From the NCBI GenBank assembly GCA_963204795.1, contig CAUJHX010000182.1:56903-120902 (forward strand): 64,000 bases of DNA, given 5' to 3'. Position 1 is the stretch's first letter, and every line of letters begins with the position of its first letter. The DNA is from Pseudomonadota bacterium (GTDB taxonomy: Bacteria > Pseudomonadota > Gammaproteobacteria > Steroidobacterales > Steroidobacteraceae). The notes beneath the pieces are model-generated. The model did no database searches and was not told the DNA's origin. It worked only from the letters and a program-made list of their open reading frames with translations. The translations under genes were made by a program, and so were the position numbers. This document shows, one piece after another, positions 1 to 64,000 of this stretch.

Positions 1-194
1 TCGACCGTGGTCTGCTGGGTCTCCGAGACGATGGTGCTGACGGCCTCGGTCAGCCGCGCCAGCACCCCGCGTTGGTACTCGGTCTTGGCGTGCGCCTGCA
101 GCCAGTTTGACGCCGCATAGAGGGCCCAGGACGCGATGGCGATGACCAACGGGATGAGCGCCTGAACGAGCTGCGGCAAGATTTCCTTCATCAT
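1..194 (-). CDS. holin-like small membrane protein (N-terminal part only; gene runs off the left edge)
   Basis: Not in the ORF track because it is truncated. ATG at 194-192 overlaps the TGA of the upstream lysin gene (ATGA). An AGGAGA RBS lies 9 nt upstream. Hand translation MMKEILPQLVQALIPLVIAIASWALYAASNWLQAHAKTEYQRGVLARLTEAVSTIVSETQQTTV shows one N-terminal hydrophobic helix. It sits directly after a lytic transglycosylase gene. Confidence 0.4.
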   Translation of the reverse strand, partial: MMKEILPQLVQALIPLVIAIASWALYAASNWLQAHAKTEYQRGVLARLTEAVSTIVSETQQTTV

Positions 195-1006
195 CTGGAC
201 TTTTCTCCTGGCTTCTGCTTGGCGGCTGCCCCGCCCGTGATGGATGCGCGCATGGCGGCGAGGGTCCTGACGCGCTCGGTCACCCAGCCCGACGAAACGG
301 CGCCACAGCGCCCGCCCGTCCCGTAGGCGGCAAACGTCCCTGCGTCGCCAGCGCACTGCGTGCGGGCGCGCGCCAAGGCGCGCATGCCGACCTCGAAGCA
401 TCGCCCGAGGGCCTCCGGGCTCGTGCCAAGGAGCTGGCGCGCGATCTGCTCTTGGTCAGCCTTGCTCTGAGCCTTCTTGCGCTCGTCCTCACTGATCCAG
501 GAAGCGTTCTGCGCGATCTGGTCGGGCATGATCTGCATCAGGCACGACTCATTGGCTGGCCCGCGCCCCATTGGCGGGGCGCCGATCTGCACGTCTTCCC
601 GGAGCCCGCTCTCGTGAAGCGCGACCGTCGCGGCGAAGAGAGAGAGCGACTGCACCTGTCCTTTGCCGCCGCCCCAGCGCAACGGAGTGCACTCGAAGTC
701 GACGTCGCCGCTCGGCAGCTTGCAGGTCACCATGCGGTTCGCCGTCGCGACCAGGGTCTTGGCGATTACAGCGATGCGCGCCTCGGCTGTCGCCCGCTGC
801 TCGTGGCGTACCCAGCCACCACGGAAGGCGTTCCAGCGCGGCGGAACGCAGAGCACGCCTGTGCCCTCGCACACGGGGGCCAGTGAGCACGTCGGGGTCT
901 TCGCGTCGGCGCCGCACGTGTCGAGCACCTCGAAGCTGTAGACGCTAGACCCCGCGGCCGAGTGAGCAGTCAAGAAGGCGGCGAGCGCCACGGAAAGAGC
1001 CGGCAT
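191..1006 (-). CDS. secreted SLT-type lytic transglycosylase (endolysin candidate)
   Basis: 271 aa. Signal-like N-terminus MPALSVALAAFLTAHSAAG. SLT-type motifs ALHESGLRE (catalytic Glu-Ser) and CLMQIMP (GLMQ-like). Confidence 0.75.
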   Translation of the reverse strand: MPALSVALAAFLTAHSAAGSSVYSFEVLDTCGADAKTPTCSLAPVCEGTGVLCVPPRWNAFRGGWVRHEQRATAEARIAVIAKTLVATANRMVTCKLPSGDVDFECTPLRWGGGKGQVQSLSLFAATVALHESGLREDVQIGAPPMGRGPANESCLMQIMPDQIAQNASWISEDERKKAQSKADQEQIARQLLGTSPEALGRCFEVGMRALARARTQCAGDAGTFAAYGTGGRCGAVSSGWVTERVRTLAAMRASITGGAAAKQKPGEKSR

Positions 1007-1039
1007 GGCGGCGGAGCCTAAGTCGCTTTCGTCATCCGG

Positions 1040-2059
1040 TCAAAATCGAGCCAGCCTGCCGAACCAGTAGCCCGCGCCGATTCCGACGATGAGTCCAGAC
1101 GTTGCGGCGGCTATGCCGGGCCACGGAGAATCCGTTTCGTACACGTCCACTGGAACGAGTTTCCTGTTGAGCGTGCACGTCGCCGCTTCATCGACGCCGA
1201 GTCCAGACACGGGAACAGATGTACCAGCGCACGTGAGCCCTTGGTTCAGACGCGGAGCCAGGAACGTCTTCCAGATCGCGCGCTGCGCATACCTTGAGAT
1301 GAAAACATGATCCGGCTCCGCGTTGCCGCCATAGCTCAGGTTCCAGGCGTTCCCGATTGCTGCGATGTCAGGCATCGGCATCGTATCCCACGTGCGCGTG
1401 ATTGGGACGGTGCCGCTGGCAGTTGGTCGGTTCACGGTGATCGTGACCGAGGGCGGCGGCGGCCCTGCGACCAGCTCGTTCAGATCGTACGATGGGACGG
1501 TGACTGCGCCAGACAAGTTGTCCTGCACATAGTCCATGATGGCCTCCGCGGCCTCCGCGGTGCTCGTGACCTGCTTCGAGTGTGACGAGATCCCGGTGAA
1601 CGCGTTGACGAACAGGCGCTGGTCGCGCGCGGCCTTGAGCGCGTACTTGCCCCAGATGTCGAGGTCCGGCTGATGCAGCGCGCCGCTGTAGACCTTCTGC
1701 ACTACGGCGCCGTCCAAAGAAATGACGCCGTCGATCCATGCGGCGTCCGGGCCGGCGAGTACGCGTTTCAGAAACTGGTTGCCCGCGCTGAAGCCGACCA
1801 GTGTGACGCTGCGGATCTTGTAGCCCTTCAGGCGGCGGAGCAGCGGGCGGAGGATCGAACCCTGCGGATCCTGGGCCTTGAGCGAGTCGGCAGTGCGGTT
1901 GAAGCCGGCCGACGCAAGGACTTCGCCTTCGGCCATCTGCGGCTCGACACCGATCACGACGGGCGGGTTGGCGAAAAGGGTCAGGTCTTGAGCGAGCGCC
2001 CGGAAGGACTCCTGGGGCGGGGTCGCGAACGCGGACACAACCACGTCGGTCTCTGACAT
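1040..2059 (-). CDS. alpha/beta-hydrolase-like protein with C-terminal membrane anchor (possible lysis-associated esterase)
   Basis: 339 aa. Nucleophile elbow VGFSAGN (GxSxG). C-terminal hydrophobic helix GIAAATSGLIVGIGAGYWFGRLARF. Adjacent to the lysin gene. The esterase role is inference. Confidence 0.5.
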   Translation of the reverse strand: MSETDVVVSAFATPPQESFRALAQDLTLFANPPVVIGVEPQMAEGEVLASAGFNRTADSLKAQDPQGSILRPLLRRLKGYKIRSVTLVGFSAGNQFLKRVLAGPDAAWIDGVISLDGAVVQKVYSGALHQPDLDIWGKYALKAARDQRLFVNAFTGISSHSKQVTSTAEAAEAIMDYVQDNLSGAVTVPSYDLNELVAGPPPPSVTITVNRPTASGTVPITRTWDTMPMPDIAAIGNAWNLSYGGNAEPDHVFISRYAQRAIWKTFLAPRLNQGLTCAGTSVPVSGLGVDEAATCTLNRKLVPVDVYETDSPWPGIAAATSGLIVGIGAGYWFGRLARF

Positions 2060-2120
2060 ATGCGGAGGCTACCACGAGCAAGAAGCTCGCGGCTATGGGG
2101 CGTCTCTCCAGCTCGCCCAA

Positions 2121-2804
2121 TCACCACTCCAACCACCGGACGACCGGCTCTGGCACCGGCAAGCCCCGACTCCGACGCTCGCAGGCGCGCCACACGATCA
2201 CACCGTACGCGGTCGCGTCGTTGCTGCTGGACACCATGAGCGGCTTCCCGGTGCGCTTGCTGAGCATGGGTGAGCCGGTCAACGGATCGAGCTTGGGCTT
2301 CTTGGTCTTCTTGAAGCTCGGGCGGCGGTTGAGCACGTAGATGACGCTCGGCGGGTGCTCGCGCCAGAGGCCCGCCGTGCGGTCTTTGCCTTCCAGAAAG
2401 TTCAGGCGAAGCAAGAACGCCAGCACGCCCGTGTCGGGGTCGAGCATGGTCAGCGCGTGGCGCACATGTTCCTCCGCATGCACGAATGGCGGGTTGCCGA
2501 TCACCGCGTCGAAAAACACGCTGGGCTCGTAGTCCAGGAAGTCGCCCTCAATGAACTCGTCCAATGGGACCGCGTCGAGAGCTTCTTGCCGACGCAGGTC
2601 TACGCCTACAAGGGTTTCTGGAGCAAGCCGTCGTCCGATGGCGTCGGCGAACGCCCCTTTGCCTACGCTCGGCTCCAGGATGGAGCTGCGCACCGACACG
2701 AGCTTGTCTGCTAGAAGCCGCTCGCAGATCGCCGCGGCACAGCCGAACGGCGTCCAGTAGCCGTCCAGCTCTTCGCGCTCACTGCCCCTGTTTGCGGCGC
2801 TCAT
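2121..2804 (-). CDS. orphan N6-adenine DNA methyltransferase
   Basis: 227 aa from ATG 2804 (the track ORF starts at an upstream GTG). Motif I EPSVGKGAF and motif IV GNPPF. No adjacent restriction-enzyme-like gene. Confidence 0.8.
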   Translation of the reverse strand: MSAANRGSEREELDGYWTPFGCAAAICERLLADKLVSVRSSILEPSVGKGAFADAIGRRLAPETLVGVDLRRQEALDAVPLDEFIEGDFLDYEPSVFFDAVIGNPPFVHAEEHVRHALTMLDPDTGVLAFLLRLNFLEGKDRTAGLWREHPPSVIYVLNRRPSFKKTKKPKLDPLTGSPMLSKRTGKPLMVSSSNDATAYGVIVWRACERRSRGLPVPEPVVRWLEW

Positions 2805-2953
2805 GCTGCCAACCACAAGGTGGCGTCGGCGCCCACCACGCTACGGCCGCAGCCAAGCTGCGTCGGCTTGCCCCAGCACTCACGGCAGTAGCCGCAGTGG
2901 CTGAGCCATCCGCACACCAGGGCGCGGCGCTTGGGATGCCAGATGCACTTCAT
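2801..2953 (-). CDS. small Cys-rich protein (50 aa)
   Basis: Below the track cutoff. ATGA overlaps at both ends (2950-2953 and 2801-2804). Hand translation MKCIWHPKRRALVCGWLSHCGYCRECWGKPTQLGCGRSVVGADATLWLAA. Confidence 0.4.
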   Translation of the reverse strand: MKCIWHPKRRALVCGWLSHCGYCRECWGKPTQLGCGRSVVGADATLWLAA

Positions 2954-3618
2954 TGCCCGACTCGCTTTCTGTCAAGTTCGCTCGGGGCCCGCTCGACGCG
3001 CGGGCCGCCCAGACAGGAACACTGCGCGAACCCGCACCTGCCGCAGGTCCCCTTGATGCACGAGTCGCAGCCGAGCAGCGTCGAGCCCCGGAACCGCAGG
3101 TTGGCGACCGATCCGCAGTGCGGGCACGGGATGCCGCGCACACGGCGACCGATCCGGCCCGCGCTCAGGCCTGACACCATCGCATTGAGCACGTCCTTGG
3201 CCCACTGCACCGCGTGGGAGCTGGACATTTCGGACTCGCCCACCCCCACATGGACGCGGCGCCGCGTTGGCCCGTCGTCGAGTTGCGAGCCGTACCACTC
3301 GACGTACCCATCTCTGGCCACCTCCTGCATGTCGCAGACCGCGTTGGCGAAGTTCAGCGCGTGTGGGTGCAGGTCGCTCATGGTCACCGCGAGCCCTTCT
3401 TCGCGAAGGCGCTCGACGATGCGGGACGACGTGTACCCGTCGGCAGCCACACACTCCGCGGCGACCTGCAGCGTGACCGCCGATGCCCGCGCTGCGTCTG
3501 CGACACAGAAGTGGTTCGCGAACATGGGGCACAGCAGCTCGAACAGAGCCTCGGGGTAGTCCATGCCCTCGCCCCAGTTCCGCAGCGTCTCGATGATGCG
3601 GTCCCTGAAGTCCGTCAT
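2950..3618 (-). CDS. hypothetical protein with C-terminal Cys cluster
   Basis: 222 aa from ATG 3618, which overlaps the tmk stop (ATGA). Starts MTDFRDRIIETL. C-terminus CPHCGSVANLRFRGSTLLGCDSCIKGTCGRCGFAQCSC. Confidence 0.6.
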   Translation of the reverse strand: MTDFRDRIIETLRNWGEGMDYPEALFELLCPMFANHFCVADAARASAVTLQVAAECVAADGYTSSRIVERLREEGLAVTMSDLHPHALNFANAVCDMQEVARDGYVEWYGSQLDDGPTRRRVHVGVGESEMSSSHAVQWAKDVLNAMVSGLSAGRIGRRVRGIPCPHCGSVANLRFRGSTLLGCDSCIKGTCGRCGFAQCSCLGGPRVERAPSELDRKRVGQ

Positions 3619-4277
3619 GGCAGCGCGGCTCCGCACGCTCGCAGGACTCGGGCAGCCACCTCGTCCTGCTCGCCGTTGGCGTTTATGTGCACGACCGCCT
3701 CGCCACCGAGCCAGTGCTCGGGGGTCTGGTAGAGCGAGGCCACGACAGCCTGCAGCCCCGAGTCGGAGTCGTAGGCGCTCTGAGCGCCGCGGGCCTTCAG
3801 GCGCTCGACCGCGTGCACGCTGTGCAAGATCAGGGTCAGGTCCGGCACCGGGCACCACTGGTTGATCTCCATGATCCACTCGCCGGCAACGCGGAAGAGA
3901 TCGAAGGCACTCGGCGCATCATTCGCGTTCGACTTCGTCGCCTCCACCCAGAGCCGCGCCGTCTGGTAGATCGCCGTGGACAGGTAGTAGCGGTCGCAGA
4001 CGACCGTCTGGCCAGTGTCGAGCGCGGGCTGAATGATGTTTTCGACGTGCCATGCGCGGTCTGCCGAAAACAGCATGCTCATCGCGCGCCAGTCGAGCCC
4101 GTGAACCATGGGCGTAGCGAGGAGCGACCGGATGAGCGGGCCAACAGGGCTCAGGTTCGTGGGTTCACGCGTCTCGACGACGTCGAGCCCCTTCTCGCGA
4201 AGCGAGATCGCGAGTCGCTTCGCCTGCACGGTTTTGCCGACGCCGTCGGGTCCTTCGAGCACGATGAACTTGTTCAT
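3615..4277 (-). CDS. tmk: thymidylate kinase
   Basis: 220 aa from ATG 4277 with a GGAGGA RBS. Begins MNKFIVLEGPDGVGKTVQAKRLA (P-loop), followed by ETREP and a DRY-type motif (CDRYYLS). Confidence 0.85.
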   Translation of the reverse strand: MNKFIVLEGPDGVGKTVQAKRLAISLREKGLDVVETREPTNLSPVGPLIRSLLATPMVHGLDWRAMSMLFSADRAWHVENIIQPALDTGQTVVCDRYYLSTAIYQTARLWVEATKSNANDAPSAFDLFRVAGEWIMEINQWCPVPDLTLILHSVHAVERLKARGAQSAYDSDSGLQAVVASLYQTPEHWLGGEAVVHINANGEQDEVAARVLRACGAALP

Positions 4278-4612
4278 GGTTCCTCCGGGCGCGCGTAGTA
4301 GAGCAGCGCCTCTCGTGTGCCGCAGCGCGCGCACTTGCACCAAACCTTGGGCGGCGCACTCGTCAAGACCTCGTTCGCGGTCAGCATGTCAAACACCCAT
4401 TCCGCGCCAGGCCCGCAAGCGCACAACCACAGAGGCTCGGGATCGCTCAGTCGGGCAAGGCGCAGCCCGTAGCGAGCCAGCTCCAGGTTGGCCTGCCTGA
4501 ACAGCTCGCGCTCGCTCGGATCTGCGAGCCGTTGCATCACCAGCCGCCCAGTCTCGCCCACTACCGCGCGAACGAACTCGGCCGCGCCCATCTCGCGCTT
4601 GTCGTCCGTCAT
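4274..4612 (-). CDS. hypothetical protein (112 aa) with CxC...CxxC
   Basis: ATG 4612 overlaps the thyX stop (ATGA) and its own stop overlaps the tmk ATG. Starts MTDDKREMGAAEFVRAV. Contains LCACGPG and CKCARCG. Confidence 0.6.
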   Translation of the reverse strand: MTDDKREMGAAEFVRAVVGETGRLVMQRLADPSERELFRQANLELARYGLRLARLSDPEPLWLCACGPGAEWVFDMLTANEVLTSAPPKVWCKCARCGTREALLYYARPEEP

Positions 4613-5622
4613 GTGCGCGCTCCCAGAATGTCCTCTTCGTGGGGAATCATCTTCCGCAAGGTGACCCAGCCCTGCACGTTCCCCAGGAAGTGGGTGTACT
4701 CGCCTGGCGCAACAAGAGTCCACACCGCCTTCCTGTTGCCCATCCAGCGCTCTTCCGCGTGAAGTCTGCCGTCGCTCCACTGTGCCCCGACCCAGTACCA
4801 GCCGTGCTCGTGATGCCAACGGAGCTTCTTCTGCTCGAACAGCTCCAGCTCATCCGGCGTCATGGGCCGAGCGACGTTCTCGTACGGGCTCATGTGCCCG
4901 CCCGCGTGCATCTTGTCGTGCAGACCGACGTCCGCCGACAGGTCGTACTTGCCATCGTGAGTGAGCGAGGAGACGCGGGCGCAGCGGCCGACGGAAACCT
5001 TGCAGAGCATGTTTTGTTTCTCATAGGCTGCATTCACGTCCGCAAGCACCTCGTCACCGCAGTCCTCGGGACCGATGTACGGCATGTGCCATTCATTGGA
5101 GCCAAGCTGCCTCGGCTCGCTCTTCCCATACAGCTCACGCATCGCGTGCGCGAGATCGCGGAAGTCCGGGTGCGCGGCCGTGTGATCGCGCAAGTTGAAG
5201 AAGTTCGACCACTCCGTCGCCGAGATCACAGTCGGGTGCCACATGAAGGGCTCGATCAGGCGGTTCGTGATCTGCTTGTGGACGCCAACCGCGAGCAGCG
5301 CCCTCGCACTCTCCACCGCCTTATCACGTGCGCCTAGCCACCATGAGGTGGCCACAGTTTGCTCACCTTCACTCAGCTCCTCCTCCGCTTGCATCCCCTT
5401 CTGATTCTTGCCCCAGTGCGTGGGCACGTACGGGTCTTCGAGCACGCGCCGGACCATCTTCTCGACCGGCACGGCGCGGCTGGAGGCGGACACGCGGGAC
5501 AAAAGCCTGTGCGTGTTCACCTCCGCCAGTACGATTCTCGGGTAGACCGCCTCGAAGGTCGTGAGGCGGTGCCCGGCGGGGCTGATGCTGTCGGCAATGA
5601 TCTTCGCTGAAGTCTCGGTCAT
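4609..5622 (-). CDS. thyX: flavin-dependent thymidylate synthase, unusually long
   Basis: 337 aa from ATG 5622. ThyX signature THRLLSRVSASSRA (HRxxSxxxxSxR). Longer than the roughly 220-260 aa I recall as typical. Confidence 0.85.
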   Translation of the reverse strand: MTETSAKIIADSISPAGHRLTTFEAVYPRIVLAEVNTHRLLSRVSASSRAVPVEKMVRRVLEDPYVPTHWGKNQKGMQAEEELSEGEQTVATSWWLGARDKAVESARALLAVGVHKQITNRLIEPFMWHPTVISATEWSNFFNLRDHTAAHPDFRDLAHAMRELYGKSEPRQLGSNEWHMPYIGPEDCGDEVLADVNAAYEKQNMLCKVSVGRCARVSSLTHDGKYDLSADVGLHDKMHAGGHMSPYENVARPMTPDELELFEQKKLRWHHEHGWYWVGAQWSDGRLHAEERWMGNRKAVWTLVAPGEYTHFLGNVQGWVTLRKMIPHEEDILGART

Positions 5623-5658
5623 CACTTCTTGTCCTTTCGGTCATCACTTCTTGTCCTT
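5615..5658. repeat. perfect 22-bp tandem duplication spanning the upstream-gene stop / thyX start junction
   Basis: Forward unit tcggtcatcacttcttgtcctt at 5615-5636 and again at 5637-5658. On the coding strand this is AAGGACAAGAAGTGATGACCGA x2. Confidence 0.9.
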
Positions 5659-5853
5659 GTAGAGCGCCGACTCGAAAGCTGACTCGGGGCGGAACACGCC
5701 GTTCGACGTGTTGGGCGCGGGCACCTCGTGCCTTCGCCCGCAGCGACACAGCCAGTAGAGGATCTCCGTGCCGTCGTCGTCGCAGACGGGCGTCTCAGGC
5801 TTGTGCGGGCAGCCCGTCAAGTCCTCCAGCATTAGATCGCTTCGTCGAGTCAT
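5644..5853 (-). CDS. small Cys-containing hypothetical protein (69 aa)
   Basis: ATG 5853 preceded by AGGAGAGCAAAGCT. Contains CPHKPETPVC and CRCGRRH. Confidence 0.6.
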   Translation of the reverse strand: MTRRSDLMLEDLTGCPHKPETPVCDDDGTEILYWLCRCGRRHEVPAPNTSNGVFRPESAFESALYKDKK

Positions 5854-5871
5854 AGCTTTGCTCTCCTGGCT

Positions 5872-6153
5872 TCAGTCGCGGCGCACCGTCACCGTGTAGC
5901 CAAGCTGCGCCATCGCTGTCCGCAGTGACTTGATGAACGCTGGTAGCGACTTCTCGGCAATCCCCACGCATTGCGTTACTCCATGCACAGATTGAGACAC
6001 CTGCAGCGTGTCGCTGTTCGGGCCGACGACTTCGACGAAAACCTTCTCGCTGCCGGTCGACACTTCCGTCAAGTAATCGAGATCGCTGGCGAGTCGATTT
6101 AGGGCCTCTTCTCCGAACCACTCCGTCACCTTCCTCTTGCCGATTCCGCTCAC
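5872..6153 (-). CDS. hypothetical protein (93 aa)
   Basis: I prefer GTG 6153, which makes a GTGA overlap with the upstream stop and has AGGAGG 5 nt upstream. The track start is 6195. Confidence 0.55.
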   Translation of the reverse strand: MSGIGKRKVTEWFGEEALNRLASDLDYLTEVSTGSEKVFVEVVGPNSDTLQVSQSVHGVTQCVGIAEKSLPAFIKSLRTAMAQLGYTVTVRRD

Positions 6154-6491
6154 TGTTTCCTCCTGGCTTCCGAACCCTTTGCGTCGCATATGCACAACCA
6201 GAGCGAGCCGTCTTCACGGCCGCGCTGGAGCACATGCTCTCGGTGCGAGCACTGGGCTTCTTCGAGCTTGCCGGCCGTCGTCCCGAGCTGCACCGCTTTG
6301 TCCACGCACTCCGGTCGAGGTCGATGTTCCCTCGACGTGTATCCGATGATGCCAACGAACGCCCCGGCCATGAATGCCACCCCGATGATGGTCTTCTCTC
6401 GTGCCAGGACGCGCACAGGTATGAGCCACCCAAAAGCGAGGACCGTGACGGCGCCAATCACGGTCCAGAGCGCGTCGCCCCAGGTGAACAT
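6150..6491 (-). CDS. small membrane protein (113 aa, two hydrophobic helices) with Cys-rich tail
   Basis: ATG 6491 overlaps the upstream TGA by 1 nt (TGATG). Starts MFTWGDALWTVIGAVTVLAFGWLIPV, then IIGVAFMAGAFVGIIGY. Confidence 0.6.
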   Translation of the reverse strand: MFTWGDALWTVIGAVTVLAFGWLIPVRVLAREKTIIGVAFMAGAFVGIIGYTSREHRPRPECVDKAVQLGTTAGKLEEAQCSHREHVLQRGREDGSLWLCICDAKGSEARRKQ

Positions 6492-7021
6492 CACGGCCCC
6501 CTTGCGTCGGCGCATGTGGCGCACTGATAGAATGACCCGGCGGGCAGCGAGAACCACGCCGGGGCGCGATCCCCGCAGTAGCGGCACCGCGCGCACACCT
6601 CGTCGAGCACCTCCTCCATCGAGGCGCAGATTGCGGTGTTCATCAGGTACATCAGCTCGGGCTCGCTGAGCGGATCGTCGAGTAGCACGACAGTCCGCTG
6701 ACCGTGGCCCGCTGCCCAGCCCAGCTCCAAGTGCGCGCTGCGCCCGCAGGGCAAGACCAACACGGTGACGTTGGCCGCAGCCAACGCGTTCATGTCCTTG
6801 TTGAAGCCAGCGCGCGCGACTGGGTGCGAGAGCACACGGTCTCGAAACAGCTTCGGATCCTTCAGGTGCTCGGGCGAGAGCGCGCACTGCGTCCAGCTGA
6901 ACCCGTCGTCTCCGGGCTCGGGATGCCTGAAGTCGTAGACCTCGTGGCCCGCTGCGCGCAGCTCCTGCACGACTGCTGGCTGCCTGGCGTTTTTCCAGCT
7001 GCTCGCGACATAGATCCTCAT
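6491..7021 (-). CDS. nucleoside 2-deoxyribosyltransferase-like protein with C-terminal Cys4 tail
   Basis: 176 aa. MRIYVASSWKNARQPAVVQELRAAGHEVYDFRHP and LPCGRSAHLELGWAAG match the pattern I recall for phage NDT-like proteins. C-terminus CARCRYCG...CATC. Confidence 0.55.
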   Translation of the reverse strand: MRIYVASSWKNARQPAVVQELRAAGHEVYDFRHPEPGDDGFSWTQCALSPEHLKDPKLFRDRVLSHPVARAGFNKDMNALAAANVTVLVLPCGRSAHLELGWAAGHGQRTVVLLDDPLSEPELMYLMNTAICASMEEVLDEVCARCRYCGDRAPAWFSLPAGSFYQCATCADARGP

Positions 7022-7191
7022 GGCTTGCTCTCCTCTGCGAGTCTCTTCAGCGCCTTGATGACGCGCTTCAGGTCGCTCACGTGTACGAATACGGCCTCGT
7101 CATTGGCGCTCGCCCAGACGTTCGCGCCCACCACGGTGCCCTCGGAGTACACCGCGGTCACAAGCTGTCGGTTGTCGGTCACGTGCGTCAT
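7018..7191 (-). CDS. small hypothetical protein (57 aa)
   Basis: Below the track cutoff. ATGA overlaps at both ends. Hand translation MTHVTDNRQLVTAVYSEGTVVGANVWASANDEAVFVHVSDLKRVIKALKRLAEESKP. Confidence 0.45.
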   Translation of the reverse strand: MTHVTDNRQLVTAVYSEGTVVGANVWASANDEAVFVHVSDLKRVIKALKRLAEESKP

Positions 7192-7394
7192 GGCCTGTGC
7201 TCCTTGTCGCCGACCAGTATGTTCAGGCGCTCTTCGATCTTCTTGACTGCGCTATCCGGCGAGCGAGCCCAGACGTGAATGCGCGGAGAGTCCAACGGGA
7301 AGCCCGCGAAGTCCTCGCTCGAAGCGAGACCCTCGGAGCCGTCCGCCCGGATCTCCAGCATGTGGCTGTGCAACACCAGGACGAAGTGTCTCAC
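7188..7394 (-). CDS. small hypothetical protein (68 aa)
   Basis: GTG 7394 makes a GTGA overlap with the upstream stop. Its stop overlaps the next ATG. Confidence 0.5.
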   Translation of the reverse strand: MRHFVLVLHSHMLEIRADGSEGLASSEDFAGFPLDSPRIHVWARSPDSAVKKIEERLNILVGDKEHRP

Positions 7395-7759
7395 CGCGCA
7401 TCCTCCGCTAGCTGCTTCAGCCGATTCTCGATGCGAATGTACTCATCGCGAGCAGCTGTACCGCGAGAGCACCCCAGGTTGGTTGCCAAGTCGCATGCGA
7501 CGGCAACGTAGACGTGCCGGGGTGGACCCGCGCGCTCCCCCGATCCCTTTTGCCTGGGACGGAACGGCGAGATCGCTTGCCCGCAAGCGCAGCACGCCAC
7601 CGTCACGGCAAGAGCTGCCTGGAGCAAGTCCTTGTCCATCAGTTGGCTGTTCAGCTCGATGCGTCGGCGCGGCTTCTGGTGGCCACCGTCGCGCGCGTAC
7701 ATTTCGATCTTGATGTACGGCGCGAGTCGCTCGAAAAGCGGGTGCACGGTGATGCTCAT
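7391..7759 (-). CDS. hypothetical protein (122 aa)
   Basis: ATGA overlap at 7756-7759. Contains a CCACG motif. Confidence 0.55.
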   Translation of the reverse strand: MSITVHPLFERLAPYIKIEMYARDGGHQKPRRRIELNSQLMDKDLLQAALAVTVACCACGQAISPFRPRQKGSGERAGPPRHVYVAVACDLATNLGCSRGTAARDEYIRIENRLKQLAEDAR

Positions 7760-8172
7760 TTCATCCTCCTGCCTTCTTCGATAGCCTTCGCCGCGCCGAC
7801 CAGAGCGTCCAGCGACGAGAACGCCGCGCCGACGGCGACGAGCGCCGCCTCCAGCTCATGTAGCCGTCGTTCATGCTGCGTCAGTGCCTGATCGCGCTCG
7901 GCAATCTTCAGTTGCAGCGGATCGCCTTGCGCCGCGGCGAGCCGATGGTAGGTCCGAGATGATTCGAGCTTTTCGCGCAGCTCGGACAACTCTCGCTCGT
8001 CTTTCGGCGCGAGCGCGATGCCGCTGCGTAGCGCGGCGTCTATCCGCTTGAGTAGCTCGTCCCCTTCGCGCAGCGATGGCCTAGTGTGCGCGGTCGGGCA
8101 GAGCGTCAGCTCTTCGAGCGCGGCCTGCATCCACTGGCGGCAGTCCAAAAGCAGCTCATCGCGGTTCGCCAC
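7756..8172 (-). CDS. coiled-coil hypothetical protein
   Basis: I prefer GTG 8172 (AGAAGGGGA RBS 6 nt upstream) over the track TTG 8202. Helical, heptad-like sequence. Confidence 0.5.
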   Translation of the reverse strand: MANRDELLLDCRQWMQAALEELTLCPTAHTRPSLREGDELLKRIDAALRSGIALAPKDERELSELREKLESSRTYHRLAAAQGDPLQLKIAERDQALTQHERRLHELEAALVAVGAAFSSLDALVGAAKAIEEGRRMK

Positions 8173-8515
8173 TGCTTGTCCCCTTCTTTTGTGCCGCCCC
8201 AAGGCGGCGCATGACCCGGCACGCCGCGTCCAGACGTGTGAGCTTGTCGTCGATCTCTGACTCCAGCAGAGCGTCGAAGGAATTGAGCAGCTCCATCGCG
8301 GCGCCCCATTTCTTCAAGGCCGCGTCCGTGAGCTTCTCGGCCCGTTTGCGCTCCGCGGCACTGGCGCGATCTGCTGCCCAGCGGATGGTTGACATGACCG
8401 TGCCGTCGTCGGCCTCGGTCGCTTTGTCGTAGGCGCGCTGGCAGGTTTGACAGAGAACCGCGCCGTAGCCGTCGCAGATGATGCAGACCCGCTGGGTCTT
8501 GGGCTTTGATCTCAC
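8156..8515 (-). CDS. hypothetical protein with N-terminal CxxC...CxxC
   Basis: GTG 8515 with GGAGG 5 nt upstream and a GTGA overlap. Contains CIICDGYGAVLCQTC. Confidence 0.55.
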   Translation of the reverse strand: MRSKPKTQRVCIICDGYGAVLCQTCQRAYDKATEADDGTVMSTIRWAADRASAAERKRAEKLTDAALKKWGAAMELLNSFDALLESEIDDKLTRLDAACRVMRRLGAAQKKGTSSGEPR

Positions 8516-8727
8516 GGAACCTCCATGAGCCTGTCGAGGCTAGTGATCGGCCCGCGACGCTGCTCTTGCAGCCGGGCGCTGCAGAGCGGGCACACCCAGC
8601 AGCCGCGCTCCTTCGTCCAGCCGTACGCGGCCCTGTGCTCGGGGGCACTGAACTTCCTGAGCTTCTTGCAGACGGGGCAGCGCTTCCTGAGCCCGTGCGT
8701 CCCCCGTTTCGCCGTCGCGCCGCGCAT
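8512..8727 (-). CDS. small zinc-ribbon-like protein (71 aa)
   Basis: ATG 8727 overlaps the upstream TGA (TGATG). Contains CPVCKK...CWVCPLC. Confidence 0.5.
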   Translation of the reverse strand: MRGATAKRGTHGLRKRCPVCKKLRKFSAPEHRAAYGWTKERGCWVCPLCSARLQEQRRGPITSLDRLMEVP

Positions 8728-10490
8728 CAGCATTTCCCTGCATTGAGCAACACGCGGCAAAAGTCGTCGCAGCATTCATGGTGACCAGACCACGGCACGT
8801 GCGCCGCGCACCATGCGCGAACGCGGTCATGGAAGTGCTCGGCGTGCGCAGCCCTGGCGCCGCAGCCCGGCCTCTCACAGGTCAGAGGCGCGACGTACTT
8901 CGCGCAGTCCGGGTGGTGGTAGTTGGGGTGCAGGTCCGGCCAGTAGGCGCTCGCGGGATGGCCAACCTGAGTCCAGTCCAGGCATTCGCAGTCGGGGCGA
9001 GCCGCAGCGGAAGCTCCAGCGGGCGCGGCGGGACCCCAGTCAGCAAGCCCTGTCACGGCACGGTTGACGGCTCCGCAATCGACGCACGCGTCATGGTCGT
9101 TCTCGCAGCGTCGGTGCTTGTGGTCACAGCCTCCGGCGGGCTTAGGTGGGTCCGCCGTGGCCACGGTCGGGCCTGGCATCAAACGGCCACCGTCATGCGC
9201 GGCACCTGAGCCGCCGGAGGTTTCTTCGGGGGATTCGAGGGCGCGGATGGCGGCGTGCCACGGCAGCAGCGGCCAGTCGCCGCCGTGCTCGTCGCAGAAC
9301 GTCGTGTAGCCGTCCGAGCGCGTGCTGCGCGCGGCGCAGCCGAATCTGTGTTCGCACCGAGGCAACGCCTCCACCACCGCCTCGTGTCGCGCAAGACGGG
9401 CGCGGAGGTCACGGATGCGAGTCGCCTCTGGTTGCCCGGTGAAGCCGGCTCCACACTCGTTCAGCGCGGCTTGCGCATCCTCGACCCGCCGCCCCAACGT
9501 GTCCCGCTCCGACCGCGCCGCGTCCCGCTCCTTGCTCATCCTTCGCATCTGCGCCGCGCTCACGATGTGCGCGACGTCGGCAGCGTCGAGGCCGCACGCT
9601 TCGGCCACCGTGGCGCCGAGCGCCTTCCACTCGTTGCGGACTTCGTCCCGCTCCGCGATGGCCTTGGCGTGGTCATGCGCTACGGACTCGATGCGCGCCG
9701 TGAGCACCACCTGCTCGCGGTCCCAGGCTTCGCGCTCGCGGTCGAGACAATTAAGCGCAGCATCCCGCTCGCCCACCACGCGAATGTTGTCCTGCTCAGA
9801 GCTGTGGAGTTGATCCGCAAGAAGACTTCTCTCCCCGAGGATGCGTTCGACCACCTCGGCGACGGTTGCTGCGCCCTTCGGGTGAAAGTCCTCGTCGCGA
9901 CCGACGAGCAGATCCTTAACCGCCTGCAGTTCGCGCTCGATCACGCTCGTTCGCTTGTTCTCGGCCACGATGCCTCCTTCAAGAGCAGCGATCCGAGCCC
10001 CGTAGACTTCCAGCTTCCGGTTTGCGTAGTCGAGAGCCTCGCGCGACGAGTTCATGCGGCTAGGCAGCGCGTCTCGCAAGATCGTGATGAACTCCTCCGC
10101 GGCCTCCGTCGGCGTGTAGCCCTCGCCCATCTCGATGGTGCCGTCGGGCTTGAAACACACCACCGGCTTGTTGTTCATCGCGAACCTGAGAGTGCCGGCC
10201 TCAAAAGCGTCCTTGAAGAAGTACACTCGCCCGACGGAGTCGGGCAGCGATGGGGCGGCTTCGGCTGACCCGGTGAGATGGATCACGTCCTCTGATGCGT
10301 AGATGACGCCCGCCTCCTCTCGATAGCCGCTAAGCCCGTCGCAAGCCGGGCTCCGCGACGTATCGTACTGCCACCCAGCGCATCCGTCTTCTCCGCAGTC
10401 GCAAGGCACCGCGTCGCCGTTCTCGAAAAAGAACTCGCGCGTGATGCCTGACTTCTTGCAGTAGCCGTCGATGAACTCGTCGCGCGTCAT
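8727..10490 (-). CDS. large coiled-coil protein with ERD-rich repeats and Cys/His-rich termini
   Basis: 587 aa from ATG 10490 (ATGA overlap; the track ORF extends upstream in a shadow region). Motifs GERDAAL, REREAWDRE, AERDEVR, KERDAARSERD. C-terminus rich in C/H (DHKHRRCENDHDACVDCG...HHECCDDFC). Confidence 0.65.
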   Translation of the reverse strand: MTRDEFIDGYCKKSGITREFFFENGDAVPCDCGEDGCAGWQYDTSRSPACDGLSGYREEAGVIYASEDVIHLTGSAEAAPSLPDSVGRVYFFKDAFEAGTLRFAMNNKPVVCFKPDGTIEMGEGYTPTEAAEEFITILRDALPSRMNSSREALDYANRKLEVYGARIAALEGGIVAENKRTSVIERELQAVKDLLVGRDEDFHPKGAATVAEVVERILGERSLLADQLHSSEQDNIRVVGERDAALNCLDREREAWDREQVVLTARIESVAHDHAKAIAERDEVRNEWKALGATVAEACGLDAADVAHIVSAAQMRRMSKERDAARSERDTLGRRVEDAQAALNECGAGFTGQPEATRIRDLRARLARHEAVVEALPRCEHRFGCAARSTRSDGYTTFCDEHGGDWPLLPWHAAIRALESPEETSGGSGAAHDGGRLMPGPTVATADPPKPAGGCDHKHRRCENDHDACVDCGAVNRAVTGLADWGPAAPAGASAAARPDCECLDWTQVGHPASAYWPDLHPNYHHPDCAKYVAPLTCERPGCGARAAHAEHFHDRVRAWCAAHVPWSGHHECCDDFCRVLLNAGKC

Positions 10491-11380
10491 AGCTTCACCT
10501 CGAAGTAGCGTGGCAAATGCTCCATTGTGCGCGCGAGCCGCGACACGAAGTGCTCCGGCACCGCGAGCCCCGCCAAGACCGGGACAGCGGCGCGCAGCGA
10601 CAGCAGCGCCGCCTCGGCTGGCCCATTCGCTTGCGGGTGAGCAATGTCCCAGCCGACCTCTTGGTAGGCATCCAGCATCACTAGCTTCGCCATCTCGGTG
10701 TCCGCGAGCGCCAGGACCAACGCGGTCGCCCAGAGGGCCTGCTGCTCCTGCGACCACGCCCACGTATCGCGGAAGTTACCGAAGCGCAATCGCTCGCGCA
10801 GCTCGGGCGCCATCACCTTTGGGCCGACGCGCGTCAGGAACCTGACCTGCGTGTCGTCGAACCGCTCGTCTCGCAGCATATGCGAGCAGCAGAGCACCCA
10901 GAGGCGCGCGCGCTCCTTGCCGTTCCTGATGATCGTTTCGGGGGACACTAAACCGAAGGACCATCCGCTCAGCGCTTCGGGGTCCGGGAGCGGATAGGAA
11001 GCTGACTCAATCAGCGCGGGCCCCATGCACTTGAGCCACGCGGCGGGGTGGGCCTCCAGGCACTCTCCTAGTAGTGCCTGCGCGAAGCCCGATGCGGCTG
11101 TCACGCCGAGCCCGCCAAGCGACAAGATGCCAGGGCCAATGGCGTGGACCCCGTCCACCGTGCCGTTCCCCACTGCGGCCGACAAGGCGTAGACCTTAGT
11201 CCAGAAGTTGCTGTTCTTGTCGGCCGTCGGCCGTCGCGTTCCCACGGCGTACCACCCAGCATATGAGCCGACGTTGGCCCAGCGCAGCCAGACGTCTCCG
11301 TGGTCCGTTCGTCCCGGAGCATCGTTCGGAAGGTCGAACGGATCGTCCACGAGACCAGCAACGCGGTACGGCGACGCCAT
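10487..11380 (-). CDS. hypothetical protein, first gene of the leftward operon (297 aa)
   Basis: ATG 11380 has no SD. It lies 8 nt downstream of the TAGCAG -10 element and 1 nt from the GCTAGC pair. Confidence 0.65.
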   Translation of the reverse strand: MASPYRVAGLVDDPFDLPNDAPGRTDHGDVWLRWANVGSYAGWYAVGTRRPTADKNSNFWTKVYALSAAVGNGTVDGVHAIGPGILSLGGLGVTAASGFAQALLGECLEAHPAAWLKCMGPALIESASYPLPDPEALSGWSFGLVSPETIIRNGKERARLWVLCCSHMLRDERFDDTQVRFLTRVGPKVMAPELRERLRFGNFRDTWAWSQEQQALWATALVLALADTEMAKLVMLDAYQEVGWDIAHPQANGPAEAALLSLRAAVPVLAGLAVPEHFVSRLARTMEHLPRYFEVKL

Positions 11381-11381
11381 T

Positions 11382-11396
11382 GCTAGCTCTGCTAGC
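11382..11396. repeat. tandem palindrome GCTAGC-N3-GCTAGC (site 1 of 4)
   Basis: GCTAGC at 11382-11387 and 11391-11396. The same architecture occurs at 24041-24055, 53299-53313 and 57026-57040. Confidence 0.9.
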
Positions 11397-11417
11397 TGGG
11401 ATAGCCTCGGAAGTCAA
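11389..11417 (-). promoter_or_regulatory. leftward promoter candidate, leaderless design
   Basis: On the minus strand: TTGACT (11417-11412), N17, TAGCAG (11394-11389), N8, ATG 11380. Confidence 0.55.
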
Positions 11418-11453
11418 GGGTTCCGCGGGTGACATTCCCTGTCCGTGCCGCCG

Positions 11454-11482
11454 TTGACGTGGCACTTCGCGCAGAGCATTGT
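11454..11482 (+). promoter_or_regulatory. rightward promoter candidate for the recombination/replication operon
   Basis: TTGACG (11454-11459), N17, CATTGT (11477-11482). The downstream gene has an AGGAGG RBS before ATG 11552. Confidence 0.45.
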
Positions 11483-11551
11483 CGCCCCAGCAGAAAAGCG
11501 AACGGGCGACATCGCTGCCGCCCGCTCTAGCCCAGAAAGGAGGACACCTTC

Positions 11552-12505
11552 ATGGAGCAAGCCGAGACTAGCCGAAAGGGTCGGCGCGTCAAGCTCGCGT
11601 GCAAGCGAGTCGTTTACAGTGGGAACCGCGAGGCGTGGCTCAAAGCGCGAGGGCTTGCTCTCGGGGCCTCGGAGTCGAGCACGGTGATGGGGCTCAATCC
11701 CTACGAGTCGGAGTTCACGCTCTTCCAGCGACGGACCGGCCGGATCCCTGGCATCGAAGACAACGAGAGCATGGAGTGGGGACGACGGCTGGAAGCCTTG
11801 GTGGCAGAGAAGTTCGCCGAGGACACTGGCAGGGGCGTGTGGTCCGACGGGTGGATGCTTCAGAGCATCAAGTATCCATGGCTCAGCGCGACACCGGACT
11901 TCCGACAGCGCGACAAGCAGTGGACAGAGGACGGCCTACTGGAGATCAAGACCGGCAGCGCGTTCGCGGCGGAGGACTGGAGGGACGAGCCGCCGGTCCA
12001 CTACCAGTGCCAGCTGCAGCATCAGATGCTCGTGACGGGGCTCAAGCTCGGCAGCCTTGCCGTCCTGCTGGGCGGGCAGGCCTTCTTATGGAAGGACATC
12101 GCCCGGCACGCCAGGTTCATCGCGACGCTGGCGGCCAAGACCAAACGCTTCTGGCAGCGCCTGCAGGACGATGAAGCGCCGGCGCCCGACGACAGCCCGA
12201 GCACGTCGGACACTCTGCTGCAGATGATTGAGCGAGGCGAGGCCATCCAGCTGCCCGACATCGTCCTGCAGTGGCACGTCGAGGCCAGGAAGGCGACTGA
12301 CGACGAGAAGGCGGCCAAGGAACGCAAGGATGAGTACCGCCGGAAGATCCTAGCCGTGCTGGGACAGTCCGCGTACGGAGTGCTTCCCGGCGAGCCTTTT
12401 GGCTGCAACGGCCTCTATAAGTGCGTCACCGAAACGCGAGAGGCTCATTCGGTTCCGGAAACGAGCAGCCGGGTCCTCCGCTTCAAGCGGAGGTTGGCGC
12501 TGTGA
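11552..12505 (+). CDS. YqaJ-type (lambda Exo-like) recombination exonuclease
   Basis: 317 aa. Motifs GASESSTVMGLNPYESEFTLFQRRTG, MEWGRRLEALVAEKF and DGLLEIKTG are typical of YqaJ/PD-(D/E)xK viral recombinases. Paired with recT. Confidence 0.85.
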   Translation: MEQAETSRKGRRVKLACKRVVYSGNREAWLKARGLALGASESSTVMGLNPYESEFTLFQRRTGRIPGIEDNESMEWGRRLEALVAEKFAEDTGRGVWSDGWMLQSIKYPWLSATPDFRQRDKQWTEDGLLEIKTGSAFAAEDWRDEPPVHYQCQLQHQMLVTGLKLGSLAVLLGGQAFLWKDIARHARFIATLAAKTKRFWQRLQDDEAPAPDDSPSTSDTLLQMIERGEAIQLPDIVLQWHVEARKATDDEKAAKERKDEYRRKILAVLGQSAYGVLPGEPFGCNGLYKCVTETREAHSVPETSSRVLRFKRRLAL

Positions 12506-13023
12506 TGAAGTGGATCTCTTTGCCCGCCGATGTCCAGGAGCTTGTTCGCCACCGCGCAGCATACCAGCGCAAGGCGGCGCCCCTGGAAGATCCGAAGCTG
12601 GTCGCCCGCGAGCGCGACGGGCATCTTGTGAGCCTTGAAGGAGAGATCGGTGAGTGGGTCATCGCTGACAGGCTCGGCCTCGCCCCCCATCGTCTGAACG
12701 CTCACGGCGGTGACCGCGGAGTCGACTTCGGTCTTCCAGAAGGAAGAACGCTCAGCGTGAAGAGCACCCGTCATGTCGGTGGGGTTCTGCTCTACCAGTC
12801 GCCGGGAGACTTCATCACCGACATCGCCGCGCTCGTATACGTCGATGCGGAGCGGATGCGCGGGGCCGTTCGCGGGTGGACAACACGTCGCGTGTTCATG
12901 CGCGACAAGCAACCGTTCGAGCGCGGCAGGCTCGGAACAGAAGTGTGCATGCGGCCAGGGGCGCTCGCGCCCGTCGAGCTGCTGGTGAGATGGATCGAGG
13001 ACAGAAAACGGAGGACAGCATGA
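12505..13023 (+). CDS. hypothetical protein (possible PD-(D/E)xK-like nuclease)
   Basis: 172 aa from ATG 12505 (TGATG overlap). GEIGEWVIADRLG...GGDRGVDF...LSVKST resembles an E...D...xK arrangement. This is weak. Confidence 0.45.
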   Translation: MKWISLPADVQELVRHRAAYQRKAAPLEDPKLVARERDGHLVSLEGEIGEWVIADRLGLAPHRLNAHGGDRGVDFGLPEGRTLSVKSTRHVGGVLLYQSPGDFITDIAALVYVDAERMRGAVRGWTTRRVFMRDKQPFERGRLGTEVCMRPGALAPVELLVRWIEDRKRRTA

Positions 13024-14045
13024 GCAACGAAATTCAGACGTACGTGCAGAAGCAAACTGCGGTGAAGGCAGCGCTGACGAAGGCGCAGGGCGCGATCCTA
13101 AGCGCGCTCCCGAAGCACCTCGACCCCGAGCGCATGTTCCGGGTGTACCTGACGGCGTGCAACACGTCGCCTGGGATCCTGGACTGCGAGCCCATCAGCA
13201 TCGTCGGTGCGGTCATGCGTGCCGCCGCGTTCGGGCTCTCCCTCGAAACGGTCACAGGCGAGGCTTTCATCATTCCGAGGCGCAACAAGAATCTGGGCGG
13301 GCGCCATGCTGCGAACTTCCAGATCGGCTACAAGGGCTTGCGCAAGTTGGCGCTCCAAGGCGACCCGGAGCTGCGCGACGTGTTCGCCTATGCCGTGTAC
13401 GACAACGACATGTTCGACTACGCGCTCGGCATCGAGCCGACCATCCGCGTGCACAAGCCGGCGCCCGGCGGGGCGCGCGGCAAGCTCGCCCAGGCGTACG
13501 CGGTCGCCGTCTGGAAGGACAGCTACCGGCGCTTCGAGGTGATCGATTCGTCGGTCATCGCGCTCGCGAAGCGCTATGCCGGCGGCACCGAGAAGCCCGA
13601 CTCGCCCTGGAACACCAACGAGGAAGCCATGTGGCGCAAGACCGCGCTGCGGAGGTTGTGCAACCAGTTGGCGCTCAGCAGCGACGTCGCCCGCGAGCTG
13701 GCTCGCGGCGACGGGGTCGACGGGCACGACGCTCTGCGCGAGCGCGCCCAGGAAGATCCGTCCGCTCGGGCGGTGCTGGTCGAGCTGGGGGGCGCCGGCA
13801 TGTTGGAGGCGCCGCCCATGCCCATCGAGACCGAGCAGAGCGCGCTCGACCGCGCGGCCGACGAGGCGGAGCAGGAGCTGGTCAGGCCCGGGGCACCGGC
13901 CGGCGGCGAGCCGCCCCGGCGCGCGCGGCGCGCGCGGGCGCCGGAGACACCGAAGCAGGGGACGGATGCGCTGACCCCGACTGTGACCTTCGCAGAGGAC
14001 TCCGCGGCGGCTCCGTCTCCAGGCAGGCAGCCCGGCGAAGACTGA
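13020..14045 (+). CDS. recT: RecT-family single-strand annealing protein
   Basis: 341 aa from ATG 13020 (ATGA overlap). Start MSNEIQTYVQKQTAVKAALTKAQGAILSALPKHLDPERMFRVYLTACNTSPGILDCEPISIVGAVMRAAAFGLSLE and later NFQIGYKGL are RecT-like. Acidic/Pro-rich C-terminal tail. Confidence 0.8.
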   Translation: MSNEIQTYVQKQTAVKAALTKAQGAILSALPKHLDPERMFRVYLTACNTSPGILDCEPISIVGAVMRAAAFGLSLETVTGEAFIIPRRNKNLGGRHAANFQIGYKGLRKLALQGDPELRDVFAYAVYDNDMFDYALGIEPTIRVHKPAPGGARGKLAQAYAVAVWKDSYRRFEVIDSSVIALAKRYAGGTEKPDSPWNTNEEAMWRKTALRRLCNQLALSSDVARELARGDGVDGHDALRERAQEDPSARAVLVELGGAGMLEAPPMPIETEQSALDRAADEAEQELVRPGAPAGGEPPRRARRARAPETPKQGTDALTPTVTFAEDSAAAPSPGRQPGED

Positions 14046-14072
14046 ACCTCCAGACGATTTTCAGGATCGGCA

Positions 14073-14113
14073 AGATAGGGCGGCGATCTCTCAAGGGATT
14101 TGCCGCCCTATCT
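14073..14113 (+). terminator. perfect 12-bp stem hairpin after recT (terminator or protein-binding inverted repeat)
   Basis: AGATAGGGCGGC (14073-14084) pairs with GCCGCCCTATCT (14102-14113) across a 17-nt loop. No U-run follows. Confidence 0.35.
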
Positions 14114-14136
14114 CTATCCGTAGTCCGTCCGAATGC

Positions 14137-14165
14137 TTGACTCTCCCGAGCGTTACATGTAACGC
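14137..14165 (+). promoter_or_regulatory. promoter candidate overlapped by a 14-bp perfect palindrome (operator candidate)
   Basis: TTGACT (14137-14142), N17, TAACGC (14160-14165). The palindrome CGTTACATGTAACG at 14151-14164 overlaps the -10 element. Confidence 0.4.
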
Positions 14166-14213
14166 CCTGACTCGGGCGTCATAGAGTCGGTCACTCTGCC
14201 ACGAGGGGAACCC

Positions 14214-15161
14214 TTGGCATCAAAATTCGTCAAGGTTTACGACGTTATACTTCACTCCAGCGTCTGGCTCGAAGAGCCCGAGACGCGCATCGTTTTCCTG
14301 ACGATGCTGATCATGGCCGACGAGAACGGGGACGTGGCCGCTTCGTTGGGCGGTCTGGCGCACGCAGCTCGGGTCAGCCGAGAGAAGTGCGAGCGCGCCA
14401 TACAAACTCTTACCTCTCCCGACCCGGATTCTCGGACGAAGGATCTGGACGGGCGACGGATCGTTGCGACCGACGGAGGATGGCATGTCGTCAACCATCG
14501 GAAATACCGCGACAAACGGACGCAGAAGCAAATCGGCACCGCCGAGCGCGTGCGCCGCCATCGTGAACGTAAGGCTACAGCGTTACCTGTAACGAATGTA
14601 ACGTCGGTAACCCCAGAGGCAGAGGCAGAGGCAGAGGCAGAAACAGAAAGGATCTCTGGTAAACAAAGATCTAAAGACCCGATCCCGAATGGGCGGCTGG
14701 CAGGTCTTCACGCGCGCGCAGACGCGCGCACGCGAGAGGCCGCCGCCGAAGCCCCACCAGCTCCAGATTCGGAGCCTACGCTCCGGCCAGTCGGCCTGGA
14801 GCGCGAGCGCCACCCGGACGAAGAGTTCGTTGACCGGGTGAGCCCGGTCGCGGTCGAGGCCTACGTCCCGTCGGACTGGTTGGTCGACGCCGCGATGGCC
14901 TCGGGGCTCGACGCGACGGCCCTGGGCGAAACGCTCGACCGCTACCGGAAACGGTCGAAGCTGGCGACGGCATCGCAGGCCGCCCACGACAAGGCCTTCA
15001 AGGGCTGGCTCAAGAACCAGAACTTCAGCGACAAGCCGCCGAGCGTAGCGCCCCCGCCGCCAGCCGAGAAACGCGCGACGCCGGTGCATCCCAATGACGC
15101 TGCTGGGTATGCGCTGAAGCCACCATGGCATCCCGACTTCAAGAAGCAGGAGGCGAAATGA
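14214..15161 (+). CDS. replication initiator / replisome-organizer-like protein
   Basis: 315 aa, TTG start with a GAGGGG RBS. The N-terminus VYDVILHSSVWLEEPETRIVFLTMLIMADENGDVAASLGGLAHAARVSREKCERAIQTL resembles phage replication-protein N-terminal winged-helix domains. It lies upstream of the loader and helicase genes and has internal iterons. Confidence 0.55.
   Translation: MASKFVKVYDVILHSSVWLEEPETRIVFLTMLIMADENGDVAASLGGLAHAARVSREKCERAIQTLTSPDPDSRTKDLDGRRIVATDGGWHVVNHRKYRDKRTQKQIGTAERVRRHRERKATALPVTNVTSVTPEAEAEAEAETERISGKQRSKDPIPNGRLAGLHARADARTREAAAEAPPAPDSEPTLRPVGLERERHPDEEFVDRVSPVAVEAYVPSDWLVDAAMASGLDATALGETLDRYRKRSKLATASQAAHDKAFKGWLKNQNFSDKPPSVAPPPPAEKRATPVHPNDAAGYALKPPWHPDFKKQEAK
14581..14680. 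other. candidate replication origin inside the initiator gene
   Basis: CGTTACCTGTAACG (14581-14594), TGTAACG (14597-14603), GGTAACC (14606-14612), (CAGAGG)x4 at 14614-14637, then a patch of about 35% GC at 14638-14677 with a GATCT/AGATC inverted repeat. Confidence 0.45.
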
Positions 15162-16108
15162 GCGAGAGCCAGGACGAGCGTGGCGCTGGTGGATTGGTGC
15201 CGCTCAGCGAGGTGATGATGGAACACCTGAAGCCGGCGCACGACGCGATGAGGGCTCGACGCCTGGAATGGTGGTCGCAGCGCGAGATCGCTGACGGCGC
15301 GAAGGAGAAGGGCTGGCGCTGGGTGCGAAAGCTGATCCTGCCGGCCGACGTCACGCGCGAAGAGATCGCAGCGCTTGAGCCGGTGCTGCAGTGGGCGCAA
15401 GAGCGGCTGGATCAGTGCAGCACATGTCCGAAGACCGGCGGCGCGTGCGACGTGGATTACTACATGGGCGCGGGTGAAGGCACCGCGCCGGTGTGGAACG
15501 CCGAGACGCGCGATGTCGAGTTCAAGCCGTGCGCACGGTTCTACGAGCACCGCATCCGCTTGCGACTCGCCGGCTTCGGAGTGCCAGAGGTTCTGCTTGG
15601 TGCGAACTTCGACAACTTCAGCGTCAGTGACGAGCTGCGCGCCGAGATGCAGGCGTATGTCGCTAGCTTCAAGGACGTAGGCGCGAAGGGCTACTACCTG
15701 AACGGCAGCGTCGGTACAGGCAAGAGCCATCTGGCCGCAGCGATAACGCGAGCGCTCGTCGAGAAGCGGATCATTGGCTCGGCCTACTTCGCGTACGTGC
15801 CGAAGTTCTTCGACGAGATCCGAAACAACTTCGACCGTCCCGTCGAAGAACGCGACGAGTTCATGCGGCGCGTGCTGCAGTGCGATCTGCTCGTGATGGA
15901 TGACCTGGGCGCGGAGCGAACGACCGAGTGGGTGCGCGACCAGCTCGGGATCATCATCCACATGCGCTGGGCGAACCAGAAGCCAGTGCTGGTCACAAGC
16001 AACCGGACTTTGGAAGAGTACCGAGAGCTGCTCGGTGAGCGCGCCTACTCGCGCTTGCGCTCGCTGACTCCGTATCGTCGCCTCGTCGGAGGCACGGACC
16101 AGCGATGA
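15158..16108 (+). CDS. DnaC/IstB-like AAA+ helicase loader
   Basis: 316 aa from ATG 15158 (ATGA overlap). Walker A GSVGTGKSHLAAAI and Walker B LLVMDDLGAE. Confidence 0.8.
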   Translation: MSESQDERGAGGLVPLSEVMMEHLKPAHDAMRARRLEWWSQREIADGAKEKGWRWVRKLILPADVTREEIAALEPVLQWAQERLDQCSTCPKTGGACDVDYYMGAGEGTAPVWNAETRDVEFKPCARFYEHRIRLRLAGFGVPEVLLGANFDNFSVSDELRAEMQAYVASFKDVGAKGYYLNGSVGTGKSHLAAAITRALVEKRIIGSAYFAYVPKFFDEIRNNFDRPVEERDEFMRRVLQCDLLVMDDLGAERTTEWVRDQLGIIIHMRWANQKPVLVTSNRTLEEYRELLGERAYSRLRSLTPYRRLVGGTDQR

Positions 16109-18825
16109 CGCAGTCGACGTCGAACGGCGGACGCATGCCGCCCCATAGCCTGGACGTGGAAGCAGCGGTGCTCTCCGCGGTCTTCCTCGATGCGACCGGA
16201 GCGAGGCTCGATGAAGTTCGCACCGTTGTGCGACCGGAGACGTTCTACAGCCGCGCGCACGGGATCATCTTCGAGGCGGTGTGCGCGCTCGCGGACCGCG
16301 GCGGACAGATCGACGTCGTCACTGTGTTGCAGATGCTGCGCGACCAAGGACGCGCCGAGCAGGTTGGCGGGGCCGCCTACTTGGCTCAACTGGTCGACGC
16401 GACGCCGGCAATCGCGAACGTCCAGGAGCATGCGCGCATCCTGCGAGAGCACCATCGGGTGCGGCAGACTGTGCACCTCGCGCAGCGTATCGCCGCAGAG
16501 GGCTACTCCACCATCGGCACCGACCCCGCTGGCGTGCAGAAGTGGCTTGAAGGCTGCGAGGCTTCGATAGCCGATCTGGTTCACGTTCACGAAGAGCGCA
16601 CGCTCGCTCCGATGCCCGTGGTCATGGACGAGACCGCGGCCATGTTGGACGCAATCAAGTCCGGCGGCGCAGCGGGCGTGCCCTCGGGGTTCACCGAGGT
16701 CGACGCGCAGACGAGCGGCCTACACGACGGCGACTTCTACATCATCGCGGCGCGACCAGGCATGGGGAAGAGCGCATACGCGCTGAGCATGGCCGCGCGC
16801 ATGGCCGCTGCAGGTTACGCCGTCCCGTTCTTCTCGATTGAGATGCCGCGTGTGCAGCTCGGCGCTCGCCTCGTCGCGATGGATGCTCGCGTGGACCTGA
16901 AGCGCATGCGCGAGCAGTCGTTCCCGCCATCGGAACGGCAAAAGGCAGACGCAAGCATGAAGCTGCTGCGCGACCTGCCACTCTTCATCGACGACTCCGC
17001 GGTGCTCACGCCACTCGACATCAAGGCGCGCGTGAAACGCATCCAGCGCGAGGTCGCTGGCGGTAAGCACCCGAACGTCACGACCGGTCGAATCGGCGCC
17101 GCCTTCATCGACTACTTGCAGCTCGTGCGGCCTACGCGCGATACGCACTCGCGCGAGCAAGACGTGGCAAGCATTGGTCGCGACCTGAAGATCCTGTCCA
17201 AGGTCTTGGGCATTCCAATCATCGCGCTCTGCCAGTTGAACCGTGAAGTCGAGAAGCGCGTCGAGAAGAGGCCGCAGCTCAGCGACCTTCGCGAGTGCGT
17301 TACAGGCGACACGCTTGTGGTCTTAGCAAATGGGTCACGAGTGCCAATTAGTGCGCTAGTGGGCACGCGCCCGAAGGTGTGGGCTTACGAGAGCGACAAA
17401 CTCCGTCTCGCGGAGACTGAAAAGGTGTGGTGCGTCGGCACTCGGCCAACACTGACGATCACCTTGGCAAGCGGGCGTGAGGTGCGATGCACAGCACAGC
17501 ACAGGCTTCTCACCGGAAGAGGCTGGCTGACGGCGCGACGAATGCAACCGGGTGATCGCGTGGCGCTGGCGCGCAAGATTCCCGCTCCCAAGCGGGCGAC
17601 GAAGACTAAGCGTTCGAGACTGGCGCTTCTGGCACATCTAATCGGAGACGGTAGTTGCCTGAAGAAGCAGAGCATCAGGTACACGACCGCAAGCGAGGAG
17701 AACTCGCGCATCGTGGCACGTGCAGCTCGGGAATTTGGAGCGACGGCCAAACGCTACCCGTATCACCAAGGCAAGTGGTGGCAGCTTACACTCTCGGACG
17801 CATCCAATCGGTGGCACTACGGGCCGCTGCGCGCCTGGCTGCGGGACCTTGGTGTTCTCGGCCAGCGCTCCAGCGACAAGCGCGTGCCCGACGTGGTCTT
17901 CAGAGGCAGCAACAAGGACATCGCGTTCTTCTTGGGCCACCTATGGGCGACAGATGGCACGATAGCGCTGCGACGCAGCGGGAGGGGGCCGATCAACATC
18001 TCGTTTTCCACGAGCAGCCGCGCTCTCGCCGCCGACGTGTCGGCACTGCTTCTGCGGTTGGGGATCGTGGCTCGGGTGAGTTGCGTCAAAAGCGACGGGT
18101 GCTTCATGGTCAGGGTCTCTGGGGCCGCCGCGCAGCTGGCGTTCCTGGGATCGGTTCCGGCTGTTGGCCCAAGACGAGCGCAGGCCCGTCGCGCCCTGAA
18201 GCTCCTGAGCGGCATGACTGCGAACACCAACGTAGACACTGTGCCGCGGGAAGTCTGGGAAAGGGTGCGCTCGCGAATGCGAGAGCAAGGAATTACCCAG
18301 CGCGGCATGACTGCGTTGCGTGGCACAGCTTACGGCGGCGACTCGCACTTCAGGTTTGCCCCGTCACGAGCGCTGCTCAGTGAGTACGCCGAACTGCTAG
18401 ACGACCAAGGGTTGCGCGACGAGGCGTCGAGTTGCCTGTTCTGGGATCGCGTGACCTCAATCAAGCCAGCCGGCAGGGAGAAAGTATACGACATCACGGT
18501 GCCGGGTCCGGCGTCCTGGCTCGCCGACGGGATTGTGTCGCACAACTCCGGCGCGCTCGAACAGGAAGCTGACGGGATCTATTTCATCTACCGGCCCTCG
18601 TACTACGACCGCGGCAAGAACCCGGACCCGGCGCTCAAGGGCTGGGCCGAGATCATCGTGGCGAAGCAGCGCAACGGGCCGACCGGGACGCGTCGAGTCG
18701 CGTTCCGCGAAGACTGCACGCGGTTCGACAACCTTCAGCCTGGGGACGTTGGCATCTACGACGACAAGGATGCCGAGGTCCGCCGCGACTGGCACAGTGA
18801 CAATGACTTTGAGGAGGACATGTGA
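16105..18825 (+). CDS. dnaB: replicative DNA helicase DnaB, intein-containing precursor
   Basis: 906 aa. N-terminal PPHSLDVEAAVLSAV. Walker A ARPGMGKSAYAL. The LSDLRE / SGALEQEADG motif is split by an insertion that starts CVTGD and ends VSHN. Confidence 0.9.
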   Translation: MTQSTSNGGRMPPHSLDVEAAVLSAVFLDATGARLDEVRTVVRPETFYSRAHGIIFEAVCALADRGGQIDVVTVLQMLRDQGRAEQVGGAAYLAQLVDATPAIANVQEHARILREHHRVRQTVHLAQRIAAEGYSTIGTDPAGVQKWLEGCEASIADLVHVHEERTLAPMPVVMDETAAMLDAIKSGGAAGVPSGFTEVDAQTSGLHDGDFYIIAARPGMGKSAYALSMAARMAAAGYAVPFFSIEMPRVQLGARLVAMDARVDLKRMREQSFPPSERQKADASMKLLRDLPLFIDDSAVLTPLDIKARVKRIQREVAGGKHPNVTTGRIGAAFIDYLQLVRPTRDTHSREQDVASIGRDLKILSKVLGIPIIALCQLNREVEKRVEKRPQLSDLRECVTGDTLVVLANGSRVPISALVGTRPKVWAYESDKLRLAETEKVWCVGTRPTLTITLASGREVRCTAQHRLLTGRGWLTARRMQPGDRVALARKIPAPKRATKTKRSRLALLAHLIGDGSCLKKQSIRYTTASEENSRIVARAAREFGATAKRYPYHQGKWWQLTLSDASNRWHYGPLRAWLRDLGVLGQRSSDKRVPDVVFRGSNKDIAFFLGHLWATDGTIALRRSGRGPINISFSTSSRALAADVSALLLRLGIVARVSCVKSDGCFMVRVSGAAAQLAFLGSVPAVGPRRAQARRALKLLSGMTANTNVDTVPREVWERVRSRMREQGITQRGMTALRGTAYGGDSHFRFAPSRALLSEYAELLDDQGLRDEASSCLFWDRVTSIKPAGREKVYDITVPGPASWLADGIVSHNSGALEQEADGIYFIYRPSYYDRGKNPDPALKGWAEIIVAKQRNGPTGTRRVAFREDCTRFDNLQPGDVGIYDDKDAEVRRDWHSDNDFEEDM
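17296..18546 (+). mobile_element. DnaB intein (417 aa) with LAGLIDADG homing-endonuclease domain
   Basis: Cys1 is precursor aa 398 (counted). The intein ends with His-Asn and is followed by a +1 Ser. LAGLIDADG-like blocks LLAHLIGDGSC and FFLGHLWATDGT. GC is visibly lower than the flanking exteins. Confidence 0.85.
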
Positions 18826-19409
18826 CGAACACCGACTTCATCTGGATGCGCCACGCGAAACACCTGACACTCGAAAGTACAACGCCACTGCCGAGCATCA
18901 GCGAGCTGGCCCACAGTCTGAGTCAGATCAACCGGTGGACAGGGTGGGCAGACTATCCGATCAGCGTTGCGCAACACTCGGTGTTCGTGTCGCTGCTGGT
19001 CCGCCCAGAGCTTGCTCTGCATGGGCTACTGCATGACGCGCACGAGTGCCTAACCGGAGACATCAACACGCCGGTCAAGCGTTGGCTCAAGAGCAGGCGA
19101 CTGGAACAGTTGGAGACACTTTTCGATACGGCCCGCATCGCGGCGTTCGGGGTTCGCGCCTTGGACGAGGGCGAGCAAGCGGAACTGAAGCTAGCCGACC
19201 TGTTCGCGGCCTACGAAGAGGCGCGCATCGCCGTAAGCGTGCCGGTCGAGGAGTTGAACGAACATTTCGGCGACCCTGCACACCCACCGGTGCAGGCGAT
19301 GCTAGCGCGGCTACCGGCGCCGGCGTCGGTGTTGTTGACTGAGCTTAGCTGGCGAGAGGCGCGAGAGGCGTTCGTGCGCCGGCACGAAGCGCTCACGGGG
19401 GCAGCATGA
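18822..19409 (+). CDS. HD-domain phosphohydrolase
   Basis: 195 aa, GTG start with a GTGA overlap. Contains VAQHSVFVSLL and LLHDAHECLTGDINTP (H...HD...D pattern). Confidence 0.65.
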   Translation: MTNTDFIWMRHAKHLTLESTTPLPSISELAHSLSQINRWTGWADYPISVAQHSVFVSLLVRPELALHGLLHDAHECLTGDINTPVKRWLKSRRLEQLETLFDTARIAAFGVRALDEGEQAELKLADLFAAYEEARIAVSVPVEELNEHFGDPAHPPVQAMLARLPAPASVLLTELSWREAREAFVRRHEALTGAA

Positions 19410-19783
19410 CCAAGCAATTGAGCTTCGACTTGCCGGACGACCCGGATGCGCGACTCGATCCGTACGCGACGCCTGCACTGAAGAACCACAAGCCAGAGAA
19501 GTACGAGGCGTACCCGAAGGGCAAGCTGCCAATCGCGGGCGATGTCGTGACGCTCATTCACCGGTTGGGGAACACGAAGCAGGTGAAGTTCACGCAGGTC
19601 GTCGGACCGCGTGCGTACGTCTGCTGGCCCATCGCGAACGAGACCCTCGCGGTCTCGCTGAAGACCGGTCGCGTCATCGTCCCCAAGGCCCTTGCCGAGT
19701 GGCGCCTGGAACCGAACGCGCTGGAAATGGCCCGGGTCGTTCACAAAATGCTCCTGCTGGAACAAAAGATCGCCATCGAGTAG
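19406..19783 (+). CDS. hypothetical protein (125 aa)
   Basis: ATGA overlap with the upstream gene. No motif recognised. Confidence 0.6.
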   Translation: MTKQLSFDLPDDPDARLDPYATPALKNHKPEKYEAYPKGKLPIAGDVVTLIHRLGNTKQVKFTQVVGPRAYVCWPIANETLAVSLKTGRVIVPKALAEWRLEPNALEMARVVHKMLLLEQKIAIE

Positions 19784-19786
19784 GCT
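19758..19786 (+). promoter_or_regulatory. promoter candidate, leaderless design
   Basis: TGGAAC (19758-19763), N17, TAGGCT (19781-19786), N9, ATG 19796. No SD. Confidence 0.35.
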
Positions 19787-19795
19787 CACTCACGC

Positions 19796-20923
19796 ATGGC
19801 CAGGTACAACCCGAACCCGAGCGCGCCGCAGACTGCGTACATCCAGCACAGCAATCCGGCGGACATGCAGGCGGCGGCGGCGGCGTACATGGCGGCCCTG
19901 GCGGGGCGACTGATCTCAGCGATCACGCTCACTGGTGGCGGAGCGGGGTCGCTGTTCATTCTGGCCATCGAGCACACGCCCGCGGCAGACGGCGTCGGGA
20001 TCGACCCCGTCGAGGCGGCTGCCAGCTTCCGCGTGTACAGCGCAGGAACCGCGGTCGCTGCGACCTCGGCCTACAACGCGGCGCTGGCCGACGCGATGGC
20101 AGCGAACCCGGGTGTCCCGTTGCGCGACGCCGAGATCGAGGGGTCGTCCAGTGCTGCCGTGTTCTTCGGCTTCCTGGTGCTCGCAACGCAGCAGGGCGGA
20201 GGATGCTGCACCGCTCTGTCCGTTCGGCACGAGATGATCGTTTCGTCGGTGCCGGGGCGCAACAACTACACCATCCCCGTCGGCAACTGGTTCTGGAACG
20301 CAGTCGGCGAGACGACGCTCGACATCAACACGGGCACCGGGTGGATCGCTCAGGCATATGGAGCCGACTACGCGCACCTGCAGCGCGTTACGCCCCCGCC
20401 GACCGTGGCAGACGCCGCCATCGGGTTCACTCTCGTCGGCGGCGCAGTCCCGACGGGGTGGCTGCTCCGCTTCCGCTGGTTCGAGCGCACGCTGCTCGTC
20501 AAACCGAGCGCCGTTGCGAAGGTACGTGTACCGACGACCTACACTGCCCCGTGGAACTCCAGTAGCGGGGTCGACTTCCCAAACGGCGTGCGCGTGCCCG
20601 AGTTCCCGAACGTGCAGGTCGAGTTCTGGCGACAGACTTGGCGGAACGGCGGACAGCGCGGGAACATGGGCGTGCTGCGGCGCGACGGGAAGCGATACCT
20701 GCCGTACTTCCGCGGCGCCCTGAACCAGTTCACGTTTGCACTGTCGGAGTTTCGCTCGAAGCAGCCGCTGAAGCGCAATCACTTTCGGGTTTGCTACTAC
20801 GACCCGGCGACCGGGGCGCGCTCGGCGCTATGCCCCGACGTCATCGTGGTGTGCAACGATCAGCAGGACGACCGCGTGAACGGGCGTTTCGCCCGCACGC
20901 GTGGCAGCGTTTGGATCGAGTGA
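19796..20923 (+). CDS. hypothetical protein (375 aa), N-terminal domain distantly like the MGN family
   Basis: Long ORF with good GC3. The N-terminal segment ADMQAAAAAYMAALAGRLISAITLTGGGAGSLFILAIEH resembles the QSSLASDxQ...GAGDGHSF block of the 47309-48509 paralogs. Confidence 0.6.
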   Translation: MARYNPNPSAPQTAYIQHSNPADMQAAAAAYMAALAGRLISAITLTGGGAGSLFILAIEHTPAADGVGIDPVEAAASFRVYSAGTAVAATSAYNAALADAMAANPGVPLRDAEIEGSSSAAVFFGFLVLATQQGGGCCTALSVRHEMIVSSVPGRNNYTIPVGNWFWNAVGETTLDINTGTGWIAQAYGADYAHLQRVTPPPTVADAAIGFTLVGGAVPTGWLLRFRWFERTLLVKPSAVAKVRVPTTYTAPWNSSSGVDFPNGVRVPEFPNVQVEFWRQTWRNGGQRGNMGVLRRDGKRYLPYFRGALNQFTFALSEFRSKQPLKRNHFRVCYYDPATGARSALCPDVIVVCNDQQDDRVNGRFARTRGSVWIE

Positions 20924-20940
20924 TGGCGGTGACGCGTTCT

Positions 20941-21010
20941 GGAGAGGCCCGTAAGGGCCCCCCCCAGGGGCCCGTAAGGGTCTCCCCCAGAGACCTGTAA
21001 GGGCCTCCCC
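20941..21010. repeat. three tandem 23-bp units, each an imperfect hairpin closed by a GTAA loop
   Basis: Units at 20941-20964, 20965-20987 and 20988-21010. GTAA at 20951, 20974 and 20997 (exact 23-nt phasing). Consensus CAGrGrCCyGTAAGGGyCyCCCC. Confidence 0.85.
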
Positions 21011-21032
21011 AGAGCGCGTCACATGCAAGCCT

Positions 21033-21061
21033 TTGCCGGGTGCCCGTTCGCGGAGTAGGGT
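21033..21061 (+). promoter_or_regulatory. promoter candidate, leaderless design
   Basis: TTGCCG (21033-21038), N17, TAGGGT (21056-21061), N6, ATG 21068. Confidence 0.4.
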
Positions 21062-21067
21062 GACCCC

Positions 21068-21520
21068 ATGCGCATCTCGACAATCGACACTTCCCTGGGT
21101 CTGACAGGCAGAAACGTCGAGACGGCGAACCCAGGCGAGATCGAGGCGCGGCTTGAAATGGCCCGCCTGGAAATGCTCACCGAGATCCCTGACGCGACGC
21201 TCGGCACCTTCGCCGTGGCATCTGCCGGCGACGGAGCGCACTACATCCTGAGCTTGGTGGCTGGCACGGCGGCGGGCACGCCCGGGGGCCTCCCCCTTGC
21301 CGATCTACGCTTCGTGGTTGGGTACGGCTCCAACATGCAAGCAATCGAGAGTTCGATCTTGCCGTCGTTCATGGCGGCGGTGGCCGCTGGCTACACGTTG
21401 TACGCGGGCGCCGAATCCGCCGGCGCTACCTCTGGGCTGCGATTTCTCGGAGTCACGATTCTCCAGAGGACAGGCGTACCTCCGGCGCCCCCGGAGGAGC
21501 CGGTGGTTGTGATCCGCTAG
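21068..21520 (+). CDS. hypothetical protein (150 aa), distant MGN-family relative
   Basis: EIEARLEMARLEMLTEIPDATLGTFAVASAGDGAHYILSLV parallels the helix plus GAGDGHSF block of the 47309-48509 paralogs. Confidence 0.55.
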   Translation: MRISTIDTSLGLTGRNVETANPGEIEARLEMARLEMLTEIPDATLGTFAVASAGDGAHYILSLVAGTAAGTPGGLPLADLRFVVGYGSNMQAIESSILPSFMAAVAAGYTLYAGAESAGATSGLRFLGVTILQRTGVPPAPPEEPVVVIR

Positions 21521-21547
21521 ACGAAGCGCGCGCCCTGGGGTTAGACT
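21518..21547 (+). promoter_or_regulatory. promoter candidate, leaderless design
   Basis: TAGACG (21518-21523), N18, TAGACT (21542-21547), N7, ATG 21555. Confidence 0.4.
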
Positions 21548-21554
21548 CCGGTCC

Positions 21555-21878
21555 ATGTCGAACCGAACCCTTGCGCTGCTGCTCGCGCTTGCTGCCGTTC
21601 CTGGCGCTGCCATGGCCTCCTGTTCATCGGTGAAGCCCGCCGCGCGGACGGTCAACGACGTCGCCCGCGACCTGTGCTCGATGTTCTTCTCGGAGAAGGA
21701 AGGGATCTCCTTCGAGGACGCCGCGCGAGGCGCCTGCAGCACGCGCGAGGTGCTCGACCCGTTCATCCGCGAAGTGCTCAAGGCCAAGCAGGCGGCGGCT
21801 GGCCAGGGCGACGGCTCGGCCCCGTGCAAGACCGAGACGGTCGTGACCGTGACGCAGGACGCGGGTCCAGCCAAGTGA
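21555..21878 (+). CDS. small lipoprotein (107 aa)
   Basis: Signal peptide MSNRTLALLLALAAVPGAAMASC with a lipobox-like AMAS-C. Confidence 0.65.
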   Translation: MSNRTLALLLALAAVPGAAMASCSSVKPAARTVNDVARDLCSMFFSEKEGISFEDAARGACSTREVLDPFIREVLKAKQAAAGQGDGSAPCKTETVVTVTQDAGPAK

Positions 21879-22336
21879 TCCAGCTCGTGACGGCCCGAAG
21901 CGGCATCGGCTGTCGGATCGATGCCCACCGACTGATCGAGCGGCTGTGGATCGGGTCAGCTCCGAGCCGCGACAAGGATCTCGGCGCATGCGGGTTCGAT
22001 GCGGTGGTTCTTTGCGCCGAGGAGTATCAGCCGCGAGGCGCCTTCGGATCGGCGACCGCGGTGCACGCCGGCTTCGACGACGGCGAAATGGATACGCGGA
22101 CTGCGCAGGTCGCGTCGGGAGCTGCCGAAGAGGTCGTTCGCCGGTGGCGGAGGGGTGAGCGCGTGCTAGTGACTTGCATGGCCGGCCGCAACCGCTCGGG
22201 TCTCGTGAGCGCGCTCGCGCTTCGCCGGATCGGCGGGGTAACCGGGCGTCAGGCGCTGCGACATGTGCAGATGATGCGGCCGACCGCCTTGACGAACCCC
22301 AACTTCGCCAACTTCCTCGCAACGCTCGGTGCGTGA
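21875..22336 (+). CDS. dual-specificity (Cys-based) protein phosphatase
   Basis: 153 aa from GTG 21875 (GTGA overlap). CX5R(S/T) active-site loop VLVTCMAGRNRSGLV. Upstream RLWIGSAP and DAVVLCAEE are typical DSP context. Confidence 0.7.
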   Translation: MIQLVTARSGIGCRIDAHRLIERLWIGSAPSRDKDLGACGFDAVVLCAEEYQPRGAFGSATAVHAGFDDGEMDTRTAQVASGAAEEVVRRWRRGERVLVTCMAGRNRSGLVSALALRRIGGVTGRQALRHVQMMRPTALTNPNFANFLATLGA

Positions 22337-23064
22337 TGTTCGGATACCTGCCTGACCCAGAAGACAAGCGCGATCTGCCGTTCGACTTTTTGTCCACGCA
22401 GCAGGTTCCGCCCGAAGTCGACCTTCAGGGCCGTTGTGTCGCGATCCCGAATCAGGGCGGCACCTCCAGCTGCGTCGGACAGGCGACCCGCCAGGGCTTC
22501 GGCGTCGAAGAGGCGCGCTACGGGATCATCGACCCCGCGTCGGCCATGGGCATCTACTTCAACGCCCGCGCCGAGCATGGCGTCGAGAAGTTCGACTCTG
22601 GCACGCATGTGCGAACCGCCATCAAGTCCGCGGTGAAGTTCGGCCCGCTCCGCGAGCGAGACTGGCCGTTCGACGCCTCGCTGATCAACAAGCGTCCACC
22701 ATGGCGCGCATACCGCAACGCCCACGACGGCAAGGGCCCGCAGGGCTACTACCGCATCGTCGAAATCGGAGACGCTCGACTCGACGCGATCCGTCGCGCG
22801 TTGGCGGCCGAGCACCCGGTCGTCTTCGGCACGAACGTCGCGGAGAGCTTCACGCAGGACGACGGGCCGTTCCGGATCGACCGCCCGGACTCGTCGGAGC
22901 GTATTGCGGGCGGCCACGCCATGTGTCTCGTCGGCTACAAGGACGACATGTTCCGTGTCGCCAACTCCTGGGGCACCGGCTGGCGCGACCAAGGCTTCGC
23001 TTGGATGACCGAGAGCTACCTGACCTGGGTCAGCACGCGCGATCTTTGGGTCATCGTGGTGTGA
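22336..23064 (+). CDS. papain-like cysteine peptidase (C1 family)
   Basis: 242 aa from ATG 22336 (TGATG overlap). QGGTSSCVGQA (Gln/Cys), GGHAMCLVGY (His) and NSWGTGWRDQGF (Asn-Ser-Trp). Confidence 0.85.
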   Translation: MFGYLPDPEDKRDLPFDFLSTQQVPPEVDLQGRCVAIPNQGGTSSCVGQATRQGFGVEEARYGIIDPASAMGIYFNARAEHGVEKFDSGTHVRTAIKSAVKFGPLRERDWPFDASLINKRPPWRAYRNAHDGKGPQGYYRIVEIGDARLDAIRRALAAEHPVVFGTNVAESFTQDDGPFRIDRPDSSERIAGGHAMCLVGYKDDMFRVANSWGTGWRDQGFAWMTESYLTWVSTRDLWVIVV

Positions 23065-23068
23065 CGCT

Positions 23069-23326
23069 ATGGGCACTTGGCGGCGGCGCTCAAGCGCGGG
23101 CCTCAAGCTGCGGCTGAGCAAGCCGCCGAAGGAACGCGAAACGCTCTCGCCCTGCCCGGCGTGCGGCGGGTCCGGCGTGTGCTTGCTGCAGCCTGCGACC
23201 GGGTCATATCGCCAGGTGCAGTGCCGCTGGTGCGAGGGCCGCGGGTACGTGGATTCCGCGATGCTGTCGGCACACGCCAGGTGGCTTCGCATCCTGCGGT
23301 GGAACCGAGCGGTGGGCGCGTGCTAG
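23069..23326 (+). CDS. DnaJ-type zinc-finger mini-protein (2 x CXXCXGXG)
   Basis: 85 aa. Contains CPACGGSG and CRWCEGRG. Confidence 0.6.
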   Translation: MGTWRRRSSAGLKLRLSKPPKERETLSPCPACGGSGVCLLQPATGSYRQVQCRWCEGRGYVDSAMLSAHARWLRILRWNRAVGAC

Positions 23327-23329
23327 CCT
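23300..23329 (+). promoter_or_regulatory. promoter candidate, leaderless design
   Basis: TGGAAC (23300-23305), N18, TAGCCT (23324-23329), N7, GTG 23337. Confidence 0.35.
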
Positions 23330-23336
23330 GAGCACC

Positions 23337-23546
23337 GTGGAGCCGGGATACGAAGCGCGGTCGGGCGATGAGTTCGACGCCACGACGCGGTGGCGTCACG
23401 TCTGCGCGCGGATGCAGCGGCCACGGGTGCGCGCGAGGATCAAGCGCCAGATGCGCCGTCGAGGACGCCGGTGGTGGAAGCGCGGTCGTGCGCTCGACGA
23501 GCAACGCACGACGCTTGACCTGCTGATCGAAGACTTGGGGTACTGA
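23337..23546 (+). CDS. small highly basic protein (69 aa)
   Basis: GTG start 7 nt after a TAGCCT -10 box. Contains RVRARIKRQMRRRGRRWWKRGR. Confidence 0.4.
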   Translation: MEPGYEARSGDEFDATTRWRHVCARMQRPRVRARIKRQMRRRGRRWWKRGRALDEQRTTLDLLIEDLGY

Positions 23547-23857
23547 TGGAGACGACCATGAAGACGTGGCGAGGGCTGTCGGTGTACATGTTGGCAGTGC
23601 TGGCGCTCGGGAGCCGGTGCGATGTTCCGGTGGAGCCGGTGCGCCCCAAGCCCGTGGACGCCGGCACGCCGGCGGACTGTGCTGCCGCATGTGCGCATAT
23701 GCGCAAGCTCGGATGCGAAGAGGGCAAGCCGACGCCCAAGGGCGCGACGTGCGAGGACGTATGCAACAACGTGGAGGCCTCGGGCACCATCACGTTGCAC
23801 CCGGCCTGCGTGGTCAAGATCGAGCGTTGCGACCAAGTCGAGTCCTGCGCATACTGA
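23546..23857 (+). CDS. secreted Cys-rich small protein (103 aa)
   Basis: TGATG overlap. Signal-like WRGLSVYMLAVLALGSRC. The mature part has 8 or more Cys. Confidence 0.6.
   Translation: METTMKTWRGLSVYMLAVLALGSRCDVPVEPVRPKPVDAGTPADCAAACAHMRKLGCEEGKPTPKGATCEDVCNNVEASGTITLHPACVVKIERCDQVESCAY
23827..23855 (+). promoter_or_regulatory. promoter candidate, leaderless design
   Basis: TTGCGA (23827-23832), N17, CATACT (23850-23855), N7, ATG 23863. Confidence 0.35.
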
Positions 23858-23862
23858 CCACG

Positions 23863-24045
23863 ATGCGTCATCGCGCCCCCAGGTGCCCTCACGGTCTATA
23901 CTCGGGGCTCTGCCCGCTCAGGGACTGCCCACACTGGGACGGGGTCACGGACCAGCACGCGGCTGCTCGCACGATCAAGCACGACGCATGGGGGAAGAGC
24001 CAGCGGCGCCGTGGGTCGAAGAAAACTGAGCCGCGAGCTAGCTAG
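23863..24045 (+). CDS. small Cys/His protein (60 aa)
   Basis: C-terminal part of track ORF 23566-24045. Starts MRHRAPRCPHGLYSGLCPLRDCPHW. Its TAG stop lies inside the GCTAGCTAGC motif. Confidence 0.35.
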   Translation: MRHRAPRCPHGLYSGLCPLRDCPHWDGVTDQHAAARTIKHDAWGKSQRRRGSKKTEPRAS

Positions 24046-24055
24046 CTGTGCTAGC
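24037..24055. repeat. GCTAGC cluster incl. GCTAGC-N3-GCTAGC (site 2 of 4)
   Basis: GCTAGC at 24037, 24041 and 24050. ATG 24067 lies 11 nt downstream with no SD. Confidence 0.9.
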
Positions 24056-24066
24056 TTCGCGGGGCG

Positions 24067-24282
24067 ATGAAGTACGTTTTTAGCCAGCAGGAGGCTGGCG
24101 AGCTGGTGCTCGCGGAGCTTTACAGACGGGGAGTTCGCGGGACCGCGCGGTTGACGTGGAATGTCGGCCACAATCCTGTCACCGGCGAAGCAACCCTGGA
24201 GATCGCCGTTGAGATGGTTGAACCGCCGCCGCCGCCGCCGCCGCCGGCGGAAGGCGGCAACATGGACGGAGGAACGAGATGA
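24067..24282 (+). CDS. hypothetical protein (71 aa) with poly-Pro tract
   Basis: MKYVFSQQEAGELVLAELYRRG...EPPPPPPPPAEGG. Confidence 0.5.
   Translation: MKYVFSQQEAGELVLAELYRRGVRGTARLTWNVGHNPVTGEATLEIAVEMVEPPPPPPPPAEGGNMDGGTR
24223..24246 (+). repeat. (CCG)8 microsatellite encoding Pro8
   Basis: Eight perfect in-frame CCG codons in the 24067-24282 gene. Confidence 0.95.
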
Positions 24283-24473
24283 AGATCGAAGACGTTACCG
24301 GAACGCCGCGCCCGCACGAAGACGTGATGGCGGCGCTGAAGTGCATCGAGCAGGAAATGGTCTACAGCCCGACGGCGATGTCCGCCAAGAGCGGCCCGCT
24401 GTTGCTTCACTACACGGTGATCCGCGACTGCCTACGTGAGCTGCTGGTGCGCAGAGAGATGGAGCGAAAGTGA
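24279..24473 (+). CDS. small hypothetical protein (64 aa)
   Basis: ATGA overlap. Confidence 0.5.
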   Translation: MKIEDVTGTPRPHEDVMAALKCIEQEMVYSPTAMSAKSGPLLLHYTVIRDCLRELLVRREMERK

Positions 24474-24688
24474 AGCGAACCATCTACAAGTCGCGAGAGG
24501 AGCTATACCGAGCCGCGATGAGTATTGGCGGCGCTCTGCACGTAGTTGTGCTCCACGACGACGACTGCACCCCGGCGCGCTGCGTCTGCGAGCCGGAGTA
24601 TGTATTGGAGGAACTGACGACGGAGAATTACCTGAAGGGGCAGGCGGCGCAGGAAGAGTGGAAGAAGAAGAAGGGAGGCGCTGTATGA
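24470..24688 (+). CDS. small hypothetical protein (72 aa)
   Basis: GTGA overlap. Contains CTPARCVC. Confidence 0.5.
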   Translation: MKRTIYKSREELYRAAMSIGGALHVVVLHDDDCTPARCVCEPEYVLEELTTENYLKGQAAQEEWKKKKGGAV

Positions 24689-24930
24689 GACTGAACGAAC
24701 TGCGAGACACGAGCTACGAGATCGCCAAGAGCAAGGGCTGGCACGACGACGACATGAAGCGCTCGTTCGCCGACCTGATGGCGCTGGTGATCAGCGAGCT
24801 TGCCGAGGCGCTGGAAGAGCACCGGAAGGGATGCCCGCCAACGCGGGTGTACTTCGAGAAACCGGCGGTCGCTTTCGCGCGTGACGCGCTCGAAGCGCGC
24901 GCGGTCGAGCTGCTGTGGGGGCCGCGATGA
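24685..24930 (+). CDS. short MazG-like all-alpha NTP pyrophosphohydrolase-like protein
   Basis: 81 aa from ATG 24685 (ATGA overlap). LNELRDTSYEIAKSKGWH...LMALVISELAEALEEHRKG matches the N-terminal EExxE-type helix pattern of phage MazG-like proteins. It is shorter than I would expect. Confidence 0.45.
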   Translation: MRLNELRDTSYEIAKSKGWHDDDMKRSFADLMALVISELAEALEEHRKGCPPTRVYFEKPAVAFARDALEARAVELLWGPR

Positions 24931-25292
24931 GTGATCCCATCGAGAGCGCGGAGGACTTCGTGCGGCTGGTGTTCGCTGACGATGGTATCCCCGAGTACGA
25001 AGTCGAACATTCTAACCTCGGGCGCAATCTCGCCGATGGCATCCGGTCCCGCGACCGCGCGGTGAGGCGGGAGGCGCTCGCGGAGGCGGCGCGTTGGCTC
25101 GCTCAGAAGGTCGCCGACGTTCGCGAGGTAACGCGCGACTGCCGCCGCGAAGCCATCGCGCTCAAGGCTGCCGGGAAGGACTGGCAAGACGCTTTCCAGC
25201 GCGAGTGCCTTTCGGCGTCGCGATGCGGCGGGTTTGCCGACGCTGAGGCGCACTTCCGCGCCCTCGCCACCGGAGGCTCCGATGTCCGCTGA
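24927..25292 (+). CDS. hypothetical protein (121 aa)
   Basis: ATGA overlap. Starts MSDPIESAEDFVRLVF. Confidence 0.55.
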   Translation: MSDPIESAEDFVRLVFADDGIPEYEVEHSNLGRNLADGIRSRDRAVRREALAEAARWLAQKVADVREVTRDCRREAIALKAAGKDWQDAFQRECLSASRCGGFADAEAHFRALATGGSDVR

Positions 25293-25792
25293 CCTCTCCA
25301 CCGTCACCGTCTCCGACGTGATCGCCCGCCGCCCGTGCGGCGACTGGGCCGAGCGCATCCCGGCGCTGGTCGCACCGTACCGCCGCGAGCGGTGGAGCGC
25401 GCTGGAAATCCTGTCGCTCGATGGGGTGTCGGCCGAAGATCGCCTCTGGGTCTGCCTCCACGACTCGCTTGTGCCCAAAGCTAGAGATCGATCTCGGGCT
25501 CGGAAGGTTGGCCAGCCTGGTTCGCGCAACGGAGCCCGCCGAGTTCGGGCTCGGAATGATCCGGGTAACCCGGGCGCTGTGCTTTGCGGGCGATCCCGGG
25601 CATCCAGCCTCTCTTGTCAGTGGCACATCGACCACGCAGCAGACGGCAGGCTGGCTTCGGAGGTCGCTGGTCGAGTTGTGCTGGTGGGCCGGCAGCCTTG
25701 GCATATGCGGCGAAGAGCTGGAGCGCGCCATCGAGATCAAGCACGCCTACAACCGGACGCGAGAGCATCGGCATGGGGGCAAGAAACTATGA
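25282..25792 (+). CDS. hypothetical protein needing a +1 frame change near 25474-25480 (programmed shift, indel or pseudogene)
   Basis: ATG 25282 with a GGAGG RBS. By GC3, the coding signal follows the 25234 frame up to about 25479. It then continues in the 25421 frame to TGA 25792. The first frame has no stop there. Confidence 0.4.
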
Positions 25793-26166
25793 AGCGGAAG
25801 CTCGACCCGGAGAAGATCCGAGCCGGCGTAGCGGCTTGCGCTGCCGGGCTTGGTGTCCCCGTGGTTTCCGTTCGCAACCAGGCCAGCGTTGGAGAGCTAA
25901 GGGCGGCATGCGCGCCGTACATGGCTCTTGCGGCGTTGACACTAGAGGCAGGGGCCTTCGGGTACGCGCGCCTAGACAATGCGAGCGACGACGATGTCCT
26001 CGAAGTGATGATCGAGTTCTTGCGGGCGACCGAGGAGGTCTCGCCGGAGGAAGCAGCGCGCATGCGCTGCGCACTCGTGCCGCGCAAGGTGGTGCTGCAA
26101 GTTCTCGATGAGGTGCTTTCTGACTCCGAGACCTACGCCTTCGACGGGCTGTTCCAGAAGCGATGA
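25789..26166 (+). CDS. hypothetical protein (125 aa)
   Basis: ATG 25789 makes an ATGA overlap with the stop at 25792. Starts MKRKLDPEKIRAGVAACAAGLG. Confidence 0.55.
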   Translation: MKRKLDPEKIRAGVAACAAGLGVPVVSVRNQASVGELRAACAPYMALAALTLEAGAFGYARLDNASDDDVLEVMIEFLRATEEVSPEEAARMRCALVPRKVVLQVLDEVLSDSETYAFDGLFQKR

Positions 26167-26489
26167 GCCGCTGGTCCTTCCGCGTCGTGGTGCGGAGCAT
26201 GCTGTTCGCTCCCGCCTTGAGCAACGGGCACAGCGCGGAGTGCATCTGCTTTCTGTGCTGCAAGCCCGTAGAGATCGAGGTCACGGCGCCGCTGTGGTTC
26301 TCGGCGCGCACGAAGGCCTGTATCGAGGCGCGCCAGCGGCACGGCGAGGTCATCCGGATCTTGGAATGGAAGAGCCTGGCCCCCGAGGCCCCGGACGTGC
26401 TACCAGATGCGGGGAGGACACATGAGCAAACTGACCGAGCTGCTCGCCGAGCTGGCCGAGGAAGAGGGCCTCGACGCCGACGAGCTTGA
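26163..26489 (+). CDS. hypothetical Cys-containing protein (108 aa)
   Basis: ATGA overlap. Contains CICFLCC. The 3-prime end overlaps the next gene by 68 nt. Confidence 0.45.
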   Translation: MSRWSFRVVVRSMLFAPALSNGHSAECICFLCCKPVEIEVTAPLWFSARTKACIEARQRHGEVIRILEWKSLAPEAPDVLPDAGRTHEQTDRAARRAGRGRGPRRRRA

Positions 26490-26991
26490 AGCTCTGCTGG
26501 AGGTCGTGAAGCGCCGCAAGAAGGCGGCGACCAGCGATGAGCGCCCCGCGGCGCCCCTGGCTCGCGCCTCGCGCGAGGAACCGCCGGTGGAGTTCCCGGC
26601 CGGACCCAACCACGCTCGCGCCATCGAGCGCCGGGCCTCGGGACGCCTTGCCGTTGGTGACGCCCACCTGCGCGGCGTGCAGATGTATGGGCGCGAGACC
26701 TCTGCCCAGGCCTATGAGCGCTGGCTGGACCAGGAGCACGACGATCCCGAGGGCGTCTACGGCGCCGGCGGCGGGACCGCAGGCGGGATCTTCGGGGACG
26801 CGCCGGTGACCATGCCGGACTACGATCCGAGCGCCAGGCGCCGCACAGAGGCGGCGCAGGGCGGCGTGGCCATGGCGCGCCTGGGTGTGGTGCTGGAGCG
26901 GCTCTTGGACCGCGTGGACTCCCTGGAGGGGCGCCAGCGCTCCCCGGAGCTGCGCGGCCCAGATCCACGGCGGTTGCGAGGCAAACGGTGA
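26422..26991 (+). CDS. hypothetical protein (189 aa), acidic N-terminus
   Basis: ATG 26422 with a GGGGAGGA RBS. Starts MSKLTELLAELAEEEGLDADELEALLE. Confidence 0.55.
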   Translation: MSKLTELLAELAEEEGLDADELEALLEVVKRRKKAATSDERPAAPLARASREEPPVEFPAGPNHARAIERRASGRLAVGDAHLRGVQMYGRETSAQAYERWLDQEHDDPEGVYGAGGGTAGGIFGDAPVTMPDYDPSARRRTEAAQGGVAMARLGVVLERLLDRVDSLEGRQRSPELRGPDPRRLRGKR

Positions 26992-27182
26992 AGCCTGGGC
27001 TAGTAAACCTATTGAAGTCCCTGGGTTTTGTTGGATGCGAAGCCTGCGACGGCACGGGTGTTCGCGACGAGCGCGGCGCTGCGCCGTCGGAGTGCTCGGC
27101 CTGCGAGGGCTCCGGGGTGATTCGGCGCCCGAGCGAGACCTCACCCTCGCTGCACGACGATTTTCGGCCGGAAGCGCCTTGA
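26988..27182 (+). CDS. DnaJ-type zinc-finger mini-protein (2 x CXXCXGXG)
   Basis: 64 aa, GTGA overlap. Contains CEACDGTG and CSACEGSG. Confidence 0.55.
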   Translation: MKPGLVNLLKSLGFVGCEACDGTGVRDERGAAPSECSACEGSGVIRRPSETSPSLHDDFRPEAP

Positions 27183-27219
27183 CGGCGGTTCCACGTGAAA
27201 CAACGACGTAGGTAACCCA

Positions 27220-27765
27220 ATGAATTTGCAGACGTTAGCGGTCTTGCTCGCCATCGCCGGATGGATCACTGCCATCCTGCAGACCAGGAAAGTTGCCCGC
27301 GTCGCCGAGGACGGCAGGCTGGCCGAGTTCAGGGCCAAAGAAGAGGCCAAGGCGCTCAGGGCCAAGCTGGACTCCTTGGGGCCGCTGACCGAGGCAGCCA
27401 GCATCGCCGTCGCCGAAATCGAGCGCGAGCGCGACGCCCAGGCGAAGCTGGCCCAGGAGCGGTTCGACCTGATCGAGGGTGTCATCGAAGAAAAGCAGGT
27501 CATCTGGCGCATCTACCGCGACAGCACGCGCCAGGCTGGGGTCGCCCAGAACTGGCTGCTTCGCGAGTACAGCTCTGCGCTGCAGGCCTTGAACCACTAC
27601 CGCAAGAAAGCGGGGCAACCAGAGGTGTCCGCGCCGGCGCAGCTCACTGCGCTCGTGGCGGAGTTCGCGGCCGACGCAGCGAAGATCCCCGACCAGCCCC
27701 CCGCCACGCCGGGCACCCCGGGGCCAGAGACGGGGCCCAAAACGGCCGAGGCGCCGCCGGGTTGA
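27220..27765 (+). CDS. N-terminally anchored coiled-coil protein (181 aa)
   Basis: TM LQTLAVLLAIAGWITAILQT, followed by a heptad-rich region and a Pro-rich tail. Confidence 0.6.
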   Translation: MNLQTLAVLLAIAGWITAILQTRKVARVAEDGRLAEFRAKEEAKALRAKLDSLGPLTEAASIAVAEIERERDAQAKLAQERFDLIEGVIEEKQVIWRIYRDSTRQAGVAQNWLLREYSSALQALNHYRKKAGQPEVSAPAQLTALVAEFAADAAKIPDQPPATPGTPGPETGPKTAEAPPG

Positions 27766-27772
27766 TCAAGAC

Positions 27773-27801
27773 ATGACATATGAGCGCGCAGTGGTTACTG
27801 T
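27773..27801 (+). promoter_or_regulatory. promoter candidate, leaderless design, overlapping a hairpin
   Basis: ATGACA (27773-27778), N17, TACTGT (27796-27801), N9, ATG 27811. A GCGCGCA/TGCGCGC stem lies at 27784-27790 and 27801-27807. Confidence 0.45.
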
Positions 27802-27810
27802 GCGCGCCAC

Positions 27811-28602
27811 ATGTCCGACGATGAAGTGGAGCGCGACAGCGCGCCGGTGGGCGACGTTGTCGTCGAAGCCGAGGCCGAAGGCGACGAGGACTGGAGCCCG
27901 TTCGACGAGATCCAGGAGGACTTCAAGCCGGGGCCGGTGGTCAAGGTCACCGCGGCTGATGGCCTGCCGACATATGCGCCGCCGCTGCACGACGAGAGCG
28001 ACATCCCCGTGCTGTCGCCGGACACGCTGACTTGCATGGGCGACTTCTCGAAGTTCGTCTTGCGCGGGATCTTCGGCGACGTTGTTGCCGAGTTCGATCC
28101 GGCAGACGTCGAGCGCTCGCCGAGCGGCCGATGGCGAGCATCAAAGCGAGCGGTCATGGAAAAGATGAGCTTGGAGCTGCAGCGCGTGCGTCAGTACGGC
28201 GAAGCGCACGAGCTGCCCGTGCACCCCGACGACGAGCAGCTGCTCACTCAGCTTCTCGGAGGCGTCAACCCGGGCATGGCGGTCAATCATGCGTGGATCG
28301 AAGTGTTCCCGGTGCGCCCGCCGTGCAGGCACTACGCGCGACAGCTGACCCAATTCGAGCTGAACGCTCAGGCGAAGGTGATGCTGCGAGTGTGCGCGGC
28401 GCGGCGGACCACCGAGGGGGCATTCATGTCGCTCCGCGACCGAGCCATGTGGGCGTGCGAGCTTCGGGAGCCCCACGCGGAATCCAGCGCTCTGCTGGAC
28501 GACTTCGATACAGCGAAAATGCAGGAGGGTGCGCGCCGCGAGCACGTGCCCATCTTTTCTCAGGAACCAGGAATCTTTGGAGGCGAACATGGCGGAAAAT
28601 GA
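27811..28602 (+). CDS. hypothetical protein (263 aa), acidic N-terminus
   Basis: Starts MSDDEVERDSAPVGDVVVEAEAEGDEDW. No motif recognised. Confidence 0.6.
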   Translation: MSDDEVERDSAPVGDVVVEAEAEGDEDWSPFDEIQEDFKPGPVVKVTAADGLPTYAPPLHDESDIPVLSPDTLTCMGDFSKFVLRGIFGDVVAEFDPADVERSPSGRWRASKRAVMEKMSLELQRVRQYGEAHELPVHPDDEQLLTQLLGGVNPGMAVNHAWIEVFPVRPPCRHYARQLTQFELNAQAKVMLRVCAARRTTEGAFMSLRDRAMWACELREPHAESSALLDDFDTAKMQEGARREHVPIFSQEPGIFGGEHGGK

Positions 28603-29074
28603 GAGCAGCGAGATCGTCGAGACCGAGGGCGAGGAACAGCTGGAGGAAGAGGACGAGGAGGAAGAAGACGAGTTTCGGGTGCTCTTCGCGGAGGCCGAAG
28701 GCGAATCGAAGAGACTCAAGTCTCTCGCGATGAAGGCCGAGCAGGCCGGCGACGCTTCCGCGGCGGCGGTCTTGCGCGAGGTCGCCGGCGGCGTCGTGCA
28801 GCTGATCCAGGATCTCATCGCGACGACCGGTGGAACGATTCAGGACTTGCAGGCCGATGAAGAGGGCTCGCGGTTGGACGACGAGGACGCGGAGAAGCTC
28901 CACGGTCTCTTGGTCGCCTGTCGCAAGCTCGCACGAGAGGTCATGGCGGCCGGCGCCGTGGGCGACAGCAAGCAAGGGCTCGAAACCCTGGTCAAGCTCA
29001 TCGAGGACCAGATGGAGTTCGTGCTGGAGATCAGCGAGTACGAACCGAAGTCAGAGCAACCCGGAGCGAACTGA
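28589..29074 (+). CDS. very acidic helical protein (161 aa; scaffold-like or DNA-mimic-like)
   Basis: ATG 28589 with a GGAGG RBS. Starts MAENESSEIVETEGEEQLEEEDEEEEDEF. Confidence 0.6.
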   Translation: MAENESSEIVETEGEEQLEEEDEEEEDEFRVLFAEAEGESKRLKSLAMKAEQAGDASAAAVLREVAGGVVQLIQDLIATTGGTIQDLQADEEGSRLDDEDAEKLHGLLVACRKLAREVMAAGAVGDSKQGLETLVKLIEDQMEFVLEISEYEPKSEQPGAN

Positions 29075-29077
29075 TCC

Positions 29078-31516
29078 GTGGAACCAGACACCACTCAGGT
29101 CTTGGAGCAAGAGGCGGCCCTTCTCGGGCTGGGCGCGTCGGAATACGTCCAGATGACGCCGCGCGAGCGGACCTTCTACAAGATCCAGAGGACGAAGCGC
29201 TTGAAGGCCGAGGCGAAGCGACTCGGGGTGAACGCGGAGCGGTGGATGGAGCTGTCCGAAGAAGAGCGTGACGTAGAACGGAAGGAGGCGAGGCTTGCCG
29301 ACATCGCAAAGCGGCATGCCCCTCCTCCCGAGCCGGAGACTCCGCCAGAGCCGGCCGAGCCAGAAGTGGAGCCCGGTGACCGCGTGTACGCAGCTGACCC
29401 GGAAGTTCCTCCGGGCGAAGCAGATCCGTACCTGCGGTCCGGCGTGACCGTCGGGCGCATCACCGAAATCGATCCGCCGCCAGACATTCTCGGGACGGAG
29501 CGTGAGCGCCATCCGCGCACGTTGATGGATCTCTACAGCCGTTGGCCTGTTGGCGACGGCGAGCACTATGTCCGGGTCGAGCGCACGCAGCCGAAGCAGT
29601 GGCAACAGATCCCGTGCGCGGGCTACCTGGGCGATCTGCGCGAACCCATTTCAGAGAAGAAGTTTCAGCAGTGCTTCGGCGGGCGCGAGTACGAGCTGAC
29701 TTTGTATGGTCCCGATCCCAAGGGACGCACCGACCACACCACCGGGCTCACCCGGATCAAGGCGCTCACCAATCCCATCAAGCTCATCGTGCCGCTGCTC
29801 CCGCCCAACCTGGCGGTACTGCCGGCCATGCTCACGAACGAAGAAGCCAAGCAGGAGTCGCAAATGACGCAGCCGTGGAATCCATTCGCCCCCGCAGCCA
29901 TGCCCGCCGGGCCGCCGACGACCTCCGCCGACGCTCAGGTGCACAAGTCCAACGTCGACTTGGTGACGAACGTCCTCAAGATGACGCAGGAGGAGAACCG
30001 TGAGCTGCGCAAGGCTCGCGAGTCGGAAGGTAACGGCTCAAGCAAGCACATGCTCGACTGGCAGAAGGAGGTGCTGGAGGGCGTGCGCAAGGACGCCGAG
30101 TCGCGCGAGCGCATCCTGCGCGAAGAGCTTGCCGAGTCGCGGCGCATCGCGGAGAAGAAAGAGGAAGAGATCGAAAAGATCCGCCTGCAGATCCAGCAAG
30201 CGACAGGTCGCACCGACGGCACGGCCCTGGAGCTGGTGAAGACGCTGGGGACGAACGGCGCCGAGCGCGAAGCGCAGCGCGCCGAGTTCTACCGGCAGCA
30301 GCTGGAACAGGTGCGCGCCGCCCATCAGGATCTGATTCGCACGATGGAGGAACGTCAGAAGAGCGAGATCAACCGCGCCGACTCGCGGCTCAAGGAAGCC
30401 GACGACTACTACAAGAAGCTGCTCGACGAAGAGCGCCGCAAGGGCGAAGAGCGTGAGAAGCACCTGAAGGAAGAGCTGGAGCGGATCCGGCGTGACGAGC
30501 GCGACGCCGCCGAGGCTCGCGTGCGCGAAACGAAGGAGCGCTACGAAGAGCGTCTTCGCGATCAGGAGAAGTCCTTCGAGCGCGAGATCCGGACCGTCAA
30601 GGAGAACTGGGACACCAAGCTCAGCACGACGGTGTCGACGAAAGACTTCGAGCTGGCAGCTCTGCGCGAGCGGCTGGAAGAGGCCAAGGAAGAGGCGCAC
30701 GAGGCGCGCGCGAAGGCCGAAGAGAGCAATGACCCCATCACGGTCATGGAGAAGGCCAAGAAAAACGCCGAGGCCCTCGGCTACCAGAAGAGCGAGGACG
30801 CTCCGAAGACGCCGTGGGAGCGCTTCGCTGCGACGGCCGGCGCCGGGCTCGGCCAGGCGCTCCAAAACATCGACCAGTGGCTGCCCCAGGCAGCCGCGGC
30901 GCTCAGCGGCGGGCGCAACGCTCCCCAGCAGGCCCATATGCAGGGACTGGCCGCCGCGCCGACGCCGCCCCAACTCGCTGCCGCCGCTGCCGCCGCCAGG
31001 GCGACGCAGGCGCGCCGGCCGCGCGCAGTCGCTTGGGCTTCCGCTGGCCAGCCGCCCATCCCGGCGGAGGCGCCGGCGCAGCCGATGGGCTTCCAGCCGG
31101 AGCAACCGCAGCAGCCAGAGGCGGCAGCTGCACCCCCGGCGCAGCCGGTTCAACCCCACCAGCCCCAGCCGCAGGCAGGACCGCCTCCGGGACAGGTCCA
31201 GGTCGAGAACAAGCTCGGTCAGGTCTTCGGCGACGAGGCCGTGATGACCTTCCTGGGGCAGATGGAGATGGCGATCAACATGGGCATGGAGCCCGCCGAC
31301 TTCGCCCAGCGCTTCATCGCGGGCTATCGCGACGCCGCGATCCGCATGATTCAGCTGTACAAACCGGCCGACGTCACGAGCTTCGTGAAGACCTTGCCAG
31401 GGGCAGACATGAGCGCCATCTTGCGGCGCGATGGCGCGAAATTCGTCACGGGGCTCTGGTCGGCCATCGAAAAGCAAACCCAAGGCCCAGCGCAAGCCGC
31501 GCAGCCGTCCGCGTAA
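29078..31516 (+). CDS. large coiled-coil assembly/structural protein (812 aa), function unknown
   Basis: GTG start. Domain order: a globular N-terminal region (HYVRVERTQPKQWQQIPCAGYLGDL...GGREYELTLYGPDPKG), then a coiled coil of roughly 250 aa, then a Q/P/A-rich linker, then a C-terminal globular domain. Confidence 0.65.
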   Translation: MEPDTTQVLEQEAALLGLGASEYVQMTPRERTFYKIQRTKRLKAEAKRLGVNAERWMELSEEERDVERKEARLADIAKRHAPPPEPETPPEPAEPEVEPGDRVYAADPEVPPGEADPYLRSGVTVGRITEIDPPPDILGTERERHPRTLMDLYSRWPVGDGEHYVRVERTQPKQWQQIPCAGYLGDLREPISEKKFQQCFGGREYELTLYGPDPKGRTDHTTGLTRIKALTNPIKLIVPLLPPNLAVLPAMLTNEEAKQESQMTQPWNPFAPAAMPAGPPTTSADAQVHKSNVDLVTNVLKMTQEENRELRKARESEGNGSSKHMLDWQKEVLEGVRKDAESRERILREELAESRRIAEKKEEEIEKIRLQIQQATGRTDGTALELVKTLGTNGAEREAQRAEFYRQQLEQVRAAHQDLIRTMEERQKSEINRADSRLKEADDYYKKLLDEERRKGEEREKHLKEELERIRRDERDAAEARVRETKERYEERLRDQEKSFEREIRTVKENWDTKLSTTVSTKDFELAALRERLEEAKEEAHEARAKAEESNDPITVMEKAKKNAEALGYQKSEDAPKTPWERFAATAGAGLGQALQNIDQWLPQAAAALSGGRNAPQQAHMQGLAAAPTPPQLAAAAAAARATQARRPRAVAWASAGQPPIPAEAPAQPMGFQPEQPQQPEAAAAPPAQPVQPHQPQPQAGPPPGQVQVENKLGQVFGDEAVMTFLGQMEMAINMGMEPADFAQRFIAGYRDAAIRMIQLYKPADVTSFVKTLPGADMSAILRRDGAKFVTGLWSAIEKQTQGPAQAAQPSA

Positions 31517-31526
31517 CCGAAAGGAC

Positions 31527-31766
31527 GTGCTCCTGGAGCTACTTCGGCTCGCCGAGCGCGATCCGGAGAAGTTCATGGCGGCAGCGCGCGAGACCTGGGA
31601 CAGCCTGGGTCTTCCGGACCGGGAGCCCTTCAATCCGGGTCACCGTTGCGGACCGAAGTGCTGGCACAAGCAGGTTCCGTCGTGGGATCCGAAGAAGTCA
31701 GCCGAGGGCGCGCTCATGGACGTGGTGCGCGCGGCGGCCAAGTTCGCGAGGGAAAAGCTCTTGTAG
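31527..31766 (+). CDS. small hypothetical protein (start uncertain)
   Basis: In-frame GTG 31527 lies just after the upstream stop. Contains LLELLRLAERDPEKFMAAARETW. Confidence 0.35.
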   Translation: MLLELLRLAERDPEKFMAAARETWDSLGLPDREPFNPGHRCGPKCWHKQVPSWDPKKSAEGALMDVVRAAAKFAREKLL

Positions 31767-31776
31767 GCATATGCGC

Positions 31777-31805
31777 TTGAGCGGCTGCCGGGGACCAGAT
31801 AGAGT
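31777..31805 (+). promoter_or_regulatory. promoter candidate
   Basis: TTGAGC (31777-31782), N17, TAGAGT (31800-31805). GTG 31823 lies 17 nt downstream. Confidence 0.45.
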
Positions 31806-31822
31806 TCCCGGGCAAGCCTGGC

Positions 31823-32398
31823 GTGTCTGACGCTCATGCGACGGACACGTGTATGCAGTTCCCCGGTCTCACCCCCCAGCCGCCCGCGACTTTGTCGGGA
31901 TTCAACGGCGCCCCGGACACCGTCCGGGCGATGGTCCGGCAGGCGCAGGGGCTCCGCGGGGAGAAGTCCATGCTGGTCCGCTCCGTGGTCGAGCGGATCA
32001 CGGCCGGGCTCCAGCCGAAGGACTACCTCGGCGAGATGATCGCTGTGCGCAACTGGGTCGCGGAGAACGTGCGCTACCTGAACGACCCGCTGCACGTCGA
32101 GCTGGTGAAGGACCCGCAGCGCCTGATTGAAGAGGTCATGGCGTGGGGTAAGGCGTCGGCCGATTGCGACGAGATCGCGTGCCTCATCGGCACCATGTGC
32201 TTGCAGCTCGGGCGCGTCGTCGAGTTCGTGATCGTCGGCTTCGGCGAGCGCGGCAGCTACTCGCACGTGTTCTGCCGCGTGCTGGAGCCCAAGTCCAACA
32301 AGTGGGTGGTTCTCGACACGGTAGCGGGAACAGGTGAGCGCGGCATGCTCCAGCGCGTGACCACCTACAAGACCTGGAGCCTGGACGAGGCAGCATGA
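31823..32398 (+). CDS. transglutaminase-like (papain-fold) cysteine protease-domain protein
   Basis: 191 aa. SADCDEIACLIGTMCLQLG (Cys), SYSHVFCRV (His) and WVVLDTV (Asp) occur in the order and spacing typical of the transglutaminase-like core. Confidence 0.6.
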   Translation: MSDAHATDTCMQFPGLTPQPPATLSGFNGAPDTVRAMVRQAQGLRGEKSMLVRSVVERITAGLQPKDYLGEMIAVRNWVAENVRYLNDPLHVELVKDPQRLIEEVMAWGKASADCDEIACLIGTMCLQLGRVVEFVIVGFGERGSYSHVFCRVLEPKSNKWVVLDTVAGTGERGMLQRVTTYKTWSLDEAA

Positions 32399-32736
32399 CC
32401 TATCACAGTGGAATGGGCGCACTGCCAACCTGCGTGAGCCAAGCGGAGCATGACGCGGCTGTCATCGCCTGCAAGAAGACCCAAGTCAGAGGCATTGGCG
32501 CAGTCGCAGGGATCGATCCGTGCCAGCTCAAGCTGCTTCCGATCTGCACGTACGTGCGCTCGAACATCAGCACGACCTACGCGCCGCCCCCGCCGCCGGT
32601 GGACATCAGCACGCCTCCTGGTCCGCAGCCGGAAGACGCCGGCGACGAACCCAACTACGCGCTCTGGGGCGGACTCGGCTTGCTGCTGGTGGCCGCAGGC
32701 GGCTACGTCGTCTACAAGGCCACCAAGAAGAAATGA
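32395..32736 (+). CDS. tail-anchored membrane protein (113 aa), paralog of 46168-46842
   Basis: Starts MTYHSGMGA. Pro-rich linker. EPNYALWGGLGLLLVAAGGYVVYKATKKK at the C-terminus. ATGA overlap. Confidence 0.7.
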   Translation: MTYHSGMGALPTCVSQAEHDAAVIACKKTQVRGIGAVAGIDPCQLKLLPICTYVRSNISTTYAPPPPPVDISTPPGPQPEDAGDEPNYALWGGLGLLLVAAGGYVVYKATKKK

Positions 32737-32743
32737 GAACCGG

Positions 32744-33418
32744 ATGAACCGCTACCGCAACATTCGTCCGCGCTATCCCGTCTACTCGCAGACGCGTTTC
32801 GACGGAGACCTTCCACCGCCGGGCTCGTTCGGCCCACCGGACATGCGCCCGAGCGGTTCCAACCCTGCGTACTCGGTGTATGCAGGCGCCTACGGCCGCC
32901 ACCTGGCAGGACTGAACGGAGTGCAGATGAACAGCGCAGACGAAGGCATCAAGGACTACCCGAACGAGCTGGACGCGCTGCAGGTCGCGGACGACGTCAA
33001 CGGCAACGGCATGTTCGACCCGGCGGGGAGCCATGGAAACGTGCACCCCGACTACGGCGTGTTCGCCGATCACGAGTCGCTCCCCGGCTACATCGCCCGC
33101 GACAAGTTCTACACTCCCTCGGAGGTCACTGACGCGACGACGGGTCAGCAGATCATGTACGTGCCTGCCGGAGCCGTCTCCATCGACCACGCGCAGATGC
33201 AGGCGTTCAACAACCGGCTGCTCTGGGATCTGCCGCCTGGCGTGAACCCCTACGCGACCACCGACGTGCCCGACATGTCGATGGTGACGCCGTGGGAAGC
33301 GGCGACCCCCATCGGTCAGACCCCGCCGGAGCCGGCATCGCCCACGAAGATGTTCCTGGTTGCCGGCATCGCTGGCTTGAGCATCGGGCTCTTCGCGGCC
33401 CTGATGATGAAGAAGTGA
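32744..33418 (+). CDS. tail-anchored membrane protein (224 aa)
   Basis: Starts MNRYRNIRPRYPVYSQ. C-terminus MFLVAGIAGLSIGLFAALMMKK. Confidence 0.65.
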   Translation: MNRYRNIRPRYPVYSQTRFDGDLPPPGSFGPPDMRPSGSNPAYSVYAGAYGRHLAGLNGVQMNSADEGIKDYPNELDALQVADDVNGNGMFDPAGSHGNVHPDYGVFADHESLPGYIARDKFYTPSEVTDATTGQQIMYVPAGAVSIDHAQMQAFNNRLLWDLPPGVNPYATTDVPDMSMVTPWEAATPIGQTPPEPASPTKMFLVAGIAGLSIGLFAALMMKK

Positions 33419-33424
33419 GGAAGC

Positions 33425-33829
33425 ATGTACGTCCCGATGCAAAACACCGTCGCCGACTACTACCCCGCGCACTACACGCTGCCGGCTGCGCGCGAGCGAG
33501 TCGAGTCGTTGGGCGCGCTGGATCTGACTGCCCCGGGCCTCGCAGCGATCAAGTTCGCGAAGATGCGAGCGAACGCCGTCGGCGCATACGACGACGAGAC
33601 CCAGGTCTTCGCAGACACCAACGTGCCCACATGGATGATGGGCGCGACGGGGCTGCTGATCCTCGGCGCGGTCGCCGTCGTGGCCGGCGCGCTGAACTAC
33701 CAGATGGGCAAGGCGATGGCGCCGAGCGCCGACAAGAGGAAGACGTGGGGCTGGATCGGAGTGCCGCTCGGCTTCGTGCCGCTCGGGCTGCCGATCATGG
33801 CCATCGTGTCCAACTCGAAGAAGGGGTGA
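33425..33829 (+). CDS. membrane protein (134 aa, 2-3 TM)
   Basis: Starts MYVPMQNTVADYYPAHY. TMs WMMGATGLLILGAVAVVAGAL and WGWIGVPLGFVPLGLPIMAIV. Confidence 0.65.
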   Translation: MYVPMQNTVADYYPAHYTLPAARERVESLGALDLTAPGLAAIKFAKMRANAVGAYDDETQVFADTNVPTWMMGATGLLILGAVAVVAGALNYQMGKAMAPSADKRKTWGWIGVPLGFVPLGLPIMAIVSNSKKG

Positions 33830-33833
33830 GACG

Positions 33834-34247
33834 ATGCCCAGCATCTACGATCCCTCGACGTACCCGCAAGGCGTGCCTAATCCGCTCGGACCGAGGGTGC
33901 ATGCCTGGACGGGCGGTCCGTTCAATGAAGGGCAGCGTTTTCACGGCCCGGTCTACACAAGGCCCCAGGCAACCTTGCCGTGGCAAGAGCGTCCGCTGTG
34001 GGGCGTCGGAAGTGAGCCCATTGTGGGCTCCGCTTCTCGCCAGTGGTGGGATGATCCTGCGTACCAGGCGATCCGCGTCGTCGGCTACGTCGGCAGCCTG
34101 GCTGGCACGGCCGCTGGTGCCTATCACGGGTACAAGCGCAACGGAGGTTCCGTGGGCTGGGGGATCGGGTGGGCGCTCTTGGGTGGAATGTTCTGGCCCA
34201 TCGCGCTGCCGATCATGTTCGTGCAAGGATTCGGAGAGAGAAAATGA
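33834..34247 (+). CDS. membrane protein (137 aa)
   Basis: Starts MPSIYDPSTYPQG. C-terminal GWGIGWALLGGMFWPIALPIMFVQGF. Confidence 0.65.
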   Translation: MPSIYDPSTYPQGVPNPLGPRVHAWTGGPFNEGQRFHGPVYTRPQATLPWQERPLWGVGSEPIVGSASRQWWDDPAYQAIRVVGYVGSLAGTAAGAYHGYKRNGGSVGWGIGWALLGGMFWPIALPIMFVQGFGERK

Positions 34248-34777
34248 GCTACCACGCACCACGTCGCCGCGCTTCGCGACCGGACATGTTCCGAGGCGGG
34301 ATCGACCGCCCTGATGCTTTCCGGTTCGGCGGCGGGATCGACCGGCCGGACTTCATGTTCGCGCCGGCCTTCCATGGCCTCGGCCAGCTCACCATGGATC
34401 CGCAGACCGTCGCGCTGCTCAAGGGCTGCTCAGACAACTGCGAGAAGCAGTTCGGTGTGGCAAGCGGGCACCCGGACGTGTTCTCGCTGAGCATGTGCTT
34501 CGCCAACTGCAACGTGCAGTACCCGCCGACCGTGACGGTCCCGGGCGGTGGAGCGATCACGCCACCGGCGCTCCCGCCCGTTCCGGGCACGCCTCCAGTC
34601 GAGCCGGTCCCGCCGGTCGTTCCCGGCGTCACCGAGCCCGGATTGCCGCCGCCCGGGACCAAGCCACCGACGCCGCAGCCGCCGGTCGTGAAGGCTGGTG
34701 GAGACATGAAGCTGTGGGTCATCGGCGGAGCGGTCGCTGTTGCCGCTGTCGGGGCATTCTTCTACTTCCGAAAGTGA
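34244..34777 (+). CDS. tail-anchored membrane protein (177 aa)
   Basis: ATG 34244 (ATGA overlap). Starts MSYHAPRRR. Pro-rich linker. C-terminus LWVIGGAVAVAAVGAFFYFRK. Confidence 0.65.
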   Translation: MSYHAPRRRASRPDMFRGGIDRPDAFRFGGGIDRPDFMFAPAFHGLGQLTMDPQTVALLKGCSDNCEKQFGVASGHPDVFSLSMCFANCNVQYPPTVTVPGGGAITPPALPPVPGTPPVEPVPPVVPGVTEPGLPPPGTKPPTPQPPVVKAGGDMKLWVIGGAVAVAAVGAFFYFRK

Positions 34778-34788
34778 AAGGCTGAACG

Positions 34789-35520
34789 ATGCGACAAGTG
34801 CGAACGCGAGGTGGAGTCTTCGGCAGCGGAGGCTACGGCGGCGGACTCTTCGACGGATCCCAATCTGGCTTTGGCGGCGTTGGCGGTCTCGGTGCGACGT
34901 ACGAGCAAGCTGCGGCCGGTCTGGGGGCCATCCAGGACCCGACGGGTCAATCCTGGAACAACACCACGTACCAGGCCTGCATGGGACATCAGGTCCAGAA
35001 GTGCGGGGCCGAAGGCTACGCCTACAAGTGGAGCGCAGCGGAAACGAATGCGTGCATCGAGGCGGCACAGAAGGGCTGCATCGCCGCCGCGAAAGCTGCT
35101 GCCACTTCGCTGTCGAAGGCCCAGGTGATCGCTTTGCAGCAAGCGATCAACGCGAAGCTGCAGCAATACAACTACTGCCCCATCGGGGTAGACGGAAATC
35201 TGGGACCGACGACGTGCGGGGCGGCAGCATGGGCCGCCGGCGTGGGCGCTGCAGGCGTCACGGTCCCTGGTGCTTGCGGCACCACCATCAAAGTGGGCAG
35301 CGGGTTCCTGAAGGACTGCGCTCCGGGGACTCCGCCCCCAGAGCCGGCGCCGGTGACTCCGCCTGCGCCCCCTCCCGTCGCGCCGCCGCCTGTCACTCCG
35401 CCCATCCCGCCGCCGCCCATCAAGAAGGGTGGCGTCTCCACCGCCTGGATCGTCGGAGGCCTCCTGGCCGCAGGCCTCGTCGCCGGCGTCGCGGTCGCGG
35501 CCTCGAAGAAGAAGCACTGA
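34789..35520 (+). CDS. tail-anchored membrane protein with PG-binding-like domain (243 aa)
   Basis: VIALQQAINAKLQQYNYCPIGVDGNLGPTTCGAAAW resembles a peptidoglycan-binding (PG_binding_1-type) repeat. C-terminus AWIVGGLLAAGLVAGVAVAASKKKH. Confidence 0.6.
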   Translation: MRQVRTRGGVFGSGGYGGGLFDGSQSGFGGVGGLGATYEQAAAGLGAIQDPTGQSWNNTTYQACMGHQVQKCGAEGYAYKWSAAETNACIEAAQKGCIAAAKAAATSLSKAQVIALQQAINAKLQQYNYCPIGVDGNLGPTTCGAAAWAAGVGAAGVTVPGACGTTIKVGSGFLKDCAPGTPPPEPAPVTPPAPPPVAPPPVTPPIPPPPIKKGGVSTAWIVGGLLAAGLVAGVAVAASKKKH

Positions 35521-35534
35521 TCACGGAGTGCAGG

Positions 35535-36110
35535 ATGAACCACCGATATTTCGACGTCGCGCACCTGAACGCCCCCTACAAGACGCGGGCGCTGCAAGGT
35601 CTGTCCGGTGACAGGGCGTATCGCAGTCAGGCTGATCTGAACGCGCAGTACGACCCATTGCCGATGCGCGGGCTCGGCGCCGGCGTCCTGTCCGCCGGAC
35701 CGACGGGTTCGCTCGGAGCCGTCACCGCGAACTATCCGTGGAAGCAGTACAGCGCCGACACGGTGGCGCTGCAGAAGGCCATGAACGAAGCGCTCAAGGC
35801 GAACGGGTACTGCCAGATCGAACCAGATGGCAAACTGGGCGCAGCGACCTGTGGCGCGATCAAGAAGATGCTGGAGATCAGTGGCCAGACGGATCAGTCC
35901 CCGCCGTCTACCTGCCAGAGCTTCACCGCGCCCACGAAGGGCCCGTGCGGCGGTGGAACTCCTGCTCCGCCACCCGGGACACCGACGAAGGTCACCCCGT
36001 TGGTCAAGGCATCGGGCTTCGACAGCGGGACCCTTTGGATCGTCGCCGGCGGCGTCGTCGCCGTCGCCGCCATCGGGGGCGCCTTCTACTTCACGCGAAA
36101 GGGTCGCTGA
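35535..36110 (+). CDS. tail-anchored membrane protein with PG-binding-like domain (191 aa)
   Basis: Starts MNHRYFD. Contains TVALQKAMNEALKANGYCQIEPDGKLGAATCGAIKKML. C-terminus LWIVAGGVVAVAAIGGAFYFTRKGR. Confidence 0.6.
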   Translation: MNHRYFDVAHLNAPYKTRALQGLSGDRAYRSQADLNAQYDPLPMRGLGAGVLSAGPTGSLGAVTANYPWKQYSADTVALQKAMNEALKANGYCQIEPDGKLGAATCGAIKKMLEISGQTDQSPPSTCQSFTAPTKGPCGGGTPAPPPGTPTKVTPLVKASGFDSGTLWIVAGGVVAVAAIGGAFYFTRKGR

Positions 36111-36457
36111 TGCCTGGTCCCGTCGAAATGATCCAGAAGAAGCTCGGTGTGCCCGCGAGCGGGCACTGGGATCCGATCACGCTCGGCGCACTCGCGGCCT
36201 TCCAGGCCGGCCAGCCCGCGCTCGTGCCGAGCGGCCACCCTGACGTGCCCACGCTCGCGCTGCTCGGCTACTACGACCCGCTCCAGGCGGTGGATCCGAA
36301 GTGGGCGGGATACGTCAAGGGCGGCAAGCGACCGAGCACGTTCGGACGCGATCTCGCGTCGGCGTCGAACCAGGCTCCGCAATGGGCGTGGCTGGGCGTC
36401 GGCGTGCTGCTGCTCGGCGTCGGGTTCTGGACGTGGAAGAAGTCGAGGAAGGCATGA
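36110..36457 (+). CDS. tail-anchored membrane protein with PG-binding-like N-terminus (115 aa)
   Basis: TGATG overlap. Contains VEMIQKKLGVPASGHWDPITLGALAAFQ. C-terminus WAWLGVGVLLLGVGFWTWKKSRKA. Confidence 0.55.
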   Translation: MPGPVEMIQKKLGVPASGHWDPITLGALAAFQAGQPALVPSGHPDVPTLALLGYYDPLQAVDPKWAGYVKGGKRPSTFGRDLASASNQAPQWAWLGVGVLLLGVGFWTWKKSRKA

Positions 36458-36726
36458 AGCTCATCGGGATCGGAGCGCTGGACCCGAAGAACCAGCCCTG
36501 GAACACTCCAGACTACCAGGAGTGCGTCGGCAAAAAGATCCAGGCGTGCGGCGTCGCCCACCAGGGAGCAGAGCCGACCGTGGTGCAGTCTTGCATCGAC
36601 GCGGCTCAGTCCAGTTGCCTGGGCGAGGCCGCTGACAAGGCGCGTCTGCGCTGGATGCTCATTGGGGTCGGGTTCGGGACGGTCGCTGTCGCGCTGATCT
36701 GGAGACACAAGCGGAGGAGTGCCTGA
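36454..36726 (+). CDS. tail-anchored membrane protein (90 aa), Cys-containing ectodomain
   Basis: ATGA overlap. C-terminus WMLIGVGFGTVAVALIWRHKRRSA. Confidence 0.6.
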   Translation: MKLIGIGALDPKNQPWNTPDYQECVGKKIQACGVAHQGAEPTVVQSCIDAAQSSCLGEAADKARLRWMLIGVGFGTVAVALIWRHKRRSA

Positions 36727-37538
36727 TGGCCAGCCTGGAAGACCTTGCTGCGAAGTTCTCGGTGGAGTCCCTGCCTGCAGGCGCCAGCGACTACGACCGA
36801 TTGGAGTTCCTGTTCTACTGGGCCAAGAACGCCGAGCAGGTCATCGCCGCGTTGCCGGAGCCAACCGTCGTCGGCGACACCGTCTTCGGCGACATGGAGG
36901 ACGTGAAGAAGGCCGTGGAGGTCGTGGCCGAGGCCGCGAACCCGGTTCAGGTTGCAGCGTCTTCCATGCGGAACTTCTTGCTCTTGTCGTTCGTCGCGGC
37001 GACCTGGGGGATCAAGGCGCATCATCCGAACGCGCGGCAGATGCTCGTCAAAACGGGTCAAGTGACTGCGGCCGAGCTGGACGCCGACTACCGCCGGCGA
37101 CTCGGAGTGCTGCAGGCCATCACGAAGCTCGGGACCTCGGGCTTCCTGGACCCGTTGTTCGCCCTGAAGGGCAAGGCCCTCGGGCTCGCGCCGCTGGTCA
37201 TCGGCGGGTTGAGCATTCCCGGGTACATCGTGATCGGAACGATTGCGCTCGTCGTGTTCGCGATTGCGCTCGTTGCCATTTCGCTGACGGCACTCTTTCT
37301 GTTCAACCGCTTCGTCCAGAAGTGGTGCTTCGATGACCAGGGGAACCCACGCGAGCAGACCAAGGAGAAGTGTCCGGAGCTGTTCGACGAGGCTGCCGGC
37401 CTCGCTCGCGGTCCCAGCGATCTCTTGTCCAAGGTCGTCACCTATGCGGCGGTGGGGCTCGGCGTCTACGCTCTCATCGTTCTCGGTCCAGACATCATCC
37501 AGGGCATCAAGGGCTTCTCCAAAGCGGCGCGAGCATGA
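36726..37538 (+). CDS. polytopic membrane protein (270 aa)
   Basis: TGATG overlap. Hydrophobic segments FLLLSFVAATWGI, LAPLVIGGLSIPGYIVIGTIALVVFAIALVAISLTALFLF and YAAVGLGVYALIVLG. Confidence 0.65.
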   Translation: MASLEDLAAKFSVESLPAGASDYDRLEFLFYWAKNAEQVIAALPEPTVVGDTVFGDMEDVKKAVEVVAEAANPVQVAASSMRNFLLLSFVAATWGIKAHHPNARQMLVKTGQVTAAELDADYRRRLGVLQAITKLGTSGFLDPLFALKGKALGLAPLVIGGLSIPGYIVIGTIALVVFAIALVAISLTALFLFNRFVQKWCFDDQGNPREQTKEKCPELFDEAAGLARGPSDLLSKVVTYAAVGLGVYALIVLGPDIIQGIKGFSKAARA

Positions 37539-37541
37539 ACC

Positions 37542-37877
37542 ATGCTGGTGTACTCACAATGGCGCCCTGACGGAGGGTACGACTACTACGAAGCGACGTC
37601 GCAGGTCGCGCCCCTGGGAGACGACCTCGGGGTCCCGAAGCTGGAAGTCATCAACGGCATCGGCGCGCCATCGGTCGAAGCTGGAAGGGCGATCCCTCGT
37701 GGCGCGCGGCACGTCGGCACAGGCGAGCTTCCTCTCGGCGTTGTTGCTCCCATGGAGCGCGGCAGGATTGGCGCCGTGTCATCCTTCATAGGCGACATGC
37801 CGCCGTGGCTGGCCTTCATGGCCGGCGCTGCGGCCATCGGGTTCGTGTGGCTCGTGTGGGGACAGGACAAGAAATGA
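37542..37877 (+). CDS. tail-anchored membrane protein (111 aa)
   Basis: Starts MLVYSQWRPDGGYDYYEA. C-terminus WLAFMAGAAAIGFVWLVWGQDKK. Confidence 0.65.
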   Translation: MLVYSQWRPDGGYDYYEATSQVAPLGDDLGVPKLEVINGIGAPSVEAGRAIPRGARHVGTGELPLGVVAPMERGRIGAVSSFIGDMPPWLAFMAGAAAIGFVWLVWGQDKK

Positions 37878-38419
37878 CGCGCGTCGTAGATACCAGCGAG
37901 CAGGCCGAGAAGACGTTCCGCACGTTCATGGCGAAGGAGCACAAGCGTCACGTGCCCATGAACTTCTCGTGGCCAAAGACGATGCAAGAGATCGGCGTCG
38001 GCAAGGCGGTGATGTACCGCTCCAACAAGTGGAAGAGCAACCCGAAGGAGTTCGAGGACTACAAGCACATTGCCGAGTCCGAGCAGGCCGTCTACGTGAC
38101 CCCGGGCTTCCTGCGTGAGTGGAGCAACCCACGGCAGAAGATCGAGGTCCATGGGCCGATGGTGAAGCTGCAGGAGCCGATGCCGAGCCACTTCGCCGTC
38201 CTGGCGCCGCTGCTCGGTGTGCAGCTCCGCCTGTCCGGGCCGGGCTCAAACGATGAAAGCGACCTGTTCGAGGTCGTGGTCAAGCACGGAATGCTGGGGG
38301 CTGCGGTGCATCCGGAGACGAAGGAGCCGTTCATCTTCGTCTACACGACGGCCGGCGGAGTGCACATGCTGCTGACTGGCAAGGAGCTGGACGTCGAGAA
38401 AGATGGAATCGTCGGATGA
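37874..38419 (+). CDS. soluble hypothetical protein (181 aa)
   Basis: ATG 37874 (ATGA overlap). Starts MTRVVDTSEQAEKTFRTFMAKEHKRH. Confidence 0.6.
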   Translation: MTRVVDTSEQAEKTFRTFMAKEHKRHVPMNFSWPKTMQEIGVGKAVMYRSNKWKSNPKEFEDYKHIAESEQAVYVTPGFLREWSNPRQKIEVHGPMVKLQEPMPSHFAVLAPLLGVQLRLSGPGSNDESDLFEVVVKHGMLGAAVHPETKEPFIFVYTTAGGVHMLLTGKELDVEKDGIVG

Positions 38420-38622
38420 ACACGGTCACTCAGGTCGTCGAACTGCTGAAGACGCTGCAGCAGCAGCTCACGCAGTTCCAAGAGAAGGAAGAGGCTCATC
38501 ACCGTGAGATCAACGGCACGCTGGCGCTCCTGATCGAGGACAAGCGCGAACAGGGGCAGAGGCTCACCCTGCTGGAGAGTCGCGTCGGCAAGCTCGAAGA
38601 GAAGCTGCAGAAGGTGGGCTGA
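38416..38622 (+). CDS. small coiled-coil protein (68 aa)
   Basis: ATGA overlap. The sequence is heptad-like throughout. Confidence 0.55.
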   Translation: MNTVTQVVELLKTLQQQLTQFQEKEEAHHREINGTLALLIEDKREQGQRLTLLESRVGKLEEKLQKVG

Positions 38623-38626
38623 CGAC

Positions 38627-39802
38627 ATGACCTACCATTTCATAGGCGCCCCCGGAATCGGCGAATACACCGGCTACAACACGGGTCCAGTCGGAGCAGA
38701 AATCGTGCGGCGCGGAGGCGCCACGGATAGCTCCAGTCTGAAGGCCTACGCTGCGGCTGGCGCTGGCGCCGGAGGCGCAGCGTTGTGTACGGCGTACGGA
38801 GCGGCGGCTGCGGCGCCGTTGTGTGCCAGCATCGCCTCAACGGTTGTCGGTACGCTGCTCAGCGTCGGCAAAGCCACCGCCGGCCCCGGCTGCTACAGCA
38901 TTGCCCATTATTGGAACAACAACGCGCTCCCGCGCGTAAGAGCAGCTGCCGAGGGGCAGCTGGCGATTCGCAGCTACCTGGCAATGCGCGATCAGGCTAT
39001 CGACGAAGCGGCGAAGGCTGGGGCGGACAAGAAGTGGGCGGACAAGTGGCTATCGGAGCACGGCATCCCTGGCGCACCGATCATTCCGGAGTGGTCGCCG
39101 CGACAAGACCTGTACGAGACGTACAAGGCGATGGCGATCTGGTCGGAGCACCCCGTGGGCGCGGATCCTGTTGCAAAAGCGCAGGGGTATACGCACGGAA
39201 GCGGCATCAACCGCTGCGCGACCAACTACTTGTCCGGTCAGAGCTGTGGCCCAAGCGCTCAAAGCGTCGCAGACCAGCTCGGTCGCAAATGCCCCGAGTT
39301 CCTGCTGACCGCCTATCACTACCCGTTTGGATCACCTGCCGCCCCCGGAGAGCCGATCAACTGGGCAATGGTTGGCGCATACCAGGCCGTCCAGACGCTT
39401 CCTGGTCAGGCCAAGTCGGGACAGTGGTGGCCTGACGTCTGTCTGCCTATGCCCAACATGTTCGCCGGACAAGGATCGAGGCCGATCAATTCGACAACGC
39501 CGGGGTACTCCGCTCCGCAGGGCGAGGACGTCTGCAAAGCTCAGCCCAAGGTCAATGCCGCCAAGTGGACAACTTTCGCCAAAGTCATCCCCACGCAGCT
39601 CGCCGCAGAGCTGAGATTCAAGCTGCAGGATTCCAAGCCGCAGTTGCTCGCTGACGCAAAAAAACTCGGCGTCTTGAGCAGTCGTCTCGTACTCGTCCGG
39701 GCGGAGCCCAGGAAAGGCAAAAGCTCCGCTCTCGCAATCGCAGCCGTTGGCATCGCGGGACTTGGTGCCGGCGGGTGGTGGTGGTGGAAGCGCCGGCGCT
39801 AG
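38627..39802 (+). CDS. large tail-anchored membrane protein (391 aa)
   Basis: Starts MTYHFIGAPGIGEYTGY. Cys-containing ectodomain. C-terminus ALAIAAVGIAGLGAGGWWWWKRRR. Confidence 0.7.
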   Translation: MTYHFIGAPGIGEYTGYNTGPVGAEIVRRGGATDSSSLKAYAAAGAGAGGAALCTAYGAAAAAPLCASIASTVVGTLLSVGKATAGPGCYSIAHYWNNNALPRVRAAAEGQLAIRSYLAMRDQAIDEAAKAGADKKWADKWLSEHGIPGAPIIPEWSPRQDLYETYKAMAIWSEHPVGADPVAKAQGYTHGSGINRCATNYLSGQSCGPSAQSVADQLGRKCPEFLLTAYHYPFGSPAAPGEPINWAMVGAYQAVQTLPGQAKSGQWWPDVCLPMPNMFAGQGSRPINSTTPGYSAPQGEDVCKAQPKVNAAKWTTFAKVIPTQLAAELRFKLQDSKPQLLADAKKLGVLSSRLVLVRAEPRKGKSSALAIAAVGIAGLGAGGWWWWKRRR

Positions 39803-39967
39803 TTCGGTTGCCCCGCCCCGGACTGTTCGCTGCGGCCTACTGTGGCATCTGCACGCTCCCGACCGGCTCGGACCTGCGGATCCGACTCGTGCGCCGCCGT
39901 GCAGACGCGCAGCTGGACTACATCGTCCGGGTCCGCGGCCTTTTTTGTGGCCCGCTCAGTTAAGTGC

Positions 39968-39996
39968 TTGACCGACGCATATGGGCCCGGTAGGCT
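39968..39996 (+). promoter_or_regulatory. promoter candidate for the polybasic-protein / capsid gene block
   Basis: TTGACC (39968-39973), N17, TAGGCT (39991-39996) in a 260-bp intergenic region. The leader is about 70 nt. Confidence 0.5.
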
Positions 39997-40075
39997 CCAC
40001 CCGTTAGCGACAACGTGGGTCGTGGCGTCTGACCGCCTCCACTGTTCTGCCGCGTAGGCAGAGGTGTATGTGGGC

Positions 40076-42388
40076 ATGAGTCAGAAAGCCGTCGGACGAG
40101 CCTTCAGGATCACGGACAAGGACGCGAGGTCATATGACCGGACGACCAAGCCGCGCTCCAAGATGCGCCCGAACCCGATGGGGGTGACCACGCTCGCGAT
40201 GGTCAACGGCCGCGGCGCATATGCGTCAGCGAAGGCTGGCGCTCAGGGCCAAACCAGGGCGCAGCGCCTCGCGCGGGCCCGCAAGCTGATCGGAGGCAAG
40301 GGCATGCAGTCCAACGCTCGCGGCCATCGCGCCGCGTTCATTTCCGCCATGCGGTCCAACAAGGGCTCCGCGAAGAGCAAGGGCTCGGGCGCCAAGAGCA
40401 CGGATCTCCGCCGCCGCGGCAAGCGGCTGGCCGCCTACAAGTCCGCCCTGAAGCGCAACGGGACCAAGGCCGGCGCGGCTCGGGCGGCGCTTCGCGCGGT
40501 GCCGTTCACCGCGAACGAGCGCAAGCGCAAGACGAGCTTCGCGGGCGTGAAGGCTCGCAAGAAGTACCGCCGCAACGACTTCGTCGGTGTCGGCAAGTCG
40601 GCCTGGGGCGAAGCGGGCGCAAGCAAGCCGGCAGCGAAAGCGAAGAACAAGCAGCCTCGCACGCAGCGTCGCCCGACGCGCGCGCAGTACCAGGCTCCTC
40701 CTCCAGAGAAAAAGAAGACCTCGCGAAAGGGAAAGCAAGTGGCGAAAGCGAAGCGAAAGACCAAGGCAAAGAAGCGTCGCGCGGCCGGTTCCCAGTACCG
40801 GACCGTGAAGCAGACCGTGAAGCGCAAGACTCGCGTCGCGTTCGGCAAGTACAAGCGTGCCCGGCTCTACAACCCGCGCACCGGGAAGACCGAGTACAGC
40901 TACATGTACCGCTCCGGCGGCAAGCTGCGCCGGATCCCGACCGCAGCCGTCTCGGGCTGGGGAGAGCGGGGCAAGAAGTCCGGCGAGCGCGCCACGAAGA
41001 TGGCGGCTCGCATGCAGGCGGCGCGCAAGCGCGCTGCCGACCGAATCCTCAAGGAGGGCGACGTGTTCATCCCGAACAAGAAGCGCAAGACCAAGAAGAA
41101 GCGCAAGGGCTCCAGCAAGCGCAAGAGCGCGAAGCGCGTGGCGGCCGGCAAGAAGGCAGCTCGCACGCGCAAGCGCCGGGCGAAGGCATCGGGCGCGAAG
41201 CGGCGCAAGTCGAAGGGCGGCGCGAAGCGCAAGCGCAAGAGCGCGAAGGCATCGGGCGCGAAGCGGCGCAAGTCGAAGGGCGGCGCGAAGCGCAAGCGCA
41301 AGAGCGCGAAGCGCGTGGCGGCCGGCAAGAAGGCAGCTCGCACGCGCAAGCGCAAGGGCGGCGGCAAGAAGCGCAAGGCGAGCGCGAAGCGCGGCGGCAA
41401 GCGCGGCGGCAAGCGCCGGAGCGGCGCAAAGCGTCTGCGGAAGGGCACGTACTACGTGGCCAACCGTCGGCGTCGGCGGAGCAAGGGTCGTCGGATGCGC
41501 AAGAACGCGTTCATGGCGAACCTGAAGAACGTGCTCATCACCGGCACGCTCGTCGCCGTCGGCTACATGGGTCACCGCGTGCTCACCTCGCTCGCCTGCG
41601 AGTACATCTTCACGCCGTACGTCACGGCGCCCGAAGGCAAGGAGCCGAACCTCGCGCTCAAGACCTGGGAGAAGCCCATCTGCGGCGCCGTCGTCGGCCT
41701 CGTGGGTGTCGGCGCGCTCTCGGTCATGGCCGACAAGCGGATCATGTCGGGTGAAACCGCCATGAAGATCGGTGGCGGCATGGTGGCCTCGCTCGTTCAG
41801 TACGTCGTCGTGAGCGCTCTCGCTCAGTTCGACCAGCCGAAGGCAGCGAGCTACCTGAGCGGCTACTCCAACTCGGCGGCCTACGGCCTGCGCGGCAACC
41901 GCCGCGGCATGTCCGGGATGTCGAGCATCATGCCCCACTACCAGCAGCTGGGAGCCTTCCAGCAGGCGGCGGCGGGCATGGGCGAGTACTTCACCGGCAC
42001 CGGCGCCTTCGAGCAGGCGGCGGCGGGCGTCGGCGAGTACTTCGTGCCGGGTGGCACCAAGGGCGTCGGTCAGTACGAGGCCGCGGGCCCGCTCGCCATG
42101 CAGGCGGCGGCCAACGGCATCGGCGAGATCGAGGACGGCATCCGTCCGGACTCGAACCTCGACCACGTGCTCGATCTGGCGGAGTCGGCGGCCGGCCTCG
42201 GTGAGTACTACACCGCGACCCCGGGCGCCGGCGGCTATGCCGAGGGCACCGTCCCCCAGCAGAGCCAGTGGATCCCCAACGGTCCGCTGTGGGCCGGCAC
42301 CATGGCGGCCAAGGACACGATGGCCACGAGCGAGCTGCCTGCAGGCGTGCTCGCGACCGTCGGAGGCAACGGCGTCCTGAGCGGCTGA
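40076..42388 (+). CDS. polybasic (Lys/Arg/Ala) repeat protein fused to a membrane domain and a GxGEY-repeat tail
   Basis: 770 aa from ATG 40076 (track GTG 40064). The first roughly 470 aa are K/R/A/G-rich with perfect internal repeats. Hydrophobic helices follow: VLITGTLVAVGYMG, ICGAVVGLVGVGALSVMA and IGGGMVASLVQYVVVSALA. The tail carries GMGEYF, GVGEYF, GVGQYE, GIGEIE and GLGEYY. Confidence 0.7.
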   Translation: MSQKAVGRAFRITDKDARSYDRTTKPRSKMRPNPMGVTTLAMVNGRGAYASAKAGAQGQTRAQRLARARKLIGGKGMQSNARGHRAAFISAMRSNKGSAKSKGSGAKSTDLRRRGKRLAAYKSALKRNGTKAGAARAALRAVPFTANERKRKTSFAGVKARKKYRRNDFVGVGKSAWGEAGASKPAAKAKNKQPRTQRRPTRAQYQAPPPEKKKTSRKGKQVAKAKRKTKAKKRRAAGSQYRTVKQTVKRKTRVAFGKYKRARLYNPRTGKTEYSYMYRSGGKLRRIPTAAVSGWGERGKKSGERATKMAARMQAARKRAADRILKEGDVFIPNKKRKTKKKRKGSSKRKSAKRVAAGKKAARTRKRRAKASGAKRRKSKGGAKRKRKSAKASGAKRRKSKGGAKRKRKSAKRVAAGKKAARTRKRKGGGKKRKASAKRGGKRGGKRRSGAKRLRKGTYYVANRRRRRSKGRRMRKNAFMANLKNVLITGTLVAVGYMGHRVLTSLACEYIFTPYVTAPEGKEPNLALKTWEKPICGAVVGLVGVGALSVMADKRIMSGETAMKIGGGMVASLVQYVVVSALAQFDQPKAASYLSGYSNSAAYGLRGNRRGMSGMSSIMPHYQQLGAFQQAAAGMGEYFTGTGAFEQAAAGVGEYFVPGGTKGVGQYEAAGPLAMQAAANGIGEIEDGIRPDSNLDHVLDLAESAAGLGEYYTATPGAGGYAEGTVPQQSQWIPNGPLWAGTMAAKDTMATSELPAGVLATVGGNGVLSG
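41117..41353 (+). repeat. nested perfect direct repeats inside the polybasic gene
   Basis: A 63-bp unit occurs twice in tandem at 41180-41242 and 41243-41305 (AKASGAKRRKSKGGAKRKRKS). It is flanked by a 60-bp direct repeat at 41117-41176 and 41294-41353 (KRKSAKRVAAGKKAARTRKR). Confidence 0.9.
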
Positions 42389-42407
42389 TCGCACACCGCG
42401 CGCTCCA

Positions 42408-42442
42408 GCCCCGGCTCCTGCGGCAAACCGCAGGCCCGGGGC
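42408..42442 (+). terminator. strong GC hairpin after the polybasic gene
   Basis: GCCCCGG-CT-CCTGCGG, loop CAAA, CCGCAGG-C-CCGGGGC. No U-run follows. Confidence 0.4.
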
Positions 42443-42540
42443 TCGGGGCGTTGAACCGGCCCGAGGCTTCAGAGGAACGTGCCCTCTCAAAATAACCGTC
42501 AGCCAGAGGCCATCAGCATCTCCAAAGGAGAATTACAGCC

Positions 42541-43323
42541 ATGTCGAAATTGACCAACGTGAGGGAGCGCGTCCACCAGCCGTTCTACGACACCCTGATC
42601 CGGACTTCCGGTCTCGGTGGCACCATCCAGCCGGTCGGCAGCCCCACCAACCTCTTCACCAACCGCGCTCGCGCGGACGAGATCGTCGCGCTGACGAACC
42701 TGGACAACGGCAGCACCCTGCCGTCCGACCAGTCGCACGTGACGCTCGCGCTCCGCTGCTTCACGTGGTTCCGCAACCCGCAGATCCGCTCGGCGGCCCC
42801 GGGCGCGAACGTGCAGGTCAACAACAACGGCGACTACTCGCAGGCCGGCGCGGCGGCCTTCTGGGCGCTGGGCGGCGGCCTTCCGGGCGACGGATCGTCC
42901 ATCGGTTCGATCCAGGACGTCTACCGGCTGCACTGGCAGTCGATGGAGCAGCTCCACTGGTCGTACGGCACTGGTGAGAAGTTCAGTATCACCAACATGG
43001 CGACCAAGTACTTCCCCGACGGGGGTGGCCTCTCGGGCGACATGGGCGGGACCTCGGACCTGATCCACTGGCAGAACGGTACGCCGGACCACACCGCGAT
43101 CCTCCGGCTCGCGCGTGCGATCCTGCTTCCGCCTCGCCAGAACGTGAAGTGCGTCGCCAACATCAGCGCCCTCCCGGCTGGTGGCCAGGCGGCGGCCGTG
43201 GGCGCAGTGACGGCCATCGGCCGGAACATGCTCTCGCTGGTCGACAACCTGAACGCGGTGGACGGGATCGCCAAGGTGATCCAGTTCTGCTTCGACGGCT
43301 TGTTCGCACGCGATGTCCAGTGA
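42541..43323 (+). CDS. major capsid protein candidate (260 aa, beta-rich)
   Basis: Best RBS in the window (AAAGGAGAATTACAGCC-ATG). Own 150-bp upstream spacer. An intrinsic terminator follows immediately. The function is inferred from expression signals and position only. Confidence 0.45.
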   Translation: MSKLTNVRERVHQPFYDTLIRTSGLGGTIQPVGSPTNLFTNRARADEIVALTNLDNGSTLPSDQSHVTLALRCFTWFRNPQIRSAAPGANVQVNNNGDYSQAGAAAFWALGGGLPGDGSSIGSIQDVYRLHWQSMEQLHWSYGTGEKFSITNMATKYFPDGGGLSGDMGGTSDLIHWQNGTPDHTAILRLARAILLPPRQNVKCVANISALPAGGQAAAVGAVTAIGRNMLSLVDNLNAVDGIAKVIQFCFDGLFARDVQ

Positions 43324-43332
43324 TGTCGCGTA

Positions 43333-43356
43333 GTTACGTGGGCTAGCTCACGTAAC
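43333..43356. repeat. 24-bp near-perfect palindrome centred on GCTAGC
   Basis: GTTACGTG-G-GCTAGC-T-CACGTAAC. The two off-centre mismatches form a G:T pair. Confidence 0.85.
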
Positions 43357-43373
43357 ACACGAAGGCGCAAAAG

Positions 43374-43406
43374 GCTGCCCTTGGCCCCGTGCTGGGGGCA
43401 GCTTTT
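43374..43406 (+). terminator. intrinsic terminator after the capsid-candidate gene
   Basis: GCTGCCC (43374-43380) pairs with GGGCAGC (43396-43402) and is followed by TTTT (43403-43406). An A-run lies upstream. Confidence 0.6.
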
Positions 43407-43457
43407 CGCCACTTATGGCACCGGGACCAATCCCGGGTACTCCAATCGGAGGCACAT

Positions 43458-44423
43458 ATGGCAAATCTCGATCAGATCCTTCGTCAGATGCAGCAGCAGA
43501 TCGGGTTCGCGGCGGCGACGGCGCGCGAGACCCAGACTGGCATGCAGAACGTGAGCGGCGACCAGGCGCTCATCCGTCAAGAGCTTCAGCGCCAGCAGCG
43601 CGACCTGCAGAACGTGGCCGACGCCCTCATGCGCGTCAAGGCCAGCGGCGGCCAGGGGGGCGCGAGCATCAGCGACCACGTCCGCTACATCGAGTCGATC
43701 CCGGGGCGACGCGTTCCGTTCGACATGCTGGTGGACATCCCCATCGGGGCCAACCAGACCGCTCAGACGCAGGGCACGATCACGGTGTCGCAGGACGGAC
43801 CGTTCGTGGCCGTCGCTCGCTTCGCGATCTTTCAGAGCGCGTTCCAGTTCCAGTTCCGCGATCCGCAGGACAACAGCCTGGCTGCGTTCCAGGGACGCTC
43901 CTTCGGTCGCTACCGGCCGATCCACTCGGTGAACGACTGGAATGACGCGGGCGCGGGCTACAACCCGGTCATCGCACTGGGCGCAGGCGCGCCGATCTTC
44001 GCGAGCCCGAGCAACCACTCGTCGTTCCGCACGATGGAGTGGGATGGCGTCGTCGAGTTCTTCAACCAGGGCGCGGCCTATCCGCGGTCCAACATCCAGG
44101 TGCCGAGCGCCTTCTGGGTGAGCGAGAACAACGCTCCGTTCCAGCTCGGTGCGCTCGACTTCTTCGAGCGCGGCGAGACGATGCAGTGGCGAGTCACGCC
44201 GACGCACAGCAACAACCCAGCAGCGGGCAACGTGAGCGGCTTCGCCGCCGGCGGGTTCTACCCGTTCCTGGACAGCCAGTACGACGTGCAAGAGGGCGTG
44301 TCCGATCCGTTCCTGGCAGGTGTGGAAACCGATCCGATCACGCGGCTGCCGGACGGCATCCTGACCATCGGCTTCCACGGGTTCAGGATCATCCAGCCGC
44401 CGGGGCCCGTGAGCATGACCTGA
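43458..44423 (+). CDS. capsid-associated protein candidate (321 aa; N-terminal coiled coil plus beta-rich domain)
   Basis: ATG 43458 with a GGAGG RBS. Starts MANLDQILRQMQQQIGF. Beta-like segments TITVSQDGPFVAVARFAIFQS and ILTIGFHGFRIIQ. Confidence 0.45.
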   Translation: MANLDQILRQMQQQIGFAAATARETQTGMQNVSGDQALIRQELQRQQRDLQNVADALMRVKASGGQGGASISDHVRYIESIPGRRVPFDMLVDIPIGANQTAQTQGTITVSQDGPFVAVARFAIFQSAFQFQFRDPQDNSLAAFQGRSFGRYRPIHSVNDWNDAGAGYNPVIALGAGAPIFASPSNHSSFRTMEWDGVVEFFNQGAAYPRSNIQVPSAFWVSENNAPFQLGALDFFERGETMQWRVTPTHSNNPAAGNVSGFAAGGFYPFLDSQYDVQEGVSDPFLAGVETDPITRLPDGILTIGFHGFRIIQPPGPVSMT

Positions 44424-44436
44424 GAGGGGGAGCAGC

Positions 44437-45300
44437 ATGGCGAACGACAGCTTCATCGACGGTTCGCGGGCGAGAGAGCTGAGATTGGCTCCCCCACCCG
44501 CGCCAGCCTATGCGCCGGTGCTTCGCCCCGGCGCCAGCGCGATGCCGTATCCGCCGGAGCCGGGGTCGGCGACGACGGGCGGCTCGTGCGCGGCTCAGCG
44601 CGTGCAGCTCGCCGGTGGGGCTCTCAGCAGCCTGATGGTCCACCCGTTCGTGACCCCCTTCGAGCAGCTGTACCGACGGCTGCCCGAGGAGGGCATGTTC
44701 AGCCCGGACGTCTCGCCCCAGCGGCCGTTCGCCTTCGAGCTTGGCGCGTTCCAGGTTCCGGATCGGTTCGCGCTCTGCCTGTTCGACCTGCGCCCGGACG
44801 TGTACCGGCTCAGCGGGCTCGACGCGGGCGACTTCGTTCCTGTCGAGGCCCGCAGGTTCAGCTCCATCATGGGCTTCGAGATCACGGTGGATCAGCGTCA
44901 CCCTGGGAACCTGCAGTACCAGCTCGATCCGGTCGCCATCCAGGCGACGGCACAGGCGTTCACGCGCGCAGTCAGTGGGCCGGCCGGCGCCGGCGGGCTG
45001 ATCCCGCAGCCGCCACCGGCATCGGTGTTCAACATCGGCGCGGCCAACAGCTTCGCCAACGCCGCCGGCGCAGGGACCGCGCTGATGCCCCAGCGCCCGA
45101 CACGCTACGGTCCGCTGTCGGTCCCGTTCATGCTCGTGGCGCGCTCGAAGCAGACCGTTCAGGTCCGCTGCGTCATCTTCCGCCCGGTGTCGGCGGCCCT
45201 CGCCTTCATCGAGTACGACATCGCCGGCATGCTCTTTCCGACGGAGTGGCTCGATGCGATGATGGAGTGCCTCAAGCCCATCAACAACCAGCCCCGATGA
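44437..45300 (+). CDS. capsid-associated protein candidate (287 aa, beta-rich)
   Basis: GGGGGAG RBS. Contains FAFELGAFQVPDRFALCLFDLRP and VPFMLVARSKQTVQVRCVIFRPV. Confidence 0.45.
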   Translation: MANDSFIDGSRARELRLAPPPAPAYAPVLRPGASAMPYPPEPGSATTGGSCAAQRVQLAGGALSSLMVHPFVTPFEQLYRRLPEEGMFSPDVSPQRPFAFELGAFQVPDRFALCLFDLRPDVYRLSGLDAGDFVPVEARRFSSIMGFEITVDQRHPGNLQYQLDPVAIQATAQAFTRAVSGPAGAGGLIPQPPPASVFNIGAANSFANAAGAGTALMPQRPTRYGPLSVPFMLVARSKQTVQVRCVIFRPVSAALAFIEYDIAGMLFPTEWLDAMMECLKPINNQPR

Positions 45301-45305
45301 ACATT

Positions 45306-45414
45306 CACGTCTACAACACGGTTCGGCGGCGGGTTGCGACAAGCCGTTCTCGCGTCGGACATGCGAGCAATCGCCTCGTACTCAGACACGTCGCTGGGCC
45401 GTGTTGTGGACGTG
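45306..45414 (+). repeat. 16-bp long-range inverted repeat bracketing a 77-nt intergenic core
   Basis: CACGTCTACAACACGG (45306-45321) pairs with CCGTGTTGTGGACGTG (45399-45414), with one G:U. It ends 13 nt before ATG 45428. Confidence 0.8.
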
Positions 45415-45427
45415 AAATGGGGGCGCG

Positions 45428-46171
45428 ATGAACTACGAGCCCTACGCCCCGCTGGGCGAGCTACCTCTGCCGCCAGGCGTCGTGCTGCCGACTGGGTTTC
45501 CCCAGATCGGCGACATCGCCAAGCAGCTCGGGCTGAAGACCTTCGGCATCTACACGCCGTGGGCAGCGCGCACGAGCGGCGTGAGCTGGGAGCCCGTGTC
45601 TCAGCCGCCCGACACGAACGTCGCCGTCTTCGCGATCAACGACAGTGCGCTCGCGGCGGCGCAGGCGCTGGCGTGGGGACAGCCCATTCCGTTCGTGGCC
45701 GTGCTGACCGAGAAGTCGGTCTCCCCCGAGGTGCTGACGAAGGCCTTCGGTGGCACGCCCTACAAGTTCTACGAGACGCAGGCGGTCTACAAGCAGTCGG
45801 ACGCGTCGCCGACCCCTCGCGTCTACTTCCTGCACTGGGCCGAGAACCGCCAGCCGGGCGATGCGGGCTCCGGGAAGACGAGCTTGGCTCAGGCCGCGGC
45901 CCAGGTCGGTGGCGCGCTGACCTACTCGATCCAGGTGAACTACAACACGACGGCCACGCGCAAGCCGCCAGGCGTTTCGTTCCAGAGCGCATTGGAGAGT
46001 CAGATGGCCAACGAAGGTCCGATCCCACCCCCTCCTCCGCCGCCGACCCCGCCGCCGCCTACGGAGCCTCCGCCGACGAAGGCGTCGATGGCCGGACCTC
46101 TCCTCGTCGGGACGGGCGTGGCGGTTGCGACGTTCTTCGTCGTGCGTGAACTGCGAAAGGGCAAGCGATGA
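45428..46171 (+). CDS. tail-anchored membrane protein (247 aa)
   Basis: Starts MNYEPYAPLGELPLPPG. Poly-Pro linker. C-terminus MAGPLLVGTGVAVATFFVVRELRKGKR. Confidence 0.65.
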   Translation: MNYEPYAPLGELPLPPGVVLPTGFPQIGDIAKQLGLKTFGIYTPWAARTSGVSWEPVSQPPDTNVAVFAINDSALAAAQALAWGQPIPFVAVLTEKSVSPEVLTKAFGGTPYKFYETQAVYKQSDASPTPRVYFLHWAENRQPGDAGSGKTSLAQAAAQVGGALTYSIQVNYNTTATRKPPGVSFQSALESQMANEGPIPPPPPPPTPPPPTEPPPTKASMAGPLLVGTGVAVATFFVVRELRKGKR

Positions 46172-46842
46172 CGTACCACTCCAGCATGGGCGCGGATCTG
46201 ATCCCGGGGACGTTCCCGAGCAGCGTTTCAGCTGCCGCACGCAGCGAACTCGTGCCTGCGTTCAACATGTCGCCGAGCGCGAACCTGATGGCGTCGCCAC
46301 CGCCCGCTTCGCCGGTCCGGCCGAGCGGGAATCTCGCGCCCGCACCGACGCTGCCGGCGATTCCGGCCTGCTTGGACGCGACATGGCTGGCCGCTCGCAG
46401 CTACTGCGAGACGTACCCAGCGGGCAACGGTCCGGACGCGACCGCGAACACCATCTGCTCCATCGGGCGATCTCAGCCGGCCTGGTACTCCCAGGTGCAG
46501 TCCACGCCGGCCTGCGGCGGCGGCGGGACGGTTCCGGCATATGTTCCGCCTCCCGCCTACGTCCCGCCGGTCCAGACGCCACCCGTGCCCGAGCCCGAAG
46601 CGAAGGACGCGGCGGAGCCGAACTACATGCTGTGGGGCGGCTTGGCTCTACTGCTCGCTGTCGCCGGCGGCGGCGTCTACTACTACTCGCGTGGCGGGAA
46701 GAGGTATGCCGCCAACCAGAAGCGTTCATCGGCCGGGGTGCGCAAACTGATCCGTCAACTGGATGCGGCGGCCAAGGAGCCAGATCCGAACCCCGCGGAA
46801 ATCAACGCGCTGTTGCGCAAGATCCGGGACAGAACGAAGTGA
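46168..46842 (+). CDS. membrane protein (224 aa), paralog of 32395-32736
   Basis: Starts MTYHSSMGA. Contains EPNYMLWGGLALLLAVAGGGVYYYSRGGKR, followed by a basic helical tail. ATGA overlap. Confidence 0.7.
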   Translation: MTYHSSMGADLIPGTFPSSVSAAARSELVPAFNMSPSANLMASPPPASPVRPSGNLAPAPTLPAIPACLDATWLAARSYCETYPAGNGPDATANTICSIGRSQPAWYSQVQSTPACGGGGTVPAYVPPPAYVPPVQTPPVPEPEAKDAAEPNYMLWGGLALLLAVAGGGVYYYSRGGKRYAANQKRSSAGVRKLIRQLDAAAKEPDPNPAEINALLRKIRDRTK

Positions 46843-47063
46843 ACCTCATCGCCGTTCAGGGACTTGGATCGCTCGGGCAGACGCCCGTCGTGGGCGAAGC
46901 TGCGACCTGTATGGCGAACGAGCAGTACAAGGCCCTGGTCGGCGCCAAGGATGACGCGATCCGCATGTGGAACGACGCCAAGGCGCAACGGTGGACGTTC
47001 CTGATCGGGGGGCTTGCCGTGGGCGCCGCGGTTGGGTTCGTGCTCTGGAGGAAGCGATGGTGA
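46839..47063 (+). CDS. tail-anchored membrane protein (74 aa)
   Basis: GTG 46839 (GTGA overlap). C-terminus WTFLIGGLAVGAAVGFVLWRKRW. Confidence 0.55.
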   Translation: MNLIAVQGLGSLGQTPVVGEAATCMANEQYKALVGAKDDAIRMWNDAKAQRWTFLIGGLAVGAAVGFVLWRKRW

Positions 47064-47284
47064 GACAGGGACAGATGGACCAGGCCTTTGCCGCCGCCAA
47101 CGCTGCGCAGTCCGTGGTGACTGACCTCGGGGGCCCGCTCGGGATGGTTGGGCGGCTCACCGGCCTGGGCGCCGACGAGCTGGACGCCGGGATCCCTGGC
47201 TGGGCGTGGCTCGGGATCGGTGTCGTGGTGGGCGGCGGCCTCGCATACACGCTGCGCGACAGGATTCAGAAGGTCATCGGCTGA
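47057..47284 (+). CDS. small membrane protein (75 aa)
   Basis: ATG 47057. Contains GIPGWAWLGIGVVVGGGLAYTL. Confidence 0.55.
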   Translation: MVRQGQMDQAFAAANAAQSVVTDLGGPLGMVGRLTGLGADELDAGIPGWAWLGIGVVVGGGLAYTLRDRIQKVIG

Positions 47285-47308
47285 ACAGCCGTCGAGAAGG
47301 GAAAGCCA

Positions 47309-47695
47309 ATGGGCAACATCGGACCACTCAGCAGCTTCCAGACCGCGAGCACTTTGCGATCTGGGCACGTGCAGTCATCGCTTGCTTCCGATCTGCAGAC
47401 TCGGTTGCAGGCCCTGATCGACTCCGAAGCGGCGGCCGGTCGCGGGGTCGTCGACCTGAACCTCGCCGGTTCCGGAGAAGGCCACTCGTTCGTGGCGCAT
47501 CTGGTGACCGGCTCCAACGCGGTGCCCGCTGGCGATCAGGTTGCGTGCTACAGCGCCGCGTCCTTGCCCGAGCTGACCGTGGCCAGCAACGCCACGCTGG
47601 CGAGCATCTCGCCGCTTCGCCGGATGCGCGGGCTACTCGAAGACGGTTCGGCCGATGGCCACCGCTGGATGGGGATCATCCTTCACGCGCCCTGA
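47309..47695 (+). CDS. MGN-family protein, paralog 1 (128 aa)
   Basis: Starts MGNIGPLSS. Contains QSSLASDLQ, GSGEGHSF and DGHRWMGII. Confidence 0.7.
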   Translation: MGNIGPLSSFQTASTLRSGHVQSSLASDLQTRLQALIDSEAAAGRGVVDLNLAGSGEGHSFVAHLVTGSNAVPAGDQVACYSAASLPELTVASNATLASISPLRRMRGLLEDGSADGHRWMGIILHAP

Positions 47696-47706
47696 GAGGA
47701 GTCATC

Positions 47707-48084
47707 ATGGGAAACGCATTGTCACTGACAGGATCTCCTGCCCCCATCACGGGGCTTCAGATCCTTCGCACTCAGTCGTCGCTCGCTTCGGACATCCAAG
47801 CGTGGCTCAGCGCGCTGATCGGCGAAGGGGTAGCGTTCTTCGACTTCGATCTGAGCGGCGCTGGGGACGGCCACTCCTTCGTGGCCACCGCGGTCATCGG
47901 GAGCGGAACTTCGCGCACGGGGGCACGGGTCGTGTCCGCAAGCGACGAGCTGTCGCTTCAGGCAGCGCGAGACGCTGTGCTCGCTGAGCTTACCCTGCTC
48001 AACGCGTACTTCTATGTCGCCGAGGCTGGAACGAACGATGGCTCGCGCTGGATGTGCGCGATCCTGTACACGGAGCAAGACTGA
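47707..48084 (+). CDS. MGN-family protein, paralog 2 (125 aa)
   Basis: ATG 47707 with a GAGAGGAG RBS. Starts MGNALSLTG. Contains QSSLASDIQ, GAGDGHSF and DGSRWMCAI. Confidence 0.7.
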   Translation: MGNALSLTGSPAPITGLQILRTQSSLASDIQAWLSALIGEGVAFFDFDLSGAGDGHSFVATAVIGSGTSRTGARVVSASDELSLQAARDAVLAELTLLNAYFYVAEAGTNDGSRWMCAILYTEQD

Positions 48085-48509
48085 TGGGCAACGCCAACGA
48101 AATCCCCCTCGCAGGAGTGAGCTTCGCACCGAACACGCGTTCCTTCTCCATCCAGTCGTCTCTGGCGTCCGACATGCAGGCGCGCGCACAGGCGATCCTG
48201 ACGGCGGAGATCGCAGCCGGACGAAATCTGGTCGACGCAGCGCTGTCAGGCGCTGGCGACGGCCACTCGTTCATGCTGACCTTGTTCACGAGTTCGACGC
48301 GCACCGTCTACCCGAACGTGGACGGGGTTCTCTGCTACGTCGCCCCGAACGGCGATGCTCTCAGCGCCGTCGCACAGGCAGCTCTGGATTCGCTCACCGA
48401 CGGTGGCGGCAACAGCCGCTCAGTGGTCGGCCTGGCCGAGGCCGGGTCGTGTGATGGTCACCGCTGGATGGGAGTCATCTTCCATTCAGCAGTCTACACC
48501 CCGCCATGA
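48084..48509 (+). CDS. MGN-family protein, paralog 3 (141 aa)
   Basis: TGATG overlap. Starts MGNANEIPL. Contains QSSLASDMQ, GAGDGHSF and DGHRWMGVI. Confidence 0.7.
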   Translation: MGNANEIPLAGVSFAPNTRSFSIQSSLASDMQARAQAILTAEIAAGRNLVDAALSGAGDGHSFMLTLFTSSTRTVYPNVDGVLCYVAPNGDALSAVAQAALDSLTDGGGNSRSVVGLAEAGSCDGHRWMGVIFHSAVYTPP

Positions 48510-48724
48510 CGGACCTCGGAAGGCTCTACACCATCAAGACGAACGTCCCTCTCCTGCAGACGTTCGAGGCGGACATCCCTGTCGACCAGATGACGGCTGA
48601 CGCCATCGAGGCGGTGAAAGCGGACGCCAAGAAGGTGTTGCCGTGGGTGGTCGCCGGGGGCGCGGTGGTCGTGAGCTTGAGCGTGATCGCTGCGGCGGCG
48701 CTGTTCGTGCGAAAGAAGTGGTGA
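48506..48724 (+). CDS. tail-anchored membrane protein (72 aa)
   Basis: ATGA overlap. C-terminus LPWVVAGGAVVVSLSVIAAAALFVRKKW. Confidence 0.6.
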   Translation: MTDLGRLYTIKTNVPLLQTFEADIPVDQMTADAIEAVKADAKKVLPWVVAGGAVVVSLSVIAAAALFVRKKW

Positions 48725-48771
48725 CGCTCGCGGTGGCGGGATAGTCTTTGACGGAAAGGTTGATCGAAAAG

Positions 48772-49752
48772 ATGGCGTACTACAGCGGTTCTGGGGCGAC
48801 GATTCGGTCGGGCGCGGCTGGCCTTGGCGAGTACTTCGACGCGGCCCAGGGCGCCCGTCCTCCGGCGCCGGTTCAGGCGTTTCAGGACGGCGTCTTCAGC
48901 GGCGGCGGCGCGGACGTGTGGATGAGCGACGTCGGTGACGATCCGGGGCCGCTCCGCTCGTACCACGACGGCTCGCTCGGCGCTTGCCACGGGTGCGGCA
49001 TGGGAGCCTACGACCAGGCAGCTGCCGGGCTCGGCATGCCGCTGTGGATCGATGGCAAGCCGGTGGACCGGCCCGTCTCCATCATGCACGGGCCGGCGGT
49101 CGATCCGACGTCAGCCTTCCGTGATGGCAGCTTGGGCGAGTACTTCGGCGGAGGCGGAGTGCCGTGGGCGGGCTCGTTCCGCGATGGCAGTCTGGGCACC
49201 GTCGCTGCGCCGCCGAAGACGGTGGACCTGACCGATCCCCAGGCGCTCAAGGAGACGAAGATGGCCATTGCCATGATCGTCGCCGACATCGCCATGGGCA
49301 GCGGCTCCGCTCCGAACGTCGGGGCCAAGTACTACGACGAGGCCTTCTACGCCGACCCGATCTGGAGCGCGAAGGCGTCGGAGCTGTGGGATGCCGCGGC
49401 GAAGAAGCTCGCTGGCGTGACGAAGTCTCAGGTCGACGAGCTGTCGCAGTCCTCGAAGGGCAACACCTTCCCGACCGCGAACGGCTTGGCCGCGGTGCTC
49501 GCATACGGCGTCGGCGCGCCTGTCGGCGACCCGAAGTCCTTCGCGACGAACTTCCCCGTGCTGAGCGCCTGGTACGGCCAGGTGGCGGCGGCGAAGGGCA
49601 ACCTGACTGGGTTCAAGGTCTCCGCGCCGTTCTTCACCGTGCAGGAGAAGGTCTCGGGCAAGAGCATGTTCGCCGGCATGAGCAAGACGAGCCTCGTTCT
49701 CGGCGTCGGCGCCGTCGCGGCTCTCACCTTCTTCTTGATCCGGAAGAAGTGA
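48772..49752 (+). CDS. tail-anchored membrane protein with GLGEYF repeats (326 aa)
   Basis: I prefer ATG 48772 (MAYYSGSG); the track start is TTG 48748. Contains AGLGEYF, AAGLGMPL, GSLGEYF and GSLGTVA. C-terminus SLVLGVGAVAALTFFLIRKK. Confidence 0.65.
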   Translation: MAYYSGSGATIRSGAAGLGEYFDAAQGARPPAPVQAFQDGVFSGGGADVWMSDVGDDPGPLRSYHDGSLGACHGCGMGAYDQAAAGLGMPLWIDGKPVDRPVSIMHGPAVDPTSAFRDGSLGEYFGGGGVPWAGSFRDGSLGTVAAPPKTVDLTDPQALKETKMAIAMIVADIAMGSGSAPNVGAKYYDEAFYADPIWSAKASELWDAAAKKLAGVTKSQVDELSQSSKGNTFPTANGLAAVLAYGVGAPVGDPKSFATNFPVLSAWYGQVAAAKGNLTGFKVSAPFFTVQEKVSGKSMFAGMSKTSLVLGVGAVAALTFFLIRKK

Positions 49753-49764
49753 GATGAAGGCAGC

Positions 49765-50331
49765 ATGGGGCTGTTCGATGACCTTCTGGAAGACACCGGC
49801 GCTGCGCCCCCTTGGGGCCGCATCGCGGCGACCTTCCTGAGCGGTCTGCAGACCGCCCAAGCCGGCGGCGGCAAGGTCGTCGATCAGCTCTTGCAGTGGG
49901 GCTCATTGCTCGCCCGGAACGCTCCGGCGCGTTGGGGCGAGCAGGCGCTCAAGCCTGTCTTCTGCGCGGCGCACAAGTGCCAGGCACAGGCGCTTGTGCC
50001 TTGCGCGGCCTGCGGCAAGGCGTACTGCCTCGCGCATGTGCTGGTGAGCTACCACGCCGAGGGGATTTGCGAGCCTTGCGCGCTGGAGTTCGTGACCATG
50101 AAGCGCAAGCGGGCGACCAACGAGGATTCGGTGGCGGAGGCCTACAAGACCTTGCGCCTGCCCAAGACGTCCGATTGGGACGACGTGCGGGCCGCCTATC
50201 GCGCGCTGGCGGCCAAGCACCATCCCGACAAGCAGAAGACCGAGGCCGCTCGGGCCAAGGCCGAGAAGCGCATGAAGGAGATCAACGCCGCCTACGCGGT
50301 ACTGAAGCTCCACTTGCAGGAGGCAGCCTGA
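49765..50331 (+). CDS. J-domain (DnaJ-like) protein with central Cys-rich region
   Basis: 188 aa. C-terminal AYKTLRLPKTSDWDDVRAAYRALAAKHHPDKQ...MKEINAAYAVL (HPD motif). Central CAAHKCQAQALVPCAACGKAYCLAH...CEPC. Confidence 0.8.
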   Translation: MGLFDDLLEDTGAAPPWGRIAATFLSGLQTAQAGGGKVVDQLLQWGSLLARNAPARWGEQALKPVFCAAHKCQAQALVPCAACGKAYCLAHVLVSYHAEGICEPCALEFVTMKRKRATNEDSVAEAYKTLRLPKTSDWDDVRAAYRALAAKHHPDKQKTEAARAKAEKRMKEINAAYAVLKLHLQEAA

Positions 50332-50780
50332 TGTATCGCACCGCTCCAGCCGTTGCTCTTGGCGCCGTGAGGCCCACTTGGTGCCCCGGCACGTCCCTGG
50401 CCGCGGGCCAGCGTGACCCGTGCGAGGTCGAATACGCGTTCGATCTGCCGCTTGTCGGCAAGACGTCGTTCGGGCTGCCCATCCCGGCGATGACCAACGA
50501 CGCGATCAACACCGTGCAGGCGCGGTTGCCGCAGCTCTTGGATCAGACCCTGCCAGTCATCTACCAGAAGCTGCAGCCCTACATCGACGACATGACGGAC
50601 TTCGTGATTCCGTCCGTCGTGTCCGACCTGATGAAGAAGCAGGTCACGCCCATGGTGGACAACCAGAAGGAAGAGATCGTCGCGCAGGCGAACTTGCTGA
50701 TCCAGAAGACACTGCTCGGCGTGGCCATGATCACGGCTGCGGGCCTGGGCGCGTACTGGTATATTCGGCGGAGGGCATGA
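50331..50780 (+). CDS. tail-anchored membrane protein (149 aa)
   Basis: TGATG overlap. Starts MYRTAPAVALG. C-terminus LLGVAMITAAGLGAYWYIRRRA. Confidence 0.6.
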   Translation: MYRTAPAVALGAVRPTWCPGTSLAAGQRDPCEVEYAFDLPLVGKTSFGLPIPAMTNDAINTVQARLPQLLDQTLPVIYQKLQPYIDDMTDFVIPSVVSDLMKKQVTPMVDNQKEEIVAQANLLIQKTLLGVAMITAAGLGAYWYIRRRA

Positions 50781-51226
50781 TGGCTAGAATCTCATTTGAC
50801 ACGACCAACGGAAGCGTCGGCATCGCTAGCGATTTGTCTGCGGGGGCCAAACGGAAACTCGCGAGGTTTCTGTCAGACATGGACCCGGAAGTGCGCAGGT
50901 CGTTCACTCACGACACCGAGGTTCTGATGGATCGCATTGCTGCAGCCGTAGCGAAAAGCGAAAAGACCCTCTTGGCCCTGGACGACGCACTCGCGAATTA
51001 CTGGTTTGACACGGAATCAAAAGCAGAAGCTAACGAGCTACTCCAGGTCGTCGAGGTTGAGCGGGTGAGGGTTTTGGAGGAGGCGTTGCGGCCGTTTGCG
51101 GAGATTCGTGCGGCTGGCGCGACGGGCGGAGAGTGGATCCGCATCGACCACGCCGAACCGTACATGCGATTGACGAATTGGTGCGACGCCGCCCGCGCGG
51201 CGCTGGAAGGGATTGAGGTGGAGTGA
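50777..51226 (+). CDS. hypothetical protein (149 aa) in a low-GC patch
   Basis: ATGA overlap. Starts MMARISFDTTNGSVGIASD. GC is about 54% in the first 100 nt by hand count. Codon usage is atypical. Confidence 0.55.
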   Translation: MMARISFDTTNGSVGIASDLSAGAKRKLARFLSDMDPEVRRSFTHDTEVLMDRIAAAVAKSEKTLLALDDALANYWFDTESKAEANELLQVVEVERVRVLEEALRPFAEIRAAGATGGEWIRIDHAEPYMRLTNWCDAARAALEGIEVE

Positions 51227-51513
51227 TGCACGGTGCATGGAACGACGCATGGCTCGACCGCGTCGCGTCACTCACTGAACGGGTGCTCACGCGAACTGAG
51301 GAAGTTGACGACCTCCGCTCCCGCCTGTCGCTGTTCCGCGACTACGTGTGCGAGGGGTGCGGGTGCGCGACGAGCTACGACGTGAGCCGGGAGTACTGCC
51401 TCGACTGCTGGGAGGTCCGGCACGGCGTCACGAGCGGCGATTACCACGCCGCCGCATGCGTTTCGGTCGGCCTCCGCGCACTCTGCGGAAGACGGATTCT
51501 GGAGGGATGCTGA
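51223..51513 (+). CDS. small Cys-rich protein (96 aa)
   Basis: Contains CEGCGC...CLDC. GTGA/TGATG overlap. Confidence 0.5.
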   Translation: MMHGAWNDAWLDRVASLTERVLTRTEEVDDLRSRLSLFRDYVCEGCGCATSYDVSREYCLDCWEVRHGVTSGDYHAAACVSVGLRALCGRRILEGC

Positions 51514-51514
51514 G

Positions 51515-52600
51515 ATGAAGTACACCGTTACCGTGGGCGGCGAGAGCCACCGTTGCCAGTTGTTCGTGGGCTTCGTCGGCAAGCCCGAGGATGACGCCAC
51601 CCCCGCCGACCTAATCGCGGCGCTGAAAGCGAACGCCGCTGCGTGTGGCGAGGTCACGGCCGCGATGGGCTGGGTGACCGACCAGGCGCTAGCCGTGACC
51701 GGAGAACGCGCCGAGCAAGCGGAGCGCTCGCTAGCCACCGTGACGGCAGAGCGGGATGCGGCGAAGTACTGGCTGGCCGCACACAAGGCGGCGTCGGAAG
51801 CGCTTGTGGATCCGGTCACGGGTCATGGGTTCTTCATGCTCATCGGCAAGGGCGACGATGGTGCGGACGGGTGGTTCTACACGTTCGGCGGTCCGCTCGA
51901 CAGCTACACCCTGTGCGAACGCAGCGACGACCAAGACCCGCATTTCGTGTACTTCCAACGCGAGCGGTACGACCACGACCAGGGATGCTGGATCGACGGG
52001 TGCGAAGTCGTGGAGCCGGTTCTTGCTCCAGACGAATGCAGCGTGGCGCCGTATTGCCTAGAGGCTGTCACCGAAGAGCGCGACGCGCTGAAGCGCGAGC
52101 GGGATGAGGCGAGGGCAGAACGTGACGCGGCTGTGGCTCGCGCCACGCAAGCCGAGCGCGACCGCGACGCCTGGCGCGAGAAGTGGGAGGCGCTGGAGAC
52201 TACGCGAGCGGTGTGCTGCGCCCAGATAGAGCGGGAGCGGGATGAGGCGAGGGCGACCAACCGCGACAACCTGGCGATGTGGGAGGTCGAACGCGACGCC
52301 CTGAAGGCCAAGCTCGCGGAGGCGGAGAGGGAGAATCTGACCCTGCGCAATCGCATCGGCATCGACCGCACGTCCTGGCACGAGGCCGAAGCGGAGGTGA
52401 AAGTCCTCCGCGCCCAGCTCGCCAAGACCGCGCGTGAGCGGGATGACGCGATGACACTGGCTGAAGAACGCCGGGACTATGCCCGCGCGCAAAACGCTAA
52501 GCTGTCGGTGGAGTGCGACGACCTCCGCGCCCAGCTTACCGCGGTCGAGCGGGAGCGGGATGAGGCGCACGCCGCACTGCGGAAGAGAAGCAGGAGATGA
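51515..52600 (+). CDS. coiled-coil protein with ERD-type repeats (361 aa)
   Basis: GGAGGG RBS. Repeated (V/I)xxERDxA motifs: TAERDAAKYW, TEERDALKRERDEARAERDAAV, IERERDEARA, VERDALKAKL, ARERDDAM, VERERDEAHA. Confidence 0.65.
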   Translation: MKYTVTVGGESHRCQLFVGFVGKPEDDATPADLIAALKANAAACGEVTAAMGWVTDQALAVTGERAEQAERSLATVTAERDAAKYWLAAHKAASEALVDPVTGHGFFMLIGKGDDGADGWFYTFGGPLDSYTLCERSDDQDPHFVYFQRERYDHDQGCWIDGCEVVEPVLAPDECSVAPYCLEAVTEERDALKRERDEARAERDAAVARATQAERDRDAWREKWEALETTRAVCCAQIERERDEARATNRDNLAMWEVERDALKAKLAEAERENLTLRNRIGIDRTSWHEAEAEVKVLRAQLAKTARERDDAMTLAEERRDYARAQNAKLSVECDDLRAQLTAVERERDEAHAALRKRSRR

Positions 52601-52601
52601 C

Positions 52602-52964
52602 ATGAGCTACTACCAGATGCCCAACAACGGACTCTCGGCCGGCTACTACCAGCAGCTGCCGGTGGCCACTCCGCTCTGGCAGGAAGCGCCGGTGCCAGGC
52701 TGGGGCGTGAACCCGCTTCGCGCCGGCCCGCGGCGCGTCGGCGTCGGCGCATATGCGACGCCGGTTCCAGGTTGCGGGTCCTGCGGGTCCTACAGCGACG
52801 ACGTGCCCTTGAACAGCGCCGTGCTGCCGCGCTACGCGCCCATCGGTGCGGCGGGCTCAGAGGAGACGACCTACGGCGTGGTCGCCATGGCCGCCGCTGG
52901 CGGCATCGTGCTCGGGCTGGCCTTCGGGTGGCTCTGGTTCGCGAACAAGCCCATGAAGGCATGA
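52602..52964 (+). CDS. tail-anchored membrane protein (120 aa)
   Basis: ATG 52602 with an AGGAG RBS. Starts MSYYQMPNNG. C-terminus YGVVAMAAAGGIVLGLAFGWLWFANKPMKA. Confidence 0.65.
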   Translation: MSYYQMPNNGLSAGYYQQLPVATPLWQEAPVPGWGVNPLRAGPRRVGVGAYATPVPGCGSCGSYSDDVPLNSAVLPRYAPIGAAGSEETTYGVVAMAAAGGIVLGLAFGWLWFANKPMKA

Positions 52965-53221
52965 TGTACCGTTCCCTCGGCTCCACCTCCGTTCCTGCGC
53001 AGGCCACCTGTCCGCAGTGCTCGTACCTCTGGGAGGGCAGCTGCAAGGTCTGTGTGGACGGCGACCCGCATCCGGGCTGCGAGAGCTGCGTCGGCGGAAG
53101 GCTGCCGACGCCTCCATGGTACAAGAGCCACCTCGTGCTCCAGATCGGCAGCCTCGTGGTGGCGTCGCTGGCGGTCGCCCTGCTCGTGCCTCGCATCGAG
53201 GGAGCGCTCAGGAAGCGCTAG
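52961..53221 (+). CDS. tail-anchored Cys-rich membrane protein (86 aa)
   Basis: ATGA overlap. Starts MMYRSLGS. Contains CPQCSYLWEGSCKVCVDGDPHPGCESC. C-terminus HLVLQIGSLVVASLAVALLV. Confidence 0.6.
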   Translation: MMYRSLGSTSVPAQATCPQCSYLWEGSCKVCVDGDPHPGCESCVGGRLPTPPWYKSHLVLQIGSLVVASLAVALLVPRIEGALRKR

Positions 53222-53277
53222 TTTAGCTGCGGGCGCGGAGCTGAATTAGCGCCCTCGGTAGTTCAGTCGACTATGGC

Positions 53278-53306
53278 TTGCAGCAAGCCGAGCAAGCGGC
53301 TAGCTT
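53278..53306 (+). promoter_or_regulatory. promoter candidate, leaderless design, -10 embedded in the GCTAGC pair
   Basis: TTGCAG (53278-53283), N17, TAGCTT (53301-53306), N10, ATG 53317. The 15-bp palindrome GGCTTGCAGCAAGCC (53275-53289) overlaps the -35. Confidence 0.5.
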
Positions 53307-53313
53307 GGCTAGC
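53299..53313. repeat. tandem palindrome GCTAGC-N3-GCTAGC (site 3 of 4)
   Basis: GCTAGC at 53299-53304 and 53308-53313. ATG 53317 lies 3 nt downstream with no SD. Confidence 0.9.
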
Positions 53314-53316
53314 GCA

Positions 53317-53910
53317 ATGTCCGACGATACCAAGTACGATTTCGGTGTCCCCACCGTCATCGTGAAGGGCGGAACCACCTCGGCCTCCTACGACAAGGAG
53401 CAGGCTCGCCGTCGCGCCGACGCGGAGCAGAGACGGGGCATCCAGGACGCGCAGAGGGCCATGGGGCAGCAGGGCACAAGCCGGGATGGCGGGTTTTCAC
53501 TCGCCCGCCTCGGCAGCGCGCGCATGATCACGGAGAACTCGCCTCGGCTGGTCCTCTACTACATGAACAAGGACCACTCCGTTCGCCAGGAGTGCAAGAG
53601 CGAGATCACGTTCTACGAGCACCCGACGAAGGCGGGCGAGATGGACATGATGTTCGCCATGGTCTGCCCGCGCTGCCTGGAGCGCGGCATCGCCCAGGGC
53701 GAGAGCCAGATGCTGATCAAGGCCTCGCATCGGTCGTTCTGGATCGACGAGAGACTCAAAGGGACCGTCGTGGCGCTTCGCGATCCGTGGGGCAACCTCG
53801 ACCCGGTCATCATCTGCGGCACGGTGACTGCACAGGACACGATCAAGTGCAGCAACTACAACTGCACGTACGCGGTCCGCATCAACGACAGCAAGGTCTA
53901 CGAGGTATGA
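53317..53910 (+). CDS. hypothetical protein (197 aa)
   Basis: I prefer ATG 53317 (MSDDTKYDF) over the track TTG 53278. Contains CPRC...C...CSNYNC. Confidence 0.6.
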   Translation: MSDDTKYDFGVPTVIVKGGTTSASYDKEQARRRADAEQRRGIQDAQRAMGQQGTSRDGGFSLARLGSARMITENSPRLVLYYMNKDHSVRQECKSEITFYEHPTKAGEMDMMFAMVCPRCLERGIAQGESQMLIKASHRSFWIDERLKGTVVALRDPWGNLDPVIICGTVTAQDTIKCSNYNCTYAVRINDSKVYEV

Positions 53911-54131
53911 AGTCAGTTTCGAGCAGGCAGCAGGCTCGCTACGGGACCGTCACCGTGGCGGTGAGGCTGGGGTGCTACGAGGTTCTGGAGTACGGCCTTG
54001 GCGGGGTCGAGCAGATGGCGGTGGTGTTGCCGGTGAAGCCGGAGCGCCCTCGGAAGCTGGCCAAGGAGCTGCGCGCCATCGCGCGCCAGCTCGATGGCGG
54101 CCAGGAAGAAGAGCGCGATGACGCTGGTTGA
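53907..54131 (+). CDS. small hypothetical protein (74 aa)
   Basis: ATGA overlap. Starts MKSVSSRQQARYGTVTVAV. Confidence 0.5.
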   Translation: MKSVSSRQQARYGTVTVAVRLGCYEVLEYGLGGVEQMAVVLPVKPERPRKLAKELRAIARQLDGGQEEERDDAG

Positions 54132-55485
54132 TCAGCTCGCTTGCCATGCCGACACGGGAGGCCAGCACTCGCTGTTGGACGGCGATGGCCGAGGCACGCC
54201 GCCCACCGAGGCAGAACTCGACATCCCGTACGCGTCGCCGTCCGAGCCACCGCTTCTGGAGTGCGGCGTAGTCTACTCGGCTGACTGGAAGAAGTTCGCC
54301 GACGGGATGGCTCGCCACGCTCGCGCGCAGGCGCTCGCCCTGGCCGCGGCCGGCATTGGGGTCCGCCTGCAGTCGATCAGCAGCGAGGGCATGTTTCTGG
54401 ACAGCGACGTCCGCTCCGAGGTGCGAGACGAGGTTGCCCACCTGACGAACGTCACCATGAAGAGCGTGATGATCGCAGTGCGGCAGGCGGTGTTTCACAG
54501 CGCCGACTTCGTGCGCAACCTTGTTGTGCCTGCCGGCGGTCGCTTGGTGGACTTCGAGCTGGAGCAGCGCATCTACCAGAACACCATCATCTACACGTCG
54601 CTGGAGCGAGATCGCGTCTCGCCCGTGCTCATCGACATCTTCAAGCGCTGCGCCGAGCTATGGGTGCCGTGTCATCAGAACGCTCAGGCGCTCGTCAGCA
54701 GCGGCATGCCCGAGGACAAGGTGCACGTCATCCCGTACCCATATGACCCGGCAGGACCGGTCTGCAAGATCCCGGCGCCTCGCGGCCATGAGCGCGTCCC
54801 GGAGGGCAAGCGGTTCTACAGCATAGGCAAGTGGGAGCCTCGGAAGAACCACGCCGGCCTGCTGATGGCGTTCCTTCGGGCCTTCACGCCCAAGGACAAG
54901 GCGTCTCTCGTGCTCAAGGTGCACGGCTGGGGCGCCTGGGAGGGCTACCCGGACATCCAGCAGGCGCTCACGCTGTGCGGGGAAGACCCGGTCGTGCGCG
55001 CGAACGGCTGGACGGACATCAACCTGCGCAAGCGCGTGAAGATCATCACGGACAAGATCAGCGACGCGGAGATCGTGGCCTTGCATGCGCAGAACAACAT
55101 CTACGTGTCGGCCTCGCACGGCGAGGCGTGGGATCTACCAGCCTTCGACGCCAAGTGCGCCGGGAACCGGCTCGTGCACGTTGGATTCGGCGGAAGCGCG
55201 GACTATGCCGACGACGCCGACGTCTGGTTGGGGTACAGGCTGAAGCCCGTGAACAAGGTCTACGGCTGGGAGGAGTGCAACTGGGCCGAGTACGACATGG
55301 AAGAAATGGTTGCTTCCTTGCGCATCGCCCAGCCGCCGACGAAGCGCGTGCACCCGAAGGGCTTCAACGCGCGCTTCAGCGCACATGCGGTAGGCGAGAA
55401 GATGAAGGATCGCATCTTGCGCGTGGCTGCCAGGAGCCATGTCGAGCTGCCAGCGATGCTGGAGCGAGCTGGGTCGTTCGGATGA
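54118..55485 (+). CDS. GT-B fold glycosyltransferase (GT4-like)
   Basis: About 455 aa (alternative ATG at 54094). Contains FYSIGKWEPRKNHAGLLMAF, VSASHGEAWDLPAFDAKCAGNRLV (E-x7-E-type region), and spacing typical of retaining GT4 enzymes. Confidence 0.65.
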   Translation: MTLVDQLACHADTGGQHSLLDGDGRGTPPTEAELDIPYASPSEPPLLECGVVYSADWKKFADGMARHARAQALALAAAGIGVRLQSISSEGMFLDSDVRSEVRDEVAHLTNVTMKSVMIAVRQAVFHSADFVRNLVVPAGGRLVDFELEQRIYQNTIIYTSLERDRVSPVLIDIFKRCAELWVPCHQNAQALVSSGMPEDKVHVIPYPYDPAGPVCKIPAPRGHERVPEGKRFYSIGKWEPRKNHAGLLMAFLRAFTPKDKASLVLKVHGWGAWEGYPDIQQALTLCGEDPVVRANGWTDINLRKRVKIITDKISDAEIVALHAQNNIYVSASHGEAWDLPAFDAKCAGNRLVHVGFGGSADYADDADVWLGYRLKPVNKVYGWEECNWAEYDMEEMVASLRIAQPPTKRVHPKGFNARFSAHAVGEKMKDRILRVAARSHVELPAMLERAGSFG

Positions 55486-55796
55486 GGCTCGACGAGGTCA
55501 TCGAGGCCATTCGTCCCTTCGCGGACGAGCGTTACCCGTACGCTCTTCCCGTTATGGTCGCCACGCGCGTAATCTCGCGCATCGTGCATGAGTACGACAA
55601 CCTGCCAAAAAAACCTGAGCCCTCGTCGGCGCAGCCCGCCGTGATAACGGTTGGGATCAAGGATAGGCACGTCGTCCTCGTTTCCAGCGGCACCGCGGAG
55701 GTCGAACCCAGCTTCTTAGTGTGGACGGCTGCACAGGCTCGCGAGGTCGCCGCAAAGCTACTTGAGCTGGCACGCTCACTGGACGGCAAGGGATGA
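55482..55796 (+). CDS. hypothetical protein (104 aa)
   Basis: ATGA overlap. Confidence 0.5.
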   Translation: MRLDEVIEAIRPFADERYPYALPVMVATRVISRIVHEYDNLPKKPEPSSAQPAVITVGIKDRHVVLVSSGTAEVEPSFLVWTAAQAREVAAKLLELARSLDGKG

Positions 55797-55987
55797 GCGA
55801 CAAGGGTCTCTGTAGGTGCGGCAAGCCGGCGCCGCTGGACGTCTCGATCAGCGCAACGCCGCCGTTCGACCCGAGCCGCACACCACGCAGCGAGTTGCAT
55901 TTTTCGGCAATCGCATGCCGGGCATGCGCCTTCGAGGCAGCGAAGCTCCTGCTGTCGTTCTTGGAGTCACGGGGGAACCCGTCGTGA
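55793..55987 (+). CDS. small Cys protein (64 aa)
   Basis: ATGA overlap. Contains CRCG...CRAC. Confidence 0.45.
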   Translation: MSDKGLCRCGKPAPLDVSISATPPFDPSRTPRSELHFSAIACRACAFEAAKLLLSFLESRGNPS

Positions 55988-57030
55988 TCCGCCTCTACGG
56001 TCACCACAAGGGCGAGAGTTCATTCGTCCAGGTCACCCGTGGCCTGCGAGCGGCGGCCAAGTCGGCCGAGCTGCTCGCAGGCGAGGTCGCCGTGGACATG
56101 CTGGAGCAGGAACGCGTGCAGCCGGGAGCAGACGCTCTCGTTGGGCTCTTCTGTGGCGCCCCGCTCAGCATCGCTCTGGGGCCGCGTATGGGGCTGCACA
56201 AGGAACACTGGTTGCTGCTCGCCCCGAACAGCGAAGGGATCCCACCGTTCCTGAGAGAGCCGCTGTCCGCGGCGACAGGGTTCCTGGCCCCCAGCTCGTG
56301 GGCCGCCGACGTCTTGCGGCGTGAGTTTCCGTCACACCGGGTGCTGGTCGCTCCGCACGGCGTGCACCCGGATGTGCATATGCCCTCGGAAGAGGACCGC
56401 GAAGCGCGAACCAAGGAATACTCGGCCGGCACGTTTCGCGTTGCGCACTTCACGAGCACGCTGGGCCAGCGCAAAGGGACACTGCAGCTCCTGAGCGCAT
56501 GGAGGAACTGGTCCGAGAAGCCAGCGGGAGCACAGTTGCTCATCGTGGCCAACCCGCTCGCGGTCAACGAGTACCTGTGGCGAGCGAAGGAAATGGGGGT
56601 AGATCCAAAGACGGTGGGCGTCGTCGCGAATCCGGAGGCGCCAGTCTCCGCGCTGGCGGCAGCGCTGCGTCACGCTCACGTCGTCTGCCAGCCATCGCGC
56701 GCAGAGGGCTTTGGGATCGTGCCGCTCGAAGCTCGGGCTTGCGGCGTTCCGGTCGTGATGACGAAGTGCACCGGACACCGTGAATTTTGGAGCCCGCAAG
56801 GCACCGTCACGGTCGCACACGGCGACCTGGAGCCGCTCGACGACTACCCGGGGGCCGTGGCGCCGTCTGTGTCATCTGAAGCCATCCGGCTGGCGCTTTC
56901 CGAAGCCTTTGAGACCTGGCTCGCGCTGTCCGATGAAGCGGCGCGCGACGCCGACTCTGTGCGCTGGGAATGGTCGTGGCAGAAGCAGAATGCACCGGTG
57001 CTCCAAGAGCTGGTTGACGGGGCGCGCTAG
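55984..57030 (+). CDS. GT4-family glycosyltransferase
   Basis: 348 aa from GTG 55984 (GTGA overlap). Contains SRAEGFGIVPLEARACGVPVVMT (the classic GT4 EX7E region) and FTSTLGQRKG. Confidence 0.75.
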   Translation: MIRLYGHHKGESSFVQVTRGLRAAAKSAELLAGEVAVDMLEQERVQPGADALVGLFCGAPLSIALGPRMGLHKEHWLLLAPNSEGIPPFLREPLSAATGFLAPSSWAADVLRREFPSHRVLVAPHGVHPDVHMPSEEDREARTKEYSAGTFRVAHFTSTLGQRKGTLQLLSAWRNWSEKPAGAQLLIVANPLAVNEYLWRAKEMGVDPKTVGVVANPEAPVSALAAALRHAHVVCQPSRAEGFGIVPLEARACGVPVVMTKCTGHREFWSPQGTVTVAHGDLEPLDDYPGAVAPSVSSEAIRLALSEAFETWLALSDEAARDADSVRWEWSWQKQNAPVLQELVDGAR

Positions 57031-57042
57031 CCGAGCTAGCAG
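57014..57042 (+). promoter_or_regulatory. promoter candidate, leaderless design, -10 embedded in the GCTAGC pair
   Basis: TTGACG (57014-57019), N17, TAGCAG (57037-57042), N7, ATG 57050. Confidence 0.5.
57026..57040. repeat. tandem palindrome GCTAGC-N3-GCTAGC (site 4 of 4)
   Basis: GCTAGC at 57026-57031 and 57035-57040. The first copy contains the TAG stop of the GT gene. Confidence 0.9.
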
Positions 57043-57049
57043 AGCAGCG

Positions 57050-57385
57050 ATGTCCGACAAAGAGGATCTGGTCAGCAAGAACTACTGGTATTGGTTCGAC
57101 GGCAAGCCTGTCTTGGTGCAGCTACACGAGCCGTGGGTGGGCGTGACCTACCCGAACGATCCGGTGCTGCAGAAGGACGAGAGCGGCAAGCCCGTCGGAG
57201 TTGTGACGGTCCCTTTTCTCAAGGGGATCTGCCACGTGCACCCCGACGGTGACGACGTGATGTTCGTGCTGGAGACGACAGACCCCAACCCGAACGCCCG
57301 CGCCATGGCGTTCATTGCGATTCGTCGCGAGCTGGTCGCCTTCATCACGCATATCGAAAGGCGCCTCGTAGAGCCGTCAGCGTGA
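57050..57385 (+). CDS. hypothetical protein (111 aa)
   Basis: Starts MSDKEDLVSKNYWYWFDGKPV. No SD; leaderless-type context. Confidence 0.55.
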   Translation: MSDKEDLVSKNYWYWFDGKPVLVQLHEPWVGVTYPNDPVLQKDESGKPVGVVTVPFLKGICHVHPDGDDVMFVLETTDPNPNARAMAFIAIRRELVAFITHIERRLVEPSA

Positions 57386-57990
57386 AGAAGTTCCGCCTCT
57401 GGTTGATCGCCCGGGTGGCAGAGACGAAGTACGCGCGCGATCCGGTGGCCGACGATGCTGCGCTGGAAGCCCTAGCGCAGAAGATGGGTTTGCAGCCGGA
57501 CTTGCTGGCAGAGGCCAGAGTGCGCGCTCGCACGCTGGGTCGCGCGCCGACCGGGCAGAACCAGGGGGACCGAAGGCTGGTGGCGGTGTCCTGTGCCGAG
57601 GCTCCGTACCGGGCCTGGGAGAAACATGTGGACACGTGGGGAGGCATCAGCCAGTCGGACCTATTGCGCTCCCTGATCTATGCCTACCTCTGCGGCACGT
57701 ACGAGCCTCCGTGTGAGCGACTGACGCGGCTCTGGGTCTGGGACGGGAGGCACGTGACGGTCACCAGGATCAAGGGGCGCCCGGCGTACTCGATTCACAG
57801 CTTCATCAAGCGCGGCGCGTACGTGGCCTTGGTGGAACGCGCGCGGCGCCTGAACCACACGGTGACAGCGCTCCTGCGCGCGCTTATCCTGGAGAACATG
57901 GATGGCCGGTTCGGTCAGCGCGGCGCCTTGACGATTCTGGATCTGCGCAGCATGCCGGGAGACCCGGAGTTCTACCTGAAGGGGCAGTGA
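57382..57990 (+). CDS. possible tandem ribbon-helix-helix DNA-binding protein (202 aa)
   Basis: GTGA overlap. Two segments show a strand-helix-helix pattern: RRLVAVSCAEAPYRAWEKHVDTWGGISQSDLLRSLIYAYL and KRGAYVALVERARRLNHTVTALLRALILE. Confidence 0.35.
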   Translation: MKKFRLWLIARVAETKYARDPVADDAALEALAQKMGLQPDLLAEARVRARTLGRAPTGQNQGDRRLVAVSCAEAPYRAWEKHVDTWGGISQSDLLRSLIYAYLCGTYEPPCERLTRLWVWDGRHVTVTRIKGRPAYSIHSFIKRGAYVALVERARRLNHTVTALLRALILENMDGRFGQRGALTILDLRSMPGDPEFYLKGQ

Positions 57991-58412
57991 TGGTTGGATA
58001 CGCGCACAGCCTGACGAGCTACACGACGAACGAGCTGTGGTACTCGGCGACGGCGACGGCCACCGCGACCACCACGGCGTTCGACTACTACCAGGGCGGC
58101 TTCAGTATGCCGGCGACGGCCACCTGGGACAACGGCGTGAACCCGGCGGCGGAGCTGGCCGCCCTGGCCCTTCGGAAGCTCGGGCGTCACCTGGTCGCCG
58201 ACGATCTGCGCGACCGCTGGCGCGAGTGGACCAAGTCCGCCAAGTGGCTAGAGGCCTACCTGCTGCGGCTTGACGTGCGCGACGAGGCCCTTCGCAGCCT
58301 GGCGAGGCATATGCGCCAAAGAGAGCCCAGGCGCCGGCCGCCACGAGCGCGAGCGCGCACCTGCAGCTTCAGCTCGGCGCGGGCGGCTCGCCCGCCAGAG
58401 GCCGTCTCGTGA
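57987..58412 (+). CDS. hypothetical protein (141 aa)
   Basis: Overlap-coupled to the upstream gene. Thr/Ala-rich N-terminus and Arg-rich C-terminus. Confidence 0.45.
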   Translation: MMVGYAHSLTSYTTNELWYSATATATATTTAFDYYQGGFSMPATATWDNGVNPAAELAALALRKLGRHLVADDLRDRWREWTKSAKWLEAYLLRLDVRDEALRSLARHMRQREPRRRPPRARARTCSFSSARAARPPEAVS

Positions 58413-58690
58413 CCGAAGAGAGGCGCTTCCCGGTCCTCCGGGGCACGCAGCGCGAGCGCGACGAGCTGGAGCGACTGGGCTGCCCCAGGAGCGTCCCGTG
58501 GGCCTTTGTGGCGCCTCACGAGGCCCAGGCGCTCGTGAACCACGACCAGACCCTGGAGCGCCTCGCGCAGCGCGGCGGGCTCAGCCCGAGCGAGCTGGTG
58601 GCCGTGGTGCGTGGTGAAGGGCTCCGGGTCGTCCTGGCCCGCCGGGACGAGGACGCGGTGCCGATACTGTTGGAGCTTCTGGCCCCATGA
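58409..58690 (+). CDS. hypothetical protein (93 aa)
   Basis: GTGA overlap. Confidence 0.5.
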   Translation: MTEERRFPVLRGTQRERDELERLGCPRSVPWAFVAPHEAQALVNHDQTLERLAQRGGLSPSELVAVVRGEGLRVVLARRDEDAVPILLELLAP

Positions 58691-58911
58691 AGCTCACGCC
58701 GGAGCAGTGCCGCCTGCTGGTGCTGGCAGTCGCGTCGTCCGCCGCCGCCTCCTTCAAAGGCGCTCTGGACCACGACGTTTTCGAGCCGCCCCCAAGGCCA
58801 CCGGCGCCAGATGTTCCCGAGGTGCTCGCCTGGTATCGCCGCCGCGAAGCCGAGGAGAAGGGTGCTGGGCGCGAGCGCCGAAGGGCTCGGAAGCGTGGCC
58901 AGCGCAGATGA
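58687..58911 (+). CDS. small hypothetical protein (74 aa), basic C-terminus
   Basis: ATGA overlap. Confidence 0.45.
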   Translation: MKLTPEQCRLLVLAVASSAAASFKGALDHDVFEPPPRPPAPDVPEVLAWYRRREAEEKGAGRERRRARKRGQRR

Positions 58912-58925
58912 GTCGATGTTAGTGT
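58896..58925 (+). promoter_or_regulatory. promoter candidate, leaderless design, for the recombinase gene
   Basis: TGGCCA (58896-58901), N18, TAGTGT (58920-58925), N7, GTG 58933. A TGTAACG half-site at 58923-58929 overlaps it. Confidence 0.3.
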
Positions 58926-58932
58926 AACGGGC

Positions 58933-61900
58933 GTGGAGCTGACCAAGAACCGCGCCGAGCTGGCCGTGCTGCGTGGCAAGCGCGCCCCAGAGCATATGGC
59001 CCTGTGGGTCCAGGCCTTCGCCGACGGCGACGAGGCACTGGCCCAGCGCTATGCCATCGCCGTCGCGACGTTCCTCGGTGACAGCACGGCCTCGGGCGAG
59101 GAGTGGGCGAGCTACGTCGGCAAGCTCTCGCCCCGCACGCGCGAGGCATATGCGTTCGCGGTCACGGAGTTCTTCGAGTGGGCAGCGCGCCAGCACGGTC
59201 AGATCGTTCCACCACACAAGGTGCTGCGCAAGGACGCCGAGGACTACGCGAACTGGCTCTCCAACCGACCGTTCTCGCTCACCGAAGAGAAGCTGAACGA
59301 CTTCGATCAGGAGCGACGCCGCACGATCTATGAGACCGTGGTGAAGATCGGGCCGGCGGACCGCCGCAGCATCTACGGAGCGCTGCCGGCGGCGATGAAG
59401 CCCGGCTACACGTTGGAGCTGCTGACGAGCACGCTGGGGCGCATGGTGCTGCACGACCTGCTCGACCGAAGCCCGACGCTCTCACAGGTACGCGTCGAGC
59501 ATCCGCGAGCAGGAATCGACCAGAACACCATCATGGTCCCCGGTCCCGATCCAGAGGGACCGTGGGTGCCCATGGAGCTGGCAGACGTCTTCCAGTATGC
59601 GATCCCGCGCCCGCGCGGCGTGTCTCGCTCCACCATCGCGCTCAGGCTCTCTGCGCTGAGCACCTTCTGGGACGTGCTCGCCCAGGGCGAGAACGTGCCC
59701 GGTGGCCACGCGATCATCCAGCACAACATCTTCAAGGGCATGAAGAAGCGCGTGACGCGCGGACTGAGCCGCGAACGCAAAGCGTCGGCGGCGTCGCGGC
59801 GCATGGACCCATCGCTCGTGCCGCGACTGCTCAACGCTGCGAACCTGGCCAAGACGCTCCCCGAGAAGCGCGACAAGGCGCTGTTGTACTTCCTGGTATT
59901 CACGGGATCTCGGCTTTCCGAGGCGGTCAACCTCCGAAGGGGGGAGCCTCCGGCGTCCGAGATCAACCGCTGGCCGGGGTGGTTCGTCGGCAACACGGAG
60001 CCGCCCGTCGTGCGCGTTCGGCGCAAAGGAGGCAAGCTCCAGTCGCTCCCGTTTCCCCCTGTCGCGCTGCGCGCGCTGGCAGACTTCCAGGCCGATCTGG
60101 ACAGGCGCTCCGCGCCGCTCAGCGCGCAGAGCAGCGACCCAAAGGCGCCGCACTACCTGCATCCCAACAGCCCGCGGTGGCGCTACCGCGAGCTGGCTCG
60201 CGCCTCCGACGCGCCGCTGTTTCCGCCGGTGCACTTCTGGGGCGCCAACAGCACGTACAACTACCAGGAGTTCAAGCCCAACGCCCCGAACACATATGGG
60301 CCTCCGACGTACCGCCGCTCCATGAGCAAGGCTGGCGTGTATCAGCTACTCGTGCGTCTCGCGCGCAGGGCCGGCCTGGTCGAGTCCGAGATCGAGCAGG
60401 TGCATCCACACGCGCTCCGACACTTCGCGGCAACCGCCATGGCGAAGGGCGGGAAAGACCTGCGCGAGATCCAGGCCATCCTCGGGCACGAGTCCGTCAC
60501 GACGACCGAGGGCTACCTGGCCGACATCGAGAACGTGGTGGCGCTCTCGGGCCAGGCCGAGATCCTGGAGTATCTGTCGCAGTTCGAGGGGGCGGCCGAG
60601 GCAGTGCCCCCGCCGCCCCCGCACGCGCCCAAGGCGCCTCCGAAGCGGGAGGTCATCGAGACCTACGGCATCCCGGCCCCGGAAGCCCCCAGGAGGCCGC
60701 CCAGAGAGCAGGAGCCGCAGGTTCCGGGGCAACCGCCACTGCGCCCGCCGAAGCCGCCGAAGCCGCCGAAGCCCGCCAAGGCCCCGCCGCCGGCCGTCGT
60801 CGCGGCAGCCCAGGCTGCGTCTCGCGTGCCGCCGGCGGAGACCGCAGCCGTCCAGGCGCTCGCTCCAGCATATGTGGCGCCAGAGGAGCTTCCGCCGCAC
60901 ACCCTGGCGGTCGTGCCGCACGTCACCTGGCCGGAGGCGGCGTCCATCCCGACGGCCGCCGGGCGCGTCACGGTCTACCAGGAGCCACCGGAGCCACGCG
61001 CGGCGCCCGAGCGCAAGATCGTGGCGGTCGAAGGCGATCCCATCCCGGAAGAGGTGAAGGCCGACATCGCGCTCAACCAGATCCGCGACAAGCAGAGCCC
61101 CGGCTCACCGGACGATGTCTACGAAGCGATGGAGCGCGGTGATCAGTGGGAGAGCATCGAGTTCACGCTGTTGCGACCCCGGAAGCGCCCGCGGGACGAC
61201 GACCTTGTGACCCTGAGCGGGAGCAAGGAGCGCAAGGACGAGCAGGTCCAGACGCGCTCACCCCGCCACGAGTTCCTGGCGACGTTCTACGATCCGTGGC
61301 CGCCGAACTACGGCATCGGGACCGTGAGCTTGCTTCCGTGGTTCACCAGAGGAAGGCCAGACGCGAAAGGGCGCGTCAAGGCTCCGAATGACGAGGGCGA
61401 ATGGGTTGAGATCCCACCGCTGCCGGTGCTTTCTCCGGAGCAGGTATTAGCTGAGACTACCGGTACGCATGTGCTCGACGGGCTAGAGGCGCTGTACGCA
61501 CTCTGGCTCACCGGAGATCCTGCGCAAGGAATTGCTCCGTCGCCGTCGAGAACCTTCGGCCTTGTGCGCTGGTACGGATTCTTTGCGCACACGACGGGAG
61601 CGTTGCAGGCGTATCTCCGCGACAAAAAGAAGGAGTACGACCGCATCGGCAGTTCTTCCATGGGAACACCCGTGGCCAATGTTCCGACATGGGTCGCATG
61701 GGACGTACTTGCAACCGTCGGCAAGAACGTGCGCGCCCACAAGGACGAATGGGTGCTGGCCTGGTTCCGAGAGAACGCCCACACCTACACCACTACGCTC
61801 AAGGCATATGAGCGCATGAAGGGCAAGGAAGCTAAGCCCGGAGAACAGGTCTTCACGCGCGCTTTTGAGGTGGCAACAGTCGAGGCTGAGTCTATGGCTC

Positions 61901-63597
61901 TGCGCACGACCTTGCCGGGGTGGTTTGCCGACAACGATCCAGTGCACGCCATCTACGAGCGAGATCCCAAGGAATGGGAGACGTTCGCGTCCTGGCTGGC
62001 CAACATCACGGGACAGAAGCTCGGCGCCGCTCGTCGCGAGGCTCGCGCTGACGCTGCCGAATATGCTGAGAAGTCGTGGGAGGAGAAGCGCGAGGAGGCG
62101 CGAGACCTCTTGCGGCAGCACACCGAGGTCATGGAGAAGTTGCGATTCATCCAGCTCATGCTGGCTGGCCAGCGTCCCGTGCTACCCGAGAGAGTCGACC
62201 GAAGCGTCATCCCCAGAACCGGGCAGGTGGACGATCTGCAAGCCGAAAAGTTGCTGGTAGAGTGGGAGCGGCAGGAAGTTGCGCGCGCGCTGCAGGCGCT
62301 CGGGATGCCGGATCCATTGGAGCTGCGAGAAGTGCGTAGCGCCGAAGAGTCGAGCGACGTCCAGGCCGCAAGCGACGCTAAGGCTGCCGAAGCGGAAGCC
62401 AAGGCTGCTGGCATCGACGTCTCAGAGCTACATCCGAAGCCCGAGAAGCATCCGCTCACCCCAGAGCGGGTCAACGAGCTACTGAAGAAGTACTTTCCGG
62501 CTCCGCCCGAAGAAGAGGACGCCAACCTGCTTCGTGGTAGCTCACTCTTCGACGCGCGGCTCCTCAACATCGACTACCGCAGCCACACGATCTCGCACAC
62601 GCCAGAGTACCGGGAGACGTTTGCGGAGCAGTACGACGGGCGCGATTCGGAGCTGGTCATGCGACGCGCGGCGCGCGCCATGTGGGAGTACGCCAAAAGA
62701 AACACCTTCCTGCTGCAGCCGCCGGAGAAGCGTACGAAGCGGAAGGAAGAGGGCTACGGCCCTCTGTATGCGGTGATGCTTTGCCACATTGCGTGGGTGG
62801 TCCCGGCCCCCGAGGAGATGGAGCGTCAAGCTGTCGCCTCCGGGCGCGTGAGCAAGCTCGGCCCCGAAGCGAGAAAGGACTACCTCGCTGCCCAGGCACA
62901 GCTGCTCTATGAGCTTGCATATGGGCGACGACCGGAGCCGAAGCTCAAGCTGACAGAGTCAGAGACTCAGGAAGAGCGAGTGGCCTACGTGATGCGCATG
63001 ATGGCCGAGAAGGGATCTCCGCGCACGGAAGCAGAGGTCAGGGCCGCCTGGGAGAGCTTCGACGTCGCGAACGTGATCTTCGGCGAGTCCGAGCTGGCCC
63101 CAGAAGCCGAATTGCGCGAGATCGCGCAGTACCTTGGGGCCGAGGGTTTTATGACAGCGCTCCCCACGCGAGAAACAGCCGAGGCCGGTCGCGCCGAAGA
63201 GCGCAAAGCCAGGCGAAAGGCGAAGCCCAAGGTTGCGGAAGCGGCCCCCGAGGTCGAGTGGGCCCCCAAGCTCAAAGAGGGCGAGCGCGTCATAGTCCCC
63301 GGCGTCCTCAAGCGAGCCCCCAAGCAGACCGGCAAGCCCGGCAAGCTCACGGCGAACGTGGGCGCAGCGATCACGTTCGAGTACATGACCAACGAGAGCG
63401 TGGGCGCCTGGTATCAGACGCGCTGCGAGTTCCTGCCGCCCGACGGCAAGAGGTACATGGCCAACAAGGGCACCGTGACCTACGTGAGCCCGGGCGCGAT
63501 GGCGCACAAGCGCAGGTTCCTGGTCAACGCGCGCGGCGTGCTGCCGTCGCCGTTGGCCATGATCGCTGCGATGAACCTAGCGGCGGTAGAGGCGTAG
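58933..63597 (+). CDS. giant tyrosine recombinase fusion protein (1554 aa)
   Basis: N-terminal SAM-like core-binding region (SPRTREAYAFAVTEFFEWAARQHG). Catalytic motifs FTGSRLSEAVNLR (Arg), RKGGKLQSLPF (Lys), HPHALRHFAAT (HxxR) and ILGHESVTTTEGYL (His and Tyr), all within about the first 530 aa. A Pro-rich linker follows (PPKPPKPPKPAKAPPP). The remaining roughly 900 aa show no motif I recognise. Confidence 0.8.
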   Translation: MELTKNRAELAVLRGKRAPEHMALWVQAFADGDEALAQRYAIAVATFLGDSTASGEEWASYVGKLSPRTREAYAFAVTEFFEWAARQHGQIVPPHKVLRKDAEDYANWLSNRPFSLTEEKLNDFDQERRRTIYETVVKIGPADRRSIYGALPAAMKPGYTLELLTSTLGRMVLHDLLDRSPTLSQVRVEHPRAGIDQNTIMVPGPDPEGPWVPMELADVFQYAIPRPRGVSRSTIALRLSALSTFWDVLAQGENVPGGHAIIQHNIFKGMKKRVTRGLSRERKASAASRRMDPSLVPRLLNAANLAKTLPEKRDKALLYFLVFTGSRLSEAVNLRRGEPPASEINRWPGWFVGNTEPPVVRVRRKGGKLQSLPFPPVALRALADFQADLDRRSAPLSAQSSDPKAPHYLHPNSPRWRYRELARASDAPLFPPVHFWGANSTYNYQEFKPNAPNTYGPPTYRRSMSKAGVYQLLVRLARRAGLVESEIEQVHPHALRHFAATAMAKGGKDLREIQAILGHESVTTTEGYLADIENVVALSGQAEILEYLSQFEGAAEAVPPPPPHAPKAPPKREVIETYGIPAPEAPRRPPREQEPQVPGQPPLRPPKPPKPPKPAKAPPPAVVAAAQAASRVPPAETAAVQALAPAYVAPEELPPHTLAVVPHVTWPEAASIPTAAGRVTVYQEPPEPRAAPERKIVAVEGDPIPEEVKADIALNQIRDKQSPGSPDDVYEAMERGDQWESIEFTLLRPRKRPRDDDLVTLSGSKERKDEQVQTRSPRHEFLATFYDPWPPNYGIGTVSLLPWFTRGRPDAKGRVKAPNDEGEWVEIPPLPVLSPEQVLAETTGTHVLDGLEALYALWLTGDPAQGIAPSPSRTFGLVRWYGFFAHTTGALQAYLRDKKKEYDRIGSSSMGTPVANVPTWVAWDVLATVGKNVRAHKDEWVLAWFRENAHTYTTTLKAYERMKGKEAKPGEQVFTRAFEVATVEAESMALRTTLPGWFADNDPVHAIYERDPKEWETFASWLANITGQKLGAARREARADAAEYAEKSWEEKREEARDLLRQHTEVMEKLRFIQLMLAGQRPVLPERVDRSVIPRTGQVDDLQAEKLLVEWERQEVARALQALGMPDPLELREVRSAEESSDVQAASDAKAAEAEAKAAGIDVSELHPKPEKHPLTPERVNELLKKYFPAPPEEEDANLLRGSSLFDARLLNIDYRSHTISHTPEYRETFAEQYDGRDSELVMRRAARAMWEYAKRNTFLLQPPEKRTKRKEEGYGPLYAVMLCHIAWVVPAPEEMERQAVASGRVSKLGPEARKDYLAAQAQLLYELAYGRRPEPKLKLTESETQEERVAYVMRMMAEKGSPRTEAEVRAAWESFDVANVIFGESELAPEAELREIAQYLGAEGFMTALPTRETAEAGRAEERKARRKAKPKVAEAAPEVEWAPKLKEGERVIVPGVLKRAPKQTGKPGKLTANVGAAITFEYMTNESVGAWYQTRCEFLPPDGKRYMANKGTVTYVSPGAMAHKRRFLVNARGVLPSPLAMIAAMNLAAVEA

Positions 63598-63599
63598 GG

Positions 63600-64000
63600 C
63601 TACTTGTACTGGCACACGTGGAAGCCTGACCCCAGTCGAGGCTCCGGTTTGCATATGCGGTCAGCGGGACAGTCGGGAGCTGACGGGTCGCAAAGCGCCC
63701 CGCGCCCCGCGGTGTCACACTTGTCGCCGCAGCGCACCTCGTCGATCTTTTTGTACGAGAAGATGACGCAGCACTTGCCGCCGCCAGGGCACAAAGTGGC
63801 CGTGTCGCAGCTCACGTGAACCCCGCCGGTGTATCCCATGGGAGAGCCGCACGGGTCGTACTTGCCTTGGAACTTTTCGTCCACGCAGAAGTTCTTGACG
63901 GTCGTGTCGCCAAGAGCGTGCTGTCCCGCGCAGCAGTTGTACTGGTTGTCGATGAAGGGGTTGTAGACGTCGACCACTTTGCAGCTCAGGCCAGTGCCAC
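63600..64000 (-). CDS. Cys-rich secreted-type protein, C-terminal part (5-prime end off-window)
   Basis: The frame stays open to the window edge. There are 20 or more Cys in about 130 aa (NCCAGQ, CPGGGKCC, CGDKC, CPADRIC). It converges on the recombinase gene with a 2-nt gap. Confidence 0.6.
   Translation of the reverse strand, partial: GTGLSCKVVDVYNPFIDNQYNCCAGQHALGDTTVKNFCVDEKFQGKYDPCGSPMGYTGGVHVSCDTATLCPGGGKCCVIFSYKKIDEVRCGDKCDTAGRGALCDPSAPDCPADRICKPEPRLGSGFHVCQYK

What the first reader, a model, noticed from the sequence alone, without database searches (positions are those of the whole stretch)
32395..39802. Tail-anchored protein swarm shares an N-terminal M-x-Y-(H/Y) signature and a common architecture
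Most members begin with a very similar aromatic N-terminus:
- MTYHSGMGA (32395)
- MTYHSSMGA (46168)
- MTYHFIGAP (38627)
- MSYHAPRR (34244)
- MSYYQMPN (52602)
- MAYYSGSG (48772)
- MNYEPYAP (45428)
- MYVPMQN (33425)
- MNRYRNIRPRYPVY (32744)
- MNHRYFD (35535)
- MLVYSQW..GGYDYYE (37542)
- MYRTAPA (50331)
- MMYRSLGS (52961)

The typical architecture is aromatic N-terminus, variable ectodomain, Pro-rich spacer, one TM helix, then KK/RK. The pair 32395 and 46168 are clear paralogs (EPNY-x-LWGGL).

A conserved extreme N-terminus across otherwise unrelated proteins suggests a shared recognition, processing or docking signal. It may instead reflect a constraint at the level of translation initiation.
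Basis: seen in the sequence. Interest (0 to 1): 0.65.

Follow-up and report, generated by a model that had tools for sequence, protein, structure and literature searches.

The report
Shared N-terminal tag on viral membrane proteins
About twenty small membrane proteins of an undescribed large bacterial virus start with the same short tyrosine-glycine motif, which recurs in over twenty related viral genomes and probably lets one common partner recognise them all.

Summary
All 13 quoted N-termini are present. M-x-Y-(H/Y) starts 6 of 87 window proteins against 0.1 expected. 19 of 34 genes between 32395 and 53221 end in one transmembrane (TM) helix plus 2-5 Lys/Arg, against 2 of 53 elsewhere.

It replicates in 22 related viral contigs. 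Tyr is residue 3 in 28% of 253 tail-anchored (TA) proteins against 5% of 407 others. This also holds per family and after controlling for start/stop overlap.

It is one copy of a short repeat, PLMAY(R/K)DGSLG or AAG(L/M)GEYF. That repeat occurs up to about eight times inside some of these proteins and in the C-terminal part of a giant DNA-binding-like membrane protein (40064-42388).

Residue 2 is partly a nucleotide constraint from [A/G]TGA overlaps. Tyr3 is not.

The N-domains carry even cysteine counts (107/139 against 121/259), so they are probably disulfide-bonded. Motif and basic segments always lie on opposite sides of the membrane.

Best reading, held at moderate confidence: these are the membrane proteins of a novel, apparently tail-less, possibly jelly-roll-capsid virus, and the motif is a docking or sorting peptide. 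Topology, partner, capsid fold and host remain unresolved.

The parts
31853..32398 (+). Transglutaminase-like (papain-fold) protein. Its stop overlaps the first TA gene as ATGA. Candidate processing enzyme only.
   Evidence: Pfam Transglut_core E = 4.8e-4, below the gathering score. Overlap read.
32395..32736 (+). TA protein of 113 aa. N-terminus MTYHSGMGA, 4 Cys, Pro-rich spacer, TM at 90-106, tail YKATKKK.
32744..33418 (+). TA protein of 224 aa. N-terminus MNRYRNIRPRYPVY (a loose member), tail MMKK.
33425..33829 (+). Membrane protein of 134 aa. N-terminus MYVPMQN, two helices with the last one at the C-terminus, tail ..SKKG.
33834..34247 (+). TA protein of 137 aa. N-terminus MPSIYDPSTYPQG, conserved in relatives as MSIYDP.SYP.
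34244..34777 (+). TA protein of 177 aa. N-terminus MSYHAPRR, internal AFHGLG, 4 Cys, 15 Pro before the helix, tail YFRK.
34789..35520 (+). TA protein of 243 aa. Gly/Phe/Tyr-rich N-terminus (GGVFGSGGYGGGLFDG..AAGLGA), 8 Cys, weak peptidoglycan-binding hint, 19 Pro before the helix.
35535..36110 (+). TA protein of 191 aa. N-terminus MNHRYFD, 4 Cys, weak PG_binding_1 hint. Paralogue of 34789 and 36454.
36128..36457 (+). TA protein of 109 aa, tail WKKSRKA.
36454..36726 (+). TA protein of 90 aa. Start revised to the ATG that overlaps the upstream stop. N-terminus MKLIGIGAL, 4 Cys, tail RHKRRSA.
36726..37538 (+). Conserved multi-pass membrane protein of 270 aa, not tail-anchored. Part of the module.
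37542..37877 (+). TA protein of 111 aa. N-terminus MLVYSQWRPDGGYDYYE. Core family, found even in the most distant clade.
38627..39802 (+). TA protein of 391 aa. N-terminus MTYHFIGAPGIGEYTGY, 8 Cys, tail WWWWKRRR.
40064..42388 (+). Giant membrane protein of 774 aa. About 480 aa with 33% Lys/Arg, then three hydrophobic segments, then a 185-aa low-charge C-terminal part carrying GMGEY, GVGEY, GVGQY, GIGEI and GLGEY.
42541..43323 (+). Most conserved core protein of the clade (260 aa). Candidate capsid component. No known family.
43458..44423 (+). Conserved beta-rich protein of 321 aa. Candidate major capsid protein. More than 1000 homologues, all unnamed.
44437..45300 (+). Third conserved core protein (287 aa). 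No known family.
45428..46171 (+). TA protein of 247 aa. N-terminus MNYEPYAP, 15 Pro before the helix, tail RELRKGKR.
46168..46842 (+). Membrane protein of 224 aa. N-terminus MTYHSSMGA, TM at 154-170 followed by a 54-aa tail, so not tail-anchored. Paralogue of 32395.
46839..47063 (+). TA protein of 74 aa. Start revised to the GTG that overlaps the upstream stop. N-terminus (M)NLIAVQGLGSLGQ, tail WRKRW.
47057..47284 (+). Small membrane protein of 75 aa with a C-terminal helix.
48506..48724 (+). TA protein of 72 aa, tail RKKW.
48772..49752 (+). TA protein of 326 aa. N-terminus MAYYSGSGATIRSGAAGLGEYF. Internal copies SYHDGSLG, GMGAY, AFRDGSLGEYF and SFRDGSLG.
49765..50331 (+). J-domain (DnaJ) protein with a zinc-finger-like motif. 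Conserved inside the swarm in relatives.
   Evidence: Pfam DnaJ E = 1.4e-13. Synteny.
50331..50780 (+). TA protein of 149 aa. N-terminus MYRTAPA. Orthologues begin MSYHGLG, MSYRGVGAGPG or MYRAVGAGPG.
52602..52964 (+). TA protein of 120 aa. N-terminus MSYYQMPN, internal GVGAY. Orthologues begin MSY[YW], MLGSYY or ..VGSF[YF].
52961..53221 (+). TA protein of 86 aa. N-terminus MMYRSLGS (a close relative is called as MYRSLGS), 6 Cys, tail ALRKR.

Best explanation
The swarm is the membrane-protein set of the structural module of a novel large virus of bacteria.

Each protein is anchored by one C-terminal helix. That helix is followed by a short Lys/Arg tail. The protein presents a variable N-terminal domain, usually disulfide-bonded, on the other face of the membrane.

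The conserved start, M-[STA]-Y-[HRY]-x-G-Φ-G, is a short linear motif. It is one copy of the aromatic-Gly repeat (PLMAY(R/K)DGSLG, AAGΦGEY[FY]) that is found in multiple copies in some of these proteins and in the C-terminal part of the giant basic membrane protein.

I infer that the motif is a docking or sorting peptide read by one common partner on the membrane face that is turned away from the genome. The partner could be the shell built from the conserved 42541/43458/44437 proteins, or an assembly factor. In this way very different membrane proteins would be gathered into, and held in, the viral membrane.

Shown:
- the motif, its specificity for TA proteins, its conservation, and its identity with the internal repeat;
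- the placement of motif and basic segments on opposite sides of the membrane;
- the cysteine parity.

Inferred:
- virion location;
- the docking function;
- the identity of the partner.
For: Motif and specificity:
- Enrichment in the window and in 22 relatives, at family level, and as a positional spike.
- Conservation within families over 41-98% identity, as strong as the core of the protein (A3).
- The protein-level nature of Tyr3.

Identity with the internal repeats:
- N-terminal M-A-Y-R-D-G-A-L-G and internal LMAYRDGSLG occur in the same family.
- GxG[EAQSDT][YF] occurs 9 times against 1.35 expected.
- The composite motif occurs 54 times inside TA proteins against 3.0 expected, and 5 times in non-TA proteins.

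Opposite faces:
- One helix separates motif and K/R tail in TA proteins.
- Three hydrophobic segments separate the 25-41% K/R region from the motif-bearing region in 16 of 19 homologues of the giant protein.

Structural-module context:
- The TA genes surround the three most conserved genes of the clade.
- The module shows conserved synteny.
- It has no Pfam or PHROG capsid, portal, terminase or tail hit.
- The model of 43458-44423 is beta-rich, and its best fold matches, though weak, are mostly jelly-roll capsid proteins.

Other support:
- Disulfide signature of the N-domains.
- A TA thioredoxin/glutaredoxin-like protein in relatives.

Precedents for the mechanism:
- The conserved capsid targeting sequence of the otherwise diverse T4 internal proteins (PMC3012670).
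- Vaccinia membrane protein A17, which binds a Phe-rich pocket of the jelly-roll scaffold D13 (PMC8971458).
Against: - No partner is identified and no binding is shown.
- The capsid fold is not established: pLDDT 68, best PDB fold E = 0.02, best viral-library E = 3e-4, TM-scores about 0.2.
- Virion location is inferred from gene position only.
- Long Pro-rich stalks (up to 19 Pro in 40 residues) fit surface spikes better than the narrow gap under a capsid.
- Topology is ambiguous. Tail-anchoring predicts N-in. The positive-inside rule, the even Cys counts and the weak peptidoglycan-binding hints predict N-out.
- The composite motif pattern was written after seeing the data.
- Orthologues are not independent observations.
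Confidence: 0.45

Rival explanations
1. The motif is an export or translocation signal. The proteins are type-I-like: N-domain outside, K/R tail in the cytoplasm. The conserved N-terminus replaces a signal peptide and directs the N-domain across the membrane, through a viral or host route not yet known.
For: - The positive-inside rule fits K/R tails in the cytoplasm.
- The roughly 480-aa, 33% K/R region of the giant protein cannot plausibly be translocated. With three helices, its motif-bearing C-terminal part is therefore predicted to lie outside.
- Cys counts are even in 107/139 TA proteins.
- There are weak peptidoglycan-binding hints (PG_binding_1 weak in a relative).
- Pro-rich stalks are present.
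- A J-domain protein could keep the clients unfolded.
Against: - No hydrophobic core is present in any N-terminus.
- A helix within about 10 residues of the C-terminus leaves the ribosome only after termination, so insertion is post-translational, and N-in is the orientation described for such proteins (PMC6794478).
- From my own knowledge, no precedent exists for moving 100-370-residue N-domains without a signal peptide.
- The motif also occurs in many internal copies, which is unlike an export signal.
Confidence: 0.15
2. The motif mediates self-association. The aromatic-Gly segments act as low-complexity 'stickers', like kinked aromatic segments or FG repeats. They bind each other weakly and multivalently, and so cluster the viral membrane proteins into a patch.
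For: - Sequences such as GGVFGSGGYGGGLFDGSQSGFGGVGGLG (34789), GYNTGPVG, SYHDGSLG and tandem GMGEYF.
- N-terminal regions are Gly/Pro-rich and poor in charge.
- Copy number varies from 1 to more than 8.
Against: - The sharp spike at residues 2-3 and the conserved order of residues point to a specific recognition site rather than to a composition effect.
- Most TA proteins carry only one copy.
Confidence: 0.15
3. The motif is a processing or modification site. It would be a cleavage site of a viral cysteine protease (31853-32398 or 22333-23064), of the Φ-x-G-x-G kind used by the adenovirus protease. Alternatively it would be a site for one of the two glycosyltransferases downstream (54094-55485, 55984-57030).
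For: - Papain-fold proteins are encoded.
- Glycosyltransferase genes close the module and are syntenic in relatives.
- The resemblance of Y-H-G-L-G to (M/L/I)-X-G-X-G is recalled from my own knowledge and is a lead only.
Against: - Cutting at an N-terminal copy would remove only 4-6 residues.
- Cutting at the internal copies would shred the proteins.
- The protease hits are weak (E = 4.8e-4 and 5e-7).
- There is no evidence of modification.
Confidence: 0.1
4. The motif has no specific function. It is a leftover of common descent in a tandemly duplicated gene family, combined with start-codon context ([A/G]TGA overlap, AT-richer early codons).
For: - Tandem arrays of MSY genes occur in L030 and L021.
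- Some families are paralogous.
- Residue 2 is shaped by the overlap.
- Tyr3 is more frequent in truly overlapping starts: 55% against 19%.
Against: - The motif is retained while the rest of the protein diverges beyond recognition, across clades that share only 26% identity in the conserved capsid-like protein.
- Non-TA genes in the same overlap context rarely have Tyr3 (8/70).
- The GC content of codons 2-6 is the same in TA and other genes (0.578 against 0.584).
- The motif recurs at internal positions, where initiation plays no part.
Confidence: 0.1

Closest known systems
Capsid targeting sequence (CTS) of bacteriophage T4 internal proteins
   Same: A short conserved sequence at the extreme N-terminus is the only thing shared by otherwise diverse proteins. 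It serves to bring them into the particle (PMC3012670).
   Different: - T4 CTS proteins are soluble and are loaded into an HK97-type prohead through the scaffolding core.
- From my own knowledge, the T4 CTS is then cleaved off.
- There is no sequence similarity.
- Here the carriers are membrane proteins, the motif also occurs internally in many copies, and neither cleavage nor an HK97 capsid is seen.
Vaccinia virus A17-D13 contact, and the poxvirus set of small single-pass virion membrane proteins
   Same: - A viral membrane protein binds a pocket of a jelly-roll lattice protein and so ties lattice to membrane (PMC8971458).
- Many small single-pass virion membrane proteins have disulfide-bonded domains.
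- From my own knowledge, poxviruses encode a redox pathway of their own. A TA thioredoxin/glutaredoxin-like protein in relatives would parallel it.
   Different: - Eukaryotic virus, with no detectable homology.
- In vaccinia only one protein (A17) carries the contact, not about twenty.
- The jelly-roll nature of the shell here is only hinted at.
Small membrane proteins of internal-membrane phages (PRD1, PM2, P23-77 and relatives)
   Same: - A structural module with many small membrane proteins next to the capsid genes.
- A tail-less look, with no HK97 capsid, portal or tail genes detected in the window.
   Different: - From my own knowledge, those genomes are about 10-30 kb. Here the contigs are 95-182 kb.
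- No sequence similarity.
- No shared terminal motif is described for them, and I found none in the literature.
Bacterial tail-anchored membrane proteins (E. coli DjlC, Flk; ElaB/YqjD type)
   Same: - One helix at the very C-terminus and no signal peptide. Post-translational insertion is expected, and DnaK helps against aggregation (PMC6794478).
- From my own knowledge, Gly-rich helices ending in two or three basic residues, as in ElaB.
   Different: - Cellular TA proteins are few per genome and share no N-terminal motif.
- Here there are up to 18 in roughly 21 kb of viral DNA.
- The N-domains look disulfide-bonded.
Encapsulin cargo-loading peptides
   Same: Short Gly/Ser/Leu-rich peptides dock many different cargo proteins to the inner face of a virus-like shell. 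The repeat core DGSLG resembles the cargo peptide core. This is recalled from my own knowledge and was not tested.
   Different: - Those peptides are mostly C-terminal, on soluble cargo, and bind an HK97-fold shell.
- The resemblance is five residues and may be chance.

Membership tests
Tail-anchored membrane proteins | A single transmembrane helix within about 30 residues of the C-terminus | tested here: met
   Hydropathy scan: 19 of 34 module proteins have a helix ending within 14 residues of the C-terminus, and 16 of them have that helix only.
Tail-anchored membrane proteins | No N-terminal signal peptide or other targeting helix | tested here: met
   The maximum 10-residue hydropathy in the first 35 residues is at most 1.76 in every TA protein. 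The signal-like control 27220 scores 2.49.
Tail-anchored membrane proteins | N-domain cytoplasmic, with post-translational insertion | not testable with these tools
   Sequence hints conflict: tail-anchoring suggests N-in, while the positive-inside rule and even Cys counts suggest N-out. Reporter fusions are needed.
Sec, Tat or lipoprotein signal peptides | Basic n-region, hydrophobic h-region, and a cleavage site, twin-arginine motif or lipobox | tested here: not met
   No h-region was found, and the N-termini are Gly/Tyr-rich and polar. The twin-arginine motif and the lipobox were not searched for separately.
Sortase, exosortase or rhombosortase C-terminal sorting signals (LPXTG, PEP-CTERM, GlyGly-CTERM) | A signature motif directly before the helix, plus helix, plus basic cluster, on a protein with a signal peptide | tested here: not met
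   Helix plus basic cluster are present. However, there is no LPXTG, only one chance PEP, no conserved pre-helix motif and no signal peptide.
Type IV pilin-like (class III) signal | A short leader ending in Gly, followed at once by a hydrophobic helix | tested here: not met
   No hydrophobic segment follows the G-Φ-G.
T4-type capsid targeting sequence | A conserved N-terminal decapeptide on proteins loaded into an HK97 prohead and removed by the prohead protease | tested here: not met
   No HK97 capsid, prohead protease or scaffold was detected in the window. There is no sequence resemblance. Only the logic is shared.
Jelly-roll capsid viruses with an internal membrane (Varidnaviria-like) | A major capsid protein with a jelly-roll fold | tested here: inconclusive
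   The AlphaFold model is beta-rich with pLDDT 68. The top fold matches are mostly jelly-roll capsid proteins but weak: PDB E at least 0.02, viral library E = 3e-4 to 1e-3, TM-scores about 0.2.
Jelly-roll capsid viruses with an internal membrane (Varidnaviria-like) | An FtsK/HerA-type packaging ATPase | tested here: inconclusive
   No such ATPase lies in the 64-kb window. The only Walker A motifs are in a kinase-like protein, a DnaC-like protein, DnaB and two TA proteins. The rest of the roughly 110-180 kb genome was not seen.

The most novel reading that the evidence does not exclude
A previously unrecognised lineage of large (about 100-180 kb) membrane-containing bacterial viruses uses a dedicated peptide code to build its membrane proteome. 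The code is an aromatic-Gly motif placed at the very N-terminus of up to about 18 tail-anchored proteins in the roughly 21 kb of each genome examined.

The motif would act in one of two ways:
- as a new kind of sorting or translocation signal that carries signal-peptide-less, disulfide-bonded domains to the outer face of the viral membrane; or
- as a multivalent zipper between the membrane and a new type of shell.
Probability: 0.2. Interest if true: 0.9.

Novelty: new variant of a known kind. Interest (0 to 1): 0.7.

Why it matters
If the motif is a sorting or docking code, it explains how a virus brings many unrelated, fast-evolving membrane proteins into one particle. It would also give a handle, an 8-residue tag, for loading foreign proteins onto a viral membrane.

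It also flags a widespread group of large viruses. The conserved capsid-like protein (43458-44423) has more than 1000 homologues in soil, sediment and water metagenomes, all unnamed. Contigs reach 182 kb. Their structural genes match nothing in Pfam, PHROGs, PDB or GenBank phages, and they may be the largest tail-less membrane-containing phages yet seen.

The conflict between tail-anchoring and the extracytoplasmic look of the N-domains makes this a concrete test case for how bacteria, or their viruses, place large domains across a membrane without a signal peptide.

Tried and rejected
Searches that returned nothing useful:
- Pfam and PHROGs on about 40 proteins: no capsid, portal, terminase or tail family, and nothing for the TA proteins except sub-threshold peptidoglycan-binding hints.
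- GenBank phages by tblastn with the capsid-like protein: no match.
- PDB by sequence for the three core proteins: only coiled-coil noise.
- ARAGORN: no tRNA or tmRNA gene.
- Literature searches for a description of this virus group or of a shared motif on phage membrane proteins: nothing relevant.

Structure prediction:
- The first AlphaFold model, from 47 close homologues, was poor (pLDDT 56).
- Adding a 26%-identity clade raised it to 68, but the fold searches stayed non-significant or borderline.

Host:
- The genome collection returned only three metagenome bins with inconsistent taxonomy: Pirellulales, Pseudomonadales and Methanomicrobiales.
- The host is therefore unknown.

Gene calling:
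- My first self-trained gene caller locked onto the wrong strand in two GC-rich loci.
- After the fix it matched database starts in 149 of 165 genes.

Ideas rejected:
- A sortase-type or PEP-CTERM-type sorting signal.
- A signal peptide or pilin-like leader.
- A pure translation-initiation constraint.
- A general aromatic composition of the N-terminal region: the enrichment is a spike at residues 2-3.

Full report
**1. What the window is**

The window has 63-69% G+C. From about 11.5 kb onward it is transcribed almost entirely on the + strand, with tightly packed and often overlapping genes.

Recognisable genes are of phage type:
- a YqaJ exonuclease and RecT;
- a DnaC/IstB-like ATPase;
- DnaB carrying a LAGLIDADG intein;
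- a papain-like peptidase and a transglutaminase-like protein;
- two glycosyltransferases;
- a 1554-aa protein containing a tyrosine-recombinase domain.

Nothing in the window matches a known capsid, portal, terminase or tail family in Pfam or PHROGs. The best-conserved structural-looking protein has no match in GenBank phages. There is no tRNA gene.

**2.

All 13 quoted N-termini are at the stated coordinates. For 32395 the start reads GCAGC-ATG-ACC-TAT-CAC-AGT-GGA-ATG-GGC, and the ATGA overlaps the stop of the transglutaminase-like gene.

Six of the 13 begin at the first possible start codon of their ORF. The others are fixed by overlap with the upstream stop and by orthologues.

The statistics in the window are:
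- M.Y[HY] starts six of 87 window proteins against 0.10 expected (P = 1.4e-9).
- Tyr3 occurs in 7 of 20 TA proteins against 3 of 67 others.
- Seven of 20 has a binomial probability of 2e-6 at the Tyr frequency of TA proteins.

The architecture is also as described. 19 of 34 genes between 32395 and 53221 have a helix ending within 14 residues of the C-terminus, against 2 of 53 elsewhere. The last six residues carry 1-4 Lys/Arg and almost no acidic residue. Seven proteins have 10-19 prolines in the 40 residues before the helix. None has a signal-peptide-like hydrophobic core, an LPXTG motif or a conserved pre-helix motif.

**3. It replicates in a large, undescribed virus clade**

The conserved protein 43458-44423 has 729 homologues at E up to 0.001. 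All are unnamed, on contigs up to 136 kb. A sister clade at 26% identity adds 295 more.

IMG/VR holds 21 related contigs of 9-182 kb. Gene order around the conserved genes is kept, including the J-domain gene inside the swarm. Some relatives add Cpn10 and a TA glutaredoxin/thioredoxin-like protein.

With genes called by the public databases, TA proteins of relatives begin MSYHGLGD, MSYRGVGAGPG, MYHGVGQ, MFRGVGQ, MSLHGLGT, MAYHSSSG, MSYYSTEG and so on. My own gene caller agrees with database starts in 149 of 165 genes.

Pooled over the window and 22 loci:

| Feature | TA proteins | Other proteins | P |
|---|---|---|---|
| Tyr at residue 3 | 72/253 | 21/407 | 1e-16 |
| M[STA]Y | 54/253 | 15/407 | 1e-12 |
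| G[LVIMF]G in the first ten residues | 44/253 | 12/407 | 1.6e-10 |

Most of the 15 exceptions with M[STA]Y are membrane proteins too.

Orthologues are not independent, so I repeated the test on BLAST-unlinked families. The count is 36/81 TA families against 15/195 others (P = 1e-11). For families with at least two members it is 13/29 against 4/38.

The Tyr profile is a spike: 10% at residue 2, 28% at residue 3, then a baseline of about 3%. Gly is raised at residues 5-12, and charged residues are depleted.

**4. Protein level or nucleotide level?**

Ser2 is encoded by AGC/AGT in 40 of 50 cases against 36% genome-wide. Many of these starts are [A/G]TGA, sharing TGA with the upstream stop. Residue 2 is therefore partly dictated by translational coupling.

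Three points show that the small residue plus Tyr is selected in the protein:
- Codon 2 also appears as TCG, TCC, ACC, ACG, GCG and AAC.
- Tyr3 is enriched in TA proteins both in truly overlapping starts (36/65 against 8/70, P = 5e-8) and in other starts (36/187 against 13/297, P = 3e-7).
- The GC content of codons 2-6 does not differ between TA and other genes.

**5. The signature is one copy of a repeat**

In the family of 52602, 29 database homologues align M-S-Y-[YW] with M-L-G-S-Y-Y, M-S-L-G-S-F-Y and MDRALKAVGSFY. Met1 takes the place of Gly, or of Φ-Gly (A3).

In the family of 48772, N-termini are either M-[AS]-Y-[YHF]-S or M-x(0-8)-G-[AS]-Y-F. One member starts MAYRDGALG, which is the same as the internal repeat (P)LMAY(R/K)DGSLG. 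That repeat, together with G(M/L)GEYF, occurs up to about eight times per protein.

In the window:
- 48772 carries MAYYSGSG, AAGLGEYF, SYHDGSLG, GMGAY, AFRDGSLGEYF and SFRDGSLG.
- 38627 has GIGEY at residue 10.
- 52602 has GVGAY at residue 47.
- The giant protein 40064-42388 has GMGEY, GVGEY, GVGQY, GIGEI and GLGEY in its last 140 residues.

GxG[EAQSDT][YF] occurs 9 times against 1.35 expected, and none of 300 shuffles reaches 9. A composite pattern occurs 54 times inside TA proteins against 3.0 ± 1.5 in shuffles, and 5 times in all non-TA proteins. That pattern was written after looking at the data, so the size of the effect counts for more than the P-value.

**6. Two further regularities**

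*Opposite faces.* In TA proteins one helix separates the motif from the K/R tail. In 16 of 19 homologues of the giant protein, three hydrophobic segments separate a 370-608-residue region of 25-41% Lys/Arg from the low-charge, motif-bearing C-terminal region. Motif and basic segments therefore lie on opposite faces of the membrane. This rests on a crude hydropathy count.

*Cysteine parity.* Among proteins that contain Cys, the count is even in 107/139 TA proteins against 121/259 others (P = 6e-11 against one half). In the window the counts are 4, 4, 8, 4, 4, 8, 2, 2, 2 and 6. The N-domains are thus very probably disulfide-bonded.

**7. What it most likely is**

The TA genes flank the three most conserved genes of the clade, 42541, 43458 and 44437.

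The AlphaFold model of 43458-44423 improved from pLDDT 56 to 68 with a deeper alignment. It shows an N-terminal helical hairpin followed by a beta-rich domain. Fold searches give no significant PDB match (best E = 0.02). They give three borderline matches in the viral library (E = 3e-4 to 1e-3). In both libraries the top of the list is dominated by jelly-roll capsid proteins: birnavirus VP2, picornavirus and nodavirus coats, circovirus Cap, giant-virus major capsid proteins, and PRD1 P3 and FLiP in the first run. TM-scores are only about 0.2. I treat 'jelly-roll capsid' as a hint only.

Together with the absence of tail and HK97 genes in 64 kb, the simplest reading is a structural module of a membrane-containing virus. 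Its membrane proteome would be this swarm.

The basic tails, and the huge basic region of 40064, are best placed next to DNA. The motif then sits on the other face, at the far end of each protein. That position suits contact with a common partner.

Known precedents show that such logic exists:
- The conserved capsid targeting sequence is the only feature shared by the diverse T4 internal proteins (PMC3012670).
- Vaccinia A17 ties the jelly-roll lattice protein D13 to the viral membrane through a Phe-rich pocket (PMC8971458).

The J-domain protein inside the swarm may pass the clients to host DnaK, which limits aggregation of bacterial TA proteins (PMC6794478). This last step is inference.

**8. 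What remains open**

Topology is the main problem. A helix this close to the C-terminus can only be recognised after translation ends, which is the definition of tail-anchoring, with N-in orientation (PMC6794478).

Four features instead point to an N-domain on the outer face:
- the positive-inside rule;
- the untranslocatable basic region of the giant protein;
- the even Cys counts;
- the Pro-rich stalks and the weak peptidoglycan-binding hints.

Either the domains are made in the cytoplasm and become external when the particle forms, with a viral thiol-redox helper as in poxviruses (my own knowledge). Or the motif takes part in an unknown export route. I give the docking/sorting reading 0.45, and the export, self-association, processing and 'no function' readings 0.10-0.15 each.

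The host is unknown. Three metagenome bins carry relatives, but their taxonomy disagrees. Shine-Dalgarno-like sequences precede most genes.

**9. Novelty**

I found no description of this virus group or of a shared terminal motif on phage membrane proteins. The proteins meet the sequence criteria of tail-anchored proteins. They fail those of signal-peptide, pilin-like and sortase-type signals.

The closest known systems are analogues in logic, not relatives. I therefore file the finding as a new variant of a known kind (a particle-targeting or docking peptide). There is a one-in-five chance that it is something categorically new.

Noticed in passing
window 32395-53221 and loci L001-L030: Among proteins with any Cys, TA proteins have an even number in 107 of 139 cases against 121 of 259 for other proteins. 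In the window the counts are 4, 4, 8, 4, 4, 8, 2, 2, 2 and 6. This points to disulfide-bonded N-domains.
   Followed up: yes
L008 1620-1934 and L009 1599-1907: Relatives encode a TA thioredoxin/glutaredoxin-like protein (MVEATLYKAEWCEPC..., Pfam Glutaredoxin) among the TA genes, and a Cpn10 (GroES) gene downstream. The window lacks both.
   Followed up: partly
window 47309-47695, 47707-48084, 48084-48509 and 21068-21520: Three tandem paralogues all begin MGN and share SSLASD.Q and a C-terminal DG(H/S)RWMG.I motif. BLAST groups a fourth copy at 21068 with them. Relatives begin MSRYG.. or MGNF.. They are soluble and their function is unknown.
   Followed up: partly
window 16105-18825: The DnaB helicase is interrupted by an intein with a LAGLIDADG homing-endonuclease domain.
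   Followed up: no
window 58933-63597: A 1554-aa protein has a tyrosine-recombinase (phage integrase) domain only in its first third. The remaining roughly 1000 residues are unassigned. Its G+C is unusually high at the first codon position in overlapping frames.
   Followed up: no
window 40064-42388, residues about 330-470: Near-exact tandem repeats of a Lys/Arg-rich unit (GAKRRKSKGGAKRKRKSAKASGAKRRKSKGGAKRKRKSAKRVAAGKKAARTRKR). The C-terminus ELPAG(I/V)L..GGNG.LSG is conserved across the clade.
   Followed up: partly
window 29078-31516: An 812-aa protein with a long coiled-coil, Glu/Arg-rich centre and a Pro/Gln/Ala-rich region, lying directly upstream of the swarm. It has no family match. 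It could be a scaffold-like or tape-measure-like protein.
   Followed up: no
window 54094-55485 and 55984-57030: Two glycosyltransferase genes close the structural module and are syntenic in relatives (GT4, 'GT4-conflict'). They could glycosylate particle proteins.
   Followed up: no
protein P0288 (3486 aa): A giant protein matches the folded C-terminal domain of 48772-49752 (residues 231-318) in 22 separate stretches. That domain therefore also exists as a long tandem array elsewhere.
   Followed up: no
L030 10644-13850 and L021 12003-15862: Distant relatives carry runs of five to seven consecutive genes that all start MSY (MSYISTGA, MSYVLRGVG, MSYLADYR, MSYLGLGH, MSYYRTRA ...). These are tandem expansions of the tagged TA genes.
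   Followed up: partly
window 45428-46171, residues 144-151: A Walker-A-like GDAGSGKT lies inside a TA protein. It is probably chance and was not examined further.
   Followed up: no

What the first reader, a model, noticed from the sequence alone, without database searches (positions are those of the whole stretch)
40076..42388. 770-aa histone-like polybasic protein fused to transmembrane helices, with perfect internal repeats
The first roughly 470 residues are almost only K, R, A, G and S, for example KRKSAKRVAAGKKAARTRKR. This region includes a perfect 63-bp tandem duplication (41180-41305). The duplication is nested inside a perfect 60-bp direct repeat (41117-41176 and 41294-41353).

Three hydrophobic helices follow, then a tail with five GxGEY-type repeats.

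The gene has its own promoter candidate (39968-39996) and a strong downstream hairpin, and it directly precedes the capsid-candidate gene. A DNA-condensing domain tethered to a membrane fits a genome-to-internal-membrane linker. I know of no described equivalent. The perfect repeats imply ongoing expansion and contraction.
Basis: partly seen in the sequence, partly recalled or inferred. Interest (0 to 1): 0.7.

Follow-up and report, generated by a model that had tools for sequence, protein, structure and literature searches.

The report
Membrane-anchored protamine-like protein of dark-matter viruses
A real 770-residue viral protein joins an extremely positively charged, repeat-expanding arm to membrane helices; it is conserved next to the best-conserved genes of a large group of uncultured 110-180 kb viruses, and it most likely ties the viral DNA to a membrane.

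Summary
ORF 40076-42388 is real coding sequence. Residues 1-470 are 36% K+R (net about +155). Three hydrophobic helices and an acidic GxGEY-repeat tail follow. The 63-bp tandem duplication and a 62-bp direct repeat are perfect.

The architecture is conserved, not a local oddity:
- All 23 related loci examined carry a 600-875 aa ORF of the same design within 4 kb upstream of a highly conserved 260-aa gene, ending 127-276 nt before it in 16 of the 18 IMG/VR loci.
- An exhaustive profile search finds 271 clusters.
- Net charge is kept (+44 to +203), while the K:R ratio and the tandem-repeat units differ between lineages.
- Many database entries (~300 aa) are gene-caller truncations.
- Several independent short-read assemblies break exactly at the repeat.

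No Pfam, PHROG or PDB relative exists.

The gene sits in a cluster rich in tail-anchored membrane proteins. No recognisable capsid, portal, terminase or packaging ATPase was found in about 94 kb seen of a contig of at least 122.7 kb. However, a tail-fibre-like cassette lies just outside the window and about 30 kb is unseen.

My best reading (confidence about 0.45) is a membrane-anchored polycation that condenses and tethers viral DNA in the particle. Its presence in virions, an internal membrane and the neighbour's capsid role are all unproven.

The parts
40076..42388 (+). Complete ORF, 770 aa (alternative GTG start at 40064): polybasic arm, three hydrophobic helices, acidic GxGEY-repeat tail
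   Evidence: (GC3 0.90). The exact sequence is on record in NCBI on a 122,730-bp contig.
40061..40066 (+). GAGGTG Shine-Dalgarno-like motif; its last base is 9 nt upstream of the ATG (40076)
   Evidence: read directly from the sequence; inference
40076..40300 (+). Conserved N-terminal module (aa 1-75): GRAFxI..SY..NPxGVT..VNGRGAY..ER..RAR
   Evidence: Alignment A7 of 21 members, 9 invariant columns. Present in 15 of 18 IMG/VR loci. No PDB relative.
40793..41077 (+). Conserved blocks inside the basic arm (aa about 240-334): QY..V..RV..G.YKRAR..P..G...YSYMYR...G..RRIP..AV.G and R..AA.R....GD.F.PN
   Evidence: full-length alignment of window, L001, L003-L006
41078..41510 (+). Hypervariable polybasic tract (aa about 335-478; no acidic residue from aa 351 on), the site of the repeats; ends in the ANRRRR...RKNAF motif before helix 1
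   Evidence: Relatives carry different repeat units here.
41115..41176 (+). First copy of the perfect 62-bp direct repeat (KRKSAKRVAAGKKAARTRKR)
   Evidence: D5
41180..41305 (+). Perfect 63-bp tandem duplication (2 x AKASGAKRRKSKGGAKRKRKS)
   Evidence: (D4)
41292..41353 (+). Second copy of the 62-bp repeat. Independent assemblies break here, at 41302 and 41324.
41387..41416 (+). 12-bp unit AAGCGCGGCGGC x 2.5 (GGKR repeats). Copy number differs in a 95.5%-identical relative.
41522..41590 (+). Hydrophobic helix 1 (aa 483-505), moderately hydrophobic, with conserved G, H and T
41675..41731 (+). Hydrophobic helix 2 (aa 534-552), preceded by the conserved W.KP motif
41768..41824 (+). Hydrophobic helix 3 (aa 565-583)
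41825..42385 (+). Acidic C-terminal domain (aa 584-770). Contains GxGEY-type motifs at 41975-41989, 42026-42040, 42062-42076, 42116-42130 and 42194-42208, plus the conserved DGIRPDSNLD, LDLAESAAG, SQWIPNGPLWAGT and PAG.L...GGNG.LSG blocks.
   Evidence: (invariant columns)
42400..42451 (+). GC-rich nested hairpin between this gene and the 260-aa gene. The structure is kept in relatives whose stem sequences differ. It has no U-tract.
   Evidence: no Rfam family
42524..42531 (+). Strong ribosome-binding site AAAGGAGA of the 260-aa gene, conserved as CCAAAGGA in many relatives
42541..43323 (+). 260-aa gene, the most conserved gene of the element (691 homologues; the best 120 listed are 62-92% identical). 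Predicted beta-sandwich; capsid role unproven.
43458..44423 (+). 321-aa conserved gene (N-terminal 60-aa helix plus beta domain), part of the invariant block
44437..45300 (+). 287-aa conserved gene of the block (22 of 23 loci)
45428..46171 (+). 247-aa C-terminally membrane-anchored protein of the block (20 of 23 loci)
39929..39948 (+). Terminator-like hairpin plus T-run upstream, after the preceding 391-aa gene

Best explanation
The gene encodes the window's member of an undescribed, conserved family of viral proteins. I read them as membrane-anchored polycations.

Proposed mechanism:
1. The protein is made late and abundantly, together with the conserved 260/321/287-aa proteins.
2. The three hydrophobic helices insert into a lipid membrane.
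3. The N-terminal arm of about 470 residues, with a net charge of about +155, cannot cross a membrane. It stays on the cytoplasmic, DNA-containing side.
4. There it binds the viral dsDNA electrostatically, neutralises part of its charge, condenses it and ties it to the membrane. That membrane becomes part of the particle.
5. The conserved 75-residue N-terminal module and the acidic C-terminal tail, with its repeated GxGEY motifs, provide specific contacts. The most plausible partners are the conserved beta-sandwich proteins encoded next door.

Selection acts on the charge and length of the arm, not on its sequence. Replication slippage or unequal recombination between K/R-codon repeats therefore keeps creating and deleting units. 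The perfect 63-bp and 62-bp repeats are recent events of this kind.

Shown: the architecture, its conservation, conservation of charge, repeat turnover, the fixed gene neighbourhood and the membrane-protein-rich context.
Inferred: DNA binding, membrane orientation, presence in virions and the binding partners.
For: Architecture and conservation:
- Real coding sequence with the stated architecture.
- The C-terminal domain has 54 word-indexed homologues. An exhaustive profile search finds 271 clusters at 50% identity. Most full-length members are 600-850 aa with this domain at the C-terminus.
- In 89 representatives of at least 550 aa, the N-region has a median length of 426 aa, K+R of 35%, and net charge of +133 (range 44-188). 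The R/(K+R) ratio ranges from 0.37 to 0.86.
- All 18 IMG/VR loci and all 5 other loci carry a 596-875 aa ORF of this design, ending 127-276 nt upstream of the 260-aa gene in 16 of the 18 IMG/VR loci.

Repeat turnover:
- Lineage-specific exact repeats include RKRRKSTSS x7 and RYEDNRR x4-5 in L009, LKSNRRRRYGRR in L005, and VRRRRRTRRAASP x2 in L022.
- A 95.5%-identical relative shows indels in the basic tract.

Expression and context:
- GC3 of 0.90, like the neighbouring conserved genes at 0.87-0.92.
- A strong RBS and a conserved hairpin lie at the junction with the 260-aa gene.
- At least ten proteins with a C-terminal membrane anchor followed by K/R residues are encoded in the same cluster, here and in relatives.
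- The 260-aa and 321-aa proteins are the most conserved genes, with 691 and 679 homologues. Their models are beta-rich. Their weak structural neighbours are mostly jelly-roll capsid proteins: SPV1, SH1, IBDV VP2 and NCLDV MCPs.
- No tailed-phage head, portal, terminase or tail family was found among 54 window proteins, or in the Pfam tables of both flanks.
- IMG/VR files these elements as viral genomes, mostly of 110-140 kb.
Against: - No experiment or proteome places the protein in particles.
- The structural matches of the neighbours are not significant (best E 0.02-0.18), and one model has pLDDT 59.
- The window has no packaging ATPase of the FtsK/HerA type expected for PRD1/PM2-like membrane-containing viruses.
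- A protein 8 kb left of the window has a tail-fibre-like N-terminal domain (E 5e-7). Its 3-gene cassette recurs in UViGs with an SU10-type HK97 capsid gene and a sheath gene.
- About 30 kb of the 122.7-kb source contig was not seen and could hold a head-tail module.
- Topology is ambiguous. The short K/R-rich loop between helices 2 and 3 favours three spans, which puts the tail on the far side. The R-rich stretch after helix 3 favours two spans, which puts both ends on the same side.
- If the membrane were acquired as in PRD1, by inward vesiculation, the cytoplasmic face would point towards the capsid rather than the DNA. This rests on established knowledge of PRD1 assembly and is an inference.
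Confidence: 0.45

Rival explanations
1. The virus is a tailed phage whose head and tail genes lie in the unseen part of the genome. On this reading the protein is an internal head or ejection ('pilot') protein. The polybasic arm is packaged with the DNA. On infection the hydrophobic helices insert into the host envelope, which is unusually complex in Planctomycetota, and help conduct or pull the DNA in. In principle this resembles phiX174 H and J, P22 gp7/16/20 or T7 gp14-16.
For: - A tail-fibre-like domain occurs in the 542-aa protein left of the window.
- The 136/542/230-aa cassette is shared at 40-70% identity with UViGs that have an SU10-type MCP (E 3e-7) and a sheath (E 2e-11).
- A holin-like gene lies nearby.
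- About 30 kb of the source contig is unseen.
- As a prior from general knowledge, nearly all known bacterial dsDNA viruses of this size are tailed.
Against: - None of the myovirus-like loci carries any gene of the window's conserved block. The 17 UViGs with the myovirus-type 526-aa gene do not overlap the 18 with the 260-aa gene.
- No HK97 capsid, portal, terminase or tail family was found in about 94 kb.
- This reading does not explain why the gene is embedded among ten or more tail-anchored membrane proteins.
- Known ejection proteins are not polycations of +150 (general knowledge).
Confidence: 0.2
2. The protein is not a virion component. It is an intracellular organiser that tethers replicating viral DNA, or the host nucleoid, to a membrane during infection. 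It could do this for replication or segregation, as phi29 p16.7 does, or to build a membrane-bound viral compartment together with the neighbouring membrane proteins and the J-domain protein.
For: - The design combines membrane helices with a polycation.
- A large cluster of membrane proteins, a conserved DnaJ-domain gene and glycosyltransferases are present.
- The probable hosts are Pirellulales, which have elaborate internal membranes (host biology from general knowledge).
Against: - The gene is 20 kb away from the replication and recombination module at 11.5-20 kb.
- It is fixed next to the two most conserved, highly codon-biased genes, behind a strong RBS.
- No match to the phi29 p16.7 family or to any DNA-binding fold.
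- A charge of +130 to +200 is more than a simple tether needs (inference).
Confidence: 0.2
3. The polybasic arm targets a polyanion other than DNA, such as acidic lipids, polyphosphate, envelope polysaccharide or RNA. The protein would then act in lysis, envelope disruption or superinfection exclusion.
For: - A polycation binds any polyanion.
- The helices and the charge resemble membrane-active peptides.
- Holin-like and endolysin-like genes exist elsewhere in these genomes.
Against: - The size (470 aa), the conserved N-terminal module and internal blocks, the strict synteny with the conserved block and the high codon bias do not fit a lysis accessory.
- The holin-like gene lies elsewhere, at L029:11866-12321.
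Confidence: 0.08
4. The ORF or its repeats are artefacts: a chance open frame in GC-rich DNA, or an assembly error.
For: - GC-rich DNA gives long spurious ORFs. The opposite strand has a 754-aa ORF.
- Gene callers often skip the N-terminal part.
- Short-read assemblies break at the repeat.
Against: - GC3 is 0.90 against GC2 of 0.56 in this frame.
- Full-length conservation holds across lineages at 26-77% identity, with conserved motifs in the N-terminal part.
- 271 clusters were found.
- The break points are those expected if the repeat is real in several datasets.
Confidence: 0.02

Closest known systems
Adenovirus core proteins pVII, V and Mu (also baculovirus P6.9, WSSV VP15): virion polycations that condense packaged dsDNA
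   Same: A very basic, largely disordered protein encoded by a dsDNA virus. It is expected to neutralise and compact the genome, with charge mattering more than sequence (general knowledge; composition).
   Different: Those proteins are soluble, small (under 200 aa) and have no membrane helices. They come from eukaryotic viruses. There is no sequence relationship.
phiX174/Microviridae protein J, and N-terminal arginine-rich arms of small icosahedral virus capsid proteins (nodaviruses, circoviruses, HBV core tail)
   Same: A basic segment binds the genome while a second segment fastens it to the inner face of the shell. This is the same tether logic proposed here (general knowledge).
   Different: Those tethers are 20-100 residues long and attach to protein, not lipid. 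They serve ssDNA or RNA genomes of a few kb. Here the arm is 320-640 residues, the anchor is three hydrophobic helices, and the genome is at least 120 kb of dsDNA.
Chlamydial histone-like proteins Hc1/Hc2 and the C-terminal tails of eukaryotic linker histone H1
   Same: K/A/R-rich composition. Hc2 has repeat-number polymorphism. Chlamydiae and Planctomycetota both belong to the PVC group (general knowledge).
   Different: No match to the Pfam Hc1 or linker-histone models. Those are cellular, soluble nucleoid proteins without membrane helices. The N-terminal module and C-terminal domain here have no counterpart.
Membrane proteins of internal-membrane bacterial and archaeal viruses (PRD1, PM2, NO16, SH1, SPV1)
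   Same: Many small membrane proteins are encoded beside the capsid genes. Weak structural neighbours of the two adjacent conserved proteins include the SPV1 and SH1 capsid proteins. SPV1 also packages a protein-coated genome inside a membrane (general knowledge).
   Different: Those genomes are 10-31 kb. None is known to encode a large polybasic membrane protein. In NO16, only host HU-like proteins of unclear status were found in the virion (PMC13552765). No FtsK/HerA packaging ATPase and no significant jelly-roll match were found here.
Bacillus phage phi29 p16.7, a membrane-anchored DNA-binding organiser of replication
   Same: A single protein joins a membrane anchor to a DNA-binding part and places viral DNA at the membrane (general knowledge).
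   Different: p16.7 is 130 aa, with an N-terminal anchor and a folded dimeric DNA-binding domain. It is an early gene in the replication region. The protein here has the reverse order, is disordered and polybasic, and sits far from the replication genes. There is no Pfam match.

Membership tests
Linker histone H1 / chlamydial Hc1-Hc2 histone-like proteins | Sequence match to the family models (Pfam Linker_histone, Hc1) | tested here: not met
   0 Pfam families at E <= 0.1 for the 770-aa protein. No PDB sequence match at E <= 0.1.
Linker histone H1 / chlamydial Hc1-Hc2 histone-like proteins | K/R/A-rich low-complexity basic region | tested here: met
   K+R 36%, A 16%, D+E 3% in aa 1-470
Linker histone H1 / chlamydial Hc1-Hc2 histone-like proteins | Soluble nucleoid protein without membrane segments | tested here: not met
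   Three conserved hydrophobic helices
Virion polycationic genome-condensing proteins (functional class: adenovirus pVII/Mu, phiX174 J, arginine-rich arms) | Strongly basic, disordered segment whose charge rather than sequence is conserved | tested here: met
   Net charge +44 to +203 across the family, with R/(K+R) from 0.37 to 0.86 and lineage-specific repeats
Virion polycationic genome-condensing proteins (functional class) | Encoded with the structural (late) genes | tested here: inconclusive
   The gene always lies upstream of the most conserved genes (within 4 kb in all 23 loci) and has high GC3. Those genes are not proven to be structural.
Virion polycationic genome-condensing proteins (functional class) | Present in particles and bound to the genome | not testable with these tools
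   Needs virion proteomics and DNA-binding assays
Internal-membrane icosahedral viruses of the PRD1/PM2/SH1 type (membrane protein of) | Jelly-roll major capsid protein(s) encoded nearby | tested here: inconclusive
   The AF2 model of the 260-aa protein has pLDDT 76 and is a beta-sandwich. The best Foldseek E-values are 0.18 (PDB, SPV1) and 0.04 (BFVD). The 321-aa model has pLDDT 59 and a best E of 0.02.
Internal-membrane icosahedral viruses of the PRD1/PM2/SH1 type (membrane protein of) | FtsK/HerA-type genome-packaging ATPase next to the capsid genes | tested here: not met
   Among Walker A matches in the window, only DnaB, the DnaC-like loader and thymidylate kinase are recognised P-loop proteins; the other matches look fortuitous. 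No such Pfam or PHROG hit. About 30 kb of the genome is unseen.
Internal-membrane icosahedral viruses of the PRD1/PM2/SH1 type (membrane protein of) | Cluster of virus-encoded membrane proteins | tested here: met
   At least 10 proteins with C-terminal anchors in 31-50 kb of the window and in L001, L003, L004 and L009
Caudoviricetes internal/ejection proteins | Genome encodes an HK97-fold capsid protein, portal and terminase | tested here: inconclusive
   None was found in about 94 kb: the window plus 10 kb of Pfam tables on each side, with PHROGs run on 54 window proteins and a subset of flank proteins. The source contig is 122.7 kb.
Caudoviricetes internal/ejection proteins | Tail or tail-fibre genes in the genome | tested here: met
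   Residues 83-169 of the 542-aa protein (L029:18598-20226) match tail fibre and minor tail PHROGs, E 5e-7 to 5e-5. The cassette is shared with sheath-bearing UViGs.
phi29 p16.7-like membrane-anchored replication organisers | Match to the p16.7 family; N-terminal anchor plus a folded C-terminal DNA-binding domain; early gene | tested here: not met
   No Pfam hit. The domain order is reversed, and the gene lies outside the replication module.

The most novel reading that the evidence does not exclude
These elements are a large, globally distributed lineage of non-tailed, membrane-containing bacterial viruses with genomes of 110-180 kb, probably infecting Planctomycetota. That would be an order of magnitude larger than any known membrane-containing phage. 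They would encapsidate DNA not with a terminase motor but by condensing it on a membrane-anchored, protamine-like protein. The 260-aa and 321-aa proteins would form a new, possibly jelly-roll-derived, shell.
Probability: 0.2. Interest if true: 0.95.

Novelty: new variant of a known kind. Interest (0 to 1): 0.7.

Why it matters
Bacterial dsDNA viruses are thought to package naked DNA, either with a motor (tailed phages) or into small membrane vesicles (PRD1 and PM2 types). Virus-encoded protamine-like condensers are known almost only from eukaryotic viruses.

This protein combines a polycation of about +150 charge with a membrane anchor. It is conserved across hundreds of uncultured genomes of 110-180 kb and sits beside their best-conserved genes. 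If it works as proposed, it would be a new way of organising a large bacterial virus genome. It also marks a substantial group of viruses whose particle genes are invisible to current annotation.

There is a practical lesson too. Gene callers truncate this family in many entries, and short-read assemblies break inside it. As a result, databases under-represent it.

The arm is also a natural experiment. Only charge and length are under selection, and repeat slippage supplies the variation.

Tried and rejected
Searches on the protein and its neighbours that found nothing:
- Pfam and PHROGs on the protein and its ten neighbours gave no significant hit; only sub-threshold chance matches (E >= 0.01).
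- tblastn of the C-terminal domain, the 260-aa protein, the 1211-aa protein and the 526-aa protein against 50,697 GenBank phages found no match.
- PDB sequence and profile searches with the whole protein, the N-terminal module (A7), the C-terminal family (A1), the 260-aa, 344-aa and 812-aa proteins found nothing below E 0.3.
- Foldseek of both neighbour models against PDB and BFVD gave no significant hit.
- hhalign of the 260-aa family against the 321-aa family gave no hit, so they are not detectable paralogues.
- Rfam has no family for the hairpin.

Attempts to settle tailed versus non-tailed:
- I walked out of the window by exact look-ups to L029 and L031, by IMG/VR scans and by two metagenome scans.
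- This reached about 94 kb and a mosaic relative (L053), but no head or packaging genes of the window's own lineage.

Ideas tested and dropped:
- I tested whether the genome closes just beyond the fibre cassette at a MoxR/VWA gene pair (the gene order in relative L034). I rejected it. L036 shows no homology to L031. Contig arithmetic, and the 122.7-kb source contig, require at least 115-123 kb.
- The idea that GxGEY is a docking motif shared by other membrane proteins is only weakly supported. It recurs at the N-termini of two window proteins and in one close relative, but not in L001, L003 or L004.
- Net charge does not correlate with contig length (r = 0.25, n = 12), which is uninformative.
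- Two literature searches for a description of this group and two for a polybasic or histone-like viral membrane protein found none.
- The idea that GxGEY marks protease cleavage sites for the papain-like protease at 22174-23064 was considered. It stays pure speculation.

Full report
**The observation**

The ORF runs from ATG 40076 to TGA 42388 and encodes 770 aa. An in-frame GTG at 40064 would add four residues. Third-position GC is 0.90 against 0.56 at second positions, which is the signature of real genes in this 66% GC window. The ATG start agrees with homologues, which begin 5-9 residues before a conserved GRAF motif.

Residues 1-470 are 18.9% K, 17.2% R, 16.2% A, 10.6% G and 7.0% S. Only 3% are D+E, giving a net charge of about +155.

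The 63-bp tandem duplication (41180-41305) is perfect. So is a direct repeat of 62 bp at 41115-41176 and 41292-41353. Its second copy starts inside the last 14 nt of the tandem array. The layout is X-a-b-X-b-X-a, where X is GCAAGCGCAAGAGC. That pattern is what successive slippage or unequal-recombination events between short homologies would leave (inference). Every other repeat family in the gene is 42 nt or shorter, and within the polybasic tract the non-identical copies are only 67-83% identical. The perfect copies are therefore not a by-product of codon monotony.

Three hydrophobic segments follow, at aa 483-505, 534-552 and 565-583. After them comes an acidic tail with GMGEY, GVGEY, GVGQY, GIGEI and GLGEY.

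The hairpin after the stop codon (42400-42451) is strong. The proposed promoter is not supported by the consensus scan. That scan instead finds a terminator-like hairpin with a T-run upstream, at 39929-39941.

**The repeats are real, but their copy number is not verified**

Four independent public short-read assemblies contain contigs that are 100% identical to the window over their first 1300 nt. All four begin at 41324, which is 30 nt before the end of the second 62-bp copy. A fifth contig, 95.5% identical, begins at 41302.

A start at k-1 bases before the end of a repeat is the expected breakpoint of a de Bruijn graph with k = 31 (my inference about those assemblies). So the repeat exists in several samples. 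Short reads cannot say how many tandem units there are.

Downstream of the break, the 95.5% relative differs from the window by small in-frame insertions and deletions of basic units.

**The architecture is a conserved family feature**

A search with the C-terminal 302 residues found 54 homologues. Most were only about 300 aa long, which at first suggested that the polybasic arm was a local add-on. Reading the DNA showed the opposite.

In L004, L003 and L001 the open frame continues upstream for 818, 722 and 835 aa, with the same design. The database proteins are gene-caller truncations, and in one locus (L001) a gene had been called on the opposite strand inside the arm.

An exhaustive profile search found 271 clusters at 50% identity with E <= 1e-3. 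Most full-length members are 600-850 aa, with the domain at the C-terminus. In 89 representatives of at least 550 aa:
- the basic region has a median length of 426 aa;
- K+R is 35%;
- net charge has a median of +133 and a range of 44-188;
- the share of arginine among basic residues ranges from 0.37 to 0.86.

All 18 IMG/VR genomes that carry the neighbouring 260-aa gene have such an ORF of 596-875 aa with net charge +91 to +203. In 16 of them it ends 127-276 nt upstream of that gene.

The arm is not pure low complexity. A 75-residue N-terminal module (GRAFxI..SY..NPxGVT..VNGRGAY..ER..RAR) is conserved, and so are two internal blocks. The stretch just before the first helix (window aa about 335-478) is hypervariable and is where repeats arise. 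Examples:
- RKRRKSTSS x7 and RYEDNRR x4-5 in L009;
- LKSNRRRRYGRR in L005;
- SRKRSLAAKRGWAKR x2 in L006;
- VRRRRRTRRAASP x2 in L022.

Charge and length are therefore what selection keeps.

**No known relatives**

Pfam and PHROGs give nothing for the protein. PDB sequence and profile searches with the whole protein, the N-terminal module and the C-terminal family find nothing. GenBank phages have no match. 'Histone-like' describes composition only.

**The element**

The window encodes YqaJ and RecT recombinases, a DnaC-like loader, an intein-containing DnaB, ThyX, thymidylate kinase, glycosyltransferases and a 1554-aa ORF with an integrase domain. The exact protein lies on a 122,730-bp NCBI contig. 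Related IMG/VR genomes are mostly 110-140 kb and reach 182 kb. Two relatives were binned with uncultured Pirellulales, which is a weak host hint.

Both flanks of the window continue with viral-type genes, so the window's ends are not a prophage boundary:
- on the right, small ORFs, a RyR domain, and VWA and MoxR genes;
- on the left, large ORFs with no annotation.

The target heads a block kept in all 23 loci examined: target, 260 aa, 321 aa, 287 aa, 247 aa. The 260-aa and 321-aa proteins have 691 and 679 homologues. They are the most conserved genes (55-87% and 45-77% identical to the window proteins across these loci).

Around the block, here and in relatives, at least ten proteins end in a hydrophobic anchor followed by K/R residues. 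A J-domain protein lies 5-7 kb downstream in every locus whose flank reaches that far.

**What kind of particle?**

This could not be settled.

*For a non-tailed, membrane-containing particle:*
- There is no head, portal, terminase or tail family among 54 window proteins (PHROGs), in the Pfam scans, or in the precomputed Pfam tables of both flanks.
- The cluster is rich in membrane proteins.
- The AF2 model of the 260-aa protein (pLDDT 76) is a beta-sandwich of about eight strands. Its best, non-significant, neighbours are jelly-roll proteins: the SPV1 capsid protein, PBCV-1, C1q-like domains and NCLDV MCPs.
- The 321-aa model is poor (pLDDT 59). It has a 60-residue helix plus a beta domain, and again its weak neighbours are mostly capsid jelly rolls: IBDV VP2, SPV1, SH1 and SPMV.

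*Against:*
- None of those structural matches is significant.
- The window has no FtsK/HerA-type packaging ATPase.
- A 542-aa protein 8 kb to the left has an N-terminal domain matching tail-fibre PHROGs, E 5e-7.
- Its three-gene cassette recurs at 40-70% identity in other large UViGs, at least two of which carry an SU10-type HK97 capsid gene and a sheath gene. Those genomes carry none of the window's block genes, and their contig names do not overlap the 18 family UViGs.
- About 30 kb of the source contig remains unseen, which is enough for a head-tail module.

I put tailed versus non-tailed at roughly even odds.

**Mechanism**

What the sequence supports directly is a protein with a very long, flexible polycation and a membrane anchor. 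It is made from a highly codon-biased gene that is locked to the element's best-conserved genes.

A segment of +155 charge cannot be translocated across a membrane, so it must stay on the cytoplasmic face. That is where viral DNA is (inference from the positive-inside rule). The many neighbouring anchored proteins that end in K/R place further positive charge on one face.

I therefore favour a membrane-anchored DNA condenser and tether that ends up in the particle. The conserved N-terminal module and the acidic GxGEY tail would make the specific contacts.

The number of spans is ambiguous. An R-rich stretch 20-30 residues after helix 3 fits two spans.

If the membrane were acquired by inward vesiculation as in PRD1, the cytoplasmic face would point to the shell rather than to the DNA (general knowledge). 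The linker model thus requires another route, such as wrapping, budding or open membrane sheets.

On scale, a few hundred to a thousand copies at +150 each would offset a substantial fraction of the 245,000 phosphates of a 122.7-kb genome (arithmetic; the copy number is unknown).

**Comparison with what is known**

The principle is known: a virus-encoded polycation that compacts the genome, and a basic arm that fastens the genome to the container. Examples are adenovirus pVII and Mu, baculovirus P6.9, phiX174 J, and the arginine-rich arms of small capsids.

The implementation is not known. I found no described virus protein that combines a basic arm of 300-600 residues with transmembrane helices. 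No bacterial virus is known to encode its own protamine-like condenser of this size.

In the recently solved non-tailed membrane phage NO16, only host HU-like proteins of uncertain status were found in virions (PMC13552765).

I rate the finding a new variant of a known kind. There is a 20% chance that it marks something categorically new, namely large non-tailed membrane-containing bacterial viruses.

**Verdict**

- Confidence in the membrane-anchored virion DNA condenser is about 0.45.
- Interest is 0.7.

Noticed in passing
window 42400-42451; same position in L001, L003-L005, L008, L009, L011-L028: A GC-rich nested hairpin sits between the polybasic gene and the 260-aa gene in nearly every relative. 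It has an outer stem GCCCCGG/CCGGGGC or a variant such as GCCCAGG/CCTGGGC, and an inner stem with a GAAA/CAAA-type loop. The stem sequences differ but still pair. It has no U-tract and no Rfam family. It may be a processing or stability element that sets the ratio of the two products.
   Followed up: partly
database entries P0001-P0054 versus L001 8585-11092, L003 8801-10969, L004 8528-10984: Gene callers truncate this family to its C-terminal ~300 aa in many database entries; in L001 a gene was called on the opposite strand inside the arm. As a result, the word-indexed protein search mostly returns the truncated entries.
   Followed up: yes
window 41302-41324; L008, L073-L076: Five independent short-read contigs start inside the second 62-bp repeat copy. 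This gene is a systematic assembly breakpoint for these viruses.
   Followed up: yes
window 31000-50000; L001, L003, L004, L009: At least ten proteins in the cluster end in a hydrophobic anchor followed by 2-4 K/R residues (for example ...LLGVVLVMRKKRR). That is an unusually high density of tail-anchored membrane proteins for a bacterial virus.
   Followed up: partly
window 38627-39802 (aa 10) and 48748-49752 (aa 25); L009 10712-11773: A GxGEY motif also occurs near the N-terminus of two other membrane-anchored proteins of the cluster and in one close relative. It is absent from the more distant orthologues.
   Followed up: partly
L004 11160-12030 (also L016, with a 955-nt gap): In L004 the 260-aa gene is interrupted about 40 nt after its start by an insertion of about 870 nt containing a 206-aa ORF. 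There is a weak group I intron match (18.4 bits, E 0.09, below the gathering score).
   Followed up: partly
window 16105-18825: The DnaB helicase carries an intein with a LAGLIDADG homing endonuclease.
   Followed up: no
window 58933-63597: A 1554-aa ORF has a tyrosine-recombinase (phage integrase) domain only at aa 462-530 and SAM-like domains near the N-terminus. The remaining 1000 or so residues are unannotated. It is not at a prophage edge, because viral-type genes continue to its right.
   Followed up: partly
window 29078-31516: An 812-aa protein with a very long E/R/K-rich coiled coil, a P/Q/A-rich linker and a C-terminal globular part has no family match. It could be a scaffold or ruler-type protein.
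   Followed up: no
L029 14499-20922 (5-9 kb left of the window start); L033, L053, L056, L064: A 136/542/230-aa cassette has a tail-fibre-like N-terminal domain and a W-rich C-terminal domain. It is shared with unrelated large UViGs, at least two of which carry an SU10-type capsid gene and a sheath gene. This is either a mobile host-recognition module or evidence that the virus is tailed. A holin-like gene lies at L029:11866-12321.
   Followed up: partly
window 49765-50331; L001 17973-18572, L003 16976-17623, L008, L009, L031: A DnaJ (J-domain) protein is conserved 5-7 kb downstream of the block in every relative whose flank reaches that far.
   Followed up: no
window 22174-23064: A papain-like cysteine protease (Peptidase_C1 29.8 bits, above the cut-off; weak C39-like hit) lies between the replication genes and the membrane-protein cluster.
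   Followed up: no
window 54094-57030: Two glycosyltransferase-like genes lie at the end of the cluster (a GT4/GT1-family gene, plus a weak GT4 hit).
   Followed up: no
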